Both the position numbers and the translations under genes were made by a program. From positions 92,647,982 through 92,711,981 of the forward strand of contig NW_026262679.1 in assembly GCF_021869535.1 (NCBI RefSeq): 64,000 nucleotides of DNA, written 5' to 3'. Shown piece by piece: positions 1 to 64,000 of this stretch. The notes below the pieces were generated by a model that was not told the DNA's origin, searched no databases, and saw only the letters and a list, made by a program, of their open reading frames with translations. Numbering within the stretch: the first letter of the stretch is position 1; the number at the start of each line of letters is the position of its first letter. The stretch comes from Mytilus californianus. Lineage: Eukaryota.

Positions 1-3000
1 ATTCCATGTGGACTGCTTCCAAAAAATAAAACCAGATAATCTCCAGAAAACTTCAGCATGACATCTCAACGTCCCCTTCTACAGGCATAGGCAGGAAGCC
101 TGTAGCGGTTGTAGAACACTAGCGAACATCTTTGCCGCCCGTCCTCGCGAGTCAGCGACGGAGGCCATCTCAACATCGATGACTGTCGTCCCGTTTGGAG
201 GTAACCAGCTAATTAAAGGAAACGCCACAAACAGCAAAATTACTTAATATTACTTACACTGCCTACATTTCTTCAGGTCTTTCTGACCGTCTCCTGGTTC
301 TTCTGCCATCCTTGGTATAATTGGAAATAAAAGAAAGTCATTATTATTCAGAATCTACACAAATCACAACATTTTTATACACAATTTTTTTTAAACATTT
401 TCTTATTGTTGAAGGACTTGTCTGTGAACTTGATTATGAAGAACAGCAATAAAATAAAAGGGTTTCTTTGTTGTATACCAAGTATATTTGACATTTTCCC
501 CCTCGTTTTTTTCAATTTTTCTGCTTCTTCAACAGGGACGTCAGAAAGAAACAATCAATTAAACAATCTACTTCAGCGGGTAATACCCATCCTCACACTT
601 CTACCAGTGAGCGTATCTTTTTTTCGTTTGGCTGCATCATAATTCCATGTGGACTGCTTCCAAAAAATAAAACCAGATAATCTCCAGAAAACTTCAGCAT
701 GACATCTCAACGTCCCCTTCTACAGGCATAGGCAGGAAGCCTGTAGCGGTTGTAGAACACTAGCGAACATCTTTGCCGCCCGTCCTCGCGAGTCAGCGAC
801 GGAGGCCATCTCAACATCGATGACTGTCGTCCCGTTTGGAGGTAACCAGCTAATTAAAGGAAACGCCACAAACAGCAAAATTACTTAATATTACTTACAC
901 TGCCTACATTTCTTCAGGTCTTTCTGACCGTCTCCTGGTTCTTCTGCCATCCTTGGTATAATTGGAAATAAAAGAAAGTCATTATTATTCAGAATCTACA
1001 CAAATCACAACATTTTTATACACAATTTTTTTTAAACATTTTCTTATTGTTGAAGGACTTGTCTGTGAACTTGATTATGAAGAACAGCAATAAAATAAAA
1101 GGGTTTCTTTGTTGTATACCAAGTATATTTGACATTTTCCCCCTCGTTTTTTTCAATTTTTCTGCTTCTTCAACAGGGACGTCAGAAAGAAACAATCAAT
1201 TAAACAATCTACTTCAGCGGGTAATACCCATCCTCACACTTCTACCAGTGAGCGTATCTTTTTTTCGTTTGGCTGCATCATAATTCCATGTGGACTGCTT
1301 CCAAAAAATAAAACCAGATAATCTCCAGAAAACTTCAGCATGACATCTCAACGTCCCCTTCTACAGGCATAGGCAGGAAGCCTGTAGCGGTCGTAGATCA
1401 CTAGCGAACATCTTTGCCGCCCGTCCTCGCGAGTCAGCGACGGAGGCCATCTCAACATCGATGACTGTCGTCCCGTTTGGAGGTAACCAGCTAATTAAAG
1501 GAAACGCCACAAACAGCAAAATTACTTAATATTACTTACACTGCCTACATTTCTTCAGGTCTTTCTGACCGTCTCCTGGTTCTTCTGCCATCCTTGGTAT
1601 AATTGGAAATAAAAGAAAGTCATTATTATTCAGAATCTACACAAATCACAACATTTTTATACACAATTTTTTTTAAACATTTTCTTATTGTTGAAGGACT
1701 TGTCTGTGAACTTGATTATGAAGAACAGCAATAAAATAAAAGGGTTTCTTTGTTGTATACCAAGTATATTTGACATTTTCCCTCTCTTTTTTTTTCAATT
1801 TTTCTGCTTCTTCAACAGGGACGTCAGAAAGAAACAATCAATTAAACAATCTACTTCAGCGGGTAATACCCATCCTCACACTTCTACCAGTGAGCGTATC
1901 TTTTTTTCGTTTGGCTGCATCATAATTCCATGTGGACTGCTTCCAAAAAATAAAACCAGATAATCTCCAGAAAACTTCAGCATGACATCTCAACGTCCCC
2001 TTCTACAGGCATAGGCAGGAAGCCTGTAGCGGTCGTAGATCACTAGCGAACATCTTTGCCGCCCGTCCTCGCGAGTCAGCGACGGAGGCCATCTCAACAT
2101 CGATGACTGTCGTCCCGTTTGGAGGTAACCAGCTAATTAAAGGAAACGCCACAAACAGCAAAATTACTTAATATTACTTACACTGCCTACATTTCTTCAG
2201 GTCTTTCTGACCGTCTCCTGGTTCTTCTGCCATCCTTGGTATAATTGGAAATAAAAGAAAGTCATTATTATTCAGAATCTACACAAATCACAACATTTTT
2301 ATACACAATTTTTTTTAAACATTTTCTTATTGTTGAAGGACTTGTCTGTGAACTTGATTATGAAGAACAGCAATAAAATAAAAGGGTTTCTTTGTTGTAT
2401 ACCAAGTATATTTGACATTTTCCCTCTCTTTTTTTTTCAATTTTTCTTCCTCTTCCACAGGGACGTCAGAAAGAAACAATCAATTAAACAATCTACTTCA
2501 GCGGGTAATACCCATCCTCACACTTCTACCAGTGAGCGTATCTTTTTTTCGTTTGGCTGCATCATAATTCCATGTGGACTGCTTCCAAAAAATAAAACCA
2601 GATAATCTCCAGAAAACTTCAGCATGACATCTCAACGTCCCCTTCTACAGGCATAGGCAGGAAGCCTGTAGCGGTCGTAGATCACTAGCGAACATCTTTG
2701 CCGCCCGTCCTCGCGAGTCAGCGACGGAGGCCATCTCAACATCGATGACTGTCGTCCCGTTTGGAGGTAACCAGCTAATTAAAGGAAACGCCACAAACAG
2801 CAAAATTACTTAATATTACTTACACTGCCTACATTTCTTCAGGTCTTTCTGACCGTCTCCTGGTTCTTCTGCCATCCTTGGTATAATTGGAAATAAAAGA
2901 AAGTCATTATTATTCAGAATCTACACAAATCACAACATTTTTATACACAATTTTTTTTAAACATTTTCTTATTGTTGAAGGACTTGTCTGTGAACTTGAT

Positions 3001-4872
3001 TATGAAGAACAGCAATAAAATAAAAGGGTTTCTTTGTTGTATACCAAGTATATTTGACATTTTCCCTCTCTTTTTTTTTCAATTTTTCTGCTTCTTCAAC
3101 AGGGACGTCAGAAAGAAACAATCAATTAAACAACCTACTTCAGCGGGTAATACCCATCCTCACACTTCTACCAGTGAGCGTATCTTTTTTTCGTTTGGCT
3201 GCATCATAATTCCATGTGGACTGCTTCCAAAAAATAAAACCAGATAATCTCCAGAAAACTTCAGCATGACATCTCAACGTCCCCTTCTACAGGCATAGGC
3301 AGGAAGCCTGTAGCGGTCGTAGATCACTAGCGAACATCTTTGCCGCCCGTCCTCGCGAGTCAGCGACGGAGGCCATCTCAACATCGATGACTGTCGTCCC
3401 GTTTGGAGGTAACCAGCTAATTAAAGGAAACGCCACAAACAGCAAAATTACTTAATATTACTTACACTGCCTACATTTCTTCAGGTCTTTCTGACCGTCT
3501 CCTGGTTCTTCTGCCATCCTTGGTATAATTGGAAATAAAAGAAAGTCATTATTATTCAGAATCTACACAAATCACAACATTTTTATACACAATTTTTTTT
3601 AAACATTTTCTTATTGTTGAAGGACTTGTCTGTGAACTTGATTATGAAGAACAGCAATAAAATAAAAGGGTTTCTTTGTTGTATACCAAGTATATTTGAC
3701 ATTTTCCCTCTCTTTTTTTTTCAATTTTTCTGCTTCTTCAACAGGGACGTCAGAAAGAAACAATCAATTAAACAATCTACTTCAGCGGGTAATACCCATC
3801 CTCACACTTCTACCAGTGAGCGTATCTTTTTTTCGTTTGGCTGCATCATAATTCCATGTGGACTGCTTCCAAAAAATAAAACCAGATAATCTCCAGAAAA
3901 CTTCAGCATGACATCTCAACGTCCCCTTCTACAGGCATAGGCAGGAAGCCTGTAGCGGTCGTAGATCACTAGCGAACATCTTTGCCGCCCGTCCTCGCGA
4001 GTCAGCGACGGAGGCCATCTCAACATCGATGACTGTCGTCCCGTTTGGAGGTAACCAGCTAATTAAAGGAAACGCCACAAACAGCAAAATTACTTAATAT
4101 TACTTACACTGCCTACATTTCTTCAGGTCTTTCTGACCGTCTCCTGGTTCTTCTGCCATCCTTGGTATAATTGGAAATAAAAGAAAGTCATTATTATTCA
4201 GAATCTACACAAATCACAACATTTTTATACACAATTTTTTTTAAACATTTTCTTATTGTTGAAGGACTTGTCTGTGAACTTGATTATGAAGAACAGCAAT
4301 AAAATAAAAGGGTTTCTTTGTTGTATACCAAGTATATTTGACATTTTCCCTCTCTTTTTTTTTCAATTTTTCTGCTTCTTCAACAGGGACGTCAGAAAGA
4401 AACAATCAATTAAACAACCTACTTCAGCGGGTAATACCCATCCTCACACTTCTACCAGTGAGCGTATCTTTTTTTCGTTTGGCTGCATCATAATTCCATG
4501 TGGACTGCTTCCAAAAAATAAAACCAGATAATCTCCAGAAAACTTCAGCATGACATCTCAACGTCCCCTTCTACAGGCATAGGCAGGAAGCCTGTAGCGG
4601 TCGTAGATCACTAGCGAACATCTTTGCCGCCCGTCCTCGCGAGTCAGCGACGGAGGCCATCTCAACATCGATGACTGTCGTCCCGTTTGGAGGTAACCAG
4701 CTAATTAAAGGAAACGCCACAAACAGCAAAATTACTTAATATTACTTACACTGCCTACATTTCTTCAGGTCTTTCTGACCGTCTCCTGGTTCTTCTGCCA
4801 TCCTTGGTATAATTGGAAATAAAAGAAAGTCATTATTATTCAGAATCTACACAAATCACAACATTTTTATAC
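1..4872. repeat. Tandem satellite, 641-642 bp monomer, 7 full + 1 partial copies; array continues upstream of window
   Basis: Identical ORF-track entries recur every 641/642 bp (406, 1047, 1688, 2330, 2972, 3614, 4256). Monomer boundaries ('attccatgtggactgcttcc') fall at 1, 642, 1283, 1925, 2567, 3209, 3851, 4493. The array ends at ~4872, where 'ttatacacaatttttttt' is replaced by 'ttatacaaaatttgaag'. Two subvariants exist: copies 1-2 versus copies 3-8, which carry a 1-bp indel in the T-tract and the substitutions gttgtagaac/gtcgtagatc. Confidence 0.95.
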
Positions 4873-7179
4873 AAAATTTGAAGAAAAAAATCCACCATAT
4901 TAGATTATAGTTAAAGTTCTAGTTGGATATACACACTTTAGTTGAGTAGTCTTTGAGAAAAGATTGAGGATGAAACTTTTTTTAGTTCATTCAACATATT
5001 GAAAAACAAGTACGTGTGTAAAGGCAAACAGGAAGTAGGCGAACGAGAGATCTAAGACATGCTCACAGGTTACAACTAGTCACTGTTAAGCTGAAGACCA
5101 AATATGAAGTCATCCTGTTCAATACCTTTTGAGACTGATTATACCAAACAAGTAAAATTACTGGTATTGACATTTCTTATAAAACTTGTTACACATTTTT
5201 GAACAAATTTATTTTACAACATTTTGACAATGATTGGTTCTTTTTCAGTTGCTCTGGTACTTTTCAAATGTTTACCAGTGAACAAACAGATTACTGATTC
5301 AATAAAAAAAAGTTATACTGAAAAAAAATGTACTCTGCTTGCCTTTTCAATAATGAAAATTTTAAATGGACTAATTTTTTCCAATTTTTAAACGTGAAGA
5401 GAAGCAGAGTCTTTAAAATAAGACTTAAATGTACTCAGTATATGATTAGTACTTTTAAAAACATTCCAAATATTTGAATTAAAAAATATATCTCTCCTAA
5501 GTAAGTCTAACATTATTATCCTAAAGTTTGGCTTTAAAAATTGTTTGGTTCCTTAATTTATGCAAAACAATGAAAATCTCAGGAAAAAAATCTGTTTAGT
5601 TGCACAAACCCTTAAAGCCTTGCTATCAATATTAAAAAATTTAATGAAACCTTTAATAGATATTGAACTAAAATCTTGTTAACACTTAAAATATCTGTTT
5701 GAAACACTCATTTATACTCGGGATGTCTTCAGTCAAAGTCAGTCAAATGTTTTAATGAACAGAACAGTTCAATGCAACAAACAAACATCAAGTGATTTCA
5801 TCTTGCAACCTCATTCAAGAGGTGCTACCACTGGTGGGCATTCTTACTGTGGTCATTAGTGACATATCGTTTATATATTTTGTCAGAAGTCTTCGTGTAT
5901 CAGTCAAGGTGCAGTTTTTTGTATGGTAGTCTAAGAGAAGAAATGAGTATTATAAAAACCTTTTAAAATAAAAGTCCTTCTTTGAAAGTATGAATATAAG
6001 GACATTACATTATAAGCAAGATGTTATATGATGTAGGATACACTTTGGACATGTTAGTGCTCTAATAGGGGTCTCCATGCTGTTACTTATAATGAGTTGT
6101 GTTTTAACAATGACATCCTACATCATATACTTCATGATTTGGAAAAATGCAAACAAAATCTTTCATTGATGTAACCATGGCTAAGGATAATGCAATAATT
6201 TCAATTTCTGTTTTTCTTTTAGTAAGTTATTGAGAAGGAAATTAATGTCAAGGACTCACATAAAAGAAACAATCTGAGAAAGTGAATAATATTGTCTTGT
6301 AGATTTTTGTTTAAAAAAAAAAGAATTGAAAAAGGTATTCACATGACATGTGAGCTTCGTCAAATAGAAATCAACCTGATGCAAGTGCATGACTGTATAC
6401 ATGTGTACATGTACAAGACTGATTGATTTTGGAACATTCAAATACAAAATAAAAGATGACTTTTGGTCTGTATTGTAGAGTTCTTATACATGTACCAACT
6501 AAATTTTTACAGTTACAGACTTTAGTAGAGATTTTTTTAAGCCAAAATAAGTTAACAGATCGATGTATTGATAAATTATTCATTTGCATAAGGTTGATTT
6601 CTATCCAACGCAGCTCATGTATTATTATTCACTTCAATAAAAACAAATGAAAAAATGAAAAATAAAATTCAAATGAAAACGAAAAAAAACTTTAAAATAG
6701 TAGGAATAAATTTGACACAATTTAGAAATAAGATTGGGAGAGGCAACAATAATTTGCTTACTGTTAGACATGTAAGATTAGCATTACTGTATATTCAGAA
6801 ATTACTGCGAGGTTTTTATTTAATGAGAATAATGCAACTGAGTGAGTATTGCAATAATAAGCGGTTTTTCATGGAATAGCAATAATTAATCTTGCATTTT
6901 TGTCCATTCTTCAAAAATCACAATAATAAATGCACACGATATTTCTGAATTTACAGTATCTAGCTATACCAAAACTATCAATTGAAATAAGTTTCCTAAT
7001 TAATCTGGAAGAATCAATCTGACTGTTTATCACACTTAAATAAAAATAAACATCAGTTATCTCCCATTAATTAAATGTCAACTTGTAAAAATTTTTAAGT
7101 ACCTTAGGAACTGAAAAAGAAACAATCTAAAATATTATAGGCCAATGAAAAGGTTTCTAATTAGATACATATTATAATA

Positions 7180-7560
7180 ATGAGCTGCGCCATGACTGCA
7201 TGATACGTCCATCGGTTTTTCAACGAATAAAGTTCCATTCAAACTCCTCAATGTCATATCAGAAATTTATAAAAAACTAAAGGGAGCTTATTCTAATAGA
7301 TATGTTACCCAGTCACCAAAGTTTCACGAGATCTGCTCAAAGCATTTTTGAATTATTGTCTGAAAACTGGAAACTCCCCCATTTTTTATGAATAAAATCC
7401 CACAACTCGGAAACGTAACATCTAAAATTTATAAAAATCGAAAGGGAGCTTCAACAATAGATATAAACAATTCACCAAAGTTTCATCAGAATTGGTTAGA
7501 GAGATTTTGAGTAAATGTCTGTCATGTTGATGACGGAAAGATGGACAACAGGATATAAGA
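7180..7560 (+). mobile_element. pearl/Helentron-like nonautonomous element (internal ~140-bp subrepeats, GACGG-type tail)
   Basis: The 5' end 'gagctgcgccatgactgcatgatacg' is almost identical to the start of the element at 27450. It contains two ~140-bp subrepeats ('...aaaatttataaaaatcgaaagggagct...caccaaagtttca...') and ends 'gttgatgacggaaagatggacaacagg'. Confidence 0.5.
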
Positions 7561-8344
7561 TAATTTTATATTTTGATAAATATTTGCCATTTTGTATTTA
7601 CTTGTAGTATCAATAATGCCACAAAAAATTACTTACCATGTTCAATTATAATCATATTCTTACCATACCTCTCAGAATCTGCAAGAGCTAACTCATGTAC
7701 AAAAATTGCTTGCTCTTTATGTCTGTTTTCTGCCATGTTGTTGGGTTTCACTAAAATATTGGTTTTATAGTTAATGTTGAAAACTGTGACAATTTTTTTT
7801 TTCAACTAAATTATTTTTTCTATAAAAATGATAAGTTTATATGTTTTATTCAACTTTAAAAAAAAAAATGTTATCCAATTCAATGAAGACTGATCAGTCA
7901 TCATCACAACTTCATTGATCAATAAACACCACCTGCCAGTGTGCAAGAGGTTGTGGGTTCAATTCCAAACAAGTTCAAATGACAATTTCAGTGATAAAAA
8001 AATAGTTGTTTGGAGTCGGAATGTTTCTGGTTACTGTGACTGAGGTCTTCCTTCAGACTGTTGACTTGTGAACTTTGCACCCTAAAAGTCAATTGTGAGT
8101 CTAGTACATGCAGGTTTACTTACATGTTCTCGTCCTGAATATGTAATATTTTCCACTGGACACAAACACCAATTCATATAAATTTCACTTAATTTCTAAT
8201 GATTGATTGAACATCAATATGTATAGCCACTTTCAGCACTCTTAGCTATATCTCTGGACAGTTTTAAATGGTAGAGAAATCCAAAGTACTGCGGCCCCTA
8301 CTTTCTGATATTTTTACATCTCAAGAAAAATAATTTGCTGACTA

Positions 8345-8470
8345 TAATATAAAAATAAGATGTGGTATGATTGCCAATGAGACAACTCTCCACAAGAGAC
8401 CAAATGACACAGACATTAACAACTATAGGTCACCGTACAGCCTTCAACAATGAGTAAAACCCATACTGCA
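8345..8470 (-). repeat. Solo 3'-terminal fragment of a Penelope-like element (same family as element at 23290-27180)
   Basis: The minus strand reads '...gtatgggttttactcattgttgaaggctgtacggtgacc...gagttgtctcattggcaatcataccacatcttatttttat'. This matches the 3' end of element B (27035-27180). Confidence 0.6.
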
Positions 8471-9964
8471 TTATACCTGTATTAACTGGAGCTAACATTG
8501 GTTAAGTTACTATGCTGTTTCTCAGCTATCCTTTCACTAGGGCTATCATGGGGGAAGTTGTAATACTGTCACTCAACTCTCCTATTTGCCAGGCTTCCAC
8601 TGCGGGAAATTGATATACAGTGACCAGTCACTCTGTACTCCCTAGATATATGAAAAAAAATATGATAATCTATTTTATTATTGTGTCACACATTGACTGA
8701 CATACATACATGTATTATACAATAACATTAAAACATACATAGAACAATCAATACCCAGCCATATAAATTTGGCTTATGAGACCCATTGCATAAAATATAT
8801 ACATTTTCTAAAAAATCCAACTATACTTTGAAATTCATTTTTTAAAATAATAACTATGATTTTAGAGTATTTTCAACATGAATAAAACAAAAACAAAAAT
8901 AAATCAAAATATTTTGTAATATTTTTACATCGCATAAAAAATTTATACTTTTACATAAAAACGGCTGAATCTCGGGAGCAGTTCATGATTTGTATAAACT
9001 TTAAATCATTCAAATTTTCCACAGTGGGCGACCTAGGATGGACATCATGTTTAAATATGCAGCGCATTCCTTGCGTACAGCTTCTGTGTAAACTTACACG
9101 AATGGATAAGGATAGATCTGTGTTTAATATCTGGAGTTGGATATCGCGATATTTGCCATTTGTATCGAACAAAAAAAAATAATTCAACTACTGAGTGGAG
9201 TGGCGATAATTTCTGTGTTCTTTAATTTTTTACACTAATCGACTTACACTTTAAACTCATGTAAGTGTAAAATTTATCGTAAGTCTAAAATATTCCTTAA
9301 CAATTCAACTGAATATTTTTATCGTAAGATTAATTTTACACTTAAGATTTTTTGTGAAAAGGGCTACTGTAACCATAAACGATTGACTTTACAATGTTAT
9401 GAGGTCATAAGTAGTAAAGGTAATTTTTCAGTCTTGAGTTGCAAGTAAATGGCACAAAGTCCCACGCCTGACCGTCACACAATTGATAGGACAAAAATTC
9501 ACAATTAAATAGTAAAACTGTTTACTATCGTTTGAATATATTAGAGAAACTTAAATTATTGAAGTACTTTCTTTTTATCACAAAAATTCATTATACAGCT
9601 TGGGATATTGTTCGTTAGAATTGATAAATGAAGACTTATCAAATTTTATTCATGCAAAGGATATATTTCTTGGTACCATAAAGCCAGTCAAGTAATAATT
9701 TTTTTTCGCAGCCTATTTTCTAAATAATCACTAGATCATTATAAATTCTTTTACCGTGAATTAATTTTGTTTACAAAGTTGTTTATACTTATAATTATTA
9801 ATGTTCAAGAAAACACAAAATATTACTATGAAATAAGTTTTTCACATTGTAAATCAGAGACAAACTATCTCTAACCTGACTTTTTCTGGTACCATCTTTG
9901 TGTCCGGGGCTTTTATGTCCTACATTTGAAATGTATCATCTTAATTCAACAAATGGATATAATG

Positions 9965-10085
9965 CTTATAAATAAAAAGATGTGGTATGATGAAAACTTT
10001 CCGTCAATTGAAAGAACAAAATACGAGGATGTTAACAACTATAGGACACTGTACGTCATTCAACATTGAGTAAAACCCAGTTATA
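9965..10085 (-). repeat. Solo PLE 3'-terminal fragment (same family)
   Basis: 'aagatgtggtatgatgaaaactttccgtcaattgaaagaacaaaatacgaggatgttaacaactataggacactgtacgtcattcaacattgagtaaaaccc' is homologous to 8345-8470 and 13985-14110. Confidence 0.5.
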
Positions 10086-10984
10086 CATGTTATAAACAGT
10101 TATGTTATAAAATGCCCCGGTATGAAAAAATGAGAAATCATTTAAAAGAAAAAAACGCTGTATCTGTATTACCTTTAGATAATGATGTTTATTCCTAACA
10201 TAAACCCATATTGAAAAGAAAAGATGGGAGTAATATGCAAAAGCAAGACACAATACAATTTCATATGAAACTCATAAATCTCGAAAACATATGCGGTGTG
10301 AATCTAAATTTTTCAATAAACTATAGAGCTTCATCTTCACATGTGTATCCGGGATCGTTTTCCGTCTTCCTCAAGCAAGTTTGAAAAGCAATTCATATTG
10401 ATGAAGATAACAAATGTTTTCATATATATTTACCTGCAAAATCGCTAAATATGTTCATGAAAAAGCATTATAGGTCTGCTATATACAACTTTTTATACAG
10501 CCATTGTATGAGGGTTCTTTGAATTTTAGACATAAACAAAAACATGTCTATCCAAAACAATTTTGTAATCACATAGCCCGGTAAGCAGAAAGGCAAAATA
10601 GATTTTCAAAAATATTTAATATGCACTAATGTGGGATGGTCATTTTTATATAGACACCAATAGGAGGCGAATTGGAACTTAGACAATTTACTGTGAAAAA
10701 AAGGCATAGGATAGCAAATTCTCAGTACCAAAAACAAGATGTGTGGCATAAACTTAAACAAACCAGAGTTAAGTTCTTGTTTTGTATTTTCTTTTATGCA
10801 CGTTCTGTTAATCTATACTGTCAGATTCAAAAGGGGGAGGGTTGAGACCTACAAAAGAAAGTTTAACTCGAACACATTTTCATATACATGTACTGGTACC
10901 TGTCCAAATTTGGGGACCTCGTAAGTAGTTGTCGTATGTCATATCTTATTTGTTTTCGTTATTAGGAGAATGTTTGTGTTTATA

Positions 10985-11085
10985 ACAGACCTTAAGAAAA
11001 ATAAGAAGATGTGGTATTATTGTCAATATTAGAAAACAATCCACCAGAGACTCAAAAACAAGGATGTAAGCAAACACCACATAGT
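10985..11085 (-). repeat. Diverged PLE 3'-terminal fragment
   Basis: 'aagatgtggtattattgtcaatattagaaaacaatccaccagagactcaaaaacaaggatgtaagcaaacacca' shares the 'agatgtggtat...caat' head with the other tail fragments. Confidence 0.35.
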
Positions 11086-11935
11086 TTTTTTTTTAAATTC
11101 ACATTGAACGTCTAGACTATGGGCAATTTAGATCTTGACATTTTTATAAAGGCATGTCTATTGTTGAGTATCCAAGTTGCCCTGTAAGAGCCTGTCTTTT
11201 GGAGAAGGCTATATTTTGCTCTCTAGATGTCTAAGTTATGTATGTGCATGGTTGGGTTGCTATCTCATTTACCAGAAGTTCATGACTTCTGCATTTACTT
11301 ATACCCCACATCTACCTTCATTCATAGAAAAAGTTTGATCTGATAGAAATGATTACACTGATATTGAAAGGCAAAGTAATATTATTTTTGAAATATCAGA
11401 AAACCTGTTGCAGATATCAAATGATATGTCAAAGAGAGTGCCCAACTGTTTTTGAATTTATTATTATAATTTAACTGTTGAATAAGTTTTTTTTTTTATA
11501 TCATCGGACATTTGAATGTTCTAGATGCACAATTAACATATTGGATAGAAAATAAAAGGATATGGACTCCGTAAATGAACATTGGACAAAATCGCACACA
11601 ATACATAGAAAATTATCAATGGACAGGGCTTTTATTCCCGTTCTTCATCTTGACAGTTGATGTAGGGTCTTCAACAATGAACGAATCATTCCAATATTTC
11701 AACATTCAAAATTTTAGTTAGATCTCTCATGCACACAAGACATGTTAGACGGGGCTATATATGTTCATGTATAAGCATCCCTGAGTACAGAAGTTGACGG
11801 AGTTATACGTTAAGTGTACATTAAACTTTTAGTACTGTCAAATGATATTCAAAATCAGCATGAATGTCGGTCTACATCTTTCATTAATTGAATAGCTGGC
11901 AGATGATAAAACAACGGGTGGTTGTTGTTTAAACT

Positions 11936-12123
11936 CACACCTTAATATGGTTAAGATAAGAACACAATAAACGATACTTGTACATATCTTTTTCCTTCCA
12001 ATAAATAAAATATGTATTATACATAATAAACTCACACCTTAATATGGTTAAGATAAGAACACAATAAACGATACTTGTACATATCTTTTTCCTTCCAATT
12101 AATAAAATATGTATTATACATAA
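11936..12123. repeat. Tandem duplication, ~94 bp x2
   Basis: 'ctcacaccttaatatggttaagataagaacacaataaacgatacttgtacatatctttttccttccaat(a/t)aataaaatatgtattatacataataa' occurs twice in direct succession. Confidence 0.85.
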
Positions 12124-13984
12124 TAAGTGTTTATGAGAAAGAAAGACAATTAAATGTTACTTTTCCCGAACCCTACAAAACTTTAATAGCAATACACAAA
12201 TGCTATGCTTTGCATTTTTAAATAATTCATCATCCAACTTTTAGTACAGAATTTCAAATTCACATTGTTTCCTTTGTCATTAGGTGTGTACTGCAAATAA
12301 GCTCTTTGTAATTCATTAGCAATTTTCTAATCATACAAAATGTGTTTAAGTTCTATCTATATATTTGAAAAATAACCGGATAATGTTTAAAATTTTAACA
12401 ATTTTTAATAAGGACTAAAATTCAATTTAACATTTTCGTCATCATGAATTTATTTCAAACAATAATTGAAAAATGATTAACATTATTATTATTTTTTTTT
12501 AAGTTTCGACGCTATCTTATATCAAATATTTTCCGTCTTTCCCAATATGGTATGTATAGATATTGGTTTCAGTTCTTTACAATATACGTATACATGAACT
12601 GACGTTTGATAACGAAATAATCACCATATTCAAACTTCCAGGGACACCATCAAATGTAAACTTAAAATATTTTTTTTTGCACCTTCAGAAAGAAGAATTA
12701 TACAAAAATAACATGGGACATGGCGAAATAATGTCACTGCAATAATGAATTTTATAGGATTTTTTTACTACCACTCGTCATCATTGAATTTGGTTAAGTT
12801 ATGTAGGAAAAACGTATCTTTTCATGGGAAATTTTCAAATCATTAGGGACACCACTTTAAAATAACATAAAATAATTTTTTTAAAATCAAAATAAAGATA
12901 AATCTAATAATATTTTCACCTGCCATGGCAATAGTTTATGATTTTACAAATAAAATGTTGACAAATCATTTTAAAGCAACTGTCATGTTTTTTTCCATAT
13001 ACAACAATGTTAAATTTTATCAGTCCAAAAGTGCTCCGTTGTTGGTCACTGATAACACTACCCCCGCTGAGCTGTCCCTGATTCTTGTGTATGTACAACA
13101 TTCAAACCGGTCTACTCGATTCGCATATTCGCTCATTTAAATATGTAAATTTTATTGGCAGGAGGATTTTGGACTTAAAAGACATAATCTAGCCATAGAC
13201 AGGAGGGATCTGAATATTCTGCCGAACAAAATCCAGGCGGCTAGTAAACAATTTTGAACAAAAGGCCCACCAACAGGCGAAAATGAAGATTCCGAGATTC
13301 CGTCCGAAAAAAAATTCCCTCACCAGAAAAGCAAATGGTCGTCCCCTAAAAATATTGAAAAGTGGTCGTAACATGTATAGTCTTCATGTGTTTTTAACTC
13401 GTTCTCGACATTCAAGCTAAACATTCATAATGTGTTAAAATTATGGTGTCGGTGAAGAAAGAATAAGACTGACCTGACTGATAATATAAGGAATTTCCAA
13501 CCACAAAGTCAAGATATTAAATAGTCGTTAATTTTCAAACAACCGGTTCATTTTTAGGTGTTAACTTCAAATCATGACATCCCTCGTAAGAAAAATTAGA
13601 ACAATAGAACTTACCCGCCAAATACATTAACCAATCAATGGATAGCGGTTTAATGAACCGTGAATTGGAAAATAAAGACGTTCGGTGAAACAAAACTTTA
13701 CTAACACTTTAAACTGGGAATTAATATTGGGCCCTAGACTAAAACAAAAGACAAAATCAGTCCGTCAATTGTCTAGGTCCACGTCAATTAGTTAAAATAA
13801 GGGGGAAATTACAGCTGCCGCATAGAAAGGTGCGGGTCCAGGATTTGGAAAACGGGGCCCCTGTCAATCCAATGTTGGGAGTGATATAATTACTTGTAAA
13901 AAAGTATGCATTAAATATACGTATGAAAAAATCTTTAGTAACATAGCTTGACTGCTGAAGCCATGAAACCACATATAATCACAG

Positions 13985-14335
13985 ATACTTCTTTCCTGAT
14001 GTGGCATGAAATGCCAATAAGACAACTATCCAACACAGTCCCTTACTGAGGCGGATTTAAGCAACTATAGGTCACCGAACGGTCTTCAATAATGAGCAAA
14101 ACCAATACCGTGTAGTCAGTTATAAAATGTCCCGATTTTACAAAACTTTTGTGAAACATATCAGGCAAATGAGGGGAAAAAAAGAGTTAATTGATGACAA
14201 ACCGAAAAACAGACAATACCGTGTAGTCAGTTATAAAATGTCCCGACATTACAAAAACAAAATGTGAAACATATCAAACGAGGAAAAAAAAAAGTTAATT
14301 GATGACAAAACGAAAAACTGATGTAACAATTAAAC
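13985..14335 (-). repeat. PLE 3'-terminal fragment followed by ~118-bp tandem duplication
   Basis: 13985-14110 matches the tail family ('gatgtggcatgaaatgccaataagacaactatcc...caactataggtcaccgaacggtcttcaataatgagcaaaacc'). 'accaataccgtgtagtcagttataaaatgtcccga...gttaattgatgacaaa(a/c)cgaaaaac' is repeated at 14100-14218 and 14219-14335. Confidence 0.5.
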
Positions 14336-14349
14336 AGCAAACAATGACA

Positions 14350-14450
14350 ACCTTCCAGACTTGCGACAAGCACAAAAAAGTCATGAAGATTTGGCATGGT
14401 TAAACATGTTTGTGAGCACTCAACCTCCCTCTAACTTGGAAAAATGGTGT
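14350..14450 (-). repeat. Fragment carrying the PLE 3'-UTR hairpin motif
   Basis: 'gacttgcgacaagcacaaaaaagtcatgaagatttggcatggttaaacatgtttgtgagcactcaacctccctc' is a diverged copy of 'gacttgggacaggcgcaaaaatgcggcggggttaaacatgtttatgagatctcaaccctccc' (15321-15385). Confidence 0.45.
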
Positions 14451-15065
14451 ATCCACCAGAGCGCCAATAAAAAAAGTATACAAACATTGTGAAACGATTT
14501 TTTAGTCAGTTTAAAGCACCGACCATTCATTATTTTTAGGAGTTGATTCTTACTTTTGTTTTAGGTAATTTTATATTAGAGTCGAGAACAATTGTTTGTC
14601 CTAAGACTCCCCCTCACATAAAAAAACACGAATTTTGTTTGTCTTTTTTTGTTTTTATCGGATGAGTCGTTATTGAGAAAGTAGGTAATTAAGTAACATC
14701 TGATAAGAAGGTATCCCAGTTAGCTGTTTTTCTGCTTGAAACTAATCTTTCAAAGTCACCTTGCTCTATCACCGAATTTCTGCTTACCATGAGCAACATG
14801 ACGTGTGCCACTAGACGAGCAGGATCTATTAACCCTTTCAGAGCACCTGATATTACACCCAGTTTTGTTGGGTTCGTGTTGCTCAGTCGTTTGATGAAGT
14901 TTACTAGAGTTGTTTGCCTTTTAGTCGTCTTTCGTTCTTTGTCATGGCCTTGTCAGTTTTCTTCCACTTATGAATTTTGAATATCCCTTGGAAATATCCG
15001 CCTCTTTTTTGGTTTATGTAACTTGTATCTCTTTTCTTCTGTCTCATCTGGATTTTTTTTTTACA

Positions 15066-18000
15066 TAATAAAATTGAGAATGGAAATGGGGAATGTGTCA
15101 AAGAGACAACAACCCGACCACAGAACAGACAACAGCAGAAGGCCACCAACAGGTCTTCAATGCAGCGAGAAATTCCCGCACCCGGAGGCGTCCTTCAGCT
15201 GGCCCCTAAACAAATATATATACTAGTTCAGTGATAATGAACGTCATACTAAACTCCAAATTGTACACAAGAAACTAAAATTAAAAATAATACAAGACTA
15301 ACAAAGGCTAGAGGCTCCTGACTTGGGACAGGCGCAAAAATGCGGCGGGGTTAAACATGTTTATGAGATCTCAACCCTCCCCCTATACCTCTAGCCAATG
15401 TAGAAAAGTAAACGCATAACAATACGCACATTAAAATTCAGTTCAAGAGAAGTCCGAGTCTGATGTCAGAAGATGTAACCAAAGAAAATAAACAAAATGA
15501 CAATAATACATAAATAACAACAGACTACTAGCAGTTAACTGACATGCCAGCTCCAGACTTCAATTAAACTGATTGAAAGATTATGTCTTCATCATATGAA
15601 TATCAGGCACAATCCTTCCCGTTAGGGGTTTAGTATCATACCATCATAACATATATGAGAAGAACATAACCCGTGTCATGCCAACAACTGGTTTTTAAAT
15701 AAATGTGTTTAGTGCAGATGCAAAGACCTTATAAGTGAATCAATATCAACGCCAAAATATGCAATCTTTAATGACCTGACAACAGTATCGTAACTATATC
15801 CCTTCTTAATAAGTCTATTTAAAGGTTTTGTTAGTTTCAGAGGTGAATACTGACATTTTTGTGCTTTATAAAGAATATTTCCATAAAAAATTGGATGTGA
15901 AATACCTGAACGTATAAGAAGTCTGCATGTTGAGCTATATTTACGAATGATGTCCTTATACCGATGATAAAATTTAGTAAATGTTTTGACTAGTTTGTGA
16001 TATCGAAAACCCTGGTGTTATAATTTTTCAGTAATACATACATTTCTCTCGTTAAAATCTAAAACATTGTTACATACACGAGCGAATCGTACAAGTTGAG
16101 ATATATAAACACCGTAAGATGGTGACAAGGGAACGTCACCATCTAAAAATGGATAATTAACGATAGGAAATGAAAAATCATCTCTTTTATCATATATTTT
16201 AGTATTAAGCTTTCCGTTAATGATATAGATATCAAGATCGAGGAAAGGGCAGTGGTCATTGTTAGTATTAGCTTTATTTAAAGTAAGTTCAACAGGATAA
16301 ATTTCTTTAGTATACATACTGAAGTCGTCATTATTGAGAGCCAAAATATCATCCAAATATCTAAAAGTATTATTAAATTTGTGTATCAGATGTTGTTTCG
16401 ATGGGTCTTTACTGATTTTTGTCATAAATTGTAACTCATAGCAATACAAAAAAAGGTCCGCAATAAGTGGTGCACAGTTAGTCCCCATTGGAATTCCGAT
16501 AACCTGACGATATACGGAATCTCCAAAGCGAACAAAAATGTTATCTAGTAAAAATTCAAGGGCATATATAGTATCAAAGCATGTCCAATTGACATAGTTT
16601 TTTTGTTTATTGCTACTAAAAAATGACCTAAAAGAGTTTGAACATATATATTCACATTCTGACTTTTTAAATGCCCATTTAATTAGGTGTGTGAATTTTT
16701 TCTTAATGAGAATGTGAGGCAATGTGGTATATAGGGTAGAAAAATCAAAACTTTGAACAGATTCAAAATCACCAATATATGCATGCAATTTATCAAGTAC
16801 TTCCAACGAGTTTTTGACACTCCAAAAGTAATTAATTCCACTATTTTCGAAGGCCTTATTTGAACAATTTATTATCAGGTTTTTGATTGTACCAAGTGTA
16901 CTGGTAAGAAGAATAGACAATTTAGTAGTGGAACAATGGCTTGAAGACGAAATGAATCTATATTTGTAAGGTGTTTTGTGTAGCTTCGGAAGCCAATACA
17001 TAGTTGGGACTTTCATTGTATTTGGTTCTGCTTGTAAAGCGGTAGCTAAAAGTTTATGTTTGTTACAGATGTCGTTTTCTGAAAATGGAGTCAGTTGGAA
17101 TGTTGGTGAATTGGTGATTTCTTTTTTCAGAACCTCAATGTAAAATTTACGTCAAACAATAATAATATTATTAGCAGCTTTATCGGCCGGGACAAAAACA
17201 AATTCCTTGGCTAGTTCTTTTAGTTTATGTTTGATACGAGAAATAGGTTTATTGTGGTTATTGTTAAGAGTAAAATGTTCTTTAAAATGTTGAATACGTA
17301 TATCAACTATGTTCATTACTGATTTAAAAAAAGAGTCCAAAGATTTTTTGTCAGCTTTTTCCCGTTTTATCCATTTCAAACAGTAAGTATGGAGTGAGTC
17401 GTGGATGATATTACGACACTCATTCCAATTAATAATTGACGGGGGACGATATTTAGGTCCTTTACTGAGGAATGATTTTAACTCTCGGTCTTGAACGATG
17501 TTAAGATCTCCTGTTATAACATGGGAAATGGGTCCATAAATGTATTCGGAATTACTGCAATTACATGAAGTAGGTGTATTTTCACTGATATTAACATCTT
17601 TACACAATTGGCTATAATTAAACACAAATTTCCGGGTAGATTTCTTGTAAATATAACAAATAAGAGGGAGCTCAGTATTATCAAAATATCCCGGAATTTG
17701 TTCTTTAACAGAATGGTCGTTAAAAATACCGGCAATATTTACAAAATCAAAACCTTTATTGACATACTTTATTTTAATAAACTGTTTTTTATGATCTTCA
17801 GGGCGATCAATTTTGGGAAACAGTTTAGAATAACAATATGCCATTATAATTTGAACGATTTCATACTTAGGACTGCTATATGAAATTGTGTTGCAATCCT
17901 CTAAAATTTTATTTAACTTATTAACCGGTAATGAACAGAGCTTTGTTAACAGATAATGTCTGCCGTTGTTTTTTGAAATAGAAATTAGGTCCGAAATATT

Positions 18001-19087
18001 GGTATGATTGGTCCGAAATTTTCTTTGATTGCGATTTTTTCTACGACCATGAGAACGGTTTTTACGAACAGTTTTAGAAACTATATCCAAAATGTTAACA
18101 GAATCGGTTCTTGATATATTACCAATTCCCATGATATTATCATTAAGACCGAGAGGGTAGACAGTCTGTAATTTTTTAATCCAATTTAATTCAATTATTT
18201 TCCGCGATCGTACAAACTTTGAATGAGATTCACCAGGCTGCTTATTTACTACTTCTAAAGGTTGAACTGCTAAATATTTAATAGGATGATTGTGCTTCTT
18301 AAGGTGTTGATAAATGATACTTTTGAATTTATTGGGTCTTTTAAAACGATACAGATGTTCTTGAGTGCGTTTAGATAAATATCGTCCAGTTTCACCTACG
18401 TACTGAATACCGCATCCCGGTTTGTTTCATGTGAGTAAATAAATTATACTGTTTGTTTTTCAAGTTATATCAGTTTCAAAATTTAAAGAAAATGTGCGAC
18501 CATTAAACGTGGACCTTACCGTATTGTTGGTGGAAAGACGGGGACATGTAAGTCATTTTTTGGCATGACACTTATCGATAGAAGGGTAACCACGATTTTT
18601 ATTGTTAAAAATGTTAGCGATGGTAGTATTTTTAGATAAGCGATTTTGAAGATTGAGACGTGTAGATACCCTTTGAACGAGTTTAGTATTTAATATTTTT
18701 CCATTTCTAAGCTTCATATTTGTTTTTTGTTTGTGAATTATATTAGAAAGGAGCAAAGACTGGCGTCCAGAATATGAACCAGCATACAATGAATTAAATT
18801 ATGTAAAAATGATAAATCTGTTCGGCTAAAGATGTCAAACGCTATCCGTATTAATTACCCGAAAAAGAAAGGGTATATTAGGGTAGCGACTGACGTCTGA
18901 CTAAATAGTAGAATGGGGCTGAATATTGAAATACTACTTTTTGATAAATATTCCTAAAGTAATGAACTAGAGAAGTTCTCGCTCGGACACACACTCCATA
19001 ATCTAGTATATTATAAGAGCATAAACCTGAAGCACGGGGAGGCACTCTACTGTCTCCACACGGCACTAAAGACAAACTCTGTAAAAA
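15066..19087 (-). mobile_element. Full-length Penelope-like retroelement (copy A1), permuted domain order: N-terminal GIY-YIG EN - CxC linker - RT (Naiad-like)
   Basis: It is ~4.0 kb. On the minus strand it holds a ~300-nt 5'UTR, one long reading frame from 18789 to 16018 and a ~640-nt 3'UTR. It abuts the 3' end of the truncated copy A2 at 19087/19088 and is ~99% identical to A2 over 3 kb. The 3' flank is a T/A homopolymer (15050-15060). Confidence 0.85.
16018..18789 (-). CDS. PLE polyprotein: GIY-YIG endonuclease + CxC linker + reverse transcriptase; single frame containing 4 in-frame TGA codons (candidate selenocysteine codons); truncated in this copy by a TTA>TAA change at 16018-16020
   Basis: ORF-track entries 18553..18789, 17152..18132 and 16018..17016 are all in the same frame, with every start coordinate divisible by 3. 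They are separated only by TGA at 18555-18553, 18462-18460, 18429-18427 and 17154-17152; no TAA or TAG occurs in 923 codons. The GIY-YIG domain reads 'IIYLLT*NKPGCGIQYVGETGRYLSKRTQEH...IIELNWIKKLQTVYPLGLND' (18456-18130). The linker carries the CxC motif 'TSCNCS', then 'VPADKAANNIIIV*RKFY'. The RT reads 'YWLPKLHK...YRFISS', 'YRQVIGIPMGTNCAPLIADLFL' and 'FRYLDDILAL'. The first start-like codon is TTG at 18789; the first in-frame ATG is at 18717. Confidence 0.8.
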
Positions 19088-22000
19088 ATAAAATTGAGAA
19101 TGGAAATGGGGAATGTGTCAAAGAGACAACAACCCGACCACAGAACAGACAACAGCAGAAGGCCACCAACAGGTCTTCAATGCAGCGAGAAATTCCCGCA
19201 CCCGGAGGCGTCCTTCAGCTGGCCCCTAAACAAATATATATACTAGTTCAGTGATAATGAACGTCATACTAAACTCCAAATTGTACACAAGAAACTAAAA
19301 TTAAAAATAATACAAGACTAACAAAGGCTAGAGGCTCCTGACTTGGGACAGGCGCAAAAATGCGGCGGGGTTAAACATGTTTATGAGATCTCAACCCTCC
19401 CCCTATACCTCTAGCCAATGTAGAAAAGTAAACGCATAACAATACGCACATTAAAATTCAGTTCAAGAGAAGTCCGAGTCTGATGTCAGAAGATGTAACC
19501 AAAGAAAATAAACAAAATGACAATAATACATAAATAACAACAGACTACTAGCAGTTAACTGACATGCCAGCTCCAGACTTCAATTAAACTGATTGAAAGA
19601 TTATGTCTTCATCATATGAATATCAGGCACAATCCTTCCCGTTAGGGGTTTAGTATCATACCATCATAACATATATGAGAAGAACATAACCCGTGTCATG
19701 CCAACAACTGGTTTTTAAATAAATGTGTTTAGTGCAGATGCAAAGACCTTATAAGTGAATCAATATCAACGCCAAAATATGCAATCTTTAATGACCTGAC
19801 AACAGTATCGTAACTATATCCCTTCTTAATAAGTCTATTTAAAGGTTTTGTTAGTTTCAGAGGTGAATACTGACATTTTTGTGCTTTATAAAGAATATTT
19901 CCATAAAAAATTGGATGTGAAATACCTGAACGTATAAGAAGTCTGCATGTTGAGCTATATTTACGAATGATGTCCTTATACCGATGATAAAATTTAGTAA
20001 ATGTTTTGACTAGTTTGTGATATCGAAAACCCTGGTGTAATAATTTTTCAGTAATACATACATTTCTCTCGTTAAAATCTAAAACATTGTTACATACACG
20101 AGCGAATCGTACAAGTTGAGATATATAAACACCGTAAGATGGTGACAAGGGAACGTCACCATCTAAAAATGGATAATTAACGATAGGAAATGAAAAATCA
20201 TCTCTTTTATCATATATTTTAGTATAAAGCTTTCCGTTAATGATATAGATATCAAGATCGAGGAAAGGGCAGTGGTCATTGTTAGTATTAGCTTTATTTA
20301 AAGTAAGTTCAACAGGATAAATTTCTTTAGTATACATACTGAAGTCGTCATTATTGAGAGCCAAAATATCATCCAAATATCTAAAAGTATTATTAAATTT
20401 GTGTATCAGATGTTGTTTCGATGGGTCTTTACTGATTTTTGTCATAAATTGTAACTCATAGCAATACAAAAAAAGGTCCGCAATAAGTGGTGCACAGTTA
20501 GTCCCCATTGGAATTCCGATAACCTGACGATATACGGAATCTCCAAAGCGAACAAAAATGTTATCTAGTAAAAATTCAAGGGCATATATAGTATCAAAGC
20601 ATGTCCAATTGACATAGTTTTTTTGTTTATTGCTACTAAAAAATGACCTAAAAGAGTTTGAACATATATATTCACATTCTGACTTTTTAAATGCCCATTT
20701 AATTAGGTGTGTGAATTTTTTCTTAATGAGAATGTGAGGCAATGTGGTATATAGGGTAGAAAAATCAAAACTTTGAACAGATTCAAAATCACCAATATAT
20801 GCATGCAATTTATCAAGTACTTCCAACGAGTTTTTGACACTCCAAAAGTAATTAATTCCACTATTTTCGAAGGCCTTATTTGAACAATTTATTATCAGGT
20901 TTTTGATTGTACCAAGTGTACTGGTAAGAAGAATAGACAATTTAGTAGTGGAACAATGGCTTGAAGACGAAATGAATCTATATTTGTAAGGTGTTTTGTG
21001 TAGCTTCGGAAGCCAATACATAGTTGGGACTTTCATTGTATTTGGTTCTGCTTGTAAAGCGGTAGCTAAAAGTTTATGTTTGTTACAGATGTCGTTTTCT
21101 GAAAATGGAGTCAGTTGGAATGTTGGTGAATTGGTGATTTCTTTTTTCAGAACCTCAATGTAAAATTTACGTCAAACAATAATAATATTATTAGCAGCTT
21201 TATCGGCCGGGACAAAAACAAATTCCTTGGCTAGTTCTTTTAGTTTATGTTTGATACGAGAAATAGGTTTATTGTGGTTATTGTTAAGAGTAAAATGTTC
21301 TTTAAAATGTTGAATACGTATATCAACTATGTTCATTACTGATTTAAAAAAAGAGTCCAAAGATTTTTTGTTAGCTTTTTCCCGTTTTATCCATTTCAAA
21401 CAGTAAGTATGGAGTGAGTCGTGGATGATATTACGACACTCATTCCAATTAATAATTGACGGGGGACGATATTTAGGTCCTTTACTGAGGAATGATTTTA
21501 ACTCTCGGTCTTGAACGATGTTAAGATCTCCTGTTATAACATGGGAAATGGGTCCATAAATGTATTCGGAATTACTGCAATTACATGAAGTAGGTGTATT
21601 TTCACTGATATTAACATCTTTACACAATTGGCTATAATTAAACACAAATTTCCGGGTAGATTTCTTGTAAATATAACAAATAAGAGGGAGCTCAGTATTA
21701 TCAAAATATCCCGGAATTTGTTCTTTAACAGAATGGTCGTTAAAAATACCGGCAATATTTACAAAATCAAAACCTTTATTGACATACTTTATTTTAATAA
21801 ACTGTTTTTTATGATCTTCAGGGCGATCAATTTTGGGAAACAGTTTAGAATAACAATATGCCATTATAATTTGAACGATTTCATACTTAGGACTGCTATA
21901 TGAAATTGTGTTGCAATCCTCTAAAATTTTATTTAACTTATTAACCGGTAATGAACAGAGCTTTGTTAACAGATAATGTCTGCCGTTGTTTTTTGAAATA

Positions 22001-22117
22001 GAAATTAGGTCCGAAATATTGGTATGATTGGTCCGAAATTTTCTTTGATTGCGATTTTTTCTACGACCATGAGAACGGTTTTTACGAACAGTTTTAGAAA
22101 CTATATCCAAAATGTTA
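19088..22117 (-). mobile_element. 5'-truncated PLE copy (A2) directly upstream, in element orientation, of full-length A1: pseudo-LTR tandem arrangement
   Basis: Homology to A1 (offset ~4020) runs from the element 3' end at 19088 up to 22117. There the sequence diverges ('aacagaat|aagactag' versus A1 'aacagaat|cggttcttga'), so the EN domain and the first three TGA sites are missing. Confidence 0.85.
19729..22110 (-). CDS. Linker + RT portion of PLE polyprotein (copy A2), continuous frame with one in-frame TGA (21174-21172); intact RT C-terminus ending at TAA 19731-19729
   Basis: ORFs 21172..22110 and 19729..21036 share one frame. The 435-aa RT ORF keeps 'ITEKLLHQGFRYHKL...' where A1 has a stop. 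Confidence 0.75.
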
Positions 22118-23346
22118 ACAGAATAAGACTAGATATTAATTGATTAAAATTTAAATCTTTATTTTGTCATGATCCATGTGAAGAGATTTTTATTCATGTT
22201 TCTCAGGTTTGGAAACTTTGGAAACTTTTGAAATAAATTTTATAAGAGTTATAATCTTGGTGAATTATAAAGACTACAATCTAGAACAAATTCAATTTAG
22301 TTATGCGACCAATGTTAACATATAGCTTTCACATGTGGACAGCACCAAGCTAAAGTTTTCCCGAGACACTATTTAGTTTGCGTTCTTGTCTCCCAGTTTC
22401 TATCCTGTGGTTACTAAACCTAAATTAAGTACAAATTCTTCGTTTGTAAACATTGATAATTTTTAAGTGACTCTCAAAATTGAATAAATTTTGGTTAGTA
22501 GATTGTTCCATGAACATGTTTACACAGGTAGTAAACACTCACTCACTAGCTATACAGTAAATATGGTGTCCGGTTGAGATTGTGTTTTTTTTGGAGTGAA
22601 TCGTTCCACTTTTTCGAAAGCAGACCTTGTTTTTTCGAGTGAAATTACATATGATAAAATCAATTTACTTTTATTCCGCAAGTATATCACTTTTATTCAA
22701 TACTTGCCAACTTATTTTTAATAATATTCAAGTTTTGAACATTAACTACGCATAATTGTCCCCTATTTCATTTAAAAATACCGAAAATAGTACTAAAATG
22801 GTAAGAAAATTAAATCATTGTCAATTACAAAAAGATAACAAGACACATGCTGTAAATTGTTAATTTTTTAAATCATAGTTTGATGGTCCGACCTTAGCAA
22901 CTTTTGAATAACTGCAATAAAAGCGCTGTCTCTTTAATATATTGGTAATTCTCTAGTATTTGATGATATTTTTGTCTGGTGAACTTCCTCTTTTAAATGG
23001 ATTAGATATCCAGAAAGATATCCATTGTTTGAGCAACAATAAAAAAAATAACCGCTGGATAGCTATCCAATGGATAGACTGTTTATCCATTGGATAGGCT
23101 ATCCAGTGGATAACTTTATCCAACGTTTTGAGCAACTCAGTCCAGGACACCATCTGGTAAGAATATATGGTCATTTTCATGAGTGTAATGGCATACGAAT
23201 AAATGTTATAAAGCTTACACCAAAGGAATTTTAAGGTTAAGGTTATTTCTTGTTTTTATAACAATATTAACGAAGATATCAGAAGAGACTATTTGGTTTT
23301 CAAGAAATTGCTAATAGGTGTTAAAGAGTTATTTGAAAAAAGGTAA

Positions 23347-24210
23347 ATGCCAATTAGTAAATTACATAATAGTTATAACGAGTGTGATACTATATCATTT
23401 TTCAGTCCAAAATATGAGTGTACACGCATTATTACAGCTTTTTGTCACCATAGACTGTTTCCTCAAACTGACAAACCTGAAGATCATAAAAAGTATTTTC
23501 TAAAAATAAAATACATTAACAGATGTATTGATTTCATTAATTTGTCTAGTATTTTTCATGACTCTACTGTTCAAAACTTTATACCTCCATATCTTGATAA
23601 CATTGAGCCACCTATAATTTCTTATTCGTATAAAAAAAAGAACAGTAGAAGTTTAAATTTTAATTATACGTCAGTTACATCAGACGTCAGTATAGAAAAT
23701 AATGCTCCTTCAACATGAGACTGTGAAACATCGACTGAGTTTAGATATGATCCCTATGGCCATGTAATTACAGGGGACCTCAACATAGTTCAAGACCGAG
23801 AGGTTATAAACTTTCTGAAAAAAGGACCAAAATATCGTCCACCGTCGAAAATAAATTGGAAAGAGTGTCGTCAGGTTATTATAGATGCTCTTTCATCCTA
23901 CTGTAAAAAAAATGGTGTAAACGGGAGAAATATGACAAAAGGTCACTTGAATCCTATTTAAATAAATGTCTGAATATTGTTGATATTCGCATACCACGTT
24001 TCGAAAATAATTTAGAAATAAATAAAAGAAAGTAATACGCCCATTTCTAGGATTAAATTCAAGTACTCTTAAAGCGTTTTGTGTTCGTACCGGCCGACAA
24101 AGCAGCCAACACTGTGATGATGGTATGACGTAAATACTACACAGAAGTCCTTAAGAATGAAATTATACATTTAGCTACATAAAATTAAATAAATAAATAA
24201 TCTTTATTTC
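23347..24210 (+). pseudogene. Element B linker-domain remnant; TGA at 23716-23718 aligns with first Cys of the CxC motif of A1, TGA at 24126-24128 aligns with the A1 TGA at 17154-17152
   Basis: B reads '...NNAPST*DCETSTEFRYDPYGHVITGDL' where A1 reads '...ENTPTSCNCSNSEYIYGPISHVITGDL'. B reads 'PADKAANTVMMV*RKYYTEVL' where A1 reads 'PADKAANNIIIV*RKFYIEVL'. The flanking nucleotides have diverged but the TGA is retained. A frameshift lies between the two blocks. Confidence 0.6.
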
Positions 24211-25175
24211 AAGAGGATAATCCCATTAGTGAAAACTAATCTTCCTGAGAGTCCTCAAAATAATAATAACATATTTATAAAGTGCATTCAATATTATAAT
24301 GATATATGCACAATATACAATTTTATATAGATATTAATGAAAAAGCATATTAATTTGCACAATTTATGAAAACATTTGTAACATTTTGTTTTAAAAGATA
24401 CAAGTGTATTACTCATCTTTATTTCATTTGGTAAACTGTTCCATATTTGAGAACCAGAATATATAAATGTTTTCTTAAAAAAAAAATGTTTTTGGCTTTC
24501 GAAGATGTAATAGCTTTTCATCAGCTGAACGTGAATTATAATTTTGATTATCAGTAAAATGAATGTTTTCTTGTAAATAGTTAGGAACCATATCCTTTAA
24601 TGATTTAAATACAAGTATTGCCTTTTGATATTGAATTCGTTTTTCCACATTTAACCATTTTAAACTATTAAACAATACACTGGAAGATGTCATTATGTCA
24701 GCTTCTACTATAACCATAGCAGATTTCTTTAATAACTTATTAAGTTTGTTTATTCCACTTTCATATCAACAACCCCATATATTGCAACAATAATCAAACA
24801 ATGGCAGATTATAAGCATTAGAATAAATGATACGTTTATGCATAGGTAAATACTTTCTTATCTTTTGTAATAAGTTGATTCTATTTGATATTGTACATGA
24901 CATTTTATCTATTTGCTCATTCCAATTTAGGTTTTTGTCGATACATAAACCAAGAAGTTTTTCACAATCTACATTCTCTATTTGTTCATCTGAAATATTG
25001 ATATCTAAACTGTTCCCAGTTGAATAAAGCCTTTCTTTTGAACCAATTATCGTTGATTTACATTTTTTGGCATTTAGTTAAATATTAAGTATTAGTTCAA
25101 GGCCGTACGCTCCACAGAGAGTCATATAGTAAATAATCATGTCACTACCACAGCTCAGCTTAAGGCCTCCTTTGA
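24185..25175 (-). mobile_element. CR1/L2-like LINE 3' fragment (RT C-terminal region + conserved C-terminal tail) nested inside PLE element B
   Basis: The minus-strand translation reads '...VDCEKLLGLCIDKNLNWNEQIDKMSCTISNRINLLQKIRKYLPMHKRIIYSNAYNLPLFDYCCNIWG...', then '...SVLFNSLKWLNVEKRIQYQKAILVFKSLKDMVPNYLQENI...R...KTFIYSGSQIWNSLPNEIKMSNTLVSFKTKCYKCF'. It splits B between 'RKYYTEVLKNEI' (24170) and 'MYWLPKLH' (25190). Confidence 0.65.
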
Positions 25176-25179
25176 ACAT

Positions 25180-26370
25180 TTGAAGGTCCCCACTATGTAT
25201 TGGTTACCTAAACTACACCAAAAAACCCCGTAAAATATCGTTTCATCTCGGCCTCTAGTAAGTGTTCTACTACTAATCTTTCGGTGCTTTTAACGAGTTC
25301 CTTAACTACTATCAAAGAACTTATCATTCATTTTTGTAAAAAAAAAATATGAAAATAGTGGAATTAACCATTTTTGGAGTGTAAAAAATACTTTGGATGT
25401 TTTAAAAAAATTACGCGCATTTGAAGGTCCTTTTGATTCGGTGGACAGTTTTGACTTGTCCACTCTTTATACTACACTTCCACTCAATCTTATTAAACAA
25501 AATTTTCCTATCTATTTTAATGGTCGTTTGATAAATCTGATTGCAAAATTATTTGCTGCAAATCATATAAAGCCTTTTTCTCAATTGAGAAAGGTAAATA
25601 TGCTAGATATACTTACTGGAGGTATGATTAGATGATTAAAGCCGTAAATTTTCTCCCTGACAACATTTATGTACGTTTCGGCAATACAGTTTATCGACAG
25701 GTTGTATGTATGTTCCTATACTGTTATGAATCACAGTTTATGGCAAAACTCAGCAAAGAACAGTCTAAATTCTATTTAATTGATAATTAATTCTTGATGA
25801 TATTGTTTTCGTTAAATAATCAAGAATTCTCTAAATATGCTGCTGAAATTTACCCAAAGGAACTTACTTTAAATAAACCAAATATTTACAGTGATAATTG
25901 TCCTTTCATAGATTTAGATATTTCAGTGTTACACCAGAAACTCTACACAAAAATTGGGGATGATTTTTCTTTTCCTAGTGTTAATTTTCATTTTTTGGAC
26001 GATGATGTTCCTTTGGCACCGTCTTACGGTGTTTATATATCCAAACTCGTTCGTTAAGCCCGTGTCTGTAGTGACGTTTTGGATTTCAATGAGCTTAATC
26101 TATGTATTATTAGAAAATTATTGTGTCAATGATTTCGTTACCACGCATTAATTAAAACCTTTACTAAATTCTTCCATAGATACAAAGATTTGGTTTGCAA
26201 GTTTGGCTGTACCTGTAGAAAACTTATTTCAAACGGAATAGCACATCCTAAATTTCACGGTGATGTTGTTAACCGAGCCCGGAAATTTAGATACGATCGG
26301 GTAAACATATCAATCCTTTATATAAACTTATTCTGAAAGGTCACCAATTCAACACTGTAATAAATCTTTG
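25180..26370 (+). pseudogene. Element B reverse-transcriptase remnant (frameshifted, internal deletions)
   Basis: See the element B entry. ORF-track fragments 25393..25635 and 25794..26057 are homologous to the A1/A2 RT. Confidence 0.6.
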
Positions 26371-27449
26371 AATATTGTTTTCATTGGTATGAATATTGAT
26401 TTTGTAATCAGTAAATTAAAACCATACTAAATATGATTGTTATAAATATATGTTATTTCACGGTACTACAATCTGTCGATATCTATATTTTAGCATTGCA
26501 CAATGTCATGTTTTTCTCTGACTGTTAATGACGTCTTTACACTAAATCCATTGGATGTTAGATGTATACTGATTGATATTTTAGTCTTAAATACACGATT
26601 TGTTTTGTTAGTTGTTATTGGCCTTGAACTAGCTGTCAGTAACTACAAGTACTATCAGATCTGTACTTAATGTCTTTTTGTTGTTAGGGATGAGGGATGG
26701 ATACATACCCTGCCACGTCCGGTCCGTGATTTTGTATGATGTTTTTCTGCTTTGTATCGATCTGATGAGTTAAGCCTTTTTCGACAGATTTTTATAGTTT
26801 GTTCTTAAGTTGTGCTGTTACAACACTGTCCCAGTTTAGGGGAGGGTTGAGCGCTCACAAACATGTTTAATCCCTCCACATTCTTTATGTGCCTGTCCCA
26901 AGTCAGGAGCCTGTAGTTCAGAGGATGTCGTTGGTTCATTGTCTGTCATATTTTTTTTTCGTAAATTATTTTGTTATAAATTAGGCCTTTATACAGTTTT
27001 CTCAGTGGAATTGTTTCATATTTGTCATGTCGGGGCCTTATATGGCCGACTATATGGTATGGGTTTTTCTCATTGTTGAAGGCCGTACGGTTGCCCACAA
27101 TTGCTTACATTCACTTTATTTGAACTTTGGTGGATAGTTGTCTCATTGGCAATCATACCACATCTCCTTATTTTTATATTCATCATTTAAAAAACATCCG
27201 TCTTTTTTATGATAATGTTCCTCTTCGGGAGGATTTACTTATAGTACAATGAAAGGATTAAGATAATTATTAATGGAATCAAACTTATGTGTTGTCTTTT
27301 CCTATATGTGAGCAAATTGAATATTTCTTTTATCAAATATTATCTTTTTAATACTTGGAGGTTCACATTGCAAGTAACCTCATGTCGATTAAAGCTTGAC
27401 ATGTTTTCAATTGTCGAAGATCGTATGTATCCTGATATCTAAATAAAGA

Positions 27450-27990
27450 GCTGCGCCATGAACGCATGATACGCCCGTCGCTTTTTCAAAGAATAAAGTT
27501 CCATAACTCCTCAATGTCATATCAGAAATTTATAAAAAAAAACTAAAGGGATGTTATTTTAATAGATATAAAACAGTCACCAAAGTTTTATGAAAACTGC
27601 TCAAAGCACTTTTGAGTTATTGTCCGAAAACTGGAAAATCCCATTTTTTATGAATAAAACCCCATAACTCAGAATCTAAAATTTATAAAAATCGAAAGGG
27701 AGCTGACGTCACTAGATACATGTATAAACAATTCACCAAAGTTTCACGAAAATTGCTTAAAGCATTTTTGAGTTATTGTCCAAAAACTGGAACCCCCCTT
27801 TTTTAATGAATAAAACCCCATAACTCAGAATCTAAAATTTATAAAAATCGAAAGGGAGCTCATGTCAATAGAGATAAACAATCCACCAAAGTTTCATGCA
27901 AATTGGTTAAAGCGTTTTTGAGTTACTGTCCGACATGTTGACGATGGACGGATGGACAACGGTATACCATAATACGTCCCGTAAACGGGC
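27450..27990 (+). mobile_element. pearl/Helentron-like nonautonomous element (three ~140-bp internal subrepeats, GACGG tail, terminal hairpin)
   Basis: It starts 'gagctgcgccatgaacgcatgatacgcccgtcg', like the element at 7180. It carries three subrepeats ('aaaatttataaaaatcgaaagggagct...caccaaagttt(c/t)a...') and ends 'gttgacgatggacggatggacaacgg...gtcccgtaaacgggcat' (hairpin). Confidence 0.55.
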
Positions 27991-28767
27991 ATATAAAAAC
28001 GATTCGTTTTCTTAAACAACATATTATCAAGAACATTTAGCAATTATACAATTCATTTTCTATGTCTAAAGTCTAAAGTTATTCAATTAAAACGACAACA
28101 TTTGTCGAAGGTCGACCATCATAATGATTTAAAATATTTTATTAAAATAAATATTGCCTGCAGCGTACTGAAAACATCTTCAAAGATAGCTTGGCTTATG
28201 AAGTAGTACGCCAGACGCAAGTTTCGTATACACAAGGCTCATTAGTGGTACTGTTGAAATGCCAAATCTATTACGAAATACTATATAACTGAAAACCAAA
28301 AATTCCAAGTTTTGCAATGTCTTGCTTAGAACATCTAAGCCTTTGGGTAGAACACCTTAGTGTTTCGAAGGATTTTAACATTATATGAACATTAAATTTA
28401 CAGACAATGACCGCCTCAATGATACTTCCTGTCATCATTGCATGGAGGGCTGTATACTAGGCCCTTGATACCTTAGAGGGGAGACTCCGCCATTAGTGTT
28501 ATCGACCCAGTTATGGAAGTTATTTACATCTAAAAATAATCGATGAAATTTATATTTCCACAAATGTTGTAAGTTAATTGCTAAATGCTGATTTAAAAAT
28601 CTTTAGACATATCTTAGATGGTTATTAAATTGATGGTCACCCATTATATATATGGAAAGTAAAACCGAAACTAAAATTCAATAAATGAATTAAAAATAGA
28701 TTAGAATAAATTTACACTGGGAATTTCTTTTTTCCGAGGACGTGTCAGTGACAGGGTTCTAAATAAA

Positions 28768-28780
28768 GATTTACTTGCCT
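28768..28780 (+). promoter_or_regulatory. Putative TATA box upstream of ZAR1-like gene
   Basis: 'gcctatatatgat' lies ~55 bp upstream of the ATG at 28832. Confidence 0.25.
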
Positions 28781-28831
28781 ATATATGATAAAATAAAACA
28801 AATAAGTTGGCAAAACAACACACAAAAGACG

Positions 28832-28960
28832 ATGAGAAGGCGCAATAATCGTAGAGAAAGTATACACAGAGAAGTGAGATGCTTTGGATATTTTCGTTGT
28901 AGATGTTGTGACCATGAATGGACAAGCTCATTTGTCTGGAAAATGTCTGGAACGTTAAAG
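28832..28960 (+). CDS. ZAR1-like (zygote arrest 1-type, zf-3CxxC) protein, exon 1
   Basis: The exon encodes 'MRRRNNRRESIHREVRCFGYFRCRCCDHEWTSSFVWKMSGTLK'. This matches the ZAR1 C-terminal domain consensus '..YGYYHCKDCNIRWESAYVWCVQGTNK'. The ATG has A at -3. The donor is 'aag|gtattg' at 28960/28961. Confidence 0.65.
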
Positions 28961-29766
28961 GTATTGATAACTTTCAAATTCCAAAAGTTTTCAATATTTA
29001 AACTAATTTATTTTTAGAAACTGACCGAGATGCTTAATTTGTTGGTGCTTGTTATTATACATGTTATAAAGAGTATAGTATTAGTGATTGATTGATTTCT
29101 GTTTGCTTAATCATCATTACGTCCAATTACAAAAATAGCATGCATAGTCAGGAACTTAAAAGTAATGCAAAAGCAAGGTTTTGCAAAGTTGGTCGACCAA
29201 GATAAATGGCGAGAAATTTACACAGCCACTAAAGAGTAGAGTATGTAAGCTTTACAACAGGCCACCTATTTCGTTCTTTCGTGGGTTCTTAAATGTGCAA
29301 AGAGGGTGTACTTGTTCTCATACGAGACATCCGATAAAACCACAATATTCCGACTTTGACGTGGCTGTGTATTTATACAACCAACACAGTCAAACGGACT
29401 GCATGACATTTACTGTCGGATGGAATAAGCACAGATGAATGTTTTTGTAAGGCGAAATGCCGGCAATGGTTATTCTTTTCCTATGTGTATTGAAAGTGGA
29501 TCAAATAACACATAACTGAATAAGCACTAAGCCTAAGGTACATATACACTATTATGATACAGAAAGCATTAAATTATGAAACGCATGTACATATTTAGTC
29601 TGAGTATTTTTTTCTAAATGAGTTTTATTATAAAAAAAAATGATTGGATGTTTTTCAAGCGCGAAAAAGACATTATGCTATTTAAAAATAAAATATGGTG
29701 AAGTGATAGACTAAAACGACCGATTATATTGGATGGCTTTGTAATATATATTCCATTTTCTTCAAG

Positions 29767-30009
29767 GTTCTATATAAACAACAGTGCATGGAGTGTGATG
29801 AACTTATGGGGCCATACAAAACAACACCTCTTATTTGTTCCGGTTGCGGGATGGTGAATTGTGAGTGTGAAGAGGTCAATTCTGAACCGAAAAAGCCGCA
29901 CCTGTCAGAGTTATGTGAAAGGTGTCAGTCAGGAAAAAAATGTCAATTATCACTAGAAAAATGTATCTTCCCTTGTTCTAAGCGTGGTGGAAGAAGATAT
30001 CGCCATTGA
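29767..30009 (+). CDS. ZAR1-like protein, exon 2 (terminal)
   Basis: The acceptor is 'ttccattttcttcaag|gtt' and the phase is 0. It encodes 'VLYKQQCMECDELMGPYKTTPLICSGCGMVNCECEEVNSEPKKPHLSELCERCQSGKKCQLSLEKCIFPCSKRGGRRYRH*'. This matches ZAR1 'VYFKQFCRTCQKSYNPYRVEDITCQSCKQTRCSC...PHRQDLCGRCKGKRLSCD'. The total protein is 123 aa. Confidence 0.65.
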   Translation, partial: VLYKQQCMECDELMGPYKTTPLICSGCGMVNCECEEVNSEPKKPHLSELCERCQSGKKCQLSLEKCIFPCSKRGGRRYRH

Positions 30010-33000
30010 TGTTAGCATCTAAAACACATTTACAATATATTGGAAATGTTTATTAAATTATTTGTTTCTTATCAAATATTATATCACCTTAATAATAAGT
30101 CAGGTTTTGGACTCGAGCATCACTGAAGAGACGCTAATTGTCGCAACGCGCATCTGGTTTAGTACCATTGGTACCGTTTATGGTAGCATTAATAGCATTA
30201 ATTTTCCATCCGCCGTCTGTCTTTTCACCATTTCATTTGAAAATACTGGGCTAATTCAATCTAAACTGAATCCAGATAAAACAAGTGGCTTTCTTTAAAA
30301 AAAGAAAAGCAATACCTGAACCTAAGACCGCTGACTGGTCACCAAAAGACTGTTGCTGAATTTTTATTTGCTTTTGAATTGAAATAGTTGACTGTGAATA
30401 GAAGGAGATAATGATGAAGTTAAACTACCTTTATTAAAAATATGTAATAGTGTGTACATTCTTGCACAAGTCAGTTGAAAGCAATGTTGGATAGGTGTGA
30501 ATAGAAAAGTGTATATACAGCTACTATTTGAATATACATTTTAAAGCTCGACTATTTCATTTATTACTTGGGATTGTACATCATTTCTTTATAATTCTAT
30601 TGCAAATCCCAGTTTCTACAAGTGTATAATGCAAATTGCACAAACCAATCGCAATATAAATGTAAGCACTCAGTTTGTTTATAATCTTGATGCATTTATT
30701 TTATCTATCACATCTTTATATTTTGTTTCCTGCATGGATGCCTTCATATTCTCAACTCGTTATTGAAGTTGTCTGTACTCATGGTAGATGTTGTACAGAT
30801 AAATTTAGTCCATTTTCCATGTGAAGTGAAACCCTGTGGCATGCAACTTATATCTCAAAAGAACCAATTTATATAAAAAGACATGTAGATATAAAAAAAA
30901 ATACCAGGATTAACATGTTGTACGCCAGACGCGAGTTAAGTCTACAAAGAATCATCAGTGACGCTCGAATAAAAATAGTTAAAAAGGCCAATTAAAGTAC
31001 GAAGTTAAGTAATCTATTCCTTGGGTAGAAAATACTTGGCATTTCGATAATGTCAATGTTTATAAAAGGACAGTGACTCAAAAAAGAAAACAAAAGAGAA
31101 ACAGCTAGAGGTCAGAATACCGTAAGTAATGATGACCGTGCTTGAAAGTCACATGGCAAGCTTTTACTGCCGTGTCCTGAATTTAGATAAGAAAAGCGAA
31201 AATTCGCAATCGCGAGTGAAATTAATATTTATGCATGAACATGGTATTTTTGCGCAAGAAATAGTAAATAGAAAGCATACGCACTGATACTCTGGATAAG
31301 AATACGCATTTGCGTCATCACATATTTTAATCTAATAGTTGAATTCGGATGTCAAACTTCCTACCTCAAGTGTTTTGACTCCGGATTCATTGACATTTTA
31401 TCCGGAATTTTTGTGAACGCAAACCGATAGTGTGCGTGTTAACAGGGTGATGTATAATGTGAAAGAATCAAGACGTGTAGGATAGCTGACCAACACAATG
31501 AATACAATTTTAAAAACCGTACCATAGTACAAATATTAAGATGCTATAAGGTTGAACTAATAAAAGAAAAAAAAAAAAGAAACAAAAATAATTAACATTA
31601 TGATAGTAATTAAATTTTGTTATGATTATTGTAAAATATTAATTACGTTTTTTGTGAGATGCAAGGATTTAAAATCTTTGTGAATTGAAACCACGCAAGT
31701 ATTTTTTCATTCACGACCGTTTAAAATTTAGATCTAACTTTGGGTATGCATCCCTGCTCATAAGTTACATATAATTTTCATAAATGTAATGACTGATCAA
31801 ACCTGTGAGACATAATGCAGGTATACATTACAATTTTAATTATATTCTATAATTATTAGGAATAAATTCAGTCTCAGATTAACCTTAACAATAAATATTC
31901 AATTAGTCTGGTAGTATCTATTAATGAAATTAGATATTTTTTTACAGAAAAATCCTTTTGTTTGATTATCTTTCTGCTTTCCGACCACTGTGTTTTCGAC
32001 CTTTAAGTTAGATAAATATGTTTAACAGAAATATCGTTTTCTTAATTTTCTTCATTCTTTCCGACATTTTGTCATGCTATGATTGAAATACTTAATATCA
32101 AATGATAAACGTTCAGAAATAATCAGTTTATTCTGGGTCATTGTATATCAATAAACTATTCACAGGTTTATTAAATACAACACACACAACGCGTAGAGTG
32201 ACCGTCTCAAAGCATGAATTATATAATTGCGTTATCATTATACTTGATATTCAATAAACATTCACATTATTAAAAACATATATGTTTTGTCAAAAGGCAA
32301 ATAGGTTCCAACATATAAATGATTTTTAGAATGCAACCTAGTCTTTATTGTTTGACTTTCAAATCTACAAATGAACCGTTTGTCGGATTGTTGAAATATA
32401 CAATGTCACGTTGTAGCCTATCCATAGAGGGACCGTATCAAAGACATAAATAACTACCTATATAAATGATGGAAAATTTTCGAGACTTTCCGAGAGTCGT
32501 GATTCCGAGGATATCGAGTGGCCCATAGACACTTCCAAAACTCGCCAATATATAAACGTGAACCCCTCAGGGGGTTCACGCAAAAAATGCTTCAGCAGAC
32601 AGTTGTTTCTTCTGGTTGCTTATTTTTAATCTTATTTTCTTTTTGAACCACGGAGTCAAATATTTTCAAACTTCGATAAATGAAAATCCTTTAAATATTG
32701 TTTATCTCACCTTGACACTGTTCTTTGATATATGTATGTTGTGTATAAGATGTAAGTTTGTACAAATTAAAATTTGTACAGGGTTTTTGTACAAGTTATA
32801 AGTTTTTTGACACACACCTTTTTGCACCGGGTGATCAAAGTTTATCTTCTAAAATTTATCAGCTCAATGTCTTAAATTCAAATTTATAACACTTCAAGCT
32901 AACATTTAGTGCTATACTCCTTGTCCTAAAACGGCTGTCCTAAAACTGGAAATAAGGACACCTGAAGGGTTTAAATTCTATTTGTATTTGTCTCCTTATA

Positions 33001-33259
33001 CCAAAGTCATATCCATAAAAAGTCTTTTTTGTGTTCTTATAATGTTTTTTGTAGCAATGCTCAGTATTAGACTGTGTCAAGTAGTCATGGAAATATGACA
33101 GCAATATGCGAAACAAAAGATTGTGTGCTTTTATCATCCATTTGTGTTAAGCGGTTCATAAAACACTGATAACTTGTACAAAAATTCTGTACAAATTATA
33201 ATTTGTACAACATTACAATTTGTACACAACATATACATGGCCGTTACATAATCGGGGGT

Positions 33260-33540
33260 AACCAATTATTTCCACTAAACTGATTAAGTTTATCACTAAC
33301 CTTGCATGTTGTCCTACAGAGTACACTTCAAGATAAGTTAAGTTTATATTGCAGTAGTTGGGGTTTAACAGTAAATCTTGAAAAAAACAAAATGATTTTT
33401 AACCAATTTGGTAATAAACTTACAAAAGACGAGTTTGTTTTTAATGATAATGTTTTGGAACATTATACAGAATATAAATATTTAGGTATAGTGTTTAAAC
33501 CCTCTGGTATCTTTATTGAGGCGGTGAGAATGATATAATT
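33260..33540 (+). mobile_element. LINE (non-LTR) reverse-transcriptase fragment
   Basis: 'LYCSSWGLTVNLEKNKMIFNQFGNKLTKDEFVFNDNVLEHYTEYKYLGIVF' is the conserved RT region ending in the YLG motif. No intact ORF flanks it. Confidence 0.5.
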
Positions 33541-33844
33541 AGAATTATTGTAAAATTCACAAGTGACATGTACAATATTCTAGAAATGCTTTATTAAGTA
33601 ATAAATAACTTTGTAGTACCACCTCCTCAGCGGAGACTAGATTATACATATATGTATATACAATTATATATATTAATGTAACAATATTTTCTTTTTTTAA
33701 TAATGGAGGGCGTATACAAATTTATATATACATGTACTGTATATAAATGTTGACAGATATGTGTATGTAAAGTTATGTATAGCCAATGTTTATTGTCAAA
33801 TTTGGTACAAATCCTATAATTTTGAATTTTAAACCAATAAAATA

Positions 33845-33868
33845 TCTTATCTTATCTTATCTTATCTC
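33845..33868. repeat. (TCTTA)n microsatellite
   Basis: 'tcttatcttatcttatcttatctc'. Confidence 0.9.
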
Positions 33869-35099
33869 TAATCATAACAGTTTCAAGCAAACACGAAACC
33901 ATGAAAAATTGACAAATCAAAGATAAAAGTACCAACAATAACGGATGGATTGCATAAATTACTTTATTTGTATCGAGATTAATGCTACTTTAGTTGCCGA
34001 ATAACCCTATTGGAATTGCATTTCGATGCGTGGCCATTCTGTTCCTAATTTGATAGGAACTTAAAATAAAGAACCTATTATTTATTCTTTATTTCATTCC
34101 AATAGGCTGAACAACTGGACTGTTCGAAGCACCTCTAGGTTCTGATATGTCAATTAGAAATATTTCAATTTTCATTGGAGCAAAAACTCAGAAATTTGAT
34201 TCCGGAGTCTTGGTGACTGTGGTACCGTATAGGTCATTATTAAAAAGATCCCTATAAAAAAGGTGACATTTTACTCGATGAATTCGAATGGAATTTGCGT
34301 GAAGAATGTAGGGAAGGTCTTTTACAAAAGTACTAATTTTGTTATGATCGTGAGAAAACTAAGGCCTGGAGTAAAATATCAAGATCCAGAGTGGGTCTCC
34401 ATTTAACCATTCCAAATGTCTCGCTCGTAGATAGATTAAATATCATCTGTAAATGAATGATTAAATGATACATAGAGATGCATATTTTCTCAAATGCCTC
34501 GTTGATAAATTAGAAGTTATTTAGGAAGTAAGGCTCCAACTCCCTCAGGCAAGGTTGACTTGCGATGAATTTGGCTTTTTAAGTCATATAGCTCCTAACG
34601 TTTCTTTGTATTTATACATCCCTGGCTTTCAAATAGCTTTAGGCGTTCCTGGTGAAGGCTAATCCATAAAAGCGATTCGCACATAATTTAGAAAGCAGGA
34701 CCAATGTATGCTGGCTACTGCAAGAAGCTTGCTAAGGTATCTACATAGGTTGGTTGATACTGTCCTTCAAGAAAAGAAAACAAAAAATGACAAGCAACAC
34801 TCCTAATAGGTTTCATGTAGTTTCATTTTTAAAATTTAATTGAAAACGTAAGTATTTGTGAATGTCCGGCAAGTAATTTAAAATAAATCGTCAGGCCATC
34901 GGAAGAACGATTTTAACTAATGTAAGAGATTTCCCGAGTTAAAATATATATTTTTCAGTGTTTTAGTTCTATCAAAGACACCATTGATGACATAAAATAT
35001 CAATGATTTTCTGTAACATCATTGCAGTTAAATTACATTTGAAAACGATGAAAACGATGAGGGATTTTTATACCCAAATAGATGGCCTATGGCCAGATT

Positions 35100-35240
35100 T
35101 GGTTGACTTTTGAAATTTTTGGGTTTCAATGCTTTTCAGCTTCGTAATGGATTTGTTTTTGTTTACTGTTCAAGAACCACTGATGAGTCTTGTGTATTCG
35201 AAATGCTCGTCTTGCGAACAAAATTATAAGTTTGGTATCT
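35100..35240 (+). repeat. SINE-like repeat with degenerate hammerhead motif
   Basis: 'ccactgatgagtcttgtgtattcgaaatgctcgtcttgcgaacaaaattataagtttggtatctttgat' is homologous to 36420-36640. The CUGAUGA box is present, but stems II and III are degenerate. Confidence 0.5.
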
Positions 35241-36419
35241 TTGATTAATTTTAAACCGAAGAACTGATTAAGAAGTGCTTCATTCCAGAATGCTAATGTT
35301 TGACAGCTTATATGTATTAGAGTGTGTAAATTAGTTTGCTGGCTTTTTATGTGAAATTAACATCAGCTTTGAATACTTATGGAAAGAGTAATTATTGATT
35401 GTCATTCTTAACCAATCAATTCACAGAACCGATAACAATCATGTTGCACGAAGAAGCAGTTTGACCAGTTTGTTTTTATATTTTCGGTATCGATAAAAGA
35501 ATTCATGGTTCACCAAGCAAATAAGTAACCCGAATTTTCTATGTAACTATTAACACTCCCACGTGGTTTAAATGTAAACATTGAATTGATTGATTAGTGA
35601 TTTCTTTACGCCGTATCAGCACAAAAAGGCTATATCGCGACGAGAGCGAATTCAAAACAATCCGTACAATTCAAATGTCATGAGAGGGAAGGCAACTCAA
35701 ACACACCCAAAGGATATAATCACTACATAAGCTGTTAAAGGAAAACACTGTACAAAACATAGACAAATATTTTTACTCTTTGAAATAAACCATTGTAAGT
35801 TTTCTTGCTTGTCTGTCTATCTACATATCTACAGCTGATACACCACCACAGTATGCAACACGAACCCCAACAAAAACTGGGGGTGATCTAAGGTGCTCCG
35901 GAAAGGTAAGCAGATCCTGCTCCACAAGTTAGTGTCATATTTCAATAAAAGATAAGTATGAATCCTTTCCTATCATTGAAACAATTTGTAAATGATTCTT
36001 CACTGTTTATAACAGTTTAGGGGAAATATGGCTTGCCACTTTCACTTCAAATGTTTGTTAAATATGTATTCCTATATCTGAAACAGTTTGGAAAGGGAGA
36101 ATCCTATCTCACTAACATTTAGGTAAAATGTGTTCATTGGTGTATCTCAGTATGAGTTTGGAAAGGATGTTTACCTACTTCTATTAGTTTGGTAAAATGT
36201 GGTGTAACCTTTATGGAAGTTTTGAAAGGAAGAATTCCTCTTACGAGGTTTTGTTACATTATTTTGGGTTTAAATCATTTTAATCGCTCATTATTACCAG
36301 GGAAATTTTGTTAGTGGAGAACTTAGCAAGTGATCGGTGTCACTTCCCACTTTGAAAAAAACCCTCTCAAACCAATCACATGTCAAGTCTGAACCTGCTC
36401 CACTTCCTCTGTAATGACC

Positions 36420-36640
36420 ATTTTTAATAGTAAGTTGATGGGTGAATGCTGAACAAATTCAGCACTCCGCATCGAAGTTACTTTCGGAATTTTGGGTCCT
36501 AAATGCTCTTCAACATCGTTAATTATTTGGCCTTTTAACTTTTTTGATTCCAGCATCACTGATGAGTCTTTTGTAGACGAAACGCGCGTCTGGCTTTCAA
36601 AATTATAAGCCTGTTATCTTTTGTTGACGTTTTGTTATAT
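36420..36640 (+). repeat. SINE-like / PLE-pLTR-like repeat carrying an intact minimal hammerhead ribozyme motif
   Basis: The ~200-bp unit is shared with 35100-35240 and 44260-44460 ('...ctaaatgctcttcaaca(t)tcg...ttgattccagcatcaCTGATGAGtcttttgtagacGAAAcgcgcgtctggctttcaaaattataagcctgttatctttt'). Confidence 0.55.
36559..36592 (+). ncRNA. Type-I minimal hammerhead ribozyme motif: CUGAUGA - stem II (GUC/GAC, 7-nt loop) - GAAA - C GCGC G (1-bp helix III with palindromic loop) - UC cleavage site
   Basis: 'CTGATGAGTCTTTTGTAGACGAAACGCGCGTC'. Every invariant core nucleotide is present. The architecture (very short helix III capped by the palindromic tetraloop GCGC) is that of the dimeric hammerheads described in Penelope-like element pLTRs and metazoan retrozymes. 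Stem I can form between 'gcatca' upstream and 'tggcttt' downstream. Confidence 0.55.
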
Positions 36641-37785
36641 ACTGACCGACCTTAGAAACGCAACACTAGATTATTCTTTTTAATTCCCATTTTCAAATAT
36701 GCAATTTTTGCTAAACAAATATACGAACATATATTTCATTCATTACTTCATTGTTTAAAAGAAAATTGCAGTTCGAAAGTTGAATTGGTAACGTCATTTT
36801 TAATTTTCAAATCATGTGGTATGCACTGAAACCCTGGTTTTCCCCTTGCCAATGGATGTGTCACCGTCGAAAGCAATGACTGCCTGTAACCAACGCCAAA
36901 ATGATTGTCAGAAAGGTCAACCAATTCTGTTCGGCATGTTTTGGGTTCTGTTTTGCACCTTAAGATTTTGCCTTAGTCCCACCCATTACAGTGTGTTTTG
37001 GCAATTATACGGTTGAAACTTTAGGGCTTTAAATGTTTTTCTGCAGTCGATTCTTTGGCATTTCAGTTTATGCGAAACATTTATGGCATGAATCTGTGTG
37101 CCATGGCATTCGGCAATTTGATTAGGAGTTGACGTTGATGCCGTAAACATGTCTCGCAAATGACGTTGCGTAATCAAATTCTATTGACGTGGCCTTGTCA
37201 CTACATATTGATCTGGTCATTGATGGTCATCAACAAATCCCGTCTGCCTGTATCGTTGTTGGAAGGACAGTAAGACGAGTTTCTGACGTCAAACTGTCTG
37301 GTTACAACACGTTCATGTTTTCCTCTCTGCAATGATTCTTATGGGCTGATTCAGTTTTTTATTGCTCAGTCTTGGCAATACGGAGATGCAAAATCGTTTA
37401 ACTGATTTAAGTGTGGGTATGGATTGAAAGAATTGTTTCACGAAGAAAAAAAAAATGAAAAAATCGTTTATGGGTTCCAAATTTCGCTTTAAGAAATTCG
37501 TGCGACTTCAATAACTCAGTATGTTCAATAACCACAGGTAAGTCAGATGTTGATTTTTTCTTAACAGAAAGAAGTATGGTAAGCATGAATAGTAGTTGTA
37601 TGAGGATCAAACATGATTTGGTTAAAAAAAATCAACAAAATGAGTGTTGCGTTTTTAAAGTCAGTCAGTATATGTCATGACGACGGTTTCGTTTGTTTCA
37701 TTCATCTACCCTTTCACGAGCTTGGTATAGAGACATGTTTGTTCACATGACTTAAAATTAACGAATTAAAATGGTATTGAAAGGT

Positions 37786-37885
37786 GCATGGGCCTCGGTG
37801 GCCGAGTGGTCTAAGTAGCCGAACTTTTGTATCACTAGCCTATCAACACTGAGGAATATGATTTGGAATCCCGCACGTGGCAGGT
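37786..37885 (+). other. tRNA-like sequence (probable tRNA-derived SINE head / pseudo-tRNA), not a functional tRNA
   Basis: It has an A-box-like 'tggccgagtggtctaag' and a B-box-like 'ttggaatccc'. The spacing is ~70 nt and no proper acceptor or T stems can be drawn. Confidence 0.2.
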
Positions 37886-38732
37886 GCGCTTGACTCCAAT
37901 CTCAATCAAATAAGATTGTCAGTTTTCCTACCGAAGGTCGATGGTTCTCTCCGGCTTCTTCCACCAATAGAAACTGACCTCCACGAAATAGCACAATAGT
38001 GCTGAAAGTGGCGTTAAACACCAATCAATCAAAGAAGTGATAACACTATTTATTTTTTATTTATAATGTATATGACCGGAAGTAACTTTATTTCTTTATT
38101 GAATCTTTTCATTAAAGAGACTTTGTAAGTTCCAGTTTCTAAGCCAAATAAAAAGTCTTAAAGCAGCACAGTTTGCCTCGAGTTGATGTGAGTGTCTTTA
38201 CACCCAGATATCACTTCCAATATCTGGTGTGGTGTTGAGACAGCTGTATCCATAGAAAAGTAAGCACTGTTCAGTTTTATAGACAAATGCTGTACAATTG
38301 GTTCCATGATGCAGACACAAGTAAGCACAGTAAATCTTTGTTTTGGAATTCTTGGTTAAATAAGAAAGAGTAATTGGGATGGAATCTGTCTTGTCAACAT
38401 GGAAATACCTTGAATCTGTTTTAAAATATTAAAAATACGATATTTAGGTGGAAAATGTTGCAAATATTTACATCGGAAAACAACGGTAGATCAGTTAAAG
38501 TTATACAAAAAATAACCACTCTTAACAAACTTTATTTATCTAATTAATTTATTATCCCTTCTTTATTAAACTTATAGTGGCTATTATGCATATAAATCAA
38601 TAATTTAATAAATTCAAAAGGCAAAGATGCAAACAAACAAAAAATCCACTTCCCTGTTATCTCCTTGTTTTGTCATCTCTTTCTTTTTTTTCAATTCCGT
38701 GAAATTTTAACGTTGTTAGTTATTTTACTTAC

Positions 38733-38843
38733 TGTTAGTACCACCAACATGCCATTGACCCAAAATTCCAGGTGGTGTGCTTACTTCTGTTGTAAAATCT
38801 TCAACAATATCTTGGGATATGGGATAATAGTTCGCCGTTGGAT
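38733..38843 (-). CDS. Candidate downstream exon of multi-CTLD gene (Pro/Thr-rich linker: YPTANYYPISQDIVEDFTTEVSTPPGILGQWHVGGTN)
   Basis: The minus-strand acceptor is 'ataattacttacaatag|atcc' and the donor is 'actaaca|gtaagt'. The exon is 111 nt, phase 1 to phase 1 like all the CTLD exons. Only one frame is open. Confidence 0.3.
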
Positions 38844-39368
38844 CTATTGTAAGTAATTATATGATTTAGTATATATGATGTATAATTGAATAGATATGAT
38901 GATAAAGGGTTAATTTTAATGAAACAGTAGCCTAACTGAACGGTTAAAACATTTTTTTAGATATGCCAACACACGTTCCCCCTACAATCACCTATATACT
39001 TGACTCCAAAAAATGATCATATTACAAAGTTTACCAAGTGTAAGTTCTCGTTTTTCACATTTATGGCAAAATGAGGAAATCACATACATATTCATACAAA
39101 TATACACCCACACTTGACCATGGGAGTATCAGTTTCACTGTTCATTCAGCTTTATCCACATATATAAATGATTTCTCGTTGCAAAAATTGTAAGTCTTTT
39201 CAAAATTGTAAAACTCGATGAGGACGACCAAGGTTTTATTTTCCAAAAAAAAAAAATCATATTTCTGACAAAAAGTATAGACATATGTAACTCATATACT
39301 ATTTATTTTTTTTAAAAATAATTTTAATCGAATCGTCATTTCGATATATCAAGAAAAAACACACATAC

Positions 39369-39577
39369 ATTGACAAAGAAATGGACTTGTTTCCGTTGCT
39401 CGTCTATTATCCCAGTCAAAGCCAACAGTGTAAACAAGTTTAACATGTTGGTTAAGAGCCAATGATGATGGCGCTCCAGGAATCCATGCTGTTTCCGTTA
39501 GATCTGTTCCGTCATTCCATTGGAATGTAATTCCATCTGTTGACGTAAGTCCAATCCAGAAGTCTTTATTATTGTCC
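39369..39577 (-). CDS. C-type lectin domain module C, second exon (…DNNKDFWIGLTSTDGITFQWNDGTDLTETAWIPGAPSSLALNQHVKLVYTVGFDWDNRRATETSPFLCQ)
   Basis: The acceptor is 'atatgttacag|ggacaat'. It holds the WIGL and WNDG CTLD motifs. The exon ends 'tgtcaat|gtatgt', the same position and phase as modules A and B. If that donor is unused the frame continues 'CMCVFS*' to 39349. Confidence 0.6.
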
Positions 39578-40088
39578 CTGTAACATATTTTCAAAGATCA
39601 TTTAAAACTGGCAAGTCCTGAAACGATAATCGTTATATCAAAAGTTACCAGATTCCTCTCGCAGTGCGAATTGAGTAATTATTGATCTCCGTTCCATTCC
39701 ATTATCGCATCAGTAAGCAAGGATTTTAGAATTGCAAGTGGAACCAGTTAGTCCAGTTACTTAGTGTAAACGGCGGTAAAATTCGTGATTCCTTTTGTAC
39801 TGAGGTAAAAAGACGGAAGATTAATCAATATTGTCTTGATTTTCACCGTGTAGGGTGTCTATGCGTATAATTAAAGTGTCTCGGTAGGATTTTCACATGG
39901 TAAGGAGTGTCTACTTACAAATAGAGTGGAAAGTTGGTAGAGAAATTATATTTTAATTTAATGAATGATCAAATAAATTTTAGTAGAATTGTTGTAACAT
40001 GTTTCAAAACGAGTTAATTTCTGGTACACAATTAAGTGTATGTAAAAATAAAAAGTTAGGATCTGTTTTCAGTAGTTATATAACTTAC

Positions 40089-40227
40089 ATTCCCTGGTAG
40101 ACAATTGCATTCTTTGCAACTGTGAACTCTTCATTTGTGTGTAGCATGGCCAGCTCTAATGCATTCATTTCACAATCCAGTTTAGCAGTTTGATAATCAA
40201 CGGAGTAACTCATCGGGTTATAATTAT
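40089..40227 (-). CDS. C-type lectin domain module C, first exon (…NYNPMSYSVDYQTAKLDCEMNALELAMLHTNEEFTVAKNAIVYQGM)
   Basis: The acceptor is 'tcttttatttctgaatgcag|at' and the donor is 'ggaat|gtaagt'. It is 139 nt, the same length as module A exon 1. It holds the 'A..C...A.LA.i.s.EE..F' CTLD signature. Confidence 0.6.
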
Positions 40228-40249
40228 CTGCATTCAGAAATAAAAGACT

Positions 40250-40564
40250 GGTAAGAAAACTCAATGAAACAATATACAGACAACGGTAAGAAAACTCAAT
40301 GAAACAATATACAGACAACGGTAAGTAAACTCAATGAAACAATATACAGACAACGGTAAGAAAACTCAATGAAACAATATACAGACAACGGTAAGAAAAC
40401 TCAATGAAACAATATACAGACAACGGTAAGAAAACTCAATGAAACAATATACAGACAACGGTAAGAAAACTCAATGAAACAATATACAGACAACGGTAAA
40501 AAAACTCAATGAAACAATATACAGACAACGGTAAGAAAACTCAATGAAACAATATACAGACAAT
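40250..40564. repeat. 35-bp minisatellite, ~9 units (ggtaagaaaactcaatgaaacaatatacagacaac)n
   Basis: 'ggtaag' recurs at 40250, 40285, 40320 and so on up to 40530. It lies in the intron immediately upstream, in gene orientation, of CTLD exon 40227-40089. Confidence 0.9.
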
Positions 40565-41099
40565 ACATTATACTGTATAAAGTAGTTGGTCAAAACTCTT
40601 GATTAATTTGCACACAAGTTGACGGATTCTTTTCTAAAATTCAAAGTATCCTACCTTGATGTGCGTACTCTGTGGTTCAGACAACATGTCACAACTATGT
40701 AAAAAATGTTTCAAGATGGCTAAAAAAATATAGAAGGTTGATAAAAGCTTTTGGAATTCAAACATGAAAGAGTACTTTAAAGATTTTTCCTTCGTATAAT
40801 ATGGTTCCATTAAATCAAAATGTTATTCAGTGTCATACATTTCTGCTGAGAGTAGCATTGCACCGTGCAGGGGCGTAGCTAGAATAAAATGATATGCACG
40901 CCGAGCGGAACGAGGCAAAAATTTTATTGGACCATTTTATGCAGAAAATGATATTTTTTTCGGTTTTCGGTCATAGGAGGGTTAAAAGTTGTGCTACATA
41001 GGACTTATAGACAATTTATGAATGCAAAACTATTCAGAATTCTTTTGAATAGGTTAAATCATGGTAAATTGAATACATAAGCAACACATTTTTGTGAGA

Positions 41100-42460
41100 C
41101 AGAATTTACTCAAAATTGTCCAAAATCTGCTCTTCGGGCCTTAGCAGAAACGAACTTCTCCATTACTTTGTCACTATTCACACTGAAATCTGGATGAATA
41201 TGCATTAATGCTAGCGATGATAACCTATCGTTATTCATGGGTGATCGTACATATGTTTTCAACCGACGTAGTACACTGAACGATCTCTCCGCGGTAGCAC
41301 TTGTTTCCAGCATTGTCAACATAATACTCAAAATAGTATCTACAGAAGGACTGGGCTTACTGCATCGAGTGTCTCACACAGCGAAGTTGGCATCTGATCG
41401 TGAGGTGTTATACACCAGCGTGTTTGCCATCGAGCAACCTCCCGATTGAATTTGTCTAAATTACATGCCAGGTCAGTCTCGTACGTATGTTAGTTAGTCA
41501 GCATACCCCCCCCCCCCCCCCTTTTTGAGGGTTTAAATTAAGGTTTGCTGGAAATCAGACTATGAGGTTTTTTTACCCGGGGTATGAAGAACTACGATAA
41601 ATTCGAGTTCAAACGTTGTAATTTACACAATCTATAGTATAGTAATAATTTGGTTCTGTTATTAACAATTTAATTAAGGAGGTGTGTACTTTTCCAAATT
41701 GACTGTTTTTCGAGGTTGGGATTTTCATAAACACTATTTATTTTTTTGCCGGTATACTTTTGACTCAGACATGATTTTTTTTACTATTGAATTTGACACA
41801 ATTTTAAAGTCATTTCCACATACCCCATCAAATCCAAAGAGTTACCCCTGGCATATGCTATTCCATGATTTTGATTTTTGGGAAACGTTTTACATGTTTT
41901 ACACACTAAAAGTGACTTGGAAGAATTAAAATCAACATAGCTCGCCGGGAAGTCAAAATTATTTACATCTTTCCAGTCGGATGTTAGTGATTGCATCTTA
42001 ACTTCTGTCATCTGCAAATTGGAATCGTGCAGACTTGACATGTCTGGTACGGAGGGGTGTTGGCTTTGGAGGTGACGGTCGAAACTGAGCTGGAGCTTGC
42101 AGTTGCATTTTCACTGTCATGATTTATTCTATCATACTCTGGCAAGAATTGTTGGGAAATGGGTTCTTCTGAAGAACTTTTCGTTTCTATTGAAATGGGT
42201 TTAGTAAAAAAAAAACTGTCAATAGTTTTCCATTTAGCCTTTTCACCTTTTTCGCTACGTTTCGACGTCGTGTCGTGTAACTGTTCAACGCCGGAAATTT
42301 GATGTGCTCTTTTTTCACCATGCCGATGTGCACGCAACTGCGTGTTGGCCTATAGGGAGCTACGCGCCTGGCACGTGTGCAATAGTAGTATCTGATTGCT
42401 GTTGATGGAGACAATTTTGACCTAATATTACAGATGTTTTTTGTAAAATTTAGCATCGAA
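41100..42460 (-). mobile_element. Internally deleted hAT-superfamily DNA transposon remnant
   Basis: The minus-strand 41110..41331 reads '...LETSATAERSFSVLRRLKTYVRSPMNNDRLSSLALMHIH', the hAT C-terminal dimerisation-domain signature. It is preceded by '...FNREVARWQTRWCITPHDQMPTSLCETLDAVSPVLL'. An upstream fragment reads '...KAKWKTIDSFFTKP...'. Confidence 0.5.
41506..41521. repeat. C16 homopolymer
   Basis: 'cccccccccccccccc' adjoins the hAT remnant. Confidence 0.9.
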
Positions 42461-42977
42461 GAAAATCTATAACCAAATTGAGAAAATATGTATCTGAAAA
42501 TGTACTTTCGATGGATAACATTAATTTAAGGATAAAACCTCAACAAATGTCATACTCTTTTTACAATTGCAGTTAACAGACATCCTGAGGCATTTATAAT
42601 TTGGTTGCTTGTTTAAAAATTCTAGATAAGGATGCAATACTGTAATAATCATTAGAGTAGATGATAGACCTAGCGCGAAATAAATTAGGGAAATTCGGTC
42701 AATATCTCTTTCAATTTAAAATTAAGAAATGTGATGACCTTCAGATAAAGATTAATTCGTTTCTTAATGTAGTTTCAAATATTGTATCAAAATTACCTGA
42801 CATACATGTAGCTTAATAACTTTTTGACTTCATGGAAAATTGAAGAAAAAGATATATAGATATATTATTTGCTCTGCTGAACATTTACATACCGTTGGGT
42901 ATTATAATTATCAACTTTCTAATATTGACAATGCTAAAACATTCAAACATTAAAGTGGTAAAACGTTTGTTATTTAA

Positions 42978-43122
42978 GAAATGAATGCTTCTTTTTGTAA
43001 TTTTATTGGGGTGTAAAAGTGTTGACCGAAGCACATTTTGTATGAAGCGCTTCATTCTAAAAATGAGTGCACGATCAACACTTTTACACCCCAATAAAAT
43101 TACAAAAAGAAGCATTCATTTC
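42978..43122. mobile_element. Foldback/MITE-like element with perfect 48-bp inverted arms
   Basis: 'gaaatgaatgcttctttttgtaattttattggggtgtaaaagtgttga' (42978-43025) is the exact reverse complement of 43075-43122. The spacer is 49 bp. Confidence 0.7.
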
Positions 43123-43538
43123 TTATAATTACATTTTTATGTTAATAAGACCATGCGAATGTAACATTCATTTTGATACGAAGGCTAATTTTTGAATGAC
43201 GCGCTATCGGATTCTCGTGAAACATACATGCAATGTAATCATATTTGAAATAAAGAACAAAACATTACACGTAAGGTGTTCATATTTCATTTGATACAAC
43301 TATTTTACTGTTGATTCGAATGTTTGAATTTTAAACTTCCTATAATTTTTTTTTGGGGAGGGGTATTTGAACAGTCAGTTTAAGTTCAATTTGAAATCCG
43401 TGTATACATTAATAATTTCTCTGTTAGTGCAAAGATCGAATGTGAAATCGTCTATAAGCTATAAAATAGTGTTGCCGTTAATAAAGCACAAAATTCTACG
43501 ACAGCATACAGTATGACTGAAGTGCATCTCAAAACTGT

Positions 43539-43750
43539 TACAACTTACACTGACATAATCCGTGAGGAAGTCTGGTAGATTTAGTTTTTGACACCCATGT
43601 ACCATCGACCTTGTCCACCGCTATAGAGACGTTTGCATCCGGATTGGGAACGGAGTGACCTGGTTTCCAGTCCGTATAAACCACATTTTCGAACATGTTT
43701 TGCCAGGTTAAATGTGCTCCATTACCATATAATCCTATCCATACATCACC
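43539..43750 (-). CDS. C-type lectin domain module B, second exon (…PLTGDVWIGLYGNGAHLTWQNMFENVVYTDWKPGHSVPNPDANVSIAVDKVDGTWVSKTKSTRLPHGLCQ)
   Basis: The acceptor is 'ttgtttttgtgtaag|acc' and the donor is 'tgtcagt|gtaagt'. It holds the WIGL, W..G.P and DGTW CTLD motifs. Confidence 0.55.
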
Positions 43751-44259
43751 AGTCAGAGGTCTTACACAAAAACAACATAATTTATTAATACTTTACAGAT
43801 TAGTCTTGTTTAGTGTGACCCCATACACAATATGCATAAAACTTTCACAATAAATATTTCTGGGAATACATCAAAATATTTCATATCTCATGTGATGCAG
43901 AGAAAGCTTATACACTGTTTGCTGCCAAACCCAATTAAATTAATTTTGAAAAAAACAATTGTTTTAACTATCCCTTAATATAATTCAAGTATATACCCTA
44001 AAAGAATACACCTCATATCCGAGAAATGAACAGAACAGTGCGTATATTTCGAATGTGAATATGAATCAATACAAAGTTATATGATACAAAAGCTAATTTT
44101 ATGCACTGTATGCGCATTTTGAAAATTTATTTCTCGTTAGTGACGCTCCATTTCAAATACGAACAATCCTTAAGTATCAAATAATGAGAAATTATAAAAC
44201 AAAAATAACATAAAAATGCAAAATTCAGCTGAAGAGCGTCTAAGGATTTCCCACCCCAT

Positions 44260-44460
44260 GAATAGAATACCTTAGCTGTATTCTGCTAAATCTTCAGAAT
44301 GTTTGGCCCCCCAATGCTCTTCAACTTCGATGCTTTATTTGGACTTATTACTTTTTTATTCGAGCGTCAATGCATGATGAATCTTTTGTAGAAGAAACGC
44401 GCGTCTTGAGTACAAAAGTATAAGCCTGGTATCTTTGATGAGTTTTTTTATCGGAAGGAA
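44260..44460 (+). repeat. SINE-like repeat with degenerate hammerhead motif (third copy)
   Basis: 'gcatgatgaatcttttgtagaagaaacgcgcgtcttgagtacaaaagtataagcctggtatctttgatgag' has CUGAUGA>CAUGAUGA and GUC/GAC>AUC/GAA changes. Confidence 0.5.
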
Positions 44461-44564
44461 AACTTCAGAATTTTATAAATTTTACTTCTTTCTGCATGAT
44501 GGAAAAGTTTTAAGTACCGACGTCAAAGTAAAATACCAGTACAAAAGTACAGTGTTATGGTCTC

Positions 44565-45160
44565 AGAGACTTAGACCCCGTTCACACTAGCTTTTTTTAA
44601 TCGATCTAAATAAAACCAGTTAGCGTTCACAATATATTCTATCCTAACGATCTCTTTCAGTCTCATCTAAACCACTGCGTTCACACTACAAGTAAAAAGT
44701 TTAATCGATCCGACTTATTGCCTGTGAAATTGTAAACACTGTGTAAAAATAGAAATATTAAACCAAATTAAGTGTGTTGATACACACGCTTGCAAAAAAT
44801 AATGGATGAAGTTATTGTTGTTCAAATGTTGATACTTCTGTTCGTATAGTTTTCGTTAATTTTCAGCCCTTTTATGTTAGTGATCCATTTTGTAATATAT
44901 TTCGCGTGTAATTTTGCCGCCATACATGCGCACACATTATTTTCGACTCAATCGTACTAGTTTAGATCGATCTCTGCGTTCACATTTAAAGTAAGATCAG
45001 TTTACTTTAGATCGATTCAAACTAAACTACCTCTTTTGGTGTTTTAGTTTAGACTGATTCAAGATCGATTCAAAGCGTTCACATTGGGCTTAAATCGATC
45101 TAAAGTGAACCGATCTAGTTTAAATCGATCTAAATGTCCAAGTGTGAACGGGGTATAACA
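44565..45160. mobile_element. MITE-like nonautonomous DNA element with terminal inverted repeats and subterminal direct repeats
   Basis: The ends are 'gaccccgttcacact...' and '...agtgtgaacggggtat'. It contains multiple internal 'gttcacac' and 'aatcgatctaaa' repeats. Confidence 0.45.
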
Positions 45161-45326
45161 GTTGCATGAACAGCAGTTTCTTCGACCATTTGGAAGTAAT
45201 ACATATTTTAAAGATATCAAAGCTAATTTGATTCACTATTAAAAGGTACAGTTGAAAAAAGATGTTCAGAACTTCTATAAGTATTTTTCAATCTACAGAT
45301 GTATGACTGGTCTTAAAAATACATAC

Positions 45327-45471
45327 TCATAAGTTATTAATTCTTTTAATAACGTAATGGCAACTGGGTTAGACAACACAGCTAATTGTCCACCTAGGTT
45401 ATAACATTCCCGCGAGGCTTCGTAAAAGTTGAAATCTCCATGCACAAATTCCATGTTTGGATGAGGGGGTG
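45327..45471 (-). CDS. C-type lectin domain module B, first exon (PPHPNMEFVHGDFNFYEASRECYNLGGQLAVLSNPVAITLLKELITYE)
   Basis: The acceptor is 'ctattgttttgcag|cacc' and the donor is 'acttatga|gtatgt'. It holds 'A...C...G..LA......'. Its phases are compatible with the exon at 43750. Confidence 0.5.
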
Positions 45472-47140
45472 CTGCAAAACAATAGTATGCAAGTATAAAA
45501 TAATTTCACATGAGAGAATACAGAAAGACGGTGAATATTTTTTTCATTAAATCAAAAACGATTTTCACAACTATTAAATATAGTGTATATATACAAACGC
45601 TAGTAGCAAAGTTGAATACAAAAATTCGAATAGAGCATTACAGACATTCGATTTCATTTTTATTTCTTCAGATTGTGACCGTTTAGCTGTGCTGGATGTA
45701 TAAATAGTAATACGCAGCCAAATCAGATCGAAACGGGGACGTTACATCCAATGCTTCGAATACTGAGAATGAATCGCCGCGTTTGTGCAAGTAAAGGAAA
45801 CCTTATTATGGGCGACCTCATGATTTGGTAAGCCATTATCGAAATCCCGTCCTCTTTTTCTCGACTGTGATATCATAAATGCAACTTATCGCAGGATTTT
45901 TACTTACATGAGCAACTCAACGGAGGTAACTAGTGGAACAAGAACTACATACCACTCTGCACGGAGCACCTGTGATCACCTCCGGTTTTTTGGTTAGGTT
46001 CATATTCATCAATTTGTATTTATCTGTGTAATACGTTGTTGTTGTGGTTTGTCTTGTCGTCGTTTTCCTTTTTGGTCATGGTGTTGTCTGTTTTAACTTT
46101 TGTTGTCTTTCGGGAATTTTTTTCCCGGCTTATTTTTTATCTTTTCTTTTTGCAACAATTGATCAAGCGGTCGACTTGCTCTCATTTTCCTGTTGCAGTT
46201 AAAAAAAAACAGTCTACGTTTCCTACTTTGAAGAAACCTTTCTATTGTTTTAACTACTTGTTAATGTGTTATCGTTTTGATTATTGATAATAATACTGCA
46301 CTCAGCGGAAGTTAAGCAAATGACAATTAAGCAATCAATGTACGAGTATTTTTTTAAGCAAAGAAACAGTATTAAATATTTGTTATATTAGCGGTTTCAT
46401 AATAAGACAAAATCGGTCTTTGAAACTATACAAACGGTTTACCAGGACTGGTTCAAACAAACAGATTTTGAAAGCAGAGAAAACTGTGACCTTATAATCA
46501 GCATGACTTTATCAGATGACAATACGAATACTGAAAAATCCATGCTAAAAATAAGGCGTAGGTACTTTAATTCAGTCACGGACCAGCGAGTGTGTTCTAG
46601 TACCTGATAATAATTTAAGGCATCTCTTCAAGCCATATTTTCCCCCAGCAAACTTTTTATACGCAACCGGAACAATTGAATGGAGCAATTATATATGATA
46701 ACATAAATTACACATACCCGATAATAATTTGAGGCATCTCTTATCCTCACTTCAAGCCAAAAAGAAAATTAGACAGAAATATACCCAAAATAATAAGTAT
46801 AAATTTCACATAACCATAAGTAGAAAAAGGAATCTTTTAATCGATTAAACGCTTAAAAATGCTCAACGAAAATAGCCAGTCGGATCTGGTAATAAAATCA
46901 TGATTAATAGTTTTTATCAATTTGTAATGGAATTTAAAATAGAATGACATGCATGACCCATACATTGTAACAAAAGACTGTTTCAACTATCAAATATAAA
47001 TGAAAATTTAACACAAAACAGAACACTGAAACATAATTTGTGAAAGAAAGGAGCAAATTTTAGATGAAAAAAATATTTAGAAAAAGGAATTTTGAAACAT
47101 GTACTCTACTATTACATATATACATTAAAGTGATACACAC

Positions 47141-47337
47141 CATAACATAGAGGGCGGTTAAGTTCCGTGTAGTAGCCAGTCTTCCACAATACATAAGCAT
47201 AGTCCTTGCTAAACTTTCCACATTCAAATTGTGGTTCAGGGGTCGCCCATGAAGAAAAGTCTAATGTGTCGCCATCATTCCAATGACAAAGTTGGTTTTG
47301 ACAATATACAGACATCCATACGTCATCGGAAATGCCC
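47141..47337 (-). CDS. C-type lectin domain module A, second exon (GISDDVWMSVYCQNQLCHWNDGDTLDFSSWATPEPQFECGKFSKDYAYVLWKTGYYTELNRPLCY)
   Basis: The acceptor is 'gtatttctttaaatag|gggc' and the donor is 'ctatgttatg|gtgtgt'. It holds the WNDG and W..PEP motifs. Confidence 0.55.
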
Positions 47338-47511
47338 CTATTTAAAGAAATACCTATACGTTTCATTATAACTATACCATAGATTTTCTATCAAATAAGA
47401 ACTTGTCTTATACAATTTTGTTAATGTTAAATTTGTTCTGTGAATATGGTCGATACTTTGTGAAGCAATAACCCCTTTTGCTACCTCCTATAGACTATAT
47501 ATACTTACGCA

Positions 47512-47650
47512 TTCATGATAAATTGTGCTGCCATGTTGTTCATTTGGTCGTTGTTAATTTTTACCAGTTTCATTCCAATGCTTAGACAGTAATCTATTGA
47601 ATCATAATAATTCAAAGTGGATGGTCCTAGATAGAAATATGGGCTGAAAC
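47512..47650 (-). CDS. C-type lectin domain module A, first exon (FSPYFYLGPSTLNYYDSIDYCLSIGMKLVKINNDQMNNMAAQFIMNA)
   Basis: The acceptor is the textbook 'ttgttttttttttctgcag|g' and the donor is 'aatgc|gtaagt'. It is 139 nt. Confidence 0.6.
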
Positions 47651-47814
47651 CTGCAGAAAAAAAAAACAATAATTGAAAGTTCAGTTGTATTATATGTAAC
47701 ATTTGATATATTTATTTCTTTTAATTTTTGGTTTTTATAAGATCTAAAGTTAAGTATGAATGAAGTAGATGTGTGATGTAAGTCAGTGAGATAGGAACCA
47801 AACGAAATAACAAT

Positions 47815-47880
47815 AAAAAAAAGTCTGAAGAGGTCCTGACTTGGGGCAAGCACATGTACGTGCAACCTCTCCCTCGTTGT
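47815..47880 (-). repeat. Fragment of PLE 3'-UTR hairpin motif
   Basis: 'gaagaggtcctgacttggggcaagcacatgtacgtgcaacctctccc'. Confidence 0.4.
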
Positions 47881-48529
47881 CTCGATTAGTTAAATCAGTA
47901 AGGAAAAAGAAAAATATAATATAGGCATTACTGATAACAAAATACAGGTACACGTAAAATAGTTCTACATAGTAGAGTATTACTCAGAGAATGCTAACAA
48001 ATCGTAATACTTAATCTACTGGTATAGAAATCAAGACTTCTAACATTCTAACATTCTCGGCTTTACTTCCGAGTAGAATTTATTTGCGCGCTGATCTGTT
48101 TGAGTGCAAGATATACCTTGCATTTTTCCGTCATCATCATTGTTATTCAATATTTTGATTTTTTGTTAGCTGACTGACAGTTTCCACCTCACTAAGTCGA
48201 TAGTATGCATAGAGCTACATTTTAATTATGAGTTGTGATACATACACATGCAAATAAATTAAAATGTTAGCATTTGATATCTTTTATAACAAAAAATAAC
48301 AAAAAAAGGCTTGTGTATCCCTTTTCTTTACTTCTCATAGATTGGACGCTCTTTATTACAATGACTATTATTTTGAAATACAGAAATTCAATTGGTTCAT
48401 GAAATATTTGTTGTTGTTTTTTTTTCCCTACATGCCTATATATTTTCTAAACAAAAGAAAATTGGTGTATGTATCTTTATGTGTGTTTTTGATCCCTGTG
48501 AATAAGATGTTTCCAAACACCGTATGTCC

Positions 48530-48870
48530 AAACTCTACATTGGCTAGAGGTATAGGGAGAGGGTTGAGATCTCACAAAACATGTTTAACCCCTCCGCATT
48601 TTTGCGCCTGTCCCAAGTCAGGAGCCTCTGGCCTTTGTTAGTGTTGTATGTTTTTTTAATTTAAGTTCATTTATATGTTTTGGAGTTTAGTGTGACGTCC
48701 ATTTTCATTGAACTAGTACACATTGTTTAGGGCCCAGCGGAAGCCCGCCTCCGGGTGCGGGATTTTCTCGCTGTTTTGAAGACCCATTGGTGGCCTTCGG
48801 CTGTTTTCTGCTCTTTGGTCGGGTTGTTGTCTCTTTGACACATTCCCCATTTCCATTCTCAAATTTATCT
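48530..48870 (+). repeat. 3'-terminal fragment (~330 bp) of a PLE related to A1/A2
   Basis: The segment reads 'ggctagaggtatagggagagggttgagatctcacaaaacatgtttaacccctccgcatttttgcgcctgtcccaagtcaggagcctctgg', then 'gggcccagcggaagcccgcctccgggtgcgggattttctcgctg...gggttgttgtctctttgacacattccccatttccattctcaaatttat'. This is collinear with the A1 3'UTR in RNA orientation. Confidence 0.7.
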
Positions 48871-49305
48871 ATTTTACAATTTTTATATTTGCATTCTTTT
48901 CTCATATTTTGGCATAAACAAGTAAGTGTGACGTGTTTATAAAGCAAAAGTGTCAAACAGAGCATTATGGTGCAAGAACAATCCCAACAATAATTGAAAA
49001 AAAACACGTGATACATTTCGTGCGTCTGAAGCGCTTTTCTGGATTTGCCTTCATCAGAAACGATTAAAGCTAAACCTATATACATGTATATATATAGGCA
49101 GTGGGTAACATATCAGTGATTTTCAATTTTTTGGAGGGCTGATAAGAGCATTTTTTAGGGGTACCTGTATAACCCCTTTTGCCCAACCCCTTTGTCGCTT
49201 ATGAAACTTTCACTTAATCACAGAGACAATCAAGTTTTGACAAGGCAAATGGTGTGCAACCGAAATGGAAACATAAAATTGTAATTTGTCAGATTCCAGC
49301 AAGTT

Positions 49306-49331
49306 TGTGTGTGTGTGTGTGTGTGTGTGTT
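49306..49331. repeat. (TG)13 microsatellite
   Basis: 'tgtgtgtgtgtgtgtgtgtgtgtgtg'. Confidence 0.95.
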
Positions 49332-50049
49332 TGGCTTATTTGTAGACTTCTGGGTTTTGGAAAATTGATTTGACGCAAATCAATTATAAAAAAGAGGATT
49401 TTTTTCTTGTTGAGAAAGATCATCTTGTATACAATTTTATATTACTGACATTAGATATTGGAAGAATGATACCAATAGAACTAATAAATGAACCCTGTTA
49501 TATATAGTTCTGTATCCATTTTTTTTTTAAATAATACAGATTCAGTGTATCGTATTATAAAATGCCATACCTTCTTATTAATAAAGTCAGTACATACGTC
49601 GATACTGCTGCATTACATATGCGCGGATTTGTATTACATTTGCACGAGAAATATCATTACGTTTGCGCGGATTTAAGAATAGTAATATGACATTTACAAA
49701 CTGTTTCGTCCATGCCAAGAATACTCGTCAGATGGCTTTATATATCAGTAGTCCCAGACATAACGGTGGTAGAATGTGCACCAGTTCTAAGTTTTGCCTT
49801 ACACGACTTCTTCCTTTATTTTAGCGATAGCTCTTGTTCTGGTTCTATCATAAACGTACTTATGGTCCAAAAGGACACCAGCATATTGAATGGATATTCG
49901 CCCAGTAAATGACTTTTAAAAAGTTAGCTGTATTTGCTAGCATGGTAAACATACAGGTAGATCTATAGATTAAAGTAAATTTAATATTTTTTGCGCAACT
50001 TTAATGTCCGTGAATCTCAAAATCCGCCTGTCGATACATGTCTACATAC

Positions 50050-50104
50050 CTCTTATTATAACCACTTGCAACAAAAGCATCCAAACCATCTTCAAAGACA
50101 ACAT
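50050..50104 (-). CDS. Candidate signal-peptide exon of the multi-CTLD gene (MLSLKMVWMLLLQVVIIR + 1 nt)
   Basis: It has a hydrophobic h-region. The donor is 'aataagag|gtatgt'. It ends in phase 1, matching the phase-1 start of the exon at 47650. There are no other supporting data. Confidence 0.25.
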
Positions 50105-53100
50105 TGCAAAAGTCTATTTACAAGAATAAAAACTTGCAAACACTAAATTAAATGGCTTTCTTTTTGTTTAAGGAGAACTGCGACCGAAGTATACATACAA
50201 ATGTTTATAAAATGATGTACGCTATACCGTCATCAAGGCTTTAAGTTATTTCAATGTATAGTATTTCCAAGAACATACATGTATGTACCATGAAGAAAAT
50301 ATGTGTTATCTAATTGAATTTGAAATTAAAGTTCAATTATATATATATATTATATTTGTCTCGAGCTGTTTGTTAGCAAATTAACTCTGGGAAGTCAAAA
50401 CCTGAATACATAAACCAATACATGAAGATTAATAGACATTACAAAACAAATTTGAATTTAAAGCCGGCATGTAAACAATAGTATTGGTGTAAACAGAAAA
50501 AAGTACGTATGAACGCGTCGTCTTTAGTTTTTGTTTTGACCCGATCAATACACAGTGTACACGTATCGAACATCGTTACAGGTTCAAATGTGGTCTTCGT
50601 GTATTTGGGCCTGTTATTAAATATCTTTGCCATTCAACACCCTTTTCTATATTGACCTACATTGAATGTTTGTCTCAATTGGAAACAAATATAACAATTG
50701 ATAAAGCAATTCTATCATTGACCAACAAGATAGGGCCTATTTGTCTGGTATCTATTTCACTCGAAAGTCAAAATTGAAAAGTAGTTGAATAGAAGGGTAT
50801 TAACTCATACTAGAATTTGAATATATTCGAAATGACTATCTTAAGTAAGGTTTTTGTTTTGTCTTATTGCACTTTCATCTGGTAATGCATATACCAGTAG
50901 TCTCTTTATTCGCATCGAGAGAGATACACTTTTTCTCCAATTTTTTTTTTAAATTTTAAACAAGACTCTTCAAAAATATATTTTAAAGAGTGGGAAAATA
51001 TAAGAATAACACAAGACATTGTGGTGGAATTTGTTTCTATAATAATTTTATATAATGCATAGGAAAACCCTAAAGTTTTTTTTTTCAGATAATTTCTTAT
51101 TGTAATTTCAAAACTGTTCAGACAGTTCGCTAGCAGGTCAATCCAGTTTTGTTCATTAGTTTTTCAGATCTTTCAGTACTTTGTTGAATTTGAAAAAAGG
51201 TAAATAAATACTACTGAACAATCTGGAAATAGAATGAACAGTCTGAAAATAGAATGAGCATATCTTAATTGACTCCAAGTGATGTGTCTAAATAGTACCG
51301 AATTTCCCACAGTGGATAAGTCTGAAAGTTTATTGACAAAATGAACACGAAGGATTTAATGGACGTGTTCAGATCGAAATGAATTGTGTATGAAGAGATA
51401 TGTCTTCCGTTATGTTATCTCTATGCATTTAGACGTGGCCATGGATGTCAGACCACACTGTTAATACTTCTTAGATTGAACAGGGACTTTCTATACTAGT
51501 AAAGACTGTCCCTGGATTGGAGTGCAGCATTAGATAATAACCAGTATAAAGCTGCAATCTAATTGACGTTTCAATTTTTTGAAATTTTGTCTCTAAAAAA
51601 TTATCAGCATAGGGTAGCTCTTCTCATAAACAATCTTTTTGTCAAACCAAGGATTTGTATAGTACAAATCCTTGGTCAAACGGTCAAAGGTATATTAAAA
51701 TAAATAGTATTCTTAGCAGTTGGGTTGACATTCATAAGGGGTTCCTCAGGGTCCTATACTCGATCTCTTACTGTCCTATGATTTATTCTGTTTATAAAAA
51801 TGACCCTCTGTATACTTATGCAGATGACAATATTTCATCTTACTGTTACTCGGATTATGTTTTAATTTCTTCTTTAGAATAAGAATAATTTAACTTATTG
51901 AGTGGTTCAAAATAAAATGCAGGCAAATTTCAGGTTTTAGCAGTTGGGAAAAAGACGTATAACAAAAACCATGTATACGTATCTAAAGTGCTTATCTTTC
52001 ATGTGAATCAACTGTTAAACTTCTTGGCATTTTGATTCTCATATAAGTTCAATACTCAGGAAGGAAGGCATCTCAGCAACAAAATATTCTAAAACGTTTG
52101 GAAACGTATTTGAACAAGCTAAGCAAGCTAACTATAAAGTCTACACATTTATTTTGAGGAATTTCAATCTCTTACCTTTGGCACGGCATTTCTGTAGTGA
52201 GAATTAAAAAAAAATTGAAATAGTACAAGAAATAGCACAAAGGTTTGTGTATGAAGACCATTAAGGCCCATGTCAACAGTTGATTGAAAAGGTACCTTCA
52301 CTGCACATGAAGACGGAGGTCAACGGCAATTTAACTTTTAGTTAGCGCTCTCCATTTAAACATATATGCTTAATTTTGCCAAGTTATTCGTTTTCATCCC
52401 TCCCCCCGAAATGAATGGTCGTCCCTTAACAATGCACATTATGTAAATTGCAATTCAAATGAACCATGGAAATATAGCTAATAACATCCCAAAATAGATA
52501 GCACAAAGGCAATATCTCCAAAATGGGATTCAGTGGTTGTCTGTCAAACTTGATTTTCGTTGTTGTTTTGCCCTAAATCAATCTGTTGGTTTTCCTGTAT
52601 GAATTTTTTCCCCCATTTTATCATGTTTGGGCCTTTTTATATAGAGGACTATAATACAGTTTGGATTTTGATTATTATTTATGGCCTTGCAGTGCTTACA
52701 TCAATGTCTTTTCGACTCTGGTGGATAGTTATCTCATTTGCAATTAATCCATATCTGTTTTTAAATTTTTGACTTCCCATGAGGGTCTTGCACAGTTTTC
52801 AAGTTCATACAGAAGCTTCTGTAAATTGAAAGAAAATAGCAGTATCGTTTAACTTCACGTCACACTTTATAGATATCCCCTCACTAAATAATTAAAGATA
52901 GTTGTATGAACATTTTTAACACATTTATCCTATCGAACTTGAAATAAATATCACAGATAGTCAAATCTACCTCATATCTTGGCTTAAATCAAGAAATTGA
53001 CAATGAAAGTTGGTTTAGAACAAAGCCTTATGACAAACGAGTGGATTTCAGCTTTCTATCAATTTCTAGGTAGCAACATCCCAACAGCTTCTGAATATGG

Positions 53101-54249
53101 ATTATCTCTCTACCTGATGATACAATAAGCTAGAGCTTGCATTCCATACCATTGATAGAGGGTTGCTGCTAAGAAAGTTTCATGGATGCCATCATGAGTT
53201 GGTTGACCGTTATGAAATGTCTGTGTCACTAATGATAACCAAAATAATCAATTTGTTGTAGCCACAATCCTGTTCTCTTTTTCTTGTTTGTGACATCACA
53301 AAATTAGACTGACCAACAGGTTTTTACTTACCATGAGCAATATGGGTAGTACCTAGGAGGTTGGTTTGCTCAATCTTAAGTTGTCTTTGAAGTGCTTTGT
53401 GGGCAATTTTTGTTTTTTGTGTTTTTGATTCCTTGCTCTTTGTTACATTCTCTTCCAACTTGTGTTTTTTTTTAATTGTTCCTGTGTTATCTTTCACCTC
53501 TTTTTTTTTTTAGCAAACATGATCAATGTTGCAAGTTCTATTAACCCTAAACATGTCTTCTAGTTTTCAAGGTAATAGCAAAAAAACAAAATATTGGTAA
53601 AAAATCATCATTATGGGGCAATAACAGTCTACCTAGGATTTCGGTCATGTTTGACTTATTTGTAGATCTTGTCTTGCTGATCATTTTTGCCATTTGAAGT
53701 CTCTCTCTACCTATTATACTTTTCAAGATAATAGGCAAAAATAGTCTTCTAAGAGTAATGCCTCGTACAAGGATTCGTCCAACAGTTTTGGTGTAAGTGG
53801 ACATTTTGGATGTCTCTATTTGTATTCTTATATTCATTTTCCTGTCTTTTGTTTTATAACATGATGCACATGCTTTTTTATAAACGTTAAACAGATCATG
53901 TGTTCATGTCAGTGTCCAGATGATGCTTTGAATGTGTAAAACACAGAAAGGGTTATGTTAGCACTCCAGGAAATTCCAAATAGTTCAAATTAAGAAACAA
54001 TAGCCAGCAGGTTAGGGATTGAATAAGACTTGAAATCAAAATTTCATGGGCAGTAACTTTAAAATAGTCCAATAGATTTTTGGGACATTTTCAGTAAGAC
54101 CTTGTTGTGATGGCTATTTTTACTTGTTAGTTTTTCTCTAAATTCTTTTAATAGTTTTCGATATATTAGCTAAAAAACTGCAGTTTGCACCTTATTTTCT
54201 ATTATTGGCCTTAGTGGCCGTCTTGGTTGATCTATCTAGATCCAAAATC

Positions 54250-55010
54250 ACATAAAGATGCCAGACAGAACAACACACCACAAGCATTCTGAGAGTATTA
54301 ATGGCAATACATAGTCCTCTACCGAACAAAACAAATCATTCTACTGGAACAAAATTTTAACTTGATCTATGAATTGTCATGGTGTAAACTATATAAGAAA
54401 TCAATATTTTCAAGTATAAGGAAAGAAAGAGTGGAAAACTAATTATTTGCATGAATTTTCCAAGAACCATAATCTCTGCACAAAATCATCATACTGGAAC
54501 AAAATTCAAACCGGACCTATAACTTGTCATGGTCAAATTACATACTAAAATCAAATCAATATCTTTATTTAAAGCATGACGAAAAAAGTGTGGAAAACTG
54601 ATTTCTTGCATGAATTTTCGAAGTCTGAGAACTTTAACTCTGCAAAATAATCATCGGGACTGAATATAATTCGAACTTGATCTGTAATGGTAAAACTAAA
54701 TACCAAACATCAAATCAATATCTAAGCATGACGACAAAGTGCGGACAACTGATTACTTGGCGTGAATTTTGAAGTCCAAGGACCATAACTCTGCACAAAA
54801 CCATCAGACCGGAACAAAATTTAAACATGATCTGCAACTGGTCATGACAAAACTAAATACCAAATATCAAAACAATATCTTCAAGCACGAAGAAAAAAAG
54901 TGGAAAACTGATTTGTTGGACTGACTGATGGACAGACAGACGGACGGACGAAGTGCAAACCTATAGTCAGTCCCCTTTGACTTCGTCGATAGGGGACTAA
55001 TAAGGCATCT
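54250..55010 (+). mobile_element. pearl/Helentron-like nonautonomous element (four ~165-bp internal subrepeats)
   Basis: The subrepeats read '...ctgcacaaaa(t/c)catca(t/g)actggaacaaaatt(c/t)aaac...gatctg(c/t)aa...caaatcaatatct...gtggaaaactgatt'. It ends 'ctgactgatggacagacagacggacggacgaagtg...tagtcagtcccct...aggggactaata' (a GACGG/ACAG tetramer run plus terminal hairpin). Confidence 0.55.
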
Positions 55011-55599
55011 GTATATCAGATATGAATAATCCAGCTGTTTTACCTTCTGAAACATAAATAACTATTTAGCATCGGTTTGTCATGTCTGTCTTGCATTTTG
55101 AGATTTACATTGCAGGCAAGACAAAAATCACTAAAAATGTTCTTACAATTTAGTATTTGTGGTTAACAAATGTAAACCTTCGATTTAGTTAACAATGGCA
55201 AAATGTGTTCTTTGGTGCCAAACATTGACAAATACAATTTTCCTTGCATATAAATTTGTGTATTTGTACATTTTTATTTTTTCTGATTCTGGGTCTTGTT
55301 TGTTTTGTTCATCAAATATATGTTTAGTTTGAACTAATTCTCCTCTTCCTTTCTGAATCCATGTTTTTGGCCCTTCTCCATAAAGTTTGTGTAGGTGTTG
55401 ATTTCAAGTAGCTGAGTGATAGCAATCTGAAATATATATGTATTGATATATAATTTTGATTAAAATTGTCATTCAAGGGCAATTAATCCTAAGTTTTTAG
55501 TTTTTAAAAGTTTATCTGTATCAGCTATAGATTCTGCAAATAACATAAACTAAAGGCTCCAGTATTGCTAACATAGCACATCTGCATAAAGCTTATACA

Positions 55600-56100
55600 A
55601 TGTAATAAGAAATAGATATCATTGAGATGTGAGCCATCTGTGTGGACCCCGCTGTGAATAATGTGTGGTAAAAAATTTGTATCTTTATCATTGGACATGG
55701 GGTTGTCAACTGAAACCAAAGTTTTTGACCTTGACCTTTGACCTAAGAAGTTGTACATAAATTATGACACACCCTCTGGTGTTGGTTTATATACATGTCG
55801 AGTATAAATTTTGAAATCATAACGGTTCTCAAGATTTAGAGCAGACACGATCTTTACCATAGGACATGGGGTTGTCAACTAAAACCAGTTTTTGACCTTG
55901 ACCTTTGACCTAGGAAGTTGTACATACATTATGACACACCCTCTGGTGTTGGTTAATATACATGTCAAGTATAAACTTTGACATCATAATGGTTCTCGAG
56001 ATATAGAGCAGACACAACTTGTTATGGAATGACGGACGGACAGACAGACACAGACTGATCACTATAGGGCGTCTGCCATTCGGCAGGGCCCTAATTATTC
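55600..56100 (+). mobile_element. pearl/Helentron-like nonautonomous element (two ~163-bp subrepeats)
   Basis: '...cattggacatggggttgtcaact(g/a)aaacca...tttgaccttgacctttgacctaagaagttgtacata...' occurs twice. It ends 'ggaatgacggacggacagacagacacagactgatcactatagggcgtctgccattcggcagggccc'. Confidence 0.55.
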
Positions 56101-56479
56101 ATAAAGTTTTGACAAAAAACCCAAAAATGGGTAAAAATCAGCCATCAAGGATTCCACTGATGGTTTCAGTCATTTGACATATTTGTAGATCTTATTTCGC
56201 TGCTAACATTTGCTATTTACAAGTTCTCTCTATCTACCAAGTTTCTGCAAAAAACTCTTACTTAGGTGACAATGAAGGCCAAATAATAAGAAAATAATCA
56301 CTGTCTTAACTAGAGGCTCTAAAGAGCCTGTGTCGCTCACCTTGGTATATGTGCATATTAAACAAAGGACAAAGATGGATTCATGACATAATTGTGTTTT
56401 GGTGATGGTGATGTGTTTGTAGATCTTACTTTACTGAACATTCTTACTGCTTACAATTATCTCTATCTATAATGAACTA

Positions 56480-57600
56480 GGCCCAGTAGTTACAGTGGAA
56501 AATATTTTGTAAAAATTTACAAAAATTTACAAAATTTATGAAAAAATTGTAAAAAATTGACTATAAAGGGCAACAACTCCTTAAGGGGTCAATTGACAAT
56601 TTTGGTCATGTTGACTTATTTGTAGATCTTACTTTGCTGTACATTATTGCTGTTTACAGTTTATCTCTATCTATAATAATATTCAAGATAATAACCAAAA
56701 GCTGCAAAATTTTCTTAAAATTACCAATTCAGGGGCAGCAACCCAACAACGTGTTGCCTGATTGGTCTGAAAATTTCAGGGCAGATAGATCTTGACCTGA
56801 TAATCAGTTTTACCCTTCGTCAGATTTACTCTAAATGCTTTGGTTTCAGAGATATAAGCCAAAATCTACATTTTACCCCTATGTTCTATTTTTAGCCATG
56901 TCGGCCATCTTGGTTCGCGGGCGGGGTCATCAGACACATTTTTTAAACTATATACCCTAATGATGATTGTGTAAAAGTTTGGTTAAATTTGTCTTAGTAG
57001 TTTCAGAGGAGAAGATTTTTGTAAAAGATAACAAAAATTTACGAAAAATGGTTAAAAATTGACTATAAAGGGCAATAACTCCTTAAGGGGTCAACTGACC
57101 ATTTTGGTCAGGTTGACTTATTTGTAGATCTTACTTTGCTGAACATTATTGCTGTTTACAGTTTATCTCTATCTATAATAATATTTAAGATAATAACCAA
57201 AAACAGCAAAATTTCCTTAAAATTACCAATTCAGGGGCAGCAACCCAACAACGGGTTGTCCGATTCATCTGAAAATTTCAGGGCAGATAGATCTTGACCT
57301 GATTAACAATTTTACCCCATGTCAGATTTGCTCTAAAAGCTTTGGTTTCGGAGATATAAGCCAAAATCTACATTTTACCCCTATGTTCTATTTTTAGCCA
57401 TGGCGACAATCTTGGTAGGTTGGCGGGGTCATCGGACACATTTTTTAAACTAGATACTTGAATGATGATTGTGTTTAAGTTTGGGTGCATTTGGCCCAGT
57501 AGTTTCAGAGGAGAAGATTTTTTTAAAAGTTTACGGACGACGGACGCAAAGTGATGAGAAAAGCTCACTTGACCTTTCAGGTCAGGTGAGCTAAAAATGG
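56480..57600 (+). mobile_element. pearl/Helentron-like nonautonomous element (two ~490-540-bp subrepeats)
   Basis: '...gactataaagggcaa(c/t)aactccttaaggggtcaa(t/c)tgac...ttgacttatttgtagatcttactttgctg...' occurs twice, at 56500-57040 and 57040-57530. It ends 'gtttacggacgacggacgcaaagtgatgagaaaagctcacttgacctttcaggtcaggtgagct' (hairpin). Related partial subrepeats lie at 53620-53720, 56100-56480 and 58340-58580. Confidence 0.5.
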
Positions 57601-58943
57601 ACCAAAGACTCAAATGGCCAGGTCGTGCTGAATGTTTCTTAAACAATAGACACAGGTTTTTACTGAATATTTCAATCTATATCATAAAAAAACAAACTCT
57701 GCTTCAATGTCCCTTTTCCTACTGGAGGTAGCTGCATTTCAAACATCCAGCACAGCTAAATTGACACATATCTTTATAATAGATTCGAAGAGAAAAGTCC
57801 ATGTGAACCTATTTCTATAATCAAGTCAGCCCTGGAGTTGAATACAAAATGATTGATGCAAAGTGACATCAATTGATTATACAGCCCTATGGACATGATG
57901 AGCAACTAGCTTCTTGTAATCTCTACTTACCGAACTATACTCAACAGAGAATGGAAGTCATCAACTGTCATGCTTTTACTATCAACTTTTCTTATCTCTA
58001 CAAAGTCATCTTGGATTATCTAAAAGAAATATTTTTTATCTTTAGACAACAAAGAAATATTCAGCTCTTCCTTAGCTACTAAAAGCTGATTTCAGGGTCC
58101 CCTTTTTATATAAACATAAAAGTTGGAATCTTATTTGAAAAACTAAAATTGTCTACAATGTGAGACTGGTTCCTCTTATCAGCTAGAGGCTCCCAGGAGC
58201 CTGAATCACTCATTGTACACCCTAGGAATAATAAGATCAAGTTTGATATATCAATTAATTATAGATCTATTCTTGTTTGGAAAATGGAAAATCATAGCAA
58301 AATATGGGTAAAAATTCTTAAAGGTATCAGTAAATGAATTTGGTCATGCGTGACCTTTGTACATCTTAGTCTTATGACCTACTTGGTGATAATTTTTTCT
58401 GTCTTCTTTACTTTTCAAGATAACAAAGTGGGTTAAGATAGTCATTTACAGGCAATAACTCCCATAAGGAGTCAACATTTCAGTCAAAATGATTTAATTG
58501 TATTGTTGATAATTTTTGCCTTTTACAGTTTATACCTTTCTATTATAGTTTTCTAGACAATAGGCAAAAACTCAATACTTACAAAAAAAGTCATTTAGGG
58601 GCATCGATAAAAGTTCCAAAAATTATGAAAAATAAGAACATCATTATTTTATGTTTAGAATGAAGAAAACTTGTACATGTACTTGTAAAGTGTGGAGAAT
58701 AATTTAAAATCATTGGACTAACTGTTAATTTAGAATTTCGTAATCACATCCTAGTGTAGGTAGATACATCTGATTCACATACTTTATGATGAGAGCACTG
58801 TGTATTTATTGTGAACACTGTTCTGAACCCATTGTCCTTGGGTTGTTATATAAATTGTCTTACAACCCCTTTCTAATTTTTTTCAGGAATAGCTCTAAAA
58901 AATAAAGATAATAATCAGTTTTATTTCCTGTTCATGAACATAC

Positions 58944-59108
58944 CTTTTGCAATTCATCTGTTAATGAGTAATTAATCTGTTTGGCCAGTGTGATGTATGT
59001 GCGAATCTTGGTCAACAATTCTGCTGTCATTCCTTTTTCTAACATGTTAAAATGTGCTATCCAATCTTCTGGCATTATTTTGGCTTGTAATGGTAGTAAA
59101 CAATCACT
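58944..59108 (-). CDS. Exon of unidentified multi-exon gene (SDCLLPLQAKIMPEDWIAHFNMLEKGMTAELLTKIRTYITLAKQINYSLTDELQK)
   Basis: The acceptor is 'ggagggttttttcag|agtg' and the donor is 'gcaaaag|gtatgt'. It is 165 nt, phase 0 to 0. This continues the frame of the exon at 60978-61111. Confidence 0.5.
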
Positions 59109-59559
59109 CTGAAAAAACCCTCCAAGATTCAAATAGCAATCAATATAATAGTTTCCTGTCTGATATATATTTCATGTATTGACTGATTGATTGTTGGTGT
59201 TTTATGCCACTTTCATTACAATTGGCTATATCAAGCATGTGGCAGTAAGATTTTATTGGTGAAGGAGGCCAGAGTGCCCAGAAAGAACCACAGACCTTCT
59301 GCTGGAAAACTGACAATCCTTGTGAATTAAGATTGGAATGCACCTGCCACATGTGGGGTTTCAACTCACGTCAGTGTTGACAGGCTAGTTGTACAGTAGG
59401 TAAACTACTGAGACAACTCTGCCTATTCCTTGTGCTGTAAGGTGCATCAAGGAGAAGACTGTTAAACTGTCAATTCAGTAATGAATTATACTGAATTCCA
59501 GTACTTCAGAAGATGTTGTCATGAGCTAGAATCATTCACTTTCAAATAAATGGAGAATG

Positions 59560-60300
59560 TGACCCCATGGACACAGATGATGCCCCCACTTGCATATATA
59601 CATTATAAAGGGACATAACTCAAGAACAATAAAAGTGACGCTACCCAAATTTGTACTTGATCTGAGTTTTAAGGTAATAAGTATTGTGTATAGGTTTCAT
59701 AATGTTTGGTTGGGGCAAACTTAAGTTACAGAACGGAAACTAAAAATTTTGCAATTTTTCCATTTATAAAAGGGCATAACTCGATAATGATTAAAGTGAC
59801 GATACCAAAATTCAACTTGATCTGTGTTTTGTGGTAAAAAGCATTGTGTATAAGTTTCATAACATTTGGTTGAGGCAAACTAAAATTAGAGAACGGCAAC
59901 TAAAAATTTTGCAATTTTTCCATTTATGAAGGGCATAACTCTAGAACAGTTAGAGTGATGCTACCAAAATTCAATCTTGATCTGTATTTTGTGGTAATAA
60001 GCATTGTGTATAAGTTTCATAACATTTGGTTAAGGCAAACTTAAGTTAGAGCATGGAAACTAAAAATTTTGCAATTTTTCCATTTATAAAGGGGCATAAC
60101 TATAGAACAGTTAAAGTGACGCCACCAAAATTCAAACTTGACCTGTGTTTTGTGTTAATTAGCATTGTGTGTAAGTTTCTTAACATTTGGTTGAGGCAAA
60201 CTCAAGTTAGAGAACAGAAACCGATTTTGGGACTACAGTCGGACAAGGATAAAACTTAATGCCCCCTCCGCTACGGCTCGGGCATAATTACCCATTGCCT
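59560..60300 (+). mobile_element. pearl/Helentron-like nonautonomous element (~146-bp subrepeats x4.5)
   Basis: '...aaagggcataactc(a/t)a(g/t)aa...aaagtgacg(c/a)taccaaaattcaa(c/t)ttgatctg...tttggtt(g/a)(g/a)ggcaaact(t/a)aa(g/a)tta(c/g)agaa(c/t)gg(a/c)aactaaaaattttgcaatttttccatttat' repeats four times. It ends 'ggactacagtcggacaaggataaaacttaatgccccctccgctacggctcgggcat' (hairpin). Confidence 0.55.
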
Positions 60301-60977
60301 TGGTTACCATGAATAATGTAAGGGTCAAGTTTAAAGTGAACTGAGTGAGATTTCAAATGAGGGCTAATCCACTTAAACATTCATGGTACCCAGGGCAGGC
60401 ACTGAGCAAAAAGGGGTAACTATCGAGAGAGATAATTTAAGTTTTACTCTTACCCTTTCACTGTACAAAAACACTCACTCATAGCTGTGATTTCTAAGAG
60501 CATTCCCTGTGTCCAATGTATGTTTTTTTTTGTGACAGCCCTAAGAAGCTTTTTCATAGTTATTTCCCATTTATTAAAAGTCTTTTATCTAATGAAACTG
60601 CTGAGAAACAAATGAAGAAAATTTATGTTATCTGCAACTTCATAAAAGTCCAGAAAGTACAGATAATGGCCCTTTGAAACAGCATTCAGAAAAAGGGATA
60701 AGGGATTCCCCATATCCCCAACATTACTGTTTAAGAGAAGAATTTTGAAAACTTAATGAATGACGAATACCAATAGATGGTTAAATCGGAACCTTTGGAC
60801 CAAGCAAGTTAAAAATAGAAGAGAAAAATTAAGTGACTTAACTTGAATCTGTAAACTCTAATAAAAAAAATATTTTTTGCTTAAAAGTGATGTGGTGACC
60901 TAAGGCAGTTTTTAAACATGACCTGGAGACCTAATGTGGGTGCCCTACTGGAGCCCCATTAGTAGCAGCATACTTAC

Positions 60978-61111
60978 AGGTAATATAGATTTTGCCTCAG
61001 ACAGAATCATTACAGCAACGTTTGCCATGAAATCTTGTCTATGGTAACTGAAATCATACTCTACTTTCTGCCAGCTAATCAGGTTTCCTAATGCTGTCAT
61101 GTTCTTAACAC
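60978..61111 (-). CDS. Exon of unidentified gene ([44 protein letters not shown])
   Basis: The acceptor is 'tcttcttgtctttccag|gtg' and the donor is 'attacct|gtaagt'. The phase-1 start completes the phase-1 end of exon 62336-62501, giving Gly. Confidence 0.5.
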
Positions 61112-61329
61112 CTGGAAAGACAAGAAGATCACCAAAATTACAGTACAATACACATGTATAGCTTACCATTTAAAATAAACATGTTGCATTTATTACAAAA
61201 CTCTTCCCTAAAGAGTATGCACAGAAAATAGAGCAATGAAATTCACCAATCAAAACTTGCATTACAAAATTATTTTCCACGGTGTATGATTAAGTTTCTA
61301 ACATTTTAAATGTACCTGTTCAAAGCATT

Positions 61330-61420
61330 CAGTGAGTAGTTGCTTACATTTTTGTTCTTTGGTCTTATGATGATAGTTGTCTCACTGGCAATCATACCAC
61401 ATTTCCTTATTTTTATATTG
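61330..61420 (+). repeat. PLE 3'-terminal fragment (family B tail)
   Basis: 'gatgatagttgtctcactggcaatcataccacatttccttatttttatattg'. Confidence 0.5.
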
Positions 61421-61589
61421 AAGTGATTTGATGGTCAATATCTAAATTGTTTATCAAATACATTCTACATGCGCAGCAAATTATTGACATGGCTAAACAT
61501 ACATATTTTTCTCCATATTTACAAACCCAAATCTCAAATTTGTATACTCATGCAGAGAAGCACAAACACATCCGTTGGATACTTATAGT

Positions 61590-62110
61590 TTGGCATTGTA
61601 CAATGTCATGTTTTTCTCAGCCTGTTTATGAAGTCTTTAACTAAATCCAGTGGATGTGTACTGATTGATTTGTCTGAGAGACATGATTTATTTTGAAGTT
61701 TTATCAAATAGGCCTTGAACTACCTTCTATAACTGAGAACCCTTAGATCTGTACTTCGTGTCATAGGTATATTTTTTAGTTGCTGTTTTTGCTTTGTGGT
61801 GATCTGATGAGTCAAGTTTTTTCAACTGGTTTTCACAGTCGGTTCATATGTTGTCCTGTTAAACAACTATCCCAGGTTAGACAGAGGGTGGAGTGCTTGA
61901 AAACATGTTTAACCCCACCACATACTGTATGTGCTATCTACTTCAGTGGTTGTTGTTGGTTGCTGTCTATCATATTTGTTTGCTATTTGTTATGTACATA
62001 TATCAGGCAGTTGGTCTTCTATCATTTGAATTGTTTTATATTGTCTCATGTCATGGGCCTTTTATAACTTACTATACGGTATGGGTGATGCTCACTGTGT
62101 GAGTCTGTAT
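61590..62110 (+). repeat. PLE family-B 3'-UTR fragment (~520 bp)
   Basis: It is collinear with 26480-27090: 'cattgtacaatgtcatgtttttctc', 'gatctgatgagtcaag', 'ggttagacagagggtggagtgcttgaaaacatgtttaaccccacc' and 'ggccttttataacttactatacggtatgggtgatgctcactgt'. Confidence 0.55.
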
Positions 62111-62335
62111 GGTGAACATAAGATAGTTACCTATATCTACATCATTTCGTCTTTGGTGTAAAGTTGGTATTCATAACATATCTTTTTTTTTATATTTATA
62201 TAATTCAAAGGAAAACTCTATTAATTTTACAAATCTTGAATTTTTTTCCGATTTTGCTGAATTCTCTTAAAAGGCAAGAAGTGATATAATATACATGAAC
62301 AGAGCTTGATAAGATAAATATTATACCCAACATAC

Positions 62336-62501
62336 CACCAGCTTCAAGTTGACCAGGTTGTAGTACTGTTTCATCTATGACTAATGATGTCCTTTCAGGT
62401 AGTTGCAAGACTCCAGATTTTAAACGGTTTGCTGTGTAGTCTTTTTCTGGACATAATCGTAAAGAATTCATGTTTTCTATCGACAAGGGGAGTAAATGCG
62501 A
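62336..62501 (-). CDS. Exon of unidentified gene (SHLLPLSIENMNSLRLCPEKDYTANRLKSGVLQLPERTSLVIDETVLQPGQLEAG)
   Basis: The acceptor is 'ctttttattttcag|tcgc' and the donor is 'gctggtg|gtatgt'. It is 166 nt and ends in phase 1. Confidence 0.5.
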
Positions 62502-63883
62502 CTGAAAATAAAAAGTGATTGTTATAAGTATGCACTCAAAAATCGTGATTTGATTGGGAAAATGTCTTTTTGACTTAACAAGAAAAAGACATGGTTAAAA
62601 ATAATACAACATGTGGTTTACAATAATCTGACAAAATAATTTATCTGGTACATTAGCTGAGAAGTCTTGCAAAATCAGAAAACCCCAATATACATGATGC
62701 TACACATTGATTTATTCTTTGACTCAAATGACGTAAGGGACATAGGAGATATAACTGTATTTGACAACTTATGCCATAACTACTATGAGATGACGATAGG
62801 ACAGATGCAGCAAGTGATGGCTTTAACCCATTGTAAAGTCTCATTCTATCTTTCTGGTTTACCAATAATTATTTATATACTTTATTTTAGTTGATTCGTG
62901 TTTTAAGGTGTTCCTCATGATTATTTGACTCATGATCATGTTGTTAGAGCTTTTATATCTAGGTGTTGTTTGAGATTCTTTTAGACCTTGTATTTGTAGC
63001 TCTCTTGTTTAGGTGTTCCATGTGATCTTTTAAAACCCTGTATTTGAAGTTCTCTTATTTAGATGTATGTGATGATTTATTTCCACCAAATCTGTACTTG
63101 AATCATTATTCTTAGCATAGTTCTACGGTGTTGCCCAACTACTTGAATGAAATGACTAGACCTTTAGACATACAGTACATATTTTTATGTCACTCTATGG
63201 AACCAATACACCAATCCAAGCAACAAAAGGGGGAACTAAACAACCTTGACAATATATACATGACCATCAGACTAAAGACATACCGAAAGACATATCATTG
63301 AACCCGTCACTTCTGAATAAACCGAATAGTATATCTCAATGAGTTTGCTGCTGACAACAAGATGATTCATATATATTTTCTAAATTTATTCATAAAATAT
63401 AAATTGATTTTGGCCCTTGGGAGTCAGTTACTCAGGGAAGGGAAATTTAGCTCCAGGCCCTGTCGATGACACTAGAATAGATTGACCAAGCCCCATGGAC
63501 ATGGACACTCCGTCAACCAACCGGAACAAGATGAGTTCCTATAAGGGGATGAAGCGTTGCTCCATCTCGCAGCAGGTGGCTACGATAAAAGGGGGTTAGA
63601 TTGACGGTGGAGAGAGAAATGCATGTAGATGTATTACATTTAATGACTTGGGGGAAATGAGAAATTAGACCAGTGGTCAATTTCGAAAGGGTCCGAAAAG
63701 TCAGGTGTGAAACAGCTGAGTGACCCCCAAGAAAGTAAATGGGGAAGATTAGGTTATGAGCAAGCCTTCATCTACTCACTGAGGAATTATATTAAAACAT
63801 TTGAACATAGTTTAATAAAACACATATATCTGTAGTTCTGATAATGAAAATCAAATGTAGGAAAGTTAACTCTTGATGCAATC

Positions 63884-63884
<1 letters not shown>

Positions 63885-63909
<25 letters not shown>
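63885..63909. repeat. (AT)n microsatellite
   Basis: 'atatatatatatatatatatatatat' followed by 'acacaca'. Confidence 0.9.
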
Positions 63910-63916
<7 letters not shown>

Positions 63917-64000
63917 GTATGAACAATTCTAACAAAAAAAGATACATTTTTTAACTGTTACAAATTTTCTGCTGTGCATGCTTAATAGAGGTTTTATCTG

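Follow-up and report, generated by a model that had tools for sequence, protein, structure and literature searches.

Young tandem insertion of a Penelope-like retrotransposon of the Naiad type, whose full-length protein very probably requires four UGA codons to be read as selenocysteine

The window, meaning the whole 64-kb stretch of DNA that was analysed, carries on its minus strand a Penelope-like retrotransposon of the Naiad type, present as a young tandem insertion. The repeat unit of the element is 4020 bp, as defined by a period-4020 repeat and the junction sequences, and one full-length unit (A1) is preceded upstream by a 5'-truncated one (A2) in a pseudo-LTR (pLTR) arrangement. For comparison we used copies on metagenome contigs outside the window, labelled L001 to L016. 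The features of the insertion are as follows, with U standing for a UGA codon in the text below.

15067–19086, minus strand: A1, full-length Naiad unit with 5' UTR, ORF and 3' UTR (4020-bp repeat period, junctions)
18718–19086, minus strand: 5' UTR of 369 nt with conservation in contigs L001, L003 and L004
15709–18717, minus strand: one ORF, 1002 codons followed by a TAA stop, encoding GIY-YIG endonuclease, CxC linker and reverse transcriptase (RT) in that order
18139–18570, minus strand: GIY-YIG endonuclease region, aa 50–193 (motif positions, alignment to Cys-type Naiads)
18553–18555, minus strand: UGA-1, codon 55, at the second Cys position of the zinc-finger-like motif CX2-5CxxC, here CX4CxxC (alignment)
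18460–18462, minus strand: UGA-2, codon 86, Cys preceding the GIY-YIG motif (alignment)
18427–18429, minus strand: UGA-3, codon 97, at the first CCHH Cys within the GIY-YIG core (alignment)
17557–17565, minus strand: CxC motif, C385-N-C387, within TSCNCS (aa 383–388), first Cys TGT in A1
17152–17154, minus strand: UGA-4, codon 522, Cys 8 residues after DKA (DKA+8; alignment)
16168–16992, minus strand: RT core, aa 576–850, with LPKLHK, FDFSTLY, IPMGTNCAP, RYLDDI, LDLDI and YDKRDDF
16018–16020, minus strand: private TTA>TAA nonsense mutation, codon 900
15067–15708, minus strand: 3' UTR, 642 nt, alignable end to end with the L001 lineage
15593–15657, minus strand: SECIS with AUGA...AAA...UGAU, helices I and II, and a mini-stem at its apex (Rfam SECIS_1, fold z-score, covariation)
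19087–22124, minus strand: A2, tandem copy without its 5' end, lying upstream of A1, pLTR arrangement (repeat comparison, tblastn)

A1 and A2 differ at 3 of 3038 positions (16019, 16206 and 17352), and A2 is most likely a partial tandem copy that arose in the same insertion event. Its 5' end is missing on the minus strand, so that it begins at codon ~206, and it carries UGA-4 at 21174–21172, TTA at codon 900, its stop TAA at 19731–19729 and its SECIS at 19677–19613. The head-to-tail junction, which reads ...CTCAATTTTATT up to the boundary and TTTTACAGAGTTTGTC beyond it, recurs in the independent contigs L003 and L004, and a pLTR or tandem layout with 5' truncation is also seen in L002, L005 and L009. 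The 3' UTR retains about 52–95% identity to the L001 lineage per 40-nt window, despite saturated synonymous sites. The flanks of the insertion are AT-rich and lack (TA)n, targeting of which is a tendency of the clade and no requirement, and a search of 14900–22300 for a hammerhead ribozyme gave no Rfam match at E up to 5–10.

The first ATG of the frame lies at 18717 and its terminal stop is the TAA at 15711–15709, giving 1002 codons from Met and 1026 from the upstream stop; the latter is the length that the initial annotation had anticipated for a composite of the A1 and A2 ORFs. Since Pfam is silent on the window protein alone, domain assignment rests on homologues (E down to 0) and on motifs; among the 26 alignment members, 15 match GIY-YIG and 10 match RVT_1. 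The endonuclease region contains a finger (C50-x4-U55-x2-C58), a U before GIY, a U/C/H/H motif, YVGETGR and the catalytic E and N, with U97 and C102 inside IIYLLT-U-NKPGC-GIQYVGETGR; aligned homologues have Cys at these positions. In the homologue alignment both cysteines of CxC are at least 90% conserved, and DKA varies at none of its three residues; in A1 the latter motif lies in PADKAANN (aa 510–517) and is DKA, not DKG. Between FDFSTLY (657–663) and IPMGTNCAP (742–750) there are 78 residues, at the IFD site between RT3(A) and RT4(B). Naiads are defined by an endonuclease N-terminal to the RT, a CCHH motif in the GIY-YIG core, a CX2-5CxxC finger, CxC and DKA, and have units of 3.4–4.4 kb, pLTR insertions with 5' truncation and no canonical hammerhead ribozyme (PMC8557442). 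The permuted domain order recognised in the initial annotation fits this definition and, judged by its sequence, the element is a Naiad in domain order, finger and CCHH motifs, CxC, DKA, pLTR structure, unit size and want of a hammerhead.

Read from 18789 on the minus strand, the frame has as in-frame stops four TGA, the TAA at 16020–16018 and the terminal TAA. The claim that four TGA and no TAA or TAG occur between 18789 and 16021 was thus exact in coordinates and codons. In Cys-type Naiad proteins, a conserved cysteine stands at each of the four TGA sites. DKA+8 is Cys in 24 of 25 aligned homologues, the remaining one (P0002) having a TGA that the gene caller wrote as Trp, and the other three sites are Cys in the homologues that cover them, with one exception. 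The initial annotation had placed UGA-3 in the GIY-YIG domain at the first zinc-knuckle Cys and UGA-4 after a conserved box at the RT entry; indeed, the former aligns with the first CCHH Cys and the latter with the Cys 8 residues past DKA. Its description of UGA-1 as a redox-type U-x-x-C motif is not supported, as we found nothing specific to redox at what is the second Cys of a zinc-finger-like motif.

The near-identical copy A2 had been taken as support for recoding. The identity is real, and A2 covers UGA-4 only; because it is a partial tandem copy, it offers no independent support for UGA-1 to UGA-3, for which we rely on loci that lie outside the window. The 1002-codon ORF is intact in L003 (97% nucleotide identity) and in L004/L005 (94.5%), where these four TGA are the sole internal stops. 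In L001/L006 (75.6%, dS about 1.9), TGA is found at codons 55, 86 and 97, TGT at codon 522, and TGA at the position of Cys385. The proposed comparison of codons across copies thus uncovered neither TAA/TAG nor a frameshift at these positions. Looking site by site, codon 55 is TGA in L001, L003, L004, L005 and L012 and Cys in L010 and L011, while codon 86 is TGA in all Sec-type relatives with the endonuclease region on the contig (L001, L003–L005, L010–L012). Codon 522 is TGA in A2, L003–L005, L002, L010, L012, L016 and a further copy in the window (copy B, see below), TGT in L001/L006 and Cys in L007 and L008; the first Cys of CxC is TGA in L001/L006, L011, L012 and copy B. Across saturated synonymous divergence, TGA is kept at 3 of 5 sites, and TGT and TGC differ at 9 of 20 conserved Cys codons. 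Lastly, at least 13 cluster representatives (50% identity clusters) stop precisely at the cysteine of DKA+8 or of CxC.

The UGAs and the ORF around them are conserved under purifying selection. dN/dS is 0.07–0.11 overall and 0.05–0.24 per inter-UGA segment where computable, the 10-codon segment 87–96 being too saturated for a value; downstream of each TGA the pattern is therefore codon-constrained, with a dN/dS of 0.05–0.16 per segment, and not neutral, the outcome on which the initial annotation had let its recoding proposal depend. Codons 901–1002 have a dN/dS of 0.16. Intact 1002-codon ORFs with TGA only at Cys-homologous sites in saturated lineages form a pattern that lies far beyond chance. 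As for A1 itself, the TAA at codon 900 is private, as had been claimed (TTA in A2 and in all four independent relatives), and it cuts off the conserved last 102 residues, which probably inactivates this copy. Given this TAA in A1 and the lack of the endonuclease in A2, the locus most likely represents a copy that died recently, from a family with intact members elsewhere.

A search of the 3' UTRs for a SECIS element, which the initial annotation had suggested, identified one in A1, 51 nt downstream of the stop in sense orientation, and the same in A2. The A1 element scores 31.7 bits against Rfam SECIS_1 (E=4.8e-4 in a 1.2-kb search), which is below the gathering score of 35, so that it is missed in gathering mode; its fold z-score is -3.8. 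No other SECIS match was found in the 15 kb searched. A SECIS sits at this place in five families, related ones included, and in one related family it exceeds the gathering score (36.5 bits). The stems covary, with compensatory changes in 16 of 18 pairs, counts that are biased upward by an alignment fitted to the SECIS model; paired cells make up 93.7% of that alignment compared with 34–48% when the partners are slid. With the exception of L016, a SECIS follows the stop in every UGA-bearing family that could be checked through its 3' UTR.

A second Naiad in the window belongs to another family:

23347–26312, plus strand: copy B, decayed and truncated at its 5' end, from another Sec-type Naiad family, in inverted orientation
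26520–26586, plus strand: 3' UTR of copy B, weak SECIS remnant (15.4 bits and E=0.57 with our own covariance model R1, not significant alone)

Copy B shows 49–54% amino acid identity, is interrupted at 24180–25113, and has TGA at the first Cys of CxC (23716–23718) and at DKA+8 (24126–24128). Its intact relative L012 has five TGA and keeps all five Sec-type sites, where the reported maximum so far is four. Again, the more distant Sec-type families L002, L010 and L012 combine UGA at the same Cys sites with a SECIS.

Selenoprotein-encoding Naiads have been known since 2021 (Craig et al., PMC8557442), among them Naiad_Mmer of Mercenaria mercenaria and Naiad_Scon of Sinonovacula constricta from clams (Craig, Yushenova, Rodriguez & Arkhipova 2021, PMC8557442). 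The A1 element resembles both clam elements in its order of GIY-YIG, CxC linker and RT, its pLTR/tandem insertion, the lack of a hammerhead ribozyme, UGA at the pre-GIY-YIG Cys, the first CCHH Cys and DKA+8 (three to four UGA per ORF), and a SECIS close downstream of the stop. However, the fourth UGA is the second finger Cys here and the RT6(D) site in Naiad_Scon, Naiad_Mmer has three UGA only, and the SECIS begins 51 nt past the stop rather than 1–21 nt past or overlapping it as in published Naiads (PMC8557442). By their descriptions, then, the A1 family is neither Naiad_Scon nor Naiad_Mmer, the UGA sets being different. L009/L010 seem to come nearer to Naiad_Mmer than A1 does: they have three UGA, and their SECIS overlaps the first stop that is not UGA. 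The spider selenoprotein Naiads, Naiad_Sdum and Naiad_Smim, share UGA in the CX2-5CxxC finger, at the pre-GIY Cys and at DKA+8, and Naiad_Sdum has Sec at both the first and second finger Cys; unlike A1, they lack UGA at the first CCHH Cys. The spider elements also lack the IFD, and the spider and clam transitions to Sec are considered independent (PMC8557442). Cys-type Naiads (Penelope-2_CGi of Crassostrea gigas; P0003–P0025) have the same architecture and motifs at 26–36% amino acid identity over about 85–90% of the A1 protein, but with Cys codons at all four positions they need no recoding. In having several UGA-Sec codons, a 3' UTR SECIS and a requirement for processive recoding, the element is also similar to Selenoprotein P and other multi-Sec selenoproteins. 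Selenoprotein P differs in being an unrelated protein of a host gene, and it usually has two SECIS elements, compared with the one found here.

The recoding reading stands because the SECIS, other-copy and dN/dS tests all failed to refute it, and we consider it very probable that the locus is one Naiad insertion whose full protein needs its four UGA to be read as selenocysteine. An RNA of ~4 kb with one 1002-codon ORF would yield the endonuclease, CxC linker and RT, with Sec inserted at the four UGA under the direction of the SECIS ~50 nt into the 3' UTR and of host SBP2, eEFSec and tRNA-Sec. A search for tRNA-Sec found no tRNA gene within the 64-kb window. Sec would replace Cys of a metal-binding type, three in zinc-finger-like motifs of the endonuclease and one after DKA at the RT entrance. 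The protein may subsequently nick its DNA target and, through target-primed reverse transcription, make a copy of its own RNA, a process that could produce tandem and 5'-truncated copies such as those at the locus. It counts against recoding that inserting Sec four times into a single protein should be an inefficient process.

An account compatible with Sec insertion is that the UGAs serve mainly as attenuators or terminators, rare Sec insertion limiting the transposase or tying its level to selenium; as the main explanation we regard this as unlikely. Most ribosomes would stop and release short N-terminal peptides, and selection would favour a throttle, not Sec chemistry. Sec decoding is generally inefficient, the relative L012 has up to five UGA, and sister lineages differ in having Sec or Cys at codons 385 and 522, which implies that Sec is not chemically indispensable there. 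However, the UGAs fall only on metal-ligand-type cysteines and not on arbitrary codons, which points to a residue-level role, and three sites hold TGA invariantly in the Sec-type families with endonuclease sequence (codon 55, however, being Cys in L010 and L011). Less probable still is that UGA is decoded as something other than Sec, by near-cognate tRNA read-through or by a host code in which UGA means Trp or, as in Euplotes, Cys. A UGA=Cys code would predict the observed alignment of UGA with Cys only, but TGA is used at only 4 of the 29 Cys-position codons of A1 and is retained at 3 of 5 sites while TGT and TGC interchange freely. The Trp in P0002 comes from a prokaryote-style gene call and is a code-4 artefact; a covarying SECIS conserved after the stop (L016 excepted) would be superfluous under a reassigned code, and four successive near-cognate read-throughs would leave almost no full-length protein. 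That the TGAs are inactivating lesions of a dead element, common to A1 and A2 through duplication alone, has practically no probability left despite the one real nonsense mutation in A1 and the dependence of A2 on A1, as it is refuted by intact independent ORFs (3–24% divergent, dN/dS about 0.1, no frameshift) that carry the same TGAs under purifying selection, by the confinement of TGA to conserved Cys positions, and by the SECIS.

To our knowledge, selenoprotein-encoding transposons have been described once only, as four families in 2021. New here are predicted Sec at the second finger Cys outside spiders, predicted Sec at CxC in relatives, and a family with five UGA. The CxC site is absent from the Sec sites listed in the 2021 paper (PMC8557442), beyond which nothing in our data is conceptually new (Craig et al. 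2021). A further family with independent intact copies, strong purifying selection across each UGA and a covarying SECIS adds weight to the view that this phenomenon is genuine and not uncommon. Annotation pipelines break such ORFs at TGA or render TGA as Trp. At defined sites, Sec and Cys replace each other between sister lineages, which makes these lineages natural material on the role of Sec in a zinc-finger-like nuclease motif, and the elements scatter SECIS-bearing 3' ends in genomes, a possible source of new selenoprotein genes. We slightly favour, as one combined reading, that the A1 element, the L001 lineage and copy B belong to a single diversified Sec-Naiad radiation, common in marine and aquatic metagenomes, whose ancestor had five Sec (second finger Cys, pre-GIY Cys, first CCHH Cys, first CxC Cys and DKA+8), with codon 385 reverted to Cys in the A1 lineage and codon 522 in the L001 lineage. 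If so, Sec-encoding retrotransposons would form an old lineage, rich in species, in which Sec and Cys continue to replace each other, and would not be rare one-offs, and the transposition of these Naiads would depend on the selenium status of the host.

Re-reading the minus strand in frame from 18789, immediately downstream of eight in-frame stops of all three kinds, we found the coordinates and sequence strings of the initial annotation to be exact and recovered all four of its TGA codons. The resulting ORF spans 1002 codons from the first ATG at 18717, and lies in the full-length unit (A1) of a tandem repeat with a period of 4020 nt.

15067-19086, minus strand: A1, full-length unit
19087-22124, minus strand: A2, tandem copy truncated 5' at codon ~206
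18555-18553, 18462-18460, 18429-18427 and 17154-17152, minus strand: in-frame TGA, UGA-1 to UGA-4 (codons 55, 86, 97 and 522)
16020-16018, minus strand: in-frame TAA, codon 900
15711-15709, minus strand: terminal TAA

Over 3038 positions, just three differences separate A1 from A2 (0.1%), one of which is a TTA>TAA change at codon 900 that is private to A1. The near-identity and the private change claimed earlier thus both hold, but the second copy is not the independent support it was taken for, because among the four UGA codons A2 includes UGA-4 only and so says nothing on the other three. With copies this similar, the insertion is very young. It is probably also non-autonomous, since the TAA at codon 900 cuts off 102 conserved residues of the A1 protein and A2 has no endonuclease. 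The head-to-tail junction, '...CTCAATTTTATT' followed by 'TTTTACAGAGTTTGTC...', was found again in independent contigs, indicating that the tandem layout is a property of the family's insertion mode.

The predicted protein carries the following motifs.

aa 50-58: C-x4-U-x2-C finger
aa 91-121: GIY...YVGETGR with embedded CCHH-type motif
aa 175-193: catalytic E and N
aa 218-233: KR-rich block
aa 385-387: CxC
aa 419-424: GPKYR
aa 512-514: DKA
aa 576-848: reverse transcriptase (RT) motifs

Judged by its motifs, this order (endonuclease, CxC, DKA, then RT) is diagnostic for Naiads, a clade of Penelope-like elements (PMC8557442), as had been proposed. The 4.0-kb unit and the head-to-tail pairing of a truncated with a full copy (pseudo-LTR) also match the description of that clade, and so does the lack of any hammerhead ribozyme match at the element. 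Pfam returned only noise for the window protein alone, which is too divergent to be recognized by itself; in a 26-sequence alignment, GIY-YIG was detected in 15 members and RVT_1 in 10. A word-indexed search found 44 relatives and an exhaustive search with residues 98-521 as query found 2757; a family profile had no match among PDB sequences and an identical-sequence look-up of two window ORFs had none either.

If the TGA codons were private lesions of this locus, other copies should not share them. A metagenome scan returned six loci. Three of these, L003 (97.0% nucleotide identity), L004 and L005 (both 94.5%), have 1002-codon ORFs without interruption, with TGA at codons 55, 86, 97 and 522, TTA at codon 900 and TAA at codon 1003, so that the four TGA are not lesions peculiar to A1 and A2. 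The more distant L001/L006 (75.6% nucleotide and 77% amino acid identity, 999 codons gap-free) have TGA at 55, 86 and 97, TGT at 522, and a further TGA at Cys385, the first CxC cysteine. Nor is the sequence past each TGA neutral: dN/dS is 0.10-0.11 within the A1 lineage (dS 0.11-0.28), 0.07 between the A1 and L001 lineages, where dS is saturated at about 1.9, and 0.05-0.24 in the segments between UGAs that gave a value, the 10-codon segment 87-96 being too saturated for one. Differences by codon position number 149, 122 and 462.

All four UGA codons fall on cysteines of Cys-type Naiads in our alignment: codon 55 is the second Cys of a CX2-5CxxC finger, codon 86 the Cys that directly precedes GIY, codon 97 the first CCHH Cys and codon 522 the Cys eight residues past DKA (DKA+8). 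The redox-type U-x-x-C motif suggested for UGA-1 was therefore not adopted, as the site belongs to this conserved finger. At DKA+8, Cys is found in 24 of 25 homologues; the remaining one, P0002, has W, a code-4 gene-calling artefact given that its DNA reads TGA there (L002 position 7066, the one gene call in which TGA is rendered as Trp). TGA could in principle be a mere synonym for Cys, but nine of the 20 conserved Cys codons show TGT/TGC swaps and TGA is kept at three of five sites, which argues against it. Three of A1's four UGA sites have been reported exactly in clam Sec Naiads, and Sec at the finger site in one spider family only (PMC8557442).

A SECIS element is also present. Rfam SECIS_1 has a sense-strand match at 15657-15593, 51 nt past the stop, with 31.7 bits (E=4.8e-4 in a 1.2-kb search), and the sequence in A2 is identical. 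In gathering mode the whole window gave no match, because the score lies below the curated 35-bit cut-off and the element is visible in E-value mode only. It has an AUGA/UGAU core, an apical AAA and a fold z-score of -3.8. SECIS_1 also matches at the equivalent position in L003 (32.3 bits), L004/L005 (30.9), L001/L006 (28.0), L010 (26.5), L012 (28.4) and L002 (36.5, above the cut-off). Aligning seven distinct sequences from five families to a model of our own, we found compensatory double changes at 16 of 18 base pairs and 93.7% of alignment cells paired, falling to 34-48% when the 3' partners were slid by 1-3 columns; these figures are flattered by an alignment that had been fitted to the structure, but the slid controls and conserved loops still carry the case. 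Structure guidance was used as plain MAFFT/RNAalifold misaligned the GC-rich L002 element. None of the three refuting outcomes that the initial annotation had named was borne out. Its observation is thus confirmed and its interpretation supported, and we infer from the sequences that Sec is inserted at the four UGA codons.

The 642-nt 3' UTR (15067-15708) is alignable throughout with L001 3460-4110 despite saturated synonymous sites, implying functional constraint beyond the SECIS; identity is mostly 52-85% per 40-nt window, with blocks of 90-95% such as 'GGTCTGGAGCTGGCATGTCAGTTAACTGCTAGTAGTCT'. Elsewhere in the window, 335 bp at 48534-48868 (plus strand) match the distal half of this UTR with 88.5% identity and reach its conserved terminus '...TTGTTGTCTCTTTGACACATTCCCCATTTCCATTCTCAA'; this is either an extreme 5'-truncated insertion, without the SECIS, or a non-autonomous element with a common tail. 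A 40-80-nt module, 'GGGTTGAGATCTCAyAAACATGTTTAACCCCGCC...CCTGTCCCAAGTCAGGA', turns up both in 3' UTRs belonging to various Naiad families and at several other sites in the window (15330-15385, minus strand, 26839-26916, 14398-14433, 61884-61923 and 10832-10880, and the L008 3' UTR), and may be a 3'-end recognition module common to these elements or to SINE-like derivatives. Downstream of copy B, 27577-27933 holds 2.3 copies of a 156-bp tandem repeat (86% matching) that appears unrelated to Naiad elements. We found no tRNA in the window and no recognisable host gene among its ORFs of at least 95 aa; a bacterial promoter/terminator scan was set aside as irrelevant for a eukaryotic element.

UGA codons recur among more distant relatives.

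L010/L009: TGA before GIY, at the first CCHH Cys and at DKA+8; finger all Cys; SECIS overlapping the ORF end, reminiscent of the published Naiad_Mmer
L011: TGA before GIY, at the first CCHH Cys and at CxC
L016: TGA at DKA+8
L012: intact ORF of ~1001 codons with TGA at all five sites, then a SECIS
23347-26312, plus strand, broken at 24180-25113: copy B, a decayed Naiad of another Sec-type family (49-54% amino acid identity)

Copy B, of one family with L012, has TGA at the first CxC Cys (23716-23718) and at DKA+8 (24126-24128) and a weak SECIS remnant. It lies head-to-head with A2, about 1.2 kb away, and we considered whether it was the inverted truncated copy that insertions of Penelope-like elements typically show; its low identity, decay and interruption instead mark a separate, older insertion. 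The UGA-bearing families checked (L001/L006, L002, L010, L011, L012/copy B and L016) share 41-80% identity with the window protein; among full-length proteins that have Cys at each of the four positions, the nearest, P0003, is only 36% identical, and L007 (58-66%) has Cys at both sites its contig covers. L007 and L008 represent two further families (58-69% amino acid identity) with Cys at DKA+8, and in L007 at CxC too; the L008 contig ends short of CxC, and the endonuclease regions are off both contigs. Each has a SECIS-like stem-loop past the stop (L007 2298-2358, AUGA...UGAU; L008 ~1790-1850, degenerate UUGA...UGAG), and L008 has TGA at the Cys434 position.

Prokaryote-style gene calls in public metagenomes split the L001, L002, L009 and L012 ORFs at every TGA, and protein databases consequently hold Sec-type Naiads only as fragments ending '...DKAxNNxxxV' or before CxC. 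Among representatives of 50%-identity clusters, at least seven end exactly at '...DKAxNNxxxV/I' and at least six stop precisely ahead of the CxC cysteine, as expected where gene callers truncate ORFs at TGA. The DNA of several of these was read, giving the TGA sites listed above for L010/L009, L011, L016 and L012.

The sole paper we found on selenoprotein-encoding transposons describes four families, in which each ORF has three or four UGA codons and the SECIS elements are of grade A (Craig et al., 2021; PMC8557442). Compared by published description, the window element is of the same kind, and the bivalve host guessed at in the initial annotation is consistent with both the relatives in several marine/aquatic metagenomes and the reported host range. 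It differs from the published Sec Naiads in that its lineage combines Sec at the second finger Cys with the clam-type CCHH Sec, and in that its relatives include members with Sec at CxC and a five-UGA family. On a parsimony argument, A1, L001 and copy B would share an ancestor with five UGA codons, codon 385 later reverting in A1 and codon 522 in L001.

Follow-up and report, generated by a model that had tools for sequence, protein, structure and literature searches.

Structure of the locus

The window, a stretch of 64,000 nucleotides of Mytilus californianus DNA, contained two copies of one element lying head to tail on the minus strand, a full-length unit (A1) and a 5′-truncated copy upstream of it (A2). 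The coordinates of both copies and of their features are given in Table 1. Self-BLAST of the tandem region, a check put forward in the preliminary description, was run and gave a single direct repeat, in which 15067-18104 equals 19087-22124 over 3038 bp with 3 mismatches and 0 gaps (99.90% identity, period 4020, E = 0). The copies had been described as about 99% identical over 3 kb; the near-identity holds, but the figure is 99.9% by self-BLAST. The 3′ terminus ...CTCAATTTTAT was common to five independent solo 3′ ends, whose flanks are unrelated and which were found in the window and at a Mytilus edulis locus. As these solo ends fix the 3′ terminus and the BLAST repeat runs one ambiguous T further, the junction was set at 19087/19088, exactly where the preliminary description had placed it. 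The two strings quoted there for the junction are both minus-strand, '...ccattctcaattttat' being the reverse complement of 19088-19103 and 'tttttacagagtttgtc...' that of 19071-19087. The extent proposed for the whole structure (15066-22117) agreed with our result in its layout, and only the 5′ end of A2 had to be moved, to 22124, which is 7 nt further out.

Table 1. Positions of the tandem copies, their coding and RNA features, and a separate short copy in the window.
Feature	Position	Strand	Description
A1, full-length unit	15068..19087	(-)	4020 nt; 5′ start TTTTTACAGAG at 19087, 3′ terminus ...CTCAATTTTAT at 15068; from self-BLAST period and solo 3′ ends
A2, upstream 5′-truncated copy (pseudo-LTR)	19088..22124	(-)	3037 nt, unit positions 984-4020; 99.9% identical to 15068-18104; truncation point from A1/A2 comparison
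Head-to-tail junction	19087..19088	(-)	A2 3′ terminus ...TTTTAT (19088) abuts A1 5′ start TTTTTACAGAG (19087)
A1 ORF	15709..18717	(-)	ATG at 18717, 1002 codons, stop TAA 15711-15709; reads through four TGA and one interrupting TAA
N-terminal CX4UxxC motif and GIY-YIG endonuclease	18118..18573	(-)	A1 only; from motifs and alignment to P0207
In-frame TGA 1, second Cys of CX4CxxC	18553..18555	(-)	Cys in P0207; TGA in L003, L004, L021, and M. edulis copy
In-frame TGA 2, Cys ahead of GIY motif	18460..18462	(-)	Cys in P0207; relatives compared
In-frame TGA 3, first Cys of CCHH finger inside GIY-YIG	18427..18429	(-)	Cys in P0207; relatives compared
In-frame TGA 4, Cys 8 aa past DKA	17152..17154	(-)	A2 counterpart 21172-21174; Cys in L021 and P0207
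Reverse transcriptase and C-terminal region of A1	15712..17151	(-)	A2 counterpart 19732-21171 uninterrupted
TAA nonsense codon private to A1	16018..16020	(-)	TTA (Leu) in A2 (20038-20040) and all relatives
SECIS-like hairpin, A1 3′ UTR	15593..15657	(-)	54 nt past stop; A2 copy 19613-19677
Short independent 5′-truncated copy, 3′ end only	48534..48868	(+)	88% identical; same 3′ terminus ...CTCAAATTTAT

A1 and A2 differed at 3 positions over 3037 nt, without indels. The first 983 nt of the unit are missing from A2, which begins at codon 205/206, directly past the endonuclease domain. The element DNA at the locus amounts to 1.76 head-to-tail units and has the layout R-S-R, with lengths of 3037 + 983 + 3037 nt.

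When the flanks were locally aligned to one another and to the unit, the scores did not exceed those of shuffles, and neither a target-site duplication nor a 30-40 bp 'tail' was found at the outer ends. A TTTTACA match past copy3 was not significant, as 347 of 1000 shuffles scored equally well. The poly-T/A tract noticed earlier at the 3′ flank of A1 exists as an A10 run, read as T10 on the plus strand, whose first base lies 5 nt beyond the terminus; it is a short homopolymer and not a microsatellite, and a (TA)n microsatellite target was absent from the AT-rich flanks. Naiads often have an inverted 5′-truncated neighbour copy, a 30-40 bp tail, and a (TA)n target, although these are not required (PMC8557442). 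At this locus, the tail, the (TA)n target, and the adjacent inverted copy were all lacking. An inverted Naiad of another family (about 50% amino acid identity) lies 1.2 kb away at 23347-26312 (+).

Open reading frame and age of the copies

The same 1002-codon ORF was uninterrupted in the relatives L003, L004, and L021, with dN/dS of 0.07-0.11 over all 1002 codons. All 3 differences between A1 and A2 were private derived states, namely the TAA of A1 and two missense changes in A2. The dS value was 0.001 for A1/A2 and 0.11-0.28 between subfamilies. The preliminary description had given the copies complementary lesions, and these were observed. The endonuclease domain, all four TGA codons, and a TAA in the RT (16020-16018) were present in A1; A2 lacked the endonuclease and the first three TGA (at 18555, 18462, and 18429 in A1) and kept only the fourth (21174). 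As a result, neither copy now codes for the complete protein. Recent transposition, claimed on the same occasion, is supported at the sequence level by the 3 private differences in 3037 nt and by the otherwise intact ORF. Gene conversion between neighbouring copies could lower the apparent age of the pair.

Protein domains and assignment

The N-terminal region aligned with the protein P0207 at E 8e-80, and the matching stretch of P0207 is Pfam GIY-YIG (PF01541, 25.5 bits against a cut-off of 22.6). The GIY-YIG assignment runs via P0207, the window protein itself being below Pfam significance, and Pfam scans of the full ORF and of both halves gave nothing significant. The N-terminal motifs were CHAKKULTC at residue 50 and IIYLLTU...PGC...YVGETG at residues 91-111, with the RT downstream. 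Between them lay a KR-rich block (RKNRSHGRRKNRNQRK), the CxC motif as SCNCS at residue 385, GxKY as GPKY at 420, and DKA as PADKAAN at 512. In the alignment labelled A2, C290, G323, K325, and D415-K416-A417 were nearly invariant.

Sequence searches of the PDB (phmmer and two profile searches) detected no RT and no GIY-YIG, so a fold search was needed. The AlphaFold2 model of residues 523-1002, built on the A2 version, had a mean pLDDT of 88.8. In the Foldseek comparison with the PDB, TERTs took the first 11 ranks (E 5e-10 to 6e-8), and DRT2 and group II intron RTs came next. The YLDD motif was located at residue 787. A further mark of the Naiad clade is the insertion-in-fingers domain, by which RT motifs A and B are set some 20 residues further apart. 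The spacing from FDFSTLYTT to GIPMGTNCAP was 84 residues, a value taken from the window protein alone.

Rfam searches showed no hammerhead ribozyme family at E ≤ 1 in 14500-22600 or in L002-L004, L021, and L022, and no match at gathering thresholds in the whole window. TRF and ARAGORN runs gave nothing relevant. The unit of 4020 nt is within the published Naiad range of 3.4-4.4 kb (PMC8557442). On its N-terminal GIY-YIG, its CxC/DKA motifs, its telomerase-like predicted RT fold, and the lack of a hammerhead, the element is assigned to the Naiad clade of Penelope-like elements (PLEs). The preliminary description had recognised a PLE in a partial-tandem pseudo-LTR arrangement, which agrees with the Naiad identity and with a 5′-truncated copy whose 3′ terminus abuts the full copy at its 5′ start.

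Features of a putative selenoprotein

All four in-frame TGA codons aligned to Cys in P0207, and TGA was kept in L003, L004, and the M. edulis copy. L021 showed a Sec/Cys swap at the position of TGA 4. UGA at conserved cysteines in an ORF under purifying selection, the mark of selenoprotein Naiads, was found here. The hairpin in the 3′ UTR scored 31.7 bits (E 0.003) with Rfam SECIS_1, which is under the gathering score of 35, and had the AUGA...AAA...GA core. SECIS-like elements were observed at the same place in L002, L003, L004, L021, and L022 with 28-33 bits. From its codons and hairpin, the protein of the element appears to be made as a selenoprotein.

Recurrence of the junction

The join TAT|TTTTTACAGAG was identical in four outside contigs, L002, L003, L004, and L021, the last of which represents a sister family only 74% identical to the window element. 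In L021, the full copy runs out into unique flank. L003 and L004 had exact terminal overlaps of 77 nt and 93 nt, respectively, as expected of an assembled tandem. A 3′ end stood immediately before every 5′ start seen (5/5). In the window family and the sister family alike, the join recurs with an unchanged sequence. A misjoin at 19087 had been named as a danger to this interpretation. The same join, at the true termini of the family, recurs in independent contigs, so it is not a misjoin confined to this assembly, nor an arbitrary duplication of genomic DNA. Within the 5′ UTR, the first 100 nt past the junction showed 84% conservation against 57-67% for the remainder, and formed the best-conserved non-coding block.

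Three metagenome contigs covered the whole unit at 94-96% identity, and a chromosome of M. edulis carried a 92% copy with all four TGA kept. Solo 3′ fragments occurred in the window and in L023. L024 ends inside the element and is uninformative on an upstream copy. The pseudo-LTR layout is frequent and not obligatory, because the copy of a distant Naiad family in L025 has no pseudo-LTR. Pattern matches to the 3′ terminus in viral_contigs (n = 4) were rejected, having only a 21-mer in common with the unit and nothing else, and those in bacterial/archaeal genome_contigs (n = 11) were taken as chance.

Formation of the tandem

The locus very probably holds a single young Naiad insertion, laid down as 1.76 head-to-tail units, of an element with an N-terminal GIY-YIG nickase, a telomerase-like RT, and an apparent selenoprotein. 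The GIY-YIG nickase would open the target, and the RT would prime cDNA at the 3′ end of the RNA, by target-primed reverse transcription. Synthesis would copy one whole unit and then run into a second, reached either by an end-to-end jump of the RT to another RNA or on a longer-than-unit transcript of a tandem master. An early stop in the second unit would leave the 5′-truncated upstream copy. The TAA of A1 and the two missense changes of A2 may have been gained after insertion or through RT errors. By analogy with Penelope and Chlamys-3, the 3′ part of the upstream copy, standing in front of the full copy, could supply promoter sequence. Template jumping is one possible route to the tandem, and the published literature has no established mechanism for tandem formation in any PLE.

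Such an insertion was weighed against two separate events, in which a full-length copy came first and the nickase, by self-targeting of a T-rich site, then placed a 5′-truncated copy precisely at its 5′ boundary. The junction is T-rich (TTTTAT|TTTTT), PLE endonucleases with sequence preferences are known from the published literature, and strict self-targeting would also give a recurrent junction. However, single-nucleotide precision would be needed in several families, and no bases were gained or lost at any junction seen. A1 and A2 are moreover equally young, with 1-2 private changes each, as co-insertion predicts, and no footprint or target duplication was observed around A2, which makes two events very unlikely. 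An assembly artefact (haplotypes or paralogous copies stitched in tandem) or a host-mediated segmental duplication catching a transposon is scarcely credible. Such structures do trouble assemblies (Craig et al., PMC8557442), and the 3 differences could be allelic. However, the layout is R-S-R and not B-B, and a simple tandem duplication cannot yield R-S-R; the inner boundary matches the element termini to the base, and the same join was found in four contigs of unrelated assemblies.

The invariance of the junction between families 26% diverged and the conservation of the 100 nt past it would also suit a circular or multimeric intermediate, that is, a circularised RNA reverse-transcribed by a rolling circle, as proposed for the PLE-related retrozymes. 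Metagenome contigs that close on themselves point the same way, and a bioRxiv report (10.64898/2026.07.22.740005) links retrozymes with a proposed rolling-circle mechanism to PLE pseudo-LTRs. We consider this intermediate highly improbable, as any tandem gives circular-looking contigs in de Bruijn assembly and the searches detected no self-cleaving ribozyme, hammerhead or other, that would yield monomers for circularisation. Naiads are likewise reported without hammerheads (PMC8557442).

The single insertion of a tandem can itself be read in two ways. Untemplated bases are often added when other retroelements jump end to end. As the junction is constant across 26% divergence, an inherited, templated junction fits no less well than a new jump in each insertion event. 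It is conceivable, if unlikely, that the head-to-tail join is an inherited, functional part of the element and not a by-product remade with every insertion. The grounds for this are that the junction is invariant at 74% identity, that the next 100 nt are the best-conserved non-coding sequence, and that no 5′ start was seen without a 3′ end ahead of it. An inherited join would fit longer-than-unit or circular templates and promoter or initiation signals existing only across joined units, and the tandem would then be the true replicative unit of hammerhead-less PLEs.

Comparison with known systems

Craig et al. 2021 (PMC8557442) count partial tandems forming pseudo-LTRs among the hallmarks of Naiads as of other PLEs. 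The arrangement is thus already published, and the locus adds a clean young example of it rather than a new kind of structure, so the structure as such matters little. Its value lies in being very young and base-exact, with both termini defined, a clean junction, no target duplication, and each mutation assignable to one copy. Taken with the junction that stays unchanged in sister families, the locus offers a concrete test case for the building of PLE tandems.

The direct repeat around unique sequence resembles an LTR retrotransposon and could be mistaken for LTR-internal-LTR. This assignment was rejected. The 'LTR' of 3037 nt would hold most of the RT ORF and the 'internal' part only 983 nt, and the upstream repeat is a truncated copy. 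A target-site duplication is absent, and the telomerase-like RT is paired with a GIY-YIG nickase and not with an integrase. Non-LTR retrozymes, according to the report cited above, likewise occur as head-to-tail arrays, normally multimeric and related in sequence to PLE pseudo-LTRs. They are short, non-coding, and hammerhead-bearing, whereas the window element has a 1002-codon ORF (autonomous) and no hammerhead.

In Penelope of Drosophila virilis and in Chlamys-3_cRei, a partial copy likewise stands ahead of the full copy, and the pseudo-LTR holds the transcription start (PMC8557442). Both have a 5′-UTR intron overlapping an internal promoter. The promoter role that the preliminary description proposed for the pseudo-LTR of the window element is suggested by analogy with them. 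The endonuclease of Penelope is C-terminal and its pseudo-LTR carries hammerhead motifs, unlike the window element.

The closest likeness was with the clam Naiads Naiad_Mmer and Naiad_Scon, compared by their published description, which have the same order of an N-terminal GIY-YIG with CCHH, a KR-rich block, CxC, DKA, and RT. Like the window family, they have a unit of about 4 kb and no hammerhead, are often truncated at the 5′ end, and form pseudo-LTR partial tandems (PMC8557442). Three UGA codons of the window family, at the Cys ahead of GIY, at the first Cys of CCHH, and at the Cys 8 aa past DKA, reproduced the clam pattern exactly. Their SECIS, to which the SECIS-like hairpin of the window element would correspond, is also in the 3′ UTR, but lies 1-21 nt past the stop, compared with 54 nt here. 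The window family differs further in its fourth UGA, at the second Cys of CX4CxxC, a position published as Sec only in a spider family (PMC8557442), and in its host, which is a mussel. Selenoprotein Naiads are known from clams and spiders (Craig et al. 2021, PMC8557442), and a mussel Naiad family with four putative selenocysteines now joins them.

Repeat geometry and the junction

The GC content of the window was about 29-40%, mostly 30-35% (2-kb bins); it is AT-rich with many repeats, in keeping with an invertebrate genome. Self-comparison of 14000-24000 recovered the near-identical copies of the preliminary description as a single dominant direct repeat, 15067-18104 against 19087-22124 (3038 bp, 3 mismatches, 0 gaps, period 4020). 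The strings quoted in that description are minus-strand reads of 19071-19103; therefore, the element lies on the minus strand, with the truncated copy, A2, before the complete copy, A1. Their divergence sets in directly 5' of ATTCTGTTAAC. Unrelated tandem arrays were also observed in the window.

Coordinates of the features in the window
Feature	Position	Strand	Description
A2	22124->19088	-	higher-coordinate copy, upstream; starts at unit position 984
A1	19087->15068	-	lower-coordinate copy, downstream, complete
A1 ORF	ATG 18717 to TAA 15711	-	1002 codons, one frame
A1 change	16020-16018		TTA->TAA, nonsense; derived, private to A1
A2 change	21372		Asp->Asn; derived, private to A2
A2 change	20226		Asn->Tyr; derived, private to A2
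Unit positions 1-100	19087-18988	-	84%-identical block against L021
Third fragment	48534-48868	+	88% identical
Diverged Naiad copy	23347-26312	+	3' end to ~27183; ~0.9 kb insertion at ~24180-25095
Short fragment	13998-14484	-	similar to 26478-27183
Short fragments	8346-8466, 10997-11073, 61340-62199		similar to 26478-27183
Array	40250-40563		35-nt x 9
Array	59603-60221		160-nt x 3.9
Array	27577-27933		156-nt x 2.3; recurs at 7176-7555, 79-82% identical

A head-to-tail join is present in any tandem, and the key question is whether it lies at the true ends of the element; here it does. The third fragment ends at ...CTCAAATTTAT, followed by unrelated DNA. A 33-kb Mytilus edulis chromosome stretch (L023) holds four more 3' ends, at ...CTCAATTTTAT or ...TTTTGT, with flanks that are all different, and A1 itself ends at ...CTCAATTTTAT, followed by TATGTAAAAAAAAAATCC. 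These shared ends with unrelated flanks fix the 3' terminus to the base, and therefore the A2 terminus at 19088 and the junction at 19087/19088, where the preliminary description had placed it. The BLAST boundary, 19086/19087, differs from the true junction through one coincidental T.

Recurrence of the join

Scanning metagenome contigs with 24 nt of the unit 5' start gave three contigs (L002, L003, and L004; 4.09-4.18 kb, 94-96% identical to the unit). In all three the family 3' end precedes the 5' start through an identical join, ...CTCAATTTTAT directly followed by TTTTTACAGAGTTTG. The two ends of L003 overlap exactly by 77 nt and those of L004 by 93 nt, which marks a tandem put together from short reads. 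L002 and L004 form one subfamily (99.5-99.9% identical to each other), and L003 is distinct. The sister-family contig L021, only 74% identical, opens with ~55 nt from the very 3' end of an upstream copy; its join, ...CCTAT followed by TTTTTACAGAG, leads into a full 4029-nt unit, which again ends at ...CCTAT before unique flank. A 3' end thus precedes each of the five 5' starts visible (window, L002, L003, L004, and L021), with no bases added or missing at the join in any lineage seen, over 26% divergence. No upstream repeat was found in L025, a copy of a more distant Naiad family (58% amino acid identity), so the layout is common, not universal.

Lesions and age

Four relatives served to polarise the three differences between A1 and A2. 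The complementary lesions described earlier held: the TAA interrupting A1 is private to it, and A2 lacks the whole endonuclease because it starts at codon 205/206. Neither copy encodes a full protein. Recent transposition was likewise supported, as A1-A2 divergence is 0.1% against a synonymous divergence of 0.11-0.28 between subfamilies, making the insertion ~100x younger than the subfamily splits, although conversion between adjacent copies would likewise hold them close in sequence. Errors by the RT during insertion may account for part of these differences.

Element identity and UGA codons

The A1 ORF is interrupted only by four TGA (18555, 18462, 18429, and 17154) and one TAA (16020). Its protein shows, in order, CHAKKULTC, ITUKTNSIIYLLTUNKPGCGIQYVGETG (GIY-YIG with CCHH finger), a KR-rich block, SCNCS (CxC), GPKY, PADKAANNIIIVU (DKA), and RT motifs including YLDD, with U at each in-frame TGA. 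The window protein itself gave no significant Pfam or PDB sequence match. Over its first 526 residues it aligns (E 8e-80) with the protein P0207, whose matching stretch passes the Pfam GIY-YIG cut-off; at each of the four U positions P0207 carries Cys. When the RT part was modelled with AlphaFold2 (pLDDT 88.8), the 11 best PDB matches of the model were all telomerase RTs. No hammerhead ribozyme was detected in the element or in relatives. This set of features is what defines the Naiad clade among Penelope-like elements (PLEs) (Craig et al. 2021, PMC8557442).

The in-frame UGA codons are not lesions. The 1002-codon ORFs of L003, L004, and L021 are intact with four TGA each; L021 differs in having Cys at one Sec position and TGA in place of another conserved Cys, the first of CxC. 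A decayed, 92%-identical Mytilus edulis copy (L023 16349-19514, chromosome OY782957.1) kept all four, and whole-ORF dN/dS was 0.07-0.11. A SECIS-like hairpin 54 nt past the stop scored 31.7 bits, just below the Rfam cut-off of 35, and recurs at the same place in five of five relatives, L002, L003, L004, L021, and L022, at 28-33 bits, each below that cut-off.

Neighbouring Naiad sequences

The diverged Naiad copy (~50% amino acid identity to A1) is without the endonuclease region and lies head-to-head with A2, 1.2 kb apart. The arrangement is similar to the 'inverted copy' layout known from PLEs. However, the copy belongs to a different family and so is probably an independent older insertion. 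The short fragments similar to its 3' end are consistent with published descriptions of bivalve genomes, where 5'-truncated Naiad 3' ends are very abundant. The Mytilus edulis gene model P0215, 'sulfotransferase 1A1-like' (L023 10001-23275), has 55 residues 84% identical to the element's GIY-YIG domain; a Naiad fragment within the gene span was apparently taken into the model as coding sequence.

Origin of the tandem

The target may be nicked by the GIY-YIG domain, after which target-primed reverse transcription would start at the RNA 3' end, run on into a second unit and stop there prematurely. According to Craig et al. 2021 (PMC8557442), the step that forms the tandem in Naiads is not understood. 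When the window family is compared with L021 (74% identical), non-coding sequence is best conserved in the first 100 nt past the join (84%, versus 57-67% for the remaining 5' UTR), and a 34-nt block near the unit 3' end (GGTTGTTGTCTCTTTGACACATTCCCCATTTCCA) is 100% conserved. Both are candidate cis-acting sequences flanking the join on either side. The exact join and the conserved first 100 nt fit a junction inherited via longer-than-unit templates and a precise end-to-end jump equally well.

An assembly artefact is unlikely to have made the tandem, as the same join is present in unrelated assemblies. A simple tandem duplication is ruled out because it cannot yield the R-S-R structure (3037 + 983 + 3037 nt). 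No target duplication of the insertion was found, and this absence, with the repeat content and enzymes, excludes an LTR element. Sequential self-targeted insertion of A2 next to A1 and rolling-circle synthesis are possible, each with low probability.

Comparison with known elements

Naiad insertions are often partial tandems, a truncated copy before a full copy forming a pseudo-LTR (Craig et al. 2021, PMC8557442), so the preliminary description was right to call the arrangement characteristic of PLEs. In Penelope and Chlamys-3_cRei, but not in Naiads, the pseudo-LTR has a documented promoter role. The locus is a known arrangement, correctly and carefully observed, in a new family member and not a new kind of element. 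The element is of the selenoprotein type (Sec-Naiads), for which two clams and two spiders were the only hosts reported (Craig et al. 2021). The clam Naiads share the UGA pattern at three of the four positions; the fourth UGA, at the second Cys of CX4CxxC, was reported only for a spider family (PMC8557442). A four-UGA Naiad in a mussel-like host, with Sec at the second Cys of this finger, widens that picture.

Follow-up and report, generated by a model that had tools for sequence, protein, structure and literature searches.

In-frame TGA codons at conserved cysteine columns of a decayed Naiad-clade element in Mytilus californianus: probable inherited selenocysteine codons

Introduction

Does a TGA codon lying exactly at a conserved cysteine in a dead retroelement copy mark an ordinary nonsense mutation, or is it a selenocysteine (Sec) codon inherited from an active ancestor? 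The question is raised by element B, one of three related copies found between 15 and 27 kb of a stretch of 64,000 nucleotides from Mytilus californianus (contig NW_026262679.1, positions 92,647,982 to 92,711,981), the whole of which is referred to here as the window. With a GC content of about 33% it is AT-rich, and it is laden with repeats; its long open reading frames (ORFs) come only from one retroelement family. Elements A1 and A2 lie on the minus strand and element B on the plus strand.

The reverse transcriptases (RTs) of Penelope-like elements (PLEs) are the sister group of telomerase reverse transcriptase (TERT), and the Naiad clade of PLEs is marked by an N-terminal GIY-YIG domain, a CxC motif followed by GxKF/Y, a DKA motif in place of DKG, an RT with an IFD insertion, pseudo-LTR tandems and the lack of a canonical hammerhead ribozyme (PMC8557442). 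Naiad selenoproteins with three to four UGAs were described by Craig et al. 2021 in two clams and two spiders, and the published Sec sites replace the Cys before GIY-YIG, the Cys eight residues after DKA (DKA+8) and Cys residues of Zn fingers (PMC8557442). A search of the later literature returned nothing further on selenoprotein-coding transposons beyond the four families of Craig et al. 2021.

Elements A1 and A2

Element A1 is a full-length Naiad element of 4020 nt (15067–19086, minus strand) whose ORF runs from an ATG at 18715–18717 to a TAA at 15709–15711. Read from one to the other, this frame is interrupted by four TGAs and one TAA only. The first TGA (18553–18555) falls in a zinc-finger-like motif, KCHAKK-U-LTC, where U marks the TGA; the position is Cys in protein P0040 and TGA in the related families L002, L012, L013, L021 and L022. 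The second (18460–18462), at DIT-U-KT, was placed by reading of the frame and by alignment with P0040 and the related families. The third (18427–18429) directly precedes the GIY-YIG motif, LLT-U-NKPGCGIQYVGETGR, a site named in PMC8557442, and the fourth (17152–17154) is at the published DKA+8 site (PMC8557442). The first Cys of CxC is encoded in A1 by TGT (17563–17565) and is the Cys counterpart of a TGA in B. The single TAA (16018–16020) is a nonsense mutation private to A1, the codon being TTA in A2.

Element A2 (19087–22124, minus strand) is a copy truncated at its 5' end at 22124, and its 3' end directly meets the 5' start of A1 at 19086, forming a pseudo-LTR partial tandem. A partial tandem with the same junction of 3' end to 5' start is also present in contig L021. 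The two copies agree at 3035 of 3038 aligned bases (15067–18104 against 19087–22124; 99.9%), the private TAA of A1 being one of the three differences. A2 has the DKA+8 TGA at 21172–21174, the TGT of CxC at 21583–21585 and its stop codon at 19729–19731. The near-identity of A1 and A2 points to recent activity. As the RT is encoded entirely 3' of the DKA+8 TGA, its synthesis from the elements themselves would need UGA read-through. Recent retrotransposition of the A family by its own RT would imply that such read-through occurs in vivo; mobilisation in trans is the alternative.

A1 belongs to the Naiad clade of Penelope-like elements by its diagnostic features. Its N-terminus aligns with residues 89–269 of P0040 (E=2e-28), a stretch which itself contains a Pfam GIY-YIG match of 25.2 bits (cutoff 22.6), and all three U positions of the A1 endonuclease (EN) domain stand opposite Cys in P0040. 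The GIY-YIG region is followed by a KR-rich stretch, CxC, GPKY, PADKAAN and then the RT. The linker carries CxC followed by GxKF/Y, which reads S-C-N-C...GPKY in the A elements and T-U-D-C...GPKY in B. PADKAAN is found in A1, A2, B and all relatives, and its D, K and A are invariant in an alignment of 62 sequences. An AF2 model of the homologue P0022 (pLDDT 88), which is not the window's own protein, has TERTs as all of its top 14 PDB matches. Direct Pfam searches with the A polyprotein, the A1 N-terminus and the L002 N-terminus gave no RT or GIY-YIG match, and an Rfam gathering search of the whole window, which matched no family of any kind, gave no hammerhead ribozyme.

Element B

Element B is a 5'-truncated and decayed Naiad-clade PLE copy on the plus strand, delimited by tblastn and blastn against intact families at about 23281–27183; the alignment with L012 begins at 23281 and the 3' tail can be aligned to 27183. 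It starts inside the linker region and is without the EN (nuclease) domain, and the GIY-YIG part is present in its intact relatives L002, L012 and L013. The nearest intact family is L002/P0131, with 77% amino acid and 76.5% nucleotide identity over 23347–24180.

The first-pass annotation had described B as an old, frameshifted copy on the strand opposite to A and split by an insertion, and this description is borne out by the frameshifts, stops and 915-bp insertion seen in it. A homopolymer of eight A residues (23905–23912) carries a +1 frameshift, the reading frame passing from +1 to +3 between YCKK and WCKRE. The insertion (24181–25095, minus strand) was delimited by a blastn breakpoint at which both flanks meet at L002 position 2147; it is probably the 3' end of a LINE, as minus-strand ORFs at 24294–24717 resemble LINE C-terminal tails. 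The RT part follows at 25096–26327 on the plus strand, with several frameshifts and stops. Further TAA or TAG stops occur at 24033, 24048, 24054, 25788 and 26055, and a TGA at 26130 falls in a Gly column. B is thus a dead, neutrally decaying pseudogene.

The arrangement of B and A2 recalls the inverted, 5'-truncated copy which may lie next to an upstream pseudo-LTR in PLEs. This was considered and ruled out: the protein identity of B to A is only about 50–54% (54% over 188 amino acids by tblastn) and B belongs to a different clade, so that it represents an independent and older insertion.

The two TGA codons shared by B and its relatives

The first TGA of interest in B (23716–23718) is at the first Cys of CxC, giving UxC, in the same frame as an ATG at 23347. 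The codons around it, GAA AAT AAT GCT CCT TCA ACA TGA GAC TGT GAA ACA TCG, read E N N A P S T-TGA-D C E T S, and by tblastn NNAPST-TGA-DCETSTEF matches the S-C-N-C of A1 and A2 column for column. A Cys/TGA interchange had been proposed here; the TGA does lie at a conserved Cys, and the A1 and A2 codon opposite it is TGT, the TGC first cited being that of the second Cys. The second TGA (24126–24128) is eight residues past DKA, the site named for Naiad selenoproteins in PMC8557442. B reads PADKAANTVMMV-TGA-RKYY at this point and aligns with PADKAANNIIIV-TGA-RKFY of A1 (17152–17154) and A2 (21172–21174). That both B and A1 have TGA at the DKA junction was correctly noted at the outset, with the flanking strings exchanged: aatattattattgtt belongs to A and cactgtgatgatggta to B. 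The +1 shift at the A8 tract lies between the two TGAs, and on either side of it the TGA is read in the same frame as the homologous protein, so neither is in a frameshifted segment. Five stops occur among the 278 aligned N-terminal codons of B; two of these are TGAs exactly at the two TGA columns of L002, and the remaining three are TAA or TAG at ordinary columns.

The comparison was extended to the DNA of 11 related element families read from public assemblies. These are metagenome and read-set assemblies, in which the copies of a repeated element may in some cases have been merged into something like a consensus; one copy is recorded in a MAG assigned to a bacterial symbiont. The numbers of in-frame TGAs per ORF are five in L002, five in L012, six in L013, four in L021, four in L022, three in L023 and two in L001, in ORFs of 792–1035 codons with no TAA or TAG at all. 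In L002–L005 the ORF has 1001 codons and five TGAs, including NNVPST-TGA-DCETSS at CxC and VVVV-TGA-RIYY at DKA+8. Both sites are likewise among the six TGAs of L013–L016, and in contig L001 a 778-codon frame is broken only by one TGA at the CxC Cys and another at DKA+8. L012 combines TGA at CxC and TGT at DKA+8 with an additional TGA at YARV-U-SDV.

At the first Cys of CxC, ten sequences read directly at the DNA level have TGA: B and the nine families L001, L002, L012, L013, L021, L022, L025, L026 and L027. The codon is TGT or TGC in A1, A2, L023 and L024, and Cys is found in all 14 outgroup proteins of the eight-family alignment at both this column and DKA+8. At DKA+8, TGA is present in B, A1, A2, L001, L002, L013, L023 and L024, and Cys (TGT) in L012, L021 and L022. 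L023 and L024 thus pair a CxC Cys with a DKA+8 TGA. L021 and L022, which are 77% identical to A, are Sec/Cys at the two sites where A is Cys/Sec, a reciprocal arrangement.

The same columns are visible in protein databases. A search with the A protein returned three states at CxC and DKA+8, namely Cys/Cys in distant proteins, Cys followed by an end after DKA+7, and Trp/Trp. With B as query, the clusters are 67–77% identical; P0128, P0130, P0131, P0137, P0138 and P0142 stop just before the CxC Cys, and P0121 and P0123 have W in its place. The Trp residues arise as artefacts of gene calling under a code in which TGA is Trp, and the DNA of the W-coded families L025, L026 and L027 has TGA at CxC and DKA+8. 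Stop and W states seen at the protein level only were presumed to be TGA; the DNA agreed in every case checked (L001, L023, L024, L025, L026 and L027).

Taken over eight aligned families, all 33 in-frame TGAs fall within seven alignment columns, in each of which the outgroup has Cys or mostly Cys. At the three EN-domain columns which A1 shares (118, 149 and 160), Cys is present in both of the outgroup proteins that cover them; in the seventh TGA column the outgroup has Cys in 9 of 12. One further TGA site, common to L025 and L027, is aligned with Tyr in A and not with Cys.

A candidate SECIS in the 3' untranslated region

A hairpin resembling a Sec insertion sequence (SECIS) was found about 50 nt past the stop codon of A1 (15593–15657, minus strand), matching Rfam SECIS_1 at 31.7 bits (E=4e-4 in a 1-kb search), under the gathering score of 35. 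The candidate in A2 (19613–19677, minus strand) has the same sequence, none of the three A1/A2 differences lying inside it. At the homologous 3'-UTR position L002 scores 28.4 bits and L012 33.0 bits, the latter being the best score, so that all are below the gathering score. In B a decayed remnant (26520–26586, plus strand; 17 bits, E=5.3) occupies the position homologous to the L002 hairpin and keeps ATGA, the apical AAA and the 3' TGAT.

In an alignment of the hairpin from eight families neither ATGA nor the apical AAA varies, and helix II shows covariation, with compensatory double changes in 10 of 13 helix pairs. Paired cells amount to 82.5%, against at most 46% when partners are slid, and none of 500 shuffles attains the observed values. 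An Rfam gathering search of the whole window matched no family, and an E-value search of six loci together (27 kb) gave nothing at E<=0.1; in view of the larger search space and stricter filters at 27 kb, the 3' UTRs were searched singly. A scan of L001 for the ATGA pattern found no SECIS. The conserved 3'-UTR hairpin is strongly suggestive of a SECIS, a reading made from sequence and covariation.

It might be supposed instead that the TGAs, though genuine and under selection, serve as leaky or programmed stops which set the proportion of shorter to longer products, being read by near-cognate decoding, for example as Trp, Cys or Arg, in a manner comparable with retroviral gag-pol read-through. 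The occurrence of TGAs at domain-relevant places (before and after EN, and before the RT) would suit such a role, as would SECIS scores under the Rfam threshold. Leaky stops are nevertheless improbable, since the 33 TGAs keep to columns with outgroup Cys or mostly Cys and not to domain boundaries, and they swap with TGT and TGC only. Moreover the 3' UTRs of eight families retain a hairpin that bears the ATGA...AAA...GA signature and has covarying stems, and five or six leaky stops in series would leave almost no full-length RT.

Phylogeny and purifying selection

In a set of 116 sequences the outgroup has Cys at both CxC and DKA+8 in 58 of 58. On a neighbour-joining tree of this set, Fitch parsimony gives five changes at CxC and four at DKA+8, counts of independent switches which are approximate as the tree is without support values; independent nonsense hits would need some 20 changes at CxC on the same tree. 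The states therefore cluster by lineage and are not scattered as nonsense mutations would be, in keeping with the lineage-consistent Sec/Cys switching for which a test had originally been proposed. The selenoprotein forms make up one clade, sister to a Cys/Cys clade. Sec at DKA+8 is ancestral to the whole selenoprotein clade, with reversion to Cys in L012/P0121 and L021/L022. Sec at CxC marks four subclades: that of B, in which all five members have the TGA (B, L002, L012, L013 and P0121, the last known as protein only, with W at the site), and those of L021/L022, L001/L026 and L025/L027.

The coding sequence 3' of every TGA is under purifying selection. For family pairs in which dS could be estimated (about 0.7–2.6), dN/dS is 0.06–0.30 in every inter-TGA segment, and in the segment from CxC to DKA+8 (135–136 codons) it is 0.063–0.133. 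Synonymous sites near the TGA or TGT are saturated, and the TGA or TGT itself is kept. This selection acted on active master elements. The first-pass annotation had placed purifying selection on the TGA itself; that holds for the family through its masters, and not for B, which is decaying neutrally.

The decay of B gives some colour to the view that its CxC TGA is an ordinary nonsense mutation which coincides with Cys by chance: besides at least five other stops (TAA or TAG) and several frameshifts it has a TGA in a Gly column, and a Cys codon is one step from TGA. Yet the same TGA is found in every member of the B clade and in three other clades, in long ORFs interrupted only by TGA; it is the sole stop in a segment of 188 codons (23347–23909), and the nearest intact family, L002, has TGA there too. 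Chance is accordingly a very poor explanation of this codon. Just as improbable is a division by the TGAs into independent ORFs, expressed by reinitiation or from subgenomic transcripts with no recoding, since successive pieces share one frame throughout and need no Met at their start, the codon between them is TGA in every case, with no TAA or TAG, and close relatives have a Cys codon and a continuous ORF (L021 across DKA+8, A across CxC), even though gene callers split these elements and some PLEs carry a separate ORF1.

A model for the origin of the TGA codons

The comparisons above point to B as a dead, truncated Naiad copy whose two TGAs are very probably the inherited Sec codons of a SECIS-bearing master element. 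In active members of the family a single polyprotein would carry a GIY-YIG endonuclease at its N-terminus, followed by a CxC linker and a telomerase-like RT, and several in-frame UGAs in its mRNA would be decoded as Sec with the aid of a type-II-like SECIS hairpin supplied by the 3' UTR of the element itself. The TGAs of B would have been passed on from such a master copy, the one at DKA+8 as a codon ancestral to the whole clade and the one at CxC as a codon common to all of B's own clade. With a SECIS in place, a single third-position change, in either direction, would be enough to interconvert TGT or TGC at a conserved Cys and TGA. The prior presence of the SECIS would account for repeated Cys/Sec toggling at seven Cys columns.

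Sec would be the residue inserted at these UGAs. It may do the job of the Cys which it replaces, probably in metal binding or redox chemistry within the Zn-finger-like and CDGSH-like motifs. A more speculative and rather doubtful extension is that the first Cys of CxC and the Cys at DKA+8 might share one metal or redox centre tuned by Sec at either or both positions. A shared centre of this kind would account for the occurrence of C/U, U/C and U/U states in sister families. On the same reading, taken more widely, the clade, with a candidate SECIS of its own and at least seven columns that alternate between Cys and Sec, would be the most Sec-plastic protein family known apart from selenoprotein P.

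Comparison with known systems

Selenoprotein-coding Naiads and the DKA+8 site were already known, and the window offers confirmation and a modest extension and not a new kind of system. The published Naiads and the elements described here alike have an N-terminal GIY-YIG with Zn-finger-like motifs, a KR-rich stretch, CxC, GxKF/Y, DKA and RT, and they have in common pseudo-LTR partial tandems, UGAs at conserved Cys and a 3'-UTR SECIS, here a candidate. Parallels are seen, too, with Naiad_Sdum and Naiad_Smim of Stegodyphus, which also have multi-Sec ORFs, a SECIS and Sec at DKA+8 and before GIY-YIG. In the spider Naiads, for which an independent origin is inferred in the same paper, the extra Sec sites fall in the CX2-5CxxC finger; those of the present, marine-associated clade include CxC.

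New are Sec at CxC, the five to six Sec per ORF, the reciprocal Cys/Sec swaps and the extent of the clade as seen in public assemblies. No CxC Sec is listed in PMC8557442, whereas here it marks at least four clades, a comparison made with the published description of the sites. There are five to six UGAs per ORF in L002, L012 and L013, against three to four in the published Naiads, and a reciprocal exchange of Sec and Cys at the CxC and DKA+8 sites sets sister families here apart from the published Naiads.

The CxC motif of Naiads has been described as weakly homologous to the Fe-binding fingers of zf-CDGSH (PMC8557442). A likeness to CDGSH (mitoNEET-type) proteins can be seen in homologues as the pattern C-x-C-x2-S-x(5-6)-P-(C)-G-H; against it, Pfam gives no match on the A protein, and in the selenoprotein clade the third Cys varies.

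Selenoprotein P (SelP) is a host selenium-transport protein which typically has two SECIS elements. The likeness lies in the presence of several UGAs per ORF, which must be decoded processively by way of a 3'-UTR SECIS, in bivalves with a high Sec-decoding capacity. In molluscs SelP is credited with up to 132 UGAs (Baclaocos et al. 2019, as cited in PMC8557442). SelP is, however, an unrelated protein, while the present case concerns a mobile element with one candidate SECIS, in which Sec would replace structural or catalytic Cys.

Implications

For annotation, the consequence is that such elements are fragmented at each TGA, and that metagenome callers using code 4 put Trp at Sec positions; the columns in question are those at which dozens of protein clusters from public assemblies either terminate or show W. 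For the biology of the family, these elements provide a convenient natural experiment on the origin of new Sec codons once a SECIS is present. Should the clade prove as Sec-plastic as tentatively proposed above, it would be a natural system for the study of Cys-to-Sec transitions and of SECIS dispersal.

Selenocysteine codons in relatives and in protein catalogues

The Sec codons of Naiad ORFs, in-frame TGAs which mostly occupy Cys columns, are written as Trp in public metagenome protein catalogues (P0007, P0009, P0030, P0046, P0056, P0073 and others), because the gene callers used a code in which TGA specifies Trp. A TGA was confirmed behind the catalogued Trp in the element sequences L001, L025, L026 and L027. 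The entry P0053, a Naiad RT, is catalogued under a MAG of a 'gamma proteobacterium symbiont of Lucinoma', where it most likely represents contamination from the host clam.

Further in-frame TGA sites are present in the related elements L012, L013, L025 and L027. Those in L012 (YARV-U-SDV) and L013 (P-U-NATK) fall at Cys columns. L025 and L027 have in common a TGA upstream of the linker, D-U-F(K/R)L, which is aligned with a Tyr of the A copies and is thus a candidate for Sec at a non-Cys position, resembling the RT6(D) site of Naiad_Scon, a family described by Craig et al.

State of the Naiad copies in the window

The Naiad element A1 and its 5'-truncated tandem partner A2 differ at only three sites (16018-16020, 16206 and 17352 in A1 versus 20039, 20226 and 21372 in A2). 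One of these differences gives the RT of A1, an otherwise full-length copy, a private TAA (16018-16020), and the intact-looking RT is therefore that of the truncated A2 copy. Between A2 and B, the decayed copy of another Naiad clade, three to four palindromic TATCCAnTGGATA motifs are clustered (23040-23125). B itself is split by a 915 bp minus-strand insertion (24181-25095), in which ORFs at 24294-24717, also on the minus strand, bear a likeness, judged by eye only, to the C-terminal tail of LINE ORF2.

Satellite, tandem arrays and dispersed 3' ends

A 642-bp satellite fills positions 1-4800 with ~8 head-to-tail copies of ~99% identity, its GC content being 39% versus ~33% for the remaining window. 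Tandem arrays are found at 11930-12126 (97-bp unit), 27577-27933 (156-bp unit), 40250-40563 (nine copies of a 35-bp unit), 55681-56015 (167-bp unit) and 59603-60221 (160-bp unit).

The conserved Naiad-like 3' tail also recurs in short copies dispersed across the window, with 3'-tail or 3'-UTR fragments at 8344-8466, 27057-27179, 48577-48882, 52692-52771 and 61340-61419. Among these is one A-like 3'-UTR fragment, 86-90% identical to 15068-15362, with the SECIS lying outside the fragment. Naiad 3'-end fragments were reported to be abundant by Craig et al. (PMC8557442), and the dispersed copies seen here fit that description.

Follow-up and report, generated by a model that had tools for sequence, protein, structure and literature searches.

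A hammerhead ribozyme motif in Mytilus californianus that very probably belongs to a fossil copy of the published mussel retrozyme

The hammerhead motif at positions 36559–36590 of the window, by which we mean the whole 64,000-nucleotide stretch of Mytilus californianus DNA that was analyzed, lies in a repeat that is very probably the metazoan non-LTR retrozyme known from Mytilus galloprovincialis, with a unit of about 353 nt, the copy at 36559 (the focal copy) being a fossil of it. The ribozyme, the element, its self-cleavage, and its circular RNA were all published in 2020, and nothing is new in the element itself. That work (Cervera & de la Peña 2020, PMC7229834) reported about 5000 such hammerheads in repeats of 350–390 bp, distinguished the HHR families A and B, and printed in its Supplementary Table 2 the genomic retrozyme clone Mg353 ("Rtz Genom mussel Mg353"). 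The hammerhead of Mg353, CTGATGAGTCTTTTGTAGACGAAACGCGCGTC, is identical letter for letter to bases 36559–36590 of the plus strand of the window, and the published primer 109R_HH_Mytil_Rtz (PMC7229834) is the reverse complement of part of that hammerhead. According to the same study, the monomeric Mg353 genomic repeat self-cleaves co-transcriptionally in vitro at about 0.1 per min, circular RNA of the retrozyme family is abundant in mussel gonad and mantle, circularization is carried out by tRNA ligase and not by the ribozyme, and the mussel ribozyme lacks most of the nucleotides of the loop 1/loop 2 tertiary contact.

The likeness to the published element is not restricted to the ribozyme. When a dimer of the 353-nt Mg353 unit was compared with the window by blastn, all six copies of the repeat aligned with it, also outside the hammerhead, the flanks being 63 to 87% identical depending on the copy. 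The identities are 81.5% over 157 bp for the focal copy, 76.5% over 217 bp for the copy at 44375, 86.5% over 89 bp for that at 30950, 71% over 73 bp for that at 30130, 64% over 285 bp for that at 35180, and 63% over 405 bp (about 1.09 units) for that at 28220. The focal copy is also 84.9% identical over 152 bp (blastn) to the unit of a metagenome contig, L003, in which the element forms an array with a unit of 355 bp, as compared with 353 in Mg353. The retrozyme option of the first-pass annotation, which had proposed either a retrozyme or a canonical EN+ Penelope-like element (PLE) and in any case a family other than that of the Naiad-type copies in the window, is therefore borne out by the match of motif and flanks to Mg353, and the repeat is indeed a mobile one distinct from the Naiad copies.

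As in the published Mytilus retrozyme, the sequence is non-coding and AT-rich and contains a GC-rich hairpin segment. Other hallmarks of retrozymes are equally present, namely non-coding sequence of low GC content (33% GC in the window) with no LTR, PBS, or PPT. None of the six copies contains an ORF with a Pfam match, and the window holds no tRNA that would point to a tRNA-derived SINE head. The copies differ from the published element in that they are solitary, mostly 5'-truncated, and mutated instead of tandem, and in that helix I of the focal copy is decayed. The retrozyme hallmark of head-to-tail repeats of 170–400 bp, each with a type I hammerhead, is seen in L003; no head-to-tail tandem array of the family exists within the window. 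Retrozyme derivatives that exist as monomers are known from published work.

The six copies, detected with blastn and nhmmer and refined in their extents by blastn against the published Mg353 unit, all lie between 28.2 and 44.5 kb, and all are solitary; five are 5'-truncated and one covers about 1.09 units. The focal copy (36482–36635, plus strand) is a 5'-truncated fragment of about 155 bp that runs from about unit position 243 to 353 and continues for about 45 nt beyond the cleavage site. Its hammerhead, taken with both strands of the decayed helix I (CCAGCAUCA ... UGGCUUUCA), spans 36550–36599. Two other plus-strand copies are 5'-truncated at about unit positions 120 (34985–35257) and 190 (44240–44451). 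In the former, the hammerhead remnant at 35180–35211 retains an intact core with a single pair in helix II and a non-palindromic loop 3, GCUC; in the latter, the remnant at 44374–44405 has C3 replaced by A, a 4-nt insertion, and a broken 10.1/11.1 pair. On the minus strand, a copy with an internal deletion (30884–31142) carries a remnant at 30928–30958 in which the 6-bp helix I is intact, G10.1 is replaced by U, and G12/A13 by UU. The oldest and longest copy, also on the minus strand (28172–28552, unit position 13 through 353 plus 43), has a G5 to A change in its remnant at 28214–28245. The most divergent hammerhead fragment (30105–30172, plus strand; 30020–30251 by nhmmer) possibly stems from another subfamily, and its remnant at 30123–30154 shows a helix II U-A pair turned into A-U, A13 changed to C, and G16.2 changed to A. 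Each of the five non-focal copies carries hammerhead damage of this kind, and the majority consensus of the six is an intact hammerhead, identical to that of the focal copy.

This inventory enlarges the picture given by the first-pass annotation, which counted two sister copies, both with a disrupted core, in a unit of about 200 bp. There are five sisters, the remnants at 28214–28245 (minus strand), 30928–30958 (minus strand), and 30123–30154 (plus strand) having been missed, and the unit measures 353–355 bp as judged by Mg353 and by the L003 array. Of the two sisters that had been seen, the one at 44374 does have a disrupted core (C3 to A), whereas the one at 35180 has a whole core and has lost the helix II pairing and the loop 3 palindrome. 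The six copies fall within 16 kb (28172–44451) on both strands, and the remaining 48 kb contain none. The window copies are mutually only 63–80% identical, and on this sequence comparison the cluster would not stem from recent local duplications; the cluster might have arisen by repeated insertion close to older copies or into AT-rich target sites. No target-site duplications better than chance were found around the copies.

The focal motif carries the catalytic core of a type I hammerhead (RF00163), the CUGANGA and GAAA boxes and the U-H cleavage site, and this core is complete from C3 to C17: C3 U4 G5 A6 N7 G8 A9, G12 A13 A14, A15.1, U16.1, and C17. Cleavage is predicted after C36590. Helices II and III are intact. 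The former consists of 4 bp (GUCU/AGAC) closed by a 5-nt loop, and the latter, in standard numbering, of the two pairs A15.1-U16.1 and C15.2-G16.2 (AC/GU) capped by a GCGC tetraloop; the 3 bp and 1 bp assigned to them earlier are each one pair short. The claim of an intact hammerhead at 36559–36592 holds for a real motif with its core and these two helices and fails for helix I, which has decayed to three contiguous pairs as compared with six in the family.

The Rfam model Hammerhead_1 (RF00163) aligns to 36556–36593 with 25.9 bits, short of the gathering score of 34, and with an E value of 2e-4 when the search is confined to a local stretch of 251 bases and of 0.053 when it covers the whole window; a scan of the whole window with Rfam yielded no match at or above the gathering threshold. 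The GAAACGCGCGUC stretch of the focal hammerhead equals the Hammerhead_1 consensus. Relatives from metagenomes with an intact helix I, whose hammerhead is that of the active Mg353 or differs from it by one loop 2 base, themselves score only 31.2–33.3 bits, so that the gathering score is too strict for the Mytilus retrozyme family, and the 7-bit deficit of the focal copy reflects its lost helix I pairs. The Infernal search that had been suggested as a check thus formally gives the unfavorable result (25.9 against 34), but a result shared by Mg353-type relatives is uninformative. The low score and the whole-window E value are also what could be said for a hammerhead-like sequence that arose by chance in AT-rich DNA, an explanation to which we give practically no weight. 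In shuffled sequence, the core pattern CTGATGAG..CGAAA has an expectation of 0.01 per window; it is seen twice, both times in the retrozyme repeat family; the consensus of the six window copies and that of eight metagenome copies are the same hammerhead; and a ribozyme whose activity has been demonstrated by experiment, that of Mg353, has the very same motif. The rarity of the pattern, together with the identity of motif and flanks to Mg353, refutes chance resemblance.

In architecture, the motif of the retrozyme family is a canonical metazoan type I hammerhead and not the minimal hammerhead (min-HHR) of PLEs. Cervera & de la Peña 2014 (PMC4209133) give for the canonical type I form a helix I of 6 bp, a helix II of 4 bp, and a helix III of 1–2 bp with a palindromic loop of 2–4 nt, and for the PLE min-HHR no helix III, a helix II of 7–8 bp with a 5' bulged base, and a helix I of 4–5 bp. 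With a helix II of 4 bp, a helix III that is present, and a family helix I of 6 bp, the motif is not, as had been proposed, exactly the minimal hammerhead of PLE pseudo-LTRs. The mussel motif and the PLE min-HHR are nevertheless alike in being type I, in their link to retroelements thought to share the PLE machinery, and in the placement of the hammerhead a few tens of nucleotides upstream of the 3' end of the insertion; they differ in the features of the helices and in that no RT-EN ORF adjoins the window copies.

The description of the motif as dimeric-type, acting as a dimer, is not upheld either: the published Mg353 monomer cleaves at about 0.1 per min, and a dimer would not seem obligatory in the Mytilus family. 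The palindrome ACGCGCGU can pair between molecules as an 8-bp helix, and a double hammerhead formed through it is possible in tandem transcripts. The ribozyme resembles those of the newt satellite 2, Schistosoma Sm-alpha, and the axolotl Amex1 and Amex2 (RF00163) in its open helix I, 4-bp helix II, short helix III, and palindromic tetraloop. However, the obligate double hammerheads of the newt/Amex1 kind combine the palindromic loop with a one-pair helix III, whereas here the palindromic loop closes two pairs, and Amex1 needs dimers whereas the Mytilus ribozyme cleaves as a monomer.

Alternatively, the repeat could derive from an autonomous canonical EN+ PLE (Penelope/Poseidon or Neptune), as its pseudo-LTR or its 3' end, and the copies would then be 5'-truncated PLE insertions. 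PLEs bear hammerheads near their ends, truncation at the 5' end is common among their insertions, which have a defined 3' "tail", a 2026 preprint relates vertebrate retrozymes to PLE pseudo-LTRs, and the window copies do have a common 3' end and variable 5' ends. Yet the longest copy, 28172–28552, wraps round the 353-nt non-coding unit and does not continue into an ORF, L003 consists of pure 355-bp head-to-tail units that lack an ORF, the architecture is the canonical type I one, and none of the six copies is adjoined by an RT or GIY-YIG ORF; in particular, no ORF combining an RT with a C-terminal GIY-YIG domain, as in a canonical EN+ PLE, lies next to any of them. We regard a PLE end as very unlikely, and the EN+ PLE half of the earlier proposal is not supported, no such ORF adjoining any copy, while the retrozyme half stands on the Mg353 match. 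The only PLE ORFs of the window belong to the Naiad copies at 16–22 kb, which, as had been stated, lack the motif: no hammerhead match occurs there, in agreement with Craig et al. 2021.

The tandem Naiad-type copies (16018–22110, minus strand) showed a peculiarity of their own. Each has two ORFs in the same frame, split by one in-frame TGA after ...ADKAANNIIIV, one such TGA lying at 21172–21174. A SECIS_1 match of 31.7 bits (gathering score 35) is located about 50 nt past the final TAA, with SECIS-like stretches at 19613–19677 and 15593–15657 on the minus strand. On these sequence features the Naiad copies of the window look selenoprotein-encoding; selenoprotein-encoding Naiads have been described in clams and spiders (Craig et al. 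2021).

A scan of metagenome contigs with the motif retrieved six loci, the flanks of which align to the window copies too. These six relatives have GAGCGTCA upstream and TGGCGTA downstream of the hammerhead, which gives the 6-bp helix I of the family (GCGUCA/UGGCGU), and they differ from one another in loop 2 (UUUGU, UAUGU, UUUUU) and in outer helix I. In L003 the units follow one another head to tail, cleavage sites recur every 355 bp, each unit includes a GC-rich hairpin segment, and there is no ORF; the array was established by eye and with blastn, Tandem Repeats Finder having reported nothing on this contig despite its plain 355-bp periodicity. In two relatives that were not selected by the motif, L003 606–795 (minus strand) and L004 1783–1818 (plus strand), the sole core lesion is at G8, which is changed to U in unit 1 of L003 and to C in L004a, the hammerheads otherwise following the family consensus save for one loop 2 base.

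The hammerhead pattern gave no hits in bacterial and archaeal genomes, and a flank 19-mer gave none in viral contigs. The 19 bacterial and archaeal hits of the flank 19-mer were rejected as chance matches in Nostoc and other MAGs, none of them with the repeat. In one marine metagenome contig (L005, ORXM01079405, 1124 bp, coverage 1.9; segments 1–227, 338–826, and 829–1122), the retrozyme is joined to bacterial-type ORFs for OmpA (PF00691) and a class V aminotransferase (PF00266). This contig is most likely a chimeric low-coverage assembly rather than a bacterial copy; a bacterial origin is disfavored because bacterial genome contigs lack the element.

In an alignment of eight copies picked independently of the motif, identity to the consensus amounts to 87% in the 32-nt hammerhead and to 66–72% in the flanks, a contrast that is inflated since gaps in truncated copies were counted as mismatches. 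With that reservation, the core is more conserved than its surroundings, as a check put forward with the first-pass annotation would have it for a genuine ribozyme family. Across the family 84% of the helix cells are paired. Covariation is not significant: three pairs show changes in both partners, a number attained by 59 of 500 shuffles. The signal is of the order of the shuffles because the family is too closely related, or too young, for such a test.

The focal copy itself has helix I strands GCATCA and TGGCTTT, which form three contiguous pairs where the family has six (GCGUCA/UGGCGU), as a result of three substitutions. By nearest-neighbor calculation, the hammerhead fold comes to +3.4 kcal/mol in the focal copy as compared with −4.4 in Mg353, values that omit tertiary contacts and serve only to rank the two sequences; the focal sequence has its minimum free energy in a structure other than the hammerhead. 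The cleavage activity of this copy would be doubtful because helix I is down to three contiguous pairs. It might at best cleave a read-through transcript weakly, and a lone hammerhead on a 155-bp fragment makes the release of unit-length RNA impossible. The copy is best taken as a fossil in which the 32 central bases have by chance escaped mutation.

That these 32 bases are unmutated could alternatively mean that the 36559 copy is a functional ribozyme retained by the host, which cleaves in cis and processes a host transcript. The hammerhead shows no change in 32 nt, whereas the adjacent 79 nt diverge from Mg353 by about 18%; under uniform decay this would, by our calculation, have a chance of 0.82^32, or about 0.002, and solitary intronic hammerheads are known from the literature in amniotes. 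But the divergence of the flanks is probably in large part one between source subfamilies that predates insertion, the hammerhead being conserved in all active lineages, and the focal copy was picked from six for its intact look. These two circumstances explain most of the contrast. Moreover, there are three substitutions in helix I, on which folding depends, and the energy of the hammerhead fold is unfavorable. A host-retained ribozyme is accordingly very improbable, and we keep to the reading of the copy as a fossil.

The six copies sit in a transposon-rich stretch. Two ORFs of this context, both on the minus strand, match Pfam above the cut-off, a C-type lectin exon (PF00059, 39349–39594) and a remnant of a hAT transposase dimerization domain (PF05699, 41110–41331); a weak 3CxxC zinc-ribbon ORF (28775–29017, plus strand) remains below it. 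The divergent hammerhead copy at 30123–30154 lies about 110 bp downstream of the stop codon of a Cys-rich ORF (29788–30009, plus strand). Tandem arrays unrelated to the retrozyme were also observed in the window, at 27577–27933, 55681–56015, 59603–60221, and 40250–40563, with periods of 156, 167, 160, and 35 bp, respectively.

The extents of the copies reveal a common 3' end. The five alignable window copies start at unit positions 13, about 98, about 120, about 190, and about 243, and all end at positions 33–47 of the next unit, about 46 nt past the cleavage site. The six metagenome relatives likewise stop about 46 nt 3' of the cleavage site, with 5' ends that vary. In the twelve solitary copies of window and metagenomes, no similarity was found beyond unit position +46 (z at most 2.1 relative to shuffles), the first 46 nt aligning well except in the two most divergent copies, 28220 and 30130. 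We also considered that the copies extend past +46 and decayed faster in the CpG-rich hairpin; this was rejected by alignment against shuffled controls. Directly after position 46 begins an AC-rich, GC-rich hairpin, CACUGGG...CCCAGUAG, which is preceded by ACACCAC or GCAACCAC.

Target-primed reverse transcription characteristically leaves variable 5' ends and one fixed 3' end. In the cycle proposed in the literature for active members, head-to-tail arrays give rise to multimeric RNA that the hammerhead cuts after GUC in each unit, the monomers are circularized by a host tRNA ligase, and circular or multimeric RNA is copied back into DNA, probably by the RT of a Penelope-like element. A PLE enzyme of this sort has been studied in vitro: the RT of the Anolis Poseidon PLE (PAc) initiates internally, at an AC-rich stem-loop (Frangieh et al. 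[quoted passage not shown] In the mussel retrozyme, as in this system, insertions have a fixed 3' junction that lies downstream of the hammerhead cut, coincides with an AC-rich stem-loop, and would not depend on the RNA 3' end; the retrozyme differs in the distance, about 46 nt instead of about 85–92 nt, and on the retrozyme side the comparison is drawn from the sequences of 11 copies. We suggest that cDNA synthesis on retrozyme RNA may start at a fixed internal site on an uncleaved or circular template. By analogy with PAc, the copy ends would fit the PLE scheme of internal initiation and thus support the proposal that PLEs mobilize retrozymes. As a tentative reading, to which we assign somewhat less than even chances, the common 3' stop might indicate, at the level of sequence, that a Penelope-like RT copies mussel retrozymes from a fixed internal start, which would also explain the 16-kb cluster through re-insertion near older copies. 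We did not find a fixed internal RT start stated for retrozymes in the literature examined.

As a discovery the motif carries little weight, the element being published and the focal copy an ordinary truncated and decayed fragment. In practical terms, six stretches of the window can now be annotated as retrozyme remnants. More generally, the Hammerhead_1 gathering score misses a proven Mytilus family by about 1 bit, so that scans at the gathering threshold under-count mussel hammerheads. The common 3' end of solitary copies, taken over the whole genome, would bear on whether PLE reverse transcriptases mobilize retrozymes by internal initiation.

Follow-up and report, generated by a model that had tools for sequence, protein, structure and literature searches.

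Gene structure and exon organization

The window analysed here, a 64,000-nucleotide stretch of Mytilus californianus DNA (GCF_021869535.1 NW_026262679.1:92647982-92711981), contains on its minus strand what is very probably a single intact protein-coding gene for a secreted protein with three degenerate C-type lectin domains (CTLDs) and a PAN/apple-like end. Joining nine GT-AG coding exons (CDS 50104 to 38198) gives an uninterrupted open reading frame of 475 codons and a product of 475 residues, and all splice junctions are canonical, with AG acceptors and GT donors (GTAAGT, GTATGT or GTGTGT). It is an ordinary mussel gene; orthologues in related mussels are annotated already, so it represents no novel kind.

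Exon 1 (50050-50104, 55 nt) supplies the ATG and an 18-residue hydrophobic signal peptide (MLSLKMVWMLLLQVVIIR) and leaves in phase 1 at a GTATGT donor; a homologous 55-nt exon is its counterpart in the M. edulis gene. CTLD1 is encoded by exon 2 (47509-47650, 142 nt; phase 1 in, phase 2 out), which carries the first half (β1, α1 with the first conserved cysteine, C1, and α2), and exon 3 (47141-47337, 197 nt; phase 2 in, phase 1 out), which carries the second. CTLD2 is likewise divided between exons 4 (45327-45471, 145 nt) and 5 (43549-43760, 212 nt), and CTLD3 between exons 6 (40089-40227, 139 nt) and 7 (39369-39577, 209 nt). Exon 8 (38733-38843, 111 nt, phase 1-1) encodes a 37-residue linker and exon 9 (38198-38415, 218 nt including the TAA stop) the C-terminal PAN/apple-like domain. 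The 3' untranslated region (38086-38197) bears AATAAA signals at 38100-38095 and 38092-38087.

A preliminary description of this DNA had recognized three minus-strand CTLDs with two exons apiece, which is borne out, the split lying just upstream of the WIGL strand. Its exon sizes stand at 197, 145 + 212 and 139 + 209 nt; the exception is the first CTLD1 exon (47650-47509), which is 142 nt and not 139. No AG/GT pair yields 139 nt here, and the exon has the same 142-nt size in M. edulis, with 91.5% nucleotide identity. The exon pairs sum to 339, 357 and 348 nt, all divisible by 3, and every module is entered in phase 1, interrupted in phase 2 and left in phase 1, as expected of the serial modules proposed earlier. 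The internal intron occupies a homologous site in all three CTLDs (a split codon plus four residues before D(V/F)W), and each module has the common end that had been noted, LC(Y/Q) plus one nucleotide, followed by GTAAGT, GTATGT or GTGTGT. The signal-peptide and linker exons obey the same phase scheme. By Patthy's rule, shuffled extracellular domains are expected to form symmetric 1-1 modules, and the arrangement is no peculiarity. The gene had been taken to extend from 50104 to 38733, an extent that misses the ninth exon with its PAN/apple-like domain and stop.

Transcript evidence comes from two intronless RNA-seq contigs (L002 and L003) of a close relative, probably M. coruscus, assembled from two independent runs. 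Both cover exons 4-9 and break exactly at the predicted junctions; in each, alignment runs from 45473 to 45327 at 98% identity and resumes at 43760. At its far end L002 extends to 38086, poly(A) signal included, before running into sequencing adapter. Junctions 4-5 through 8-9 are therefore exact in the relative's contigs and the CTLD1-CTLD2 join is unconfirmed.

The large introns (1.6-3.3 kb) separating the modules, together with an ab initio model from M. coruscus (P0002), which begins upstream of CTLD2, could be read as indicating three tandem single-CTLD genes with a separate start and stop each. However, none of the modules in the joined exons has its own initiator and signal peptide or an in-frame stop, and every one runs from a phase 1 AG acceptor to a phase 1 GT donor. 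Transcripts link CTLD2, CTLD3 and the last exon, a single protein of 477-481 residues has been annotated four times independently across three species, and the N-terminus of P0002 is intronic sequence, the model also reading through the exon 5 donor. The tandem arrangement is effectively refuted. The single modular multi-CTLD gene originally proposed is upheld by full-length models in three Mytilus species, identical exons in M. edulis and the spliced contigs, and its structure is established.

A different possibility is that the californianus/coruscus lineage expresses a shorter two-CTLD (CTLD2-CTLD3-PAN) or one-CTLD product from an internal or alternative promoter, exons 1-3 being disused or restricted to a minor isoform. 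Upstream of exon 4, where exon 3 is expected, both contigs carry an unrelated 120-150 nt; this non-homologous 5' sequence is the same in the two and is joined by splicing exactly at the acceptor of exon 4, without CTLD1, and the contigs' reading frame begins at an internal Met that lacks a signal peptide. The RefSeq models of M. californianus at this locus contain only the last 220 residues, from CTLD3 to the end, and omit the first 255; one of them, XP_052101581.1, a truncated model named 'C-type mannose receptor 2-like', is 100% identical to this part of our product. No CTLD1-containing transcript or protein from the M. californianus/M. coruscus lineage was found in the databases searched, a second search included. 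Against this, the M. californianus exons 1-3 are undamaged: their splice sites are canonical and they contain neither a stop nor a frameshift. In addition, the CTLD1 reading frame is open in four species with a dN/dS of 0.49. A product started at the internal Met, without a signal peptide despite its disulfide-bonded extracellular modules, would probably be non-functional, and Logan contigs are raw assemblies that may be chimeric or follow minor isoforms. We therefore regard a short product as unlikely and favour the nine-exon gene.

The C-type lectin and C-terminal domains

The joined product matches Pfam Lectin_C (PF00059; gathering cut-off 22.6 bits) in three stretches at 73.1 bits (E = 3.7e-20), in agreement with the original assignment. 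Taken singly, CTLD2 (29.2 bits) and CTLD3 (34.1 bits) score above the cut-off, whereas CTLD1 falls just short of it at 20.5 bits and is recovered by an iterated CTLD HMM and by PDB matches. Mutual identity among the three is only 19-28%, and their best PDB sequence matches are to the vertebrate mannose receptor family. The AF2 model of CTLD3 (pLDDT 85-92) superposes in Foldseek on solved CTLDs, among them lithostathine (the top structural match), SRCL and mannose-receptor CTLD4, with TM-scores normalised to the target (TMt) of 0.65-0.79 and an r.m.s.d. of ~2 Å over ~113 residues.

Cysteine and motif columns were read from PDB alignments (including DEC-205) and from an HMM alignment of 933 CTLDs. 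C1 and C4 are kept in all three domains, and the core motifs are VWMSV (CTLD1), VWIGL (CTLD2) and FWIGL (CTLD3). CTLD1 has the pattern CCxC, with C105 ('FEC') in the C2 column, Tyr in the C3 column and C130 as C4, and carries an extra CxxxxC pair (C78, C83). CTLD2 is CxxC, with neither C2 nor C3; CTLD3 is also CxxC, C3 being replaced by Ala; in place of C2 the pairwise alignments show His and the HMM alignment shows the neighbouring Val. The claim that both inner cysteines are replaced throughout thus holds for CTLD2 and CTLD3 but not for CTLD1, which retains C2 without C3. In a background of 774 complete CTLDs taken from other hits, the CCCC pattern accounts for 95.6% and CxxC for 3.5%. The EPN and WND sites read EPQ and WKT in CTLD1, HSV and WVS in CTLD2, and APS and WDN in CTLD3, so that in the HMM alignment the EPN/QPD and WND pair of Ca2+ site 2 is absent from all three. 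Earlier reading of the EPN site as GAP, PEP or HSVP was right in denying the three domains a canonical Ca2+/sugar site; CTLD1, however, has EPQ rather than PEP, and CTLD3 has APS.

The linker had been called Pro/Thr-rich, and its exon is confirmed, but the richness is modest (P, T and S just 30%); with a pLDDT below 40 it is predicted to be disordered. The C-terminal domain contains four invariant cysteines, C-x3-C-x6-C-x9-C, and a lineage-specific one, C462. A family profile of this domain searched against the PDB finds the N (PAN) domain of HGF at E = 0.002, with its cysteines aligned to those of the HGF N domain. In Pfam, PAN_2 matches five of the seven family members (best E = 4e-4), and PAN_4 (0.0018), PAN_1 (0.0035) and PAN_3 (0.0076) match two of the seven each; PAN_1, the only PAN match listed with a score, reaches 13.3 bits versus a cut-off of 21.4. 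The M. californianus sequence itself gives only DUF7043 (E = 0.0052 for linker plus domain, 0.11 for the domain alone), and AF2 predicts one helix and strands at a pLDDT of just 54-68. The Pfam PAN matches all lie below the gathering scores; together with the HGF match they are weak but consistent, and they suggest a PAN/apple-like domain. In the whole product no transmembrane segment was found, the N-terminus being the sole strongly hydrophobic segment (peak Kyte-Doolittle 3.0); because it has a signal peptide and no transmembrane segment, the product is predicted to be secreted and soluble.

Orthologues, paralogues and selection

Full-length proteins of 477-481 residues with like architecture, among them orthologues of 477-478 residues, are present in M. 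edulis (XP_071171077.1, 'lymphocyte antigen 75-like'), M. galloprovincialis (XP_076101033.1) and M. trossulus (XP_063431556.1). They share ~81% amino-acid identity with our product over the full length and the order of signal peptide, three CTLDs, linker and PAN domain. The M. edulis locus admits a single exon solution, which rebuilds the RefSeq protein with identical exon sizes and phases, and the two loci are collinear; the orthology is established. The proteins of the M. edulis complex differ from that of M. californianus in having Phe rather than Cys in the C2 column of CTLD1, EPT or VPT rather than APS at the EPN site of CTLD3, and Ser in place of Cys462.

Paralogues with ~40% identity and a like domain order are represented by XP_071148757.1, 'macrophage mannose receptor 1-like' (P0004), and M. 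coruscus CAC5368022.1 (P0005), the paralogue gene lying on a different chromosome-scale contig. CTLD2 of the paralogue is likewise CxxC and the four-cysteine C-terminal domain is common to both. In contrast, its CTLD3 is canonical (CCCC, EPN, WDS) and its CTLD1 has both C2 and C3, and in P0004 the linker has been enlarged to a P/T-rich, repetitive stretch. Since this 40%-identical paralogue still has C2-C3 and EPN in CTLD3, the loss in CTLD3 is recent. The suggestion of a coordinated loss of cysteines must therefore be abandoned: there was no single event, the CxxC state of CTLD2 being family-wide and the losses in CTLD1 and CTLD3 postdating the paralogue split.

Comparison with M. edulis gives a dN/dS of 0.41 overall and 0.34-0.49 per domain, CTLD1 having the highest value, for which the departure below 1 is marginal (p = 0.043); the excess of synonymous changes (p = 8e-7) demonstrates purifying selection. 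It might nevertheless be argued that the loss of the inner disulfides and sugar sites reflects relaxed constraint on a gene drifting toward pseudogenization, given the high ratio (0.41) for a structural protein, the stepwise change of the CTLD3 EPN site across species through EPN, EPT, VPT, APS and SPS, and the orphan cysteine of CTLD1. Such decay is very unlikely: no fewer than four species have an unbroken reading frame, the excess of synonymous change is highly significant, the residues at the core of the fold (C1, C4, WIGL and Trp) do not vary, a relative expresses the gene and splices it correctly, and CTLD3 is still modelled confidently as a CTLD.

Relationship to known CTLD proteins and proposed function

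The RefSeq names of the Mytilus orthologues derive from the vertebrate mannose receptor family (MRC1, MRC2/Endo180, PLA2R1 and LY75/DEC-205), in which CTLDs also occur in tandem and mostly lack sugar-binding residues. Those receptors, however, possess a ricin-type cysteine-rich domain, an FNII domain, 8-10 CTLDs, a transmembrane helix and an endocytic tail, whereas the mussel protein has only three CTLDs and none of the other elements; in Pfam its sequence matches only Lectin_C and, weakly, PAN. The receptors also retain C2-C3, which the mussel protein does not, and the latter ends in a PAN-like module. The multi-CRD soluble lectins of molluscs (scallop, Hyriopsis; PMC5877582) are, as predicted for the mussel protein, secreted, with several tandem CRDs, and their site 2 motifs vary widely (PMC5877582). 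C-type lectins are described as having two conserved disulfide bridges (PMC5877582); the mussel protein departs from these lectins in having two domains with one bridge and an appended PAN-like domain. A CTLD fold without the EPN/WND site is likewise found in Ca2+-site-less CTLDs whose ligands are non-canonical or not sugars (lithostathine, struthiocalcin, type II antifreeze, snaclecs and the group V receptors, for example dectin-1 and CLEC-2), but these keep C2-C3 and are single-domain proteins or membrane receptors. Group V CTLDs without canonical binding still bind glycans or proteins (PMC7618208).

The product is likely to be a soluble, non-canonical (Ca2+-site-less) binding protein; its secretion is inferred, and its ligand class and biological role entirely so. 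CTLD1 keeps the ancestral C2 without its partner C3, the californianus/coruscus lineage has gained a fifth cysteine (Cys462) in the PAN-like domain, and the product's total of 14 cysteines is even; therefore a Cys105-Cys462 re-pairing might exist. On this speculative and rather improbable reading, the protein would be an evolutionary intermediate in the dismantling of the CTLD long-loop disulfide, its orphan Cys105 re-paired with Cys462. If true, the bond would be either an inter-domain staple closing a ring between CTLD1 and PAN or an inter-chain bond forming dimers, and the CTLD disulfide would have been re-wired instead of simply lost.

All three CTLDs retain the C1-C4 disulfide that defines the fold, as well as the WIGL core, and the missing Ca2+ site 2 residues suggest that the protein lacks canonical Ca2+-dependent monosaccharide binding. 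It may instead act as a multivalent soluble binder through remodelled, more flexible long-loop surfaces and its PAN module, with proteins, polymeric glycans or mineral/matrix surfaces as putative targets. Protein binding, put forward as a possibility in the preliminary description, is a reasonable suggestion. Its most plausible role would be in extracellular recognition, as part of humoral immunity, or in matrix assembly.

Gene structure and domain content

The exon boundaries were derived by reading the minus strand over 38500-50400 and then testing the boundaries; the window contains no N characters. The gene has nine exons, all on the minus strand. Exon 1 (50104-50050, 55 nt) encodes the signal peptide, and the three C-type lectin-like domains (CTLDs) follow as exon pairs: exons 2 (47650-47509, 142 nt) and 3 (47337-47141, 197 nt) for CTLD1, exons 4 (45471-45327, 145 nt) and 5 (43760-43549, 212 nt) for CTLD2, and exons 6 (40227-40089, 139 nt) and 7 (39577-39369, 209 nt) for CTLD3. 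Exon 8 (38843-38733, 111 nt) encodes a linker and exon 9 (38415-38198, 218 nt including the TAA stop codon) a C-terminal domain. Once joined, they give a coding sequence of 1428 nt, specifying 475 residues with no internal stops. Every internal exon is preceded by AG and followed by GT(A/G)(A/T)GT. Poly(A) signals lie at 38100-38087, with the transcript contig end at 38086.

The phase scheme put forward in the preliminary description holds, with each CTLD module entered in phase 1, interrupted by a phase-2 intron and left in phase 1, and with the linker exon phase 1-1 as well. Such symmetry (phase 1-1) is what shuffled extracellular domains show as a rule. The length of 139 nt originally assigned to the first CTLD exon was a miscount for 142 nt; 139 nt fits no AG/GT pair. 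The intron inside each CTLD occupies a homologous place in all three (a split codon and four residues, then the D(V/F)W of the WIGL strand), indicating that the split is older than the domain triplication. The CTLDs share just 19-28% identity with one another, so that the arrangement is an old one and no recent tandem duplication. A tblastn search of the whole window with the product and its orthologue found no further CTLD exons outside 38198-50104, and Rfam and tRNA scans found no RNA genes in 37000-52000.

The joined product matches Pfam Lectin_C in three stretches (73.1 bits, E = 3.7e-20), confirming the proposed identity of the domains; taken singly, CTLD1, CTLD2 and CTLD3 score 20.5, 29.2 and 34.1 bits (cut-off 22.6). 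The top PDB sequence matches are the CTLDs of DEC-205, the mannose receptor, the yolk-sac IgY receptor, PLA2R, Endo180, tetranectin and lithostathine. An AlphaFold (AF2) model of the last 220 residues, built from a 76-sequence alignment and useful for CTLD3 only, gave a pLDDT of 85-92 for this domain. Using Foldseek, the modelled CTLD3 superposed on lithostathine, SRCL and mannose-receptor CTLD4 with target-normalized TM-scores of 0.65-0.79 (r.m.s.d. of ~2 Å over ~113 residues).

Exon 9, which the preliminary description missed, codes for ~71 residues with four invariant cysteines. A profile of this C-terminal domain across the family matches the PAN (N) domain of hepatocyte growth factor in the PDB (E = 0.002) with the cysteines aligned, and the matches to Pfam PAN_2, PAN_4, PAN_1 and PAN_3 are consistent with this, all of them sub-threshold. 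AF2 represents the domain as one helix plus strands at a pLDDT of 54-68. We call it PAN/apple-like on these sequence matches. Domains of the PAN type make contacts with proteins or carbohydrates. No transmembrane segment was found in the 475-residue product.

Transcripts, orthologues and annotation

Two transcript contigs without introns (L002 and L003), assembled from public RNA-seq data (runs SRR13891816 and SRR13891787), carry a poly(A) signal and adapter at their 3' end and share 93-98% identity with the window. The contigs are closest to an M. coruscus gene model, and their tissue and species assignment rests on similarity to that model. Both align as six blocks, and the block ends fall on the limits of exons 4-9. 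This is direct evidence at the transcript level for serial splicing of CTLD2, CTLD3, the linker and the last exon at the junctions predicted from the sequence. The first 120 nucleotides of L002 and 150 of L003 match neither exon 3 nor the rest of the window nor the M. edulis locus. The same unrelated sequence joins the exon 4 acceptor exactly in contigs of both runs; its candidate origins are an alternative first exon, an insertion specific to the lineage and a chimeric assembly.

Because these contigs lack exon 3 and no CTLD1-bearing transcript or protein of this lineage was found (a homologue search with the N-terminal 180 residues returned just the M. coruscus CTLD2 model), the junctions between exons 1-2, 2-3 and 3-4 rest on conservation and on models from other species. 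The contigs' replacement 5' ends, their open reading frame beginning at a Met within CTLD2 and the database search without any CTLD1-containing protein would all fit a shorter isoform predominating in the M. californianus/M. coruscus lineage. We consider this improbable, however, as exons 1-3 are intact in the window, the CTLD1 reading frame is open in four species and dN/dS relative to M. edulis is 0.41 overall (synonymous excess, p = 8e-7) and 0.49 for CTLD1 (p = 0.043). The favoured product is thus the full-length one: a modular secretory-type protein (signal peptide, three CTLDs, linker and PAN-like domain) under purifying but fairly relaxed selection.

Full-length orthologues of 477-481 residues, ~81% identical, are annotated in M. 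trossulus, M. galloprovincialis and, twice independently, M. edulis. A brute-force boundary search of the M. edulis locus found one unique GT/AG solution that yields the RefSeq protein, with exons of 55/142/197/145/212/139/209/111/224 nt and the same phases as in the window. The two loci are collinear, including the upstream MCM_bind neighbour. A search with the M. edulis orthologue at E<=1e-30 recovered only four cluster representatives among 1.84 billion; the family is small and apparently restricted to Mytilus. A literature search yielded nothing specific on a Mytilus CTLD plus PAN/apple family.

The existing M. californianus model (XP_052101581.1, `C-type mannose receptor 2-like') is 220 residues long and matches the product's C-terminal 220 residues at 100% identity. 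It covers only CTLD3 to the end, starting at a Met within CTLD3, and seems to represent just the 3' part of an intact gene for 475 residues. The RefSeq names `lymphocyte antigen 75-like' and `mannose receptor 2-like' reflect best-hit similarity only. In contrast to the mannose receptor family, the mussel product has no ricin-type domain, FNII domain, set of 8-10 CTLDs or transmembrane tail.

Repeats and neighbouring sequence

Intron 1 contains a (CA)n microsatellite (49310-49335, identified by eye) and, at 48534-48868, a fragment of a ~4-kb element that is present in two adjoining copies at 15065-18426 and 19087-22128, with minus-strand ORFs of 318-480 codons. No Pfam domain was found in these long ORFs (15-22 kb) at E<=0.01. 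A 2.1-kb copy with 96% identity lies in intron 2 of the M. edulis orthologue, marking the element as a recently active repeat common to both species. Intron 5 holds a degenerate hAT-type transposon remnant (41113-42525, minus strand), in which one ORF fragment matches the hAT C-terminal dimerization domain (PF05699, E = 1.6e-5) and has broken ORFs upstream of it. The same intron contains a long near-perfect inverted repeat seen by eye at ~42990-43140 (…ATGAATGCTTCTTTTTGTAATTTTATTGGGGTGTAAAAGTGTTGA… and its complement), which looks like a MITE-like hairpin element, and, just upstream of exon 6, nine copies of a 35-bp unit at 98% identity (40250-40563). M. edulis carries this unit just once at the corresponding site; the array thus grew in the lineage of the window.

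At the start of the window (1-4823) lies a satellite array of at least 7.5 copies of a 642-643 bp unit, 98.8-100% identical and running past the window start, each unit holding the same open frame of 103-116 codons. The region at ~52800-55490 (minus strand) is collinear with positions 782-4685 of the M. edulis locus sequence (L001). In L001, positions 1-946 are the end of a gene whose product matches PF09739 MCM_bind, and the collinear stretch takes in part of this end and the sequence downstream of it. The window region probably contains the last part of the upstream neighbour gene together with intergenic spacer.

Cysteines, sugar-site motifs and likely function

Cysteine columns were assigned by an iterated HMM alignment of 933 CTLDs from the retrieved proteins, with C1-C4 taken as the four columns that are 86-94% Cys. 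On this basis CTLD1 reads CCxC, with EPQ at the EPN site and WKT at the WND site; CTLD2 reads CxxC, with HSV and WVS; and CTLD3 reads CxxC, with APS and WDN. Pairwise alignments agree, giving His at C2 and Ala at C3 for CTLD3 against mannose-receptor CTLD1, Val or Ser at C2 and Lys at C3 for CTLD2 against tetranectin and DEC-205, and the `FEC' of CTLD1 opposite the `EDC' of DEC-205. The earlier claim that all three domains had lost both inner cysteines is therefore borne out for CTLD2, CTLD3 and C3 of CTLD1, while C2 of CTLD1 is kept in both types of alignment; the earlier reading of the CTLD1 EPN site was out of register by one residue.

The M. edulis complex has Phe in the C2 column of CTLD1, which leaves that domain with neither inner cysteine. 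A 40% identical paralogue (XP_071148757.1, `macrophage mannose receptor 1-like') retains C2 and C3 in CTLD1, is already CxxC in CTLD2 and has a fully canonical CTLD3 (CCCC, EPN, WDS). The losses were thus sequential, the CTLD2 pair preceding the paralogue split and those in CTLD1 and CTLD3 following it. Across species, the CTLD3 EPN site passes from EPN through EPT and VPT to APS or SPS. Among 774 complete CTLDs from other matches, 740 are CCCC and 27 (3.5%) are CxxC, so that paired loss is uncommon yet has precedent; eight such domains belong to one single protein. The rarest state is a single loss (seven domains), as in CTLD1 of the window. Reviews treat two conserved bridges as the norm and describe site motifs that vary widely in molluscs (PMC5877582; PMC7618208).

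The retained C2 of CTLD1, Cys105 (47141-47337, minus strand), whose partner C3 is gone, and Cys462 (38198-38415, minus strand), a fifth cysteine in the PAN-like domain, are both absent from the M. edulis-complex orthologues; Cys462 also occurs in the probable M. coruscus transcript. As the total of 14 cysteines is even, these two might bond to each other or make dimers. CTLD1 also has an extra C-x4-C pair, Cys78 and Cys83 (CQNQLC; 47141-47337, minus strand), flanking the loop between the WIGL and W-x-DG strands. The pair is kept in all orthologues and in the paralogue, whereas Cys is rare (~2%) in those columns of 933 other CTLDs, and it may form a putative family-specific hairpin disulfide.

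With Ca2+ site 2 absent from all of the CTLDs, the product is unlikely to bind monosaccharides in the canonical way. Known ligands of such CTLDs in other proteins are proteins, polymeric glycans, ice or mineral (PMC7618208). Loss of the C2-C3 staple should leave the long loop free to adopt new shapes. Our best guess for the product is a soluble, multivalent protein that acts in recognition or in a matrix.

The preliminary description read the sequence correctly and with care. The gene itself is an ordinary one that shows no new mechanism and opens no long-standing question. The main value of the analysis is practical, namely the correction of M. californianus RefSeq XP_052101581.1. Two small curiosities accompany it: the stepwise disulfide loss, and the orphan C2 together with the lineage-specific extra cysteine in the PAN-like domain. 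The analysis also documents a small, apparently Mytilus-restricted family with a signal peptide, three CTLDs and a PAN-like domain, whose paralogues and species show successive steps in the decay of the second CTLD disulfide and of the sugar/Ca2+ site. This amounts to a modest natural experiment in how far the fold can do without the C2-C3 bridge.

Follow-up and report, generated by a model that had tools for sequence, protein, structure and literature searches.

Co-oriented non-autonomous elements, very probably of the Helentron lineage, around the 3′ part of a mytilid-like MCMBP gene

Repeat-bearing elements in and beside MCMBP

The window, meaning the whole stretch of 64,000 bp that was analysed, carries the 3′ part of a housekeeping gene, that for MCM-binding protein (MCMBP), on its minus strand (Table 1). 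Three exons lie inside open reading frames whose matches to Pfam PF09739 span profile positions 362–422, 418–468 and 462–519; two further exons are placed by their translations and by splice-site reading, the last with a putative stop codon. Among the repeat-bearing elements of the window, E55k is within the last MCMBP intron, E59k is within the intron with exons at ~61.0 kb and ~59.0 kb on either side, and E54k lies ~320 bp downstream of the putative stop codon.

Table 1. Features of the window and their component parts. Run, the tetramer run; sense, the strand taken as transposon sense.
Feature	Position	Strand	Description
E7k	7181–7563	−	truncated E27k-family copy: sense-3′ flank (GAGCTGCGCC...), ~1.3 monomers, degenerate run
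E27k	27448–27999	−	complete; sense-3′ flank 27448–27576, subTIR ATACGCCCGT at 27469–27478; array 27577–27933, 156 bp × 2.3 (TRF); run 27940–27962; weak hairpin 27972–27994; A-run (ATAAAAA) ending 27999
Old E56k-unit fragment	53638–53744	−	~80% identity (self-BLAST); also matches L011 and L062
E54k	54257–55003	−	sense-3′ flank 54257–54332, 3′ subTIR TAGTCCTCTACCGA at 54312–54325; array 54333–54919, about 150 bp × 4, 72–74% identity (self-BLAST); run 54920–54951, 8 tetramers (regex scan); 5′ subTIR + IR hairpin 54969–54998; terminal TAATAA ending 55003
MCMBP, 3′ part	55327–62594	−	host context
MCMBP exon, putative	~55327–55420	−	stop codon; translation and splice-site reading
E55k	55624–56097	−	left boundary about 55624, uncertain; array 55681–56015, 167 bp × 2, 92% identity (TRF); run 56031–56055 (pattern search); hairpin 56065–56093; ends TAATTA
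Old E56k-unit fragment	56147–56236	−	between E55k and E56k; 77–82% identity (self-BLAST; also loci)
E56k	56308–57597	−	best-defined element; sense-3′ terminus and palindrome CTAGAGGCTCTAAAGAGCCTG 56310–56330; 3′ subTIR TCGCTCACCT 56333–56342; array 56485–57529, about 510 bp × 2, 88% identity (self-BLAST); run ACGGACGACGGACGC 57533–57547; 5′ subTIR + IR hairpin 57562–57592, 13-bp arms; A-run (AAAAA) 57593–57597
MCMBP exon, putative	57930–58019	−	translation and splice-site reading
E58k	58183–58620	−	truncated E56k-type copy; sense-3′ terminus CTAGAGGCTCCCAGGAGCCTG and ~400 bp of diverged unit
MCMBP exon	in ORF 58935–59171	−	Pfam PF09739
E59k	59552–60290	−	left flank from about 59552 (±5); array 59603–60221, 160 bp × 3.9, 86% identity (TRF); remnant run 60230–60248; hairpin 60259–60285; ends TAATTA at 60290
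MCMBP exon	in ORF 60948–61169	−	Pfam PF09739
MCMBP exon	in ORF 62208–62594	−	Pfam PF09739

An earlier note had described at least six elements of one orientation, each with tandem subrepeats followed by a tetramer run and a short GC hairpin. The six that it listed are all present at or near where they had been placed, and all are co-oriented. One start moves, that of E56k, from 56480 to 56308, and a seventh element, a truncated copy, starts at 58183. The common order is left flank, tandem array (units of 150–510 bp), degenerate (GACR)n run and GC hairpin. This layout holds in general; the exceptions are E7k, which has no 5′ hairpin, its alignment with E27k breaking off just before it, and E59k, where the run is reduced to the remnant GGACTACAGTCGGACAAGG. 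In all five complete copies array, run and hairpin follow one another in the same order and at the same spacing, and, as we read the sequence, each copy probably ends 63–84 bp beyond its array.

The run itself is degenerate in E56k (ACGGACG ACGGACGC), E27k and E7k. With at most one mismatch, GACRGACRGACR occurs nine times in the window, where shuffles give an expectation of 0.47. Eight of these occurrences lie on the plus strand, right behind arrays at 27947, 54927–54950 and 56031–56050. Other tandem repeats of the window (35 bp × 9 at 40250, 97 bp × 2 at 11930 and a 642-bp array at about 1100–4875) do not have the array–run–hairpin layout, and therefore the layout is no general trait of the local repeats. 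An ORF scan found no frame of at least 110 aa inside any element.

The earlier note called the arrays unrelated between elements, and for most pairs they are. E7k and E27k, however, are one family: their alignment runs from GAGCTGCGCC through the tetramer run, with a local score of 239 versus a shuffle mean of 19.6 and an nhmmer match at 7313–7470 (E 7.5e-36). The monomers of E54k and E59k share a weak motif of ~35 bp, seen as reciprocal in-register nhmmer matches (E 0.02–2.6). The remaining pairs show no relationship in local alignments against shuffles. Unit length is 150–167 bp in the other five arrays, and the ~510-bp unit of E56k contains a subunit of ~100–135 bp that recurs nearby. The E56k-type terminus pattern has two matches in the window versus none expected. 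E58k has neither run nor 5′ hairpin and is preceded by AG, not AA; its positions 58451–58571 are 70% identical to 57071–57204 (self-BLAST).

Ends of the elements in the window and in mussel-derived copies

The hairpin beside the run folds better than shuffled sequence in E56k (−11.5 kcal/mol, z −4.8), E55k (−10.7 kcal/mol, z −4.6) and E54k (−8.0 kcal/mol, z −2.55). By energy alone those of E59k (−6.9 kcal/mol, z −1.3) and E27k (−3.9 kcal/mol, z −0.4) are not above shuffles. At the other end the E56k palindrome folds at −6.0 kcal/mol (z −2.1), and those of the E27k, E55k and E59k types have stems of 4–5 bp, not above shuffles. The two ends also carry inverted matches to each other. The subTIR pair of E56k, AGCTCACCT versus AGGTGAGCG, is 10 bp with one mismatch; the flanks match over 14 bp with two mismatches in E54k and over 10 bp with one mismatch in E27k. 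In the E27k, E55k and E59k types the subTIR matches extend over only 6–10 bp.

Further copies were drawn from mussel-derived metagenome contigs. The left end of E56k was found again in 104 metagenome stretches. About 61 of these are AT-rich animal contigs, in which the homology begins exactly at CTAGAGG. The dinucleotide before it is AA in 54 of the 61 copies, which on the sense strand corresponds to a TT target. In the loop of this end, positions N1 and N4 are complementary in 49 of the 61 through differing pairs (A–T, C–G and T–A), and therefore the stem has been lengthened by compensatory changes. At the right end ten further copies share (ACGG)n-GCCAAGTGATGGCAAT-hairpin-AAAAA and then pass into unrelated flanks; positions 10 and 11 of the hairpin alternate between G–C and T–A or A–T. 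In nine loci the homology to E56k stops at window position 57597. Thus the conservation of termini that the earlier note had proposed as a check is borne out for E56k, whose ends are kept with sharp boundaries in about 60 mussel-derived copies. One locus, L011, is 87% identical to window positions 56308–57099, and the conserved E56k terminus is attached to about 30 different internal sequences. Three complete copies of the family were checked for a target-site duplication (L033, L096 and the window), and none has one.

Two other families each have one further copy. An E54k-family copy in L042 (6101–6480) keeps the flanks and has the same end point as E54k, and its subTIRs share GTCCCCTACC exactly (10/10). 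An E59k-family copy in L084 (72–75% identity) likewise retains the flanks on both sides; directly against its right end lies the CTAGAGGCTC terminus of an E56k-type element. No second copy of E55k was found among the examined mussel-like loci, and the E55k boundaries are therefore placed by analogy only. The E56k terminus is also present in host-like contigs (GC 0.33–0.35) of a Bathymodiolus azoricus symbiont assembly, which places the family in Mytilidae.

Relationship to Helentrons and to other repeat classes

The transposon sense is the minus strand of the window, so that the window displays the elements antisense. In sense order the elements begin with a few T's and a GC-rich subTIR that forms a hairpin with a nearby complementary IR. 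A decaying (GTCY)n microsatellite follows, then a short satellite-like array that differs by family, and finally a subTIR complementary to the 5′ one and a short palindrome, separated from the end by a few bases.

This is the order of Cg_HINE and HINE elements, which have a 5′ subTIR, complementary IR and GTCY microsatellite, central satellite-like repeats, and a 3′ subTIR with palindrome, and which insert at TT without target-site duplication (PMC7492417, PMC4067079). Cg_HINE of Crassostrea gigas (Vojvoda Zeljko et al. 2020, PMC7492417) is alike in its subTIR/IR/GTCY-GTCC left module, its short family-specific array in the centre, its right module of 3′ subTIR and palindrome, its T-rich or TT insertion with no target-site duplication, and its location in gene introns. 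It differs in that both orientations are reported there, whereas the copies in the window are all co-oriented; our host is mytilid-like, the ~510-bp units of E56k set it apart, and none of the sequence given in that publication was seen to resemble ours. Some Cg_HINE elements carry two consecutive arrays (PMC7492417). On the plus strand the elements read as the modular formula of pearl (Crassostrea virginica, Gaffney et al. 2003) and DTC84 (Donax trunculus, PMC3879986): a left flank, 1–5 core repeats of ~160 bp, (ACGG/ACGA/ACAG)n, and a right flank that holds inverted repeats, the termini bearing AA. Flanks and repeats differ in sequence from family to family, and in DTC84 the repeat variants stand in ordered series (PMC3879986). 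Since the layout matches pearl, DTC84 and Cg_HINE read antisense, the hairpin beside (GTCY)n is the Helentron 5′ subTIR plus IR, not the 3′ palindrome. Hairpin and microsatellite together make up the LF module published for Cg_HINE (PMC7492417) and DINE-1 (PMC4067079).

DINE-1/HINE elements of Drosophila, mites and mosquitoes (Thomas et al. 2014, PMC4067079) likewise have subTIRs, a microsatellite and a 3′ stem-loop, an IR 3–22 bp from the 5′ subTIR, optional central repeats, and a TT target with 2–5 T's at the boundaries. Unlike here, autonomous Helentron partners with matching termini have been identified in those taxa, and the DINE-1 core sequence is absent from our elements. MgE of Mytilus galloprovincialis (Kourtidis et al. 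2006, cited in PMC3879986) is, by the description given there, pearl-like, with tandem repeats and a location in mussel introns, but is described as having no microsatellite segment, which the elements here do have.

With the published layout matched and the E56k termini conserved, the rolling-circle Helentron/HINE reading advanced earlier is supported, and the elements are very probably non-autonomous rolling-circle transposons of the Helentron lineage, in the HINE group with pearl, DTC84 and Cg_HINE. Canonical Helitrons, to whose superfamily HINEs are assigned, transpose by a rolling circle through an HUH Rep and helicase and have a 3′ hairpin near the terminus. The E56k-type 3′ end, CTAG, fits their CTRR motif. 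However, they start with TC, have no subTIRs and insert between A and T (PMC4067079), whereas the elements here begin with a T-run and then the subTIR hairpin and sit in TT.

Pearl and DTC84 were first interpreted as cut-and-paste MITEs (PMC3879986), for which the inverted repeats would be recognition sites of a DDE transposase, with duplication of an AA target. Inverted repeats are indeed present at both ends, and A's flank both boundaries. But the repeats are subterminal, the ends are asymmetric (a hairpin with 13-bp arms plus microsatellite at one, a subTIR and separate palindrome at the other), and the flanking A-runs vary from 2 to 6 A's with no fixed duplication. Same-family neighbours are invariably co-oriented and occasionally head to tail, and such junctions, seen in L090 and L102, also argue against a MITE. 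The group was moved to the Helentron-derived elements once autonomous partners were known in other taxa (PMC7492417, PMC4067079), and we regard a MITE origin as unlikely.

Less probable still is that no mobile element is involved and independent minisatellites lie by chance beside GACR-type microsatellites. Five of the six internal arrays are mutually unrelated, and E55k has no second copy among the examined loci, both of which fit this reading; against it are the constant order and spacing in five of five complete copies, the conserved flanks and sharp boundaries in dispersed copies on other contigs, the hairpin covariation, and the other minisatellites of the window, which have none of these features. 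For the E56k, E54k, E59k and E27k/E7k types this explanation is effectively refuted. Equally hard to credit are SINE-like retroposons, in which the plus-strand A-run could serve as a tail of the poly(A) type that might include the microsatellite. An A-run does follow the hairpin in E56k and E27k, but it has only 2–6 A's, and three families have TAATTA or TAATAA in its place; conserved hairpins with covariation are at both ends, complete copies have no flanking target-site duplication, and the elements match no tRNA or Rfam family and have no head like that of a tRNA, 5S or 7SL sequence.

Possible movement and the local cluster

By analogy with the published family, the Helentron-lineage elements would have been mobilised in trans, with an autonomous Helentron at another place in the genome supplying the Rep/helicase(-endonuclease). 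This enzyme would recognise their terminal hairpin modules and insert single-stranded copies into T-rich DNA. Insertion is suggested here by the boundaries. The internal arrays may gain or lose units through slippage or unequal exchange, and they may seed satellites. The window and 313 kb of mussel-like DNA yielded no Rep motif, no obvious long Rep/Hel-like ORF (the ORFs of the loci by inspection) and no autonomous Helentron with matching termini.

The elements are ordinary non-coding transposon relics of a type already well described in bivalves. A local hotspot or a nested array had been suggested for the cluster, but nesting of one element in another is demonstrated nowhere; the cluster consists of insertions that are independent and co-oriented, together with older fragments, and it occupies the last introns of MCMBP and the 3′ flank of the gene.

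Anatomy and orientation of the elements

The window is AT-rich (GC ~0.33) and resembles animal DNA. TRF and self-BLAST of the window found tandem arrays at or near the places named in the earlier note, in six elements designated by position as E7k, E27k, E54k, E55k, E56k and E59k (table below). On the plus strand, a tetramer run of the GACR type comes after every array. A pattern search of the window for GACRGACRGACR, allowing at most one mismatch, gave nine occurrences where 0.47 are expected, and eight of the nine fall at the elements. The ninth GACR-like match (minus strand, 35810) lacks both array and hairpin and was dismissed as an element. E56k, E27k and E7k have a degenerate run. Downstream of it lies a GC-rich hairpin, and from the end of the array to the inferred end of the element is 63–84 bp in all five complete copies. 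The shared order of array, run and hairpin described in the earlier note is thereby upheld for these five, except that the run of E59k is a mere remnant, and it does not extend to E7k, which has no hairpin because it diverges from E27k just ahead of it.

Coordinates of the tandem arrays and of the MCMBP gene in the window
Feature	Position	Strand	Description
E7k array	~7300-7520		shorter array
E27k array	27577-27933		156 bp x2.3
E54k array	54333-54919		~150 bp x4, 72-74% identity
E55k array	55681-56015		167 bp x2, 92% identity
E56k array	56485-57529		~510 bp x2, 88% identity
E59k array	59603-60221		160 bp x3.9, 86% identity
MCMBP gene, 3' part	55327-62594	minus	
MCMBP inferred exon with stop codon	~55327-55420	minus	translation and splice sites
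MCMBP inferred exon	57930-58019	minus	translation and splice sites
MCMBP (PF09739) exon	58.94-59.17 kb	minus	Pfam
MCMBP (PF09739) exon	60.95-61.17 kb	minus	Pfam
MCMBP (PF09739) exon	~62.2-62.6 kb	minus	Pfam

The subrepeats had been taken as unrelated between elements. E7k and E27k are instead one family, with an alignment running from GAGCTGCGCC through the run. Under stringent scoring, none of the remaining monomer pairs is related; weak reciprocal in-register profile matches join E54k and E59k over ~35 bp. E56k had been placed at 56480, and its recurring left terminus, CTAGAGGCTCNNNNGAGCCTG, moves the start to 56308. CTAGAGGCTCNNNNGAGCCTG is found again at 58183, marking a seventh, truncated copy (E58k). 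Self-BLAST also detects diverged pieces of the E56k unit at 53638–53744 and 56147–56236. Since such fragments flank both E55k and E56k, insertion of these two into an older element was considered, and it is undemonstrated because the sequence left of E55k is unrelated by self-BLAST. The nested array suggested earlier is not borne out, no element being demonstrably nested in another.

In the published sense order of the non-autonomous Helentrons (HINEs, including Cg_HINE), a 5' subterminal inverted repeat (subTIR), its complementary inverted repeat and a GTCY-type microsatellite come first, followed by central repeats and then a 3' subTIR and palindrome (PMC7492417, PMC4067079). The pearl and DTC84 elements, whose termini carry AA, are drawn in reverse, as L flank, core repeats, (ACGG)n and R flank (PMC3879986). 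The plus strand of the window shows the pearl orientation; therefore, the transposon sense is the minus strand, and what the earlier note called a terminal hairpin is in fact the module of 5' subTIR and IR. Read in this sense, the window elements have a (GTCY)n microsatellite adjoining the 5' module and a central tandem array, which is optional in HINEs. The array is dispensable, since a copy without one exists in L095, one of the loci fetched with the E56k left terminus. This minimal E56k-type element (3772–3883) is ~111 bp long.

The hairpins were folded as single-stranded DNA, and their energies were compared with those of shuffles. The 5' hairpins of E56k (13-bp arms, −11.5 kcal/mol, z −4.8), E55k (−10.7 kcal/mol, z −4.6) and E54k (−8.0 kcal/mol, z −2.6) clearly beat the shuffles; that of E59k is weak and no better than shuffles (−6.9 kcal/mol, z −1.3), and that of E27k is not significant against them (−3.9 kcal/mol, z −0.4). 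The predicted stem begins 5 nt from the inferred terminus in E54k, E56k and E59k; the terminus of E55k was set by analogy with the other elements. A 5' subTIR with a complementary inverted repeat, forming a hairpin near the 5' terminus, is found in these elements, clearly so in E54k, E55k and E56k.

By the published definition, the 3' subTIR of a HINE is complementary to the 5' subTIR over 11–15 bp. The flanks of E56k are tied by the inverted repeat TCGCTCACCT versus AGGTGAGCTA (10 bp, 1 mismatch). The pair is 14 bp with 2 mismatches in E54k, whose copy in locus L042 shares GTCCCCTACC exactly (10/10), 10 bp with 1 mismatch in E27k, and only 6–8 bp in E55k and E59k. The subTIRs are present here, yet they fall short of the published criterion of 11-bp identity, in length or through decay. 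The palindrome expected near the 3' terminus of a HINE is found on E56k-type copies, with a stem of 6–7 bp (GGCTCN/NGAGCC) 5 nt from the end; the E27k, E55k and E59k types have stems of only 4–5 bp, not significant against shuffles. The sense ends of the E56k type read TTTTT-AGCTCACCTGRCC...GGYCANGTGAGCT at 5' and CAGGTGAGCGNTTACAGGCTCNNNNGAGCCTCTAG at 3'.

Termini and distribution of the E56k type

Conservation of the termini had been set beforehand as a test. A metagenome scan with the E56k left terminus as the query returned 104 stretches, ~61 of them AT-rich animal contigs, and the ends of the E56k type proved sharp-edged in mussel-derived contigs, on the left in ~61 copies and on the right in 10 more. 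As is typical of HINEs, these are many dispersed copies with unrelated flanks. At the left end, homology begins exactly at CTAGAGG, the DNA upstream is unrelated among copies, and AA precedes the plus-strand end in 54/61. In 49/61 copies, N1 and N4, the outer positions of the loop, complement each other, as A-T (24), C-G (17) or T-A (8); these compensatory changes indicate that a 7-bp stem is maintained in the 3' palindrome. At the right end, homology to the window stops at 57597 in nine loci, and the ten further copies read (ACGG)n-GCCAAGTGATGGCAAT-AGCTCACNTGRCC-loop-GGYCANGTGAGCT-AAAAA before unrelated flanks, the A-runs after this end being 2–6 long. Positions 10 and 11 of the 5' hairpin alternate G-C with T-A or A-T, a covariation observed in 11 copies. 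The complete copies of L033, L096 and the window have no target-site duplication around them, and the comparison of flanks among E56k-type copies points to the insertion into TT or T-rich DNA, without such duplication, that is expected of HINEs.

The conserved terminus of ~37 bp is joined to ~30 different internal sequences; the copy in L011 matches window positions 56308–57099 at 87% identity. One terminal module with ~30 internal sequences fits the published picture of non-autonomous Helentrons as carriers of satellite-like repeats that spread these through bivalve genomes. The other types are sparsely represented. The E59k type has one extra copy, in L084 (72–75% identity, both flanks kept), the E54k type has one, in L042, which stops on the very base where E54k stops, and both copies of the E27k type are within the window. 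No second copy of the E55k type appears among the fetched loci. In L092 (JYMV01048790.1), an unusual E56k-type copy has its 3'-terminal module repeated about four times at ~700–1200, with a spacing of 57–83 bp.

The E56k-type 3' terminus also occurs in two records filed under 'Bathymodiolus azoricus thioautotrophic gill symbiont BazSymA', L105 (NZ_CDSC02000015.1, 2530–2549) and L106 (NZ_CDSC02000101.1, 424–443). Both have a GC of 0.33–0.35 and carry the commonest HINE body. They are probably host-DNA contamination of the bacterial genome record, and we therefore place the family in mytilid mussels. Another E56k-type contig, L040, encodes what we take to be a forkhead/FOXO-like exon, recognized by eye in its ORF list. 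Viral contigs gave 0 matches to the terminus, and a full-text literature search for the terminus string CTAGAGGCTC returned only unrelated papers, with no link to a bivalve element.

Class assignment

The anatomy, the conserved termini and the covariation support the interpretation of the earlier note that these are pearl/HINE-type non-autonomous Helentron derivatives. All the parts of pearl and DTC84 are present: an L flank, 1–5 core repeats, an ACGG-type microsatellite, an inverted-repeat R flank and AA termini (PMC3879986). Canonical Helitrons differ in having 5' TC and 3' CTRR ends and no subTIRs, and in inserting between A and T. The E56k-type 3' CTAG fits CTRR, but on the sense strand the element opens with TTTTTAGCTC..., has subTIRs and is flanked by T's on both sides.

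A SINE would have a head of the pol III type (tRNA, 5S or 7SL) and show target-site duplications that vary. This is disfavoured, as neither ARAGORN (0 genes) nor Rfam (0 matches) gave anything in the window, and the complete copies lack the duplications. A cut-and-paste MITE, with the AA as its duplication, is likewise disfavoured: the ends are asymmetric, the A-runs vary in length, and elements join head to tail as described below. Independent minisatellites without any mobile element are excluded by flanks conserved with sharp boundaries and by the hairpin covariation.

The search for an autonomous partner of these HINE-type elements was negative in the material covered. The diagnostic Helentron Rep motif [VI]ExQxRG[SL][PL]HxH, quoted by Thomas et al. 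(PMC4067079), does not occur when the window and 106 loci are translated in all six frames, and the sole match to any pattern searched is a P-loop, in a locus that is GC-rich and presumably bacterial. None of the window ORFs of at least 110 aa is Rep/Hel, the long ones being RT-like or unannotated; a Pfam scan of 20 window ORFs gave only MCM_bind and one sub-threshold match. Inspection of the ORF lists of the fetched loci showed nothing obviously Rep/Hel-like among the long frames.

Elements of this kind are already well described in bivalves. What is added here is a covariation-backed description of both termini in one mussel HINE family, a corrected orientation and boundaries, and the co-orientation of same-family neighbours; the analysis opens no new question.

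Co-orientation, gene context and neighbouring repeats

In 9/9 stretches with at least two distinct E56k-type elements (eight loci and the window), all the termini are on the same strand, and the ~10 pairs of neighbours show no exception. Head-to-tail junctions reading GAGCT-AAA-CTAGAGG, with just AAA between two elements, occur in L090 (236–290) and L102 (7714–7750), and in L084 an E59k-type end directly abuts an E56k-type end. At 5700–6860 of L042 (Ga0256844_10001932), two E56k-type elements, one by its 3' end and the other by its 5' end, flank an E54k-type element that is opposite to both, so co-orientation is no strict rule across families. With microsatellite orientation as a family-independent proxy, the loci gave three same and two opposite cases; because these are too few, the claim is confined to the E56k type. 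Tandem Helitron arrays are already on record; all that is mildly new is that same-family neighbours are strictly co-oriented and abut head to tail. We consider it a rather unlikely explanation that same-family HINEs integrate beside resident copies in a fixed orientation, or as rolling-circle concatemers. If they did, the seven co-oriented copies of the window would represent an early stage on the way from a dispersed transposon to a composite or satellite array, and this stage would be driven by elements targeting, in a specific orientation, the T-run at their own kind's termini.

The run and hairpin architecture is absent from the other tandem repeats of the window. A young minisatellite at 40250–40563 (35 bp x9, 98% identical) has no HINE features and provides an internal contrast. 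At ~1100–4875 there is a 642-bp tandem array of copies ~98–100% identical, with diverged copies extending to the left edge; TRF, which reaches periods of at most 500, missed it. It was rejected as a HINE, its right end having neither run nor hairpin. Every unit holds an open frame of 103–116 aa, and the one tested (1613–1960) has no Pfam match. Positions 16018–18132 and 19729–22110 (minus strand) form a direct duplication of ~4 kb with two long ORFs per copy, one of them RT-like (motif ...FRYLDDILAL...). These ORFs match no Pfam family at E<=0.01, and an exact look-up found the RT-like 435-aa ORF absent from the protein collection.

E59k and E58k lie one each in two successive introns of the gene for MCM-binding protein (MCMBP), E56k and E55k share its last intron, and E54k is just beyond the stop codon in the 3' flank. 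All five are oriented with the MCMBP sense strand. In practice, masking or annotation should treat the elements as Helentron-derived repeats, and their hairpins, tetramer runs and ~160-bp arrays should not be taken for regulatory or structural features of MCMBP. The MCMBP exon used in a protein search matched only fragments, at 58–76% identity. Between an MCMBP exon and E59k is one copy of an interspersed repeat of ~240 bp (59187–59423, plus strand), which is 71% identical to another at 37800–38032 (minus strand) and has up to 18 matches in mussel-like metagenome loci; this repeat, possibly a SINE, has no relation to the HINEs.
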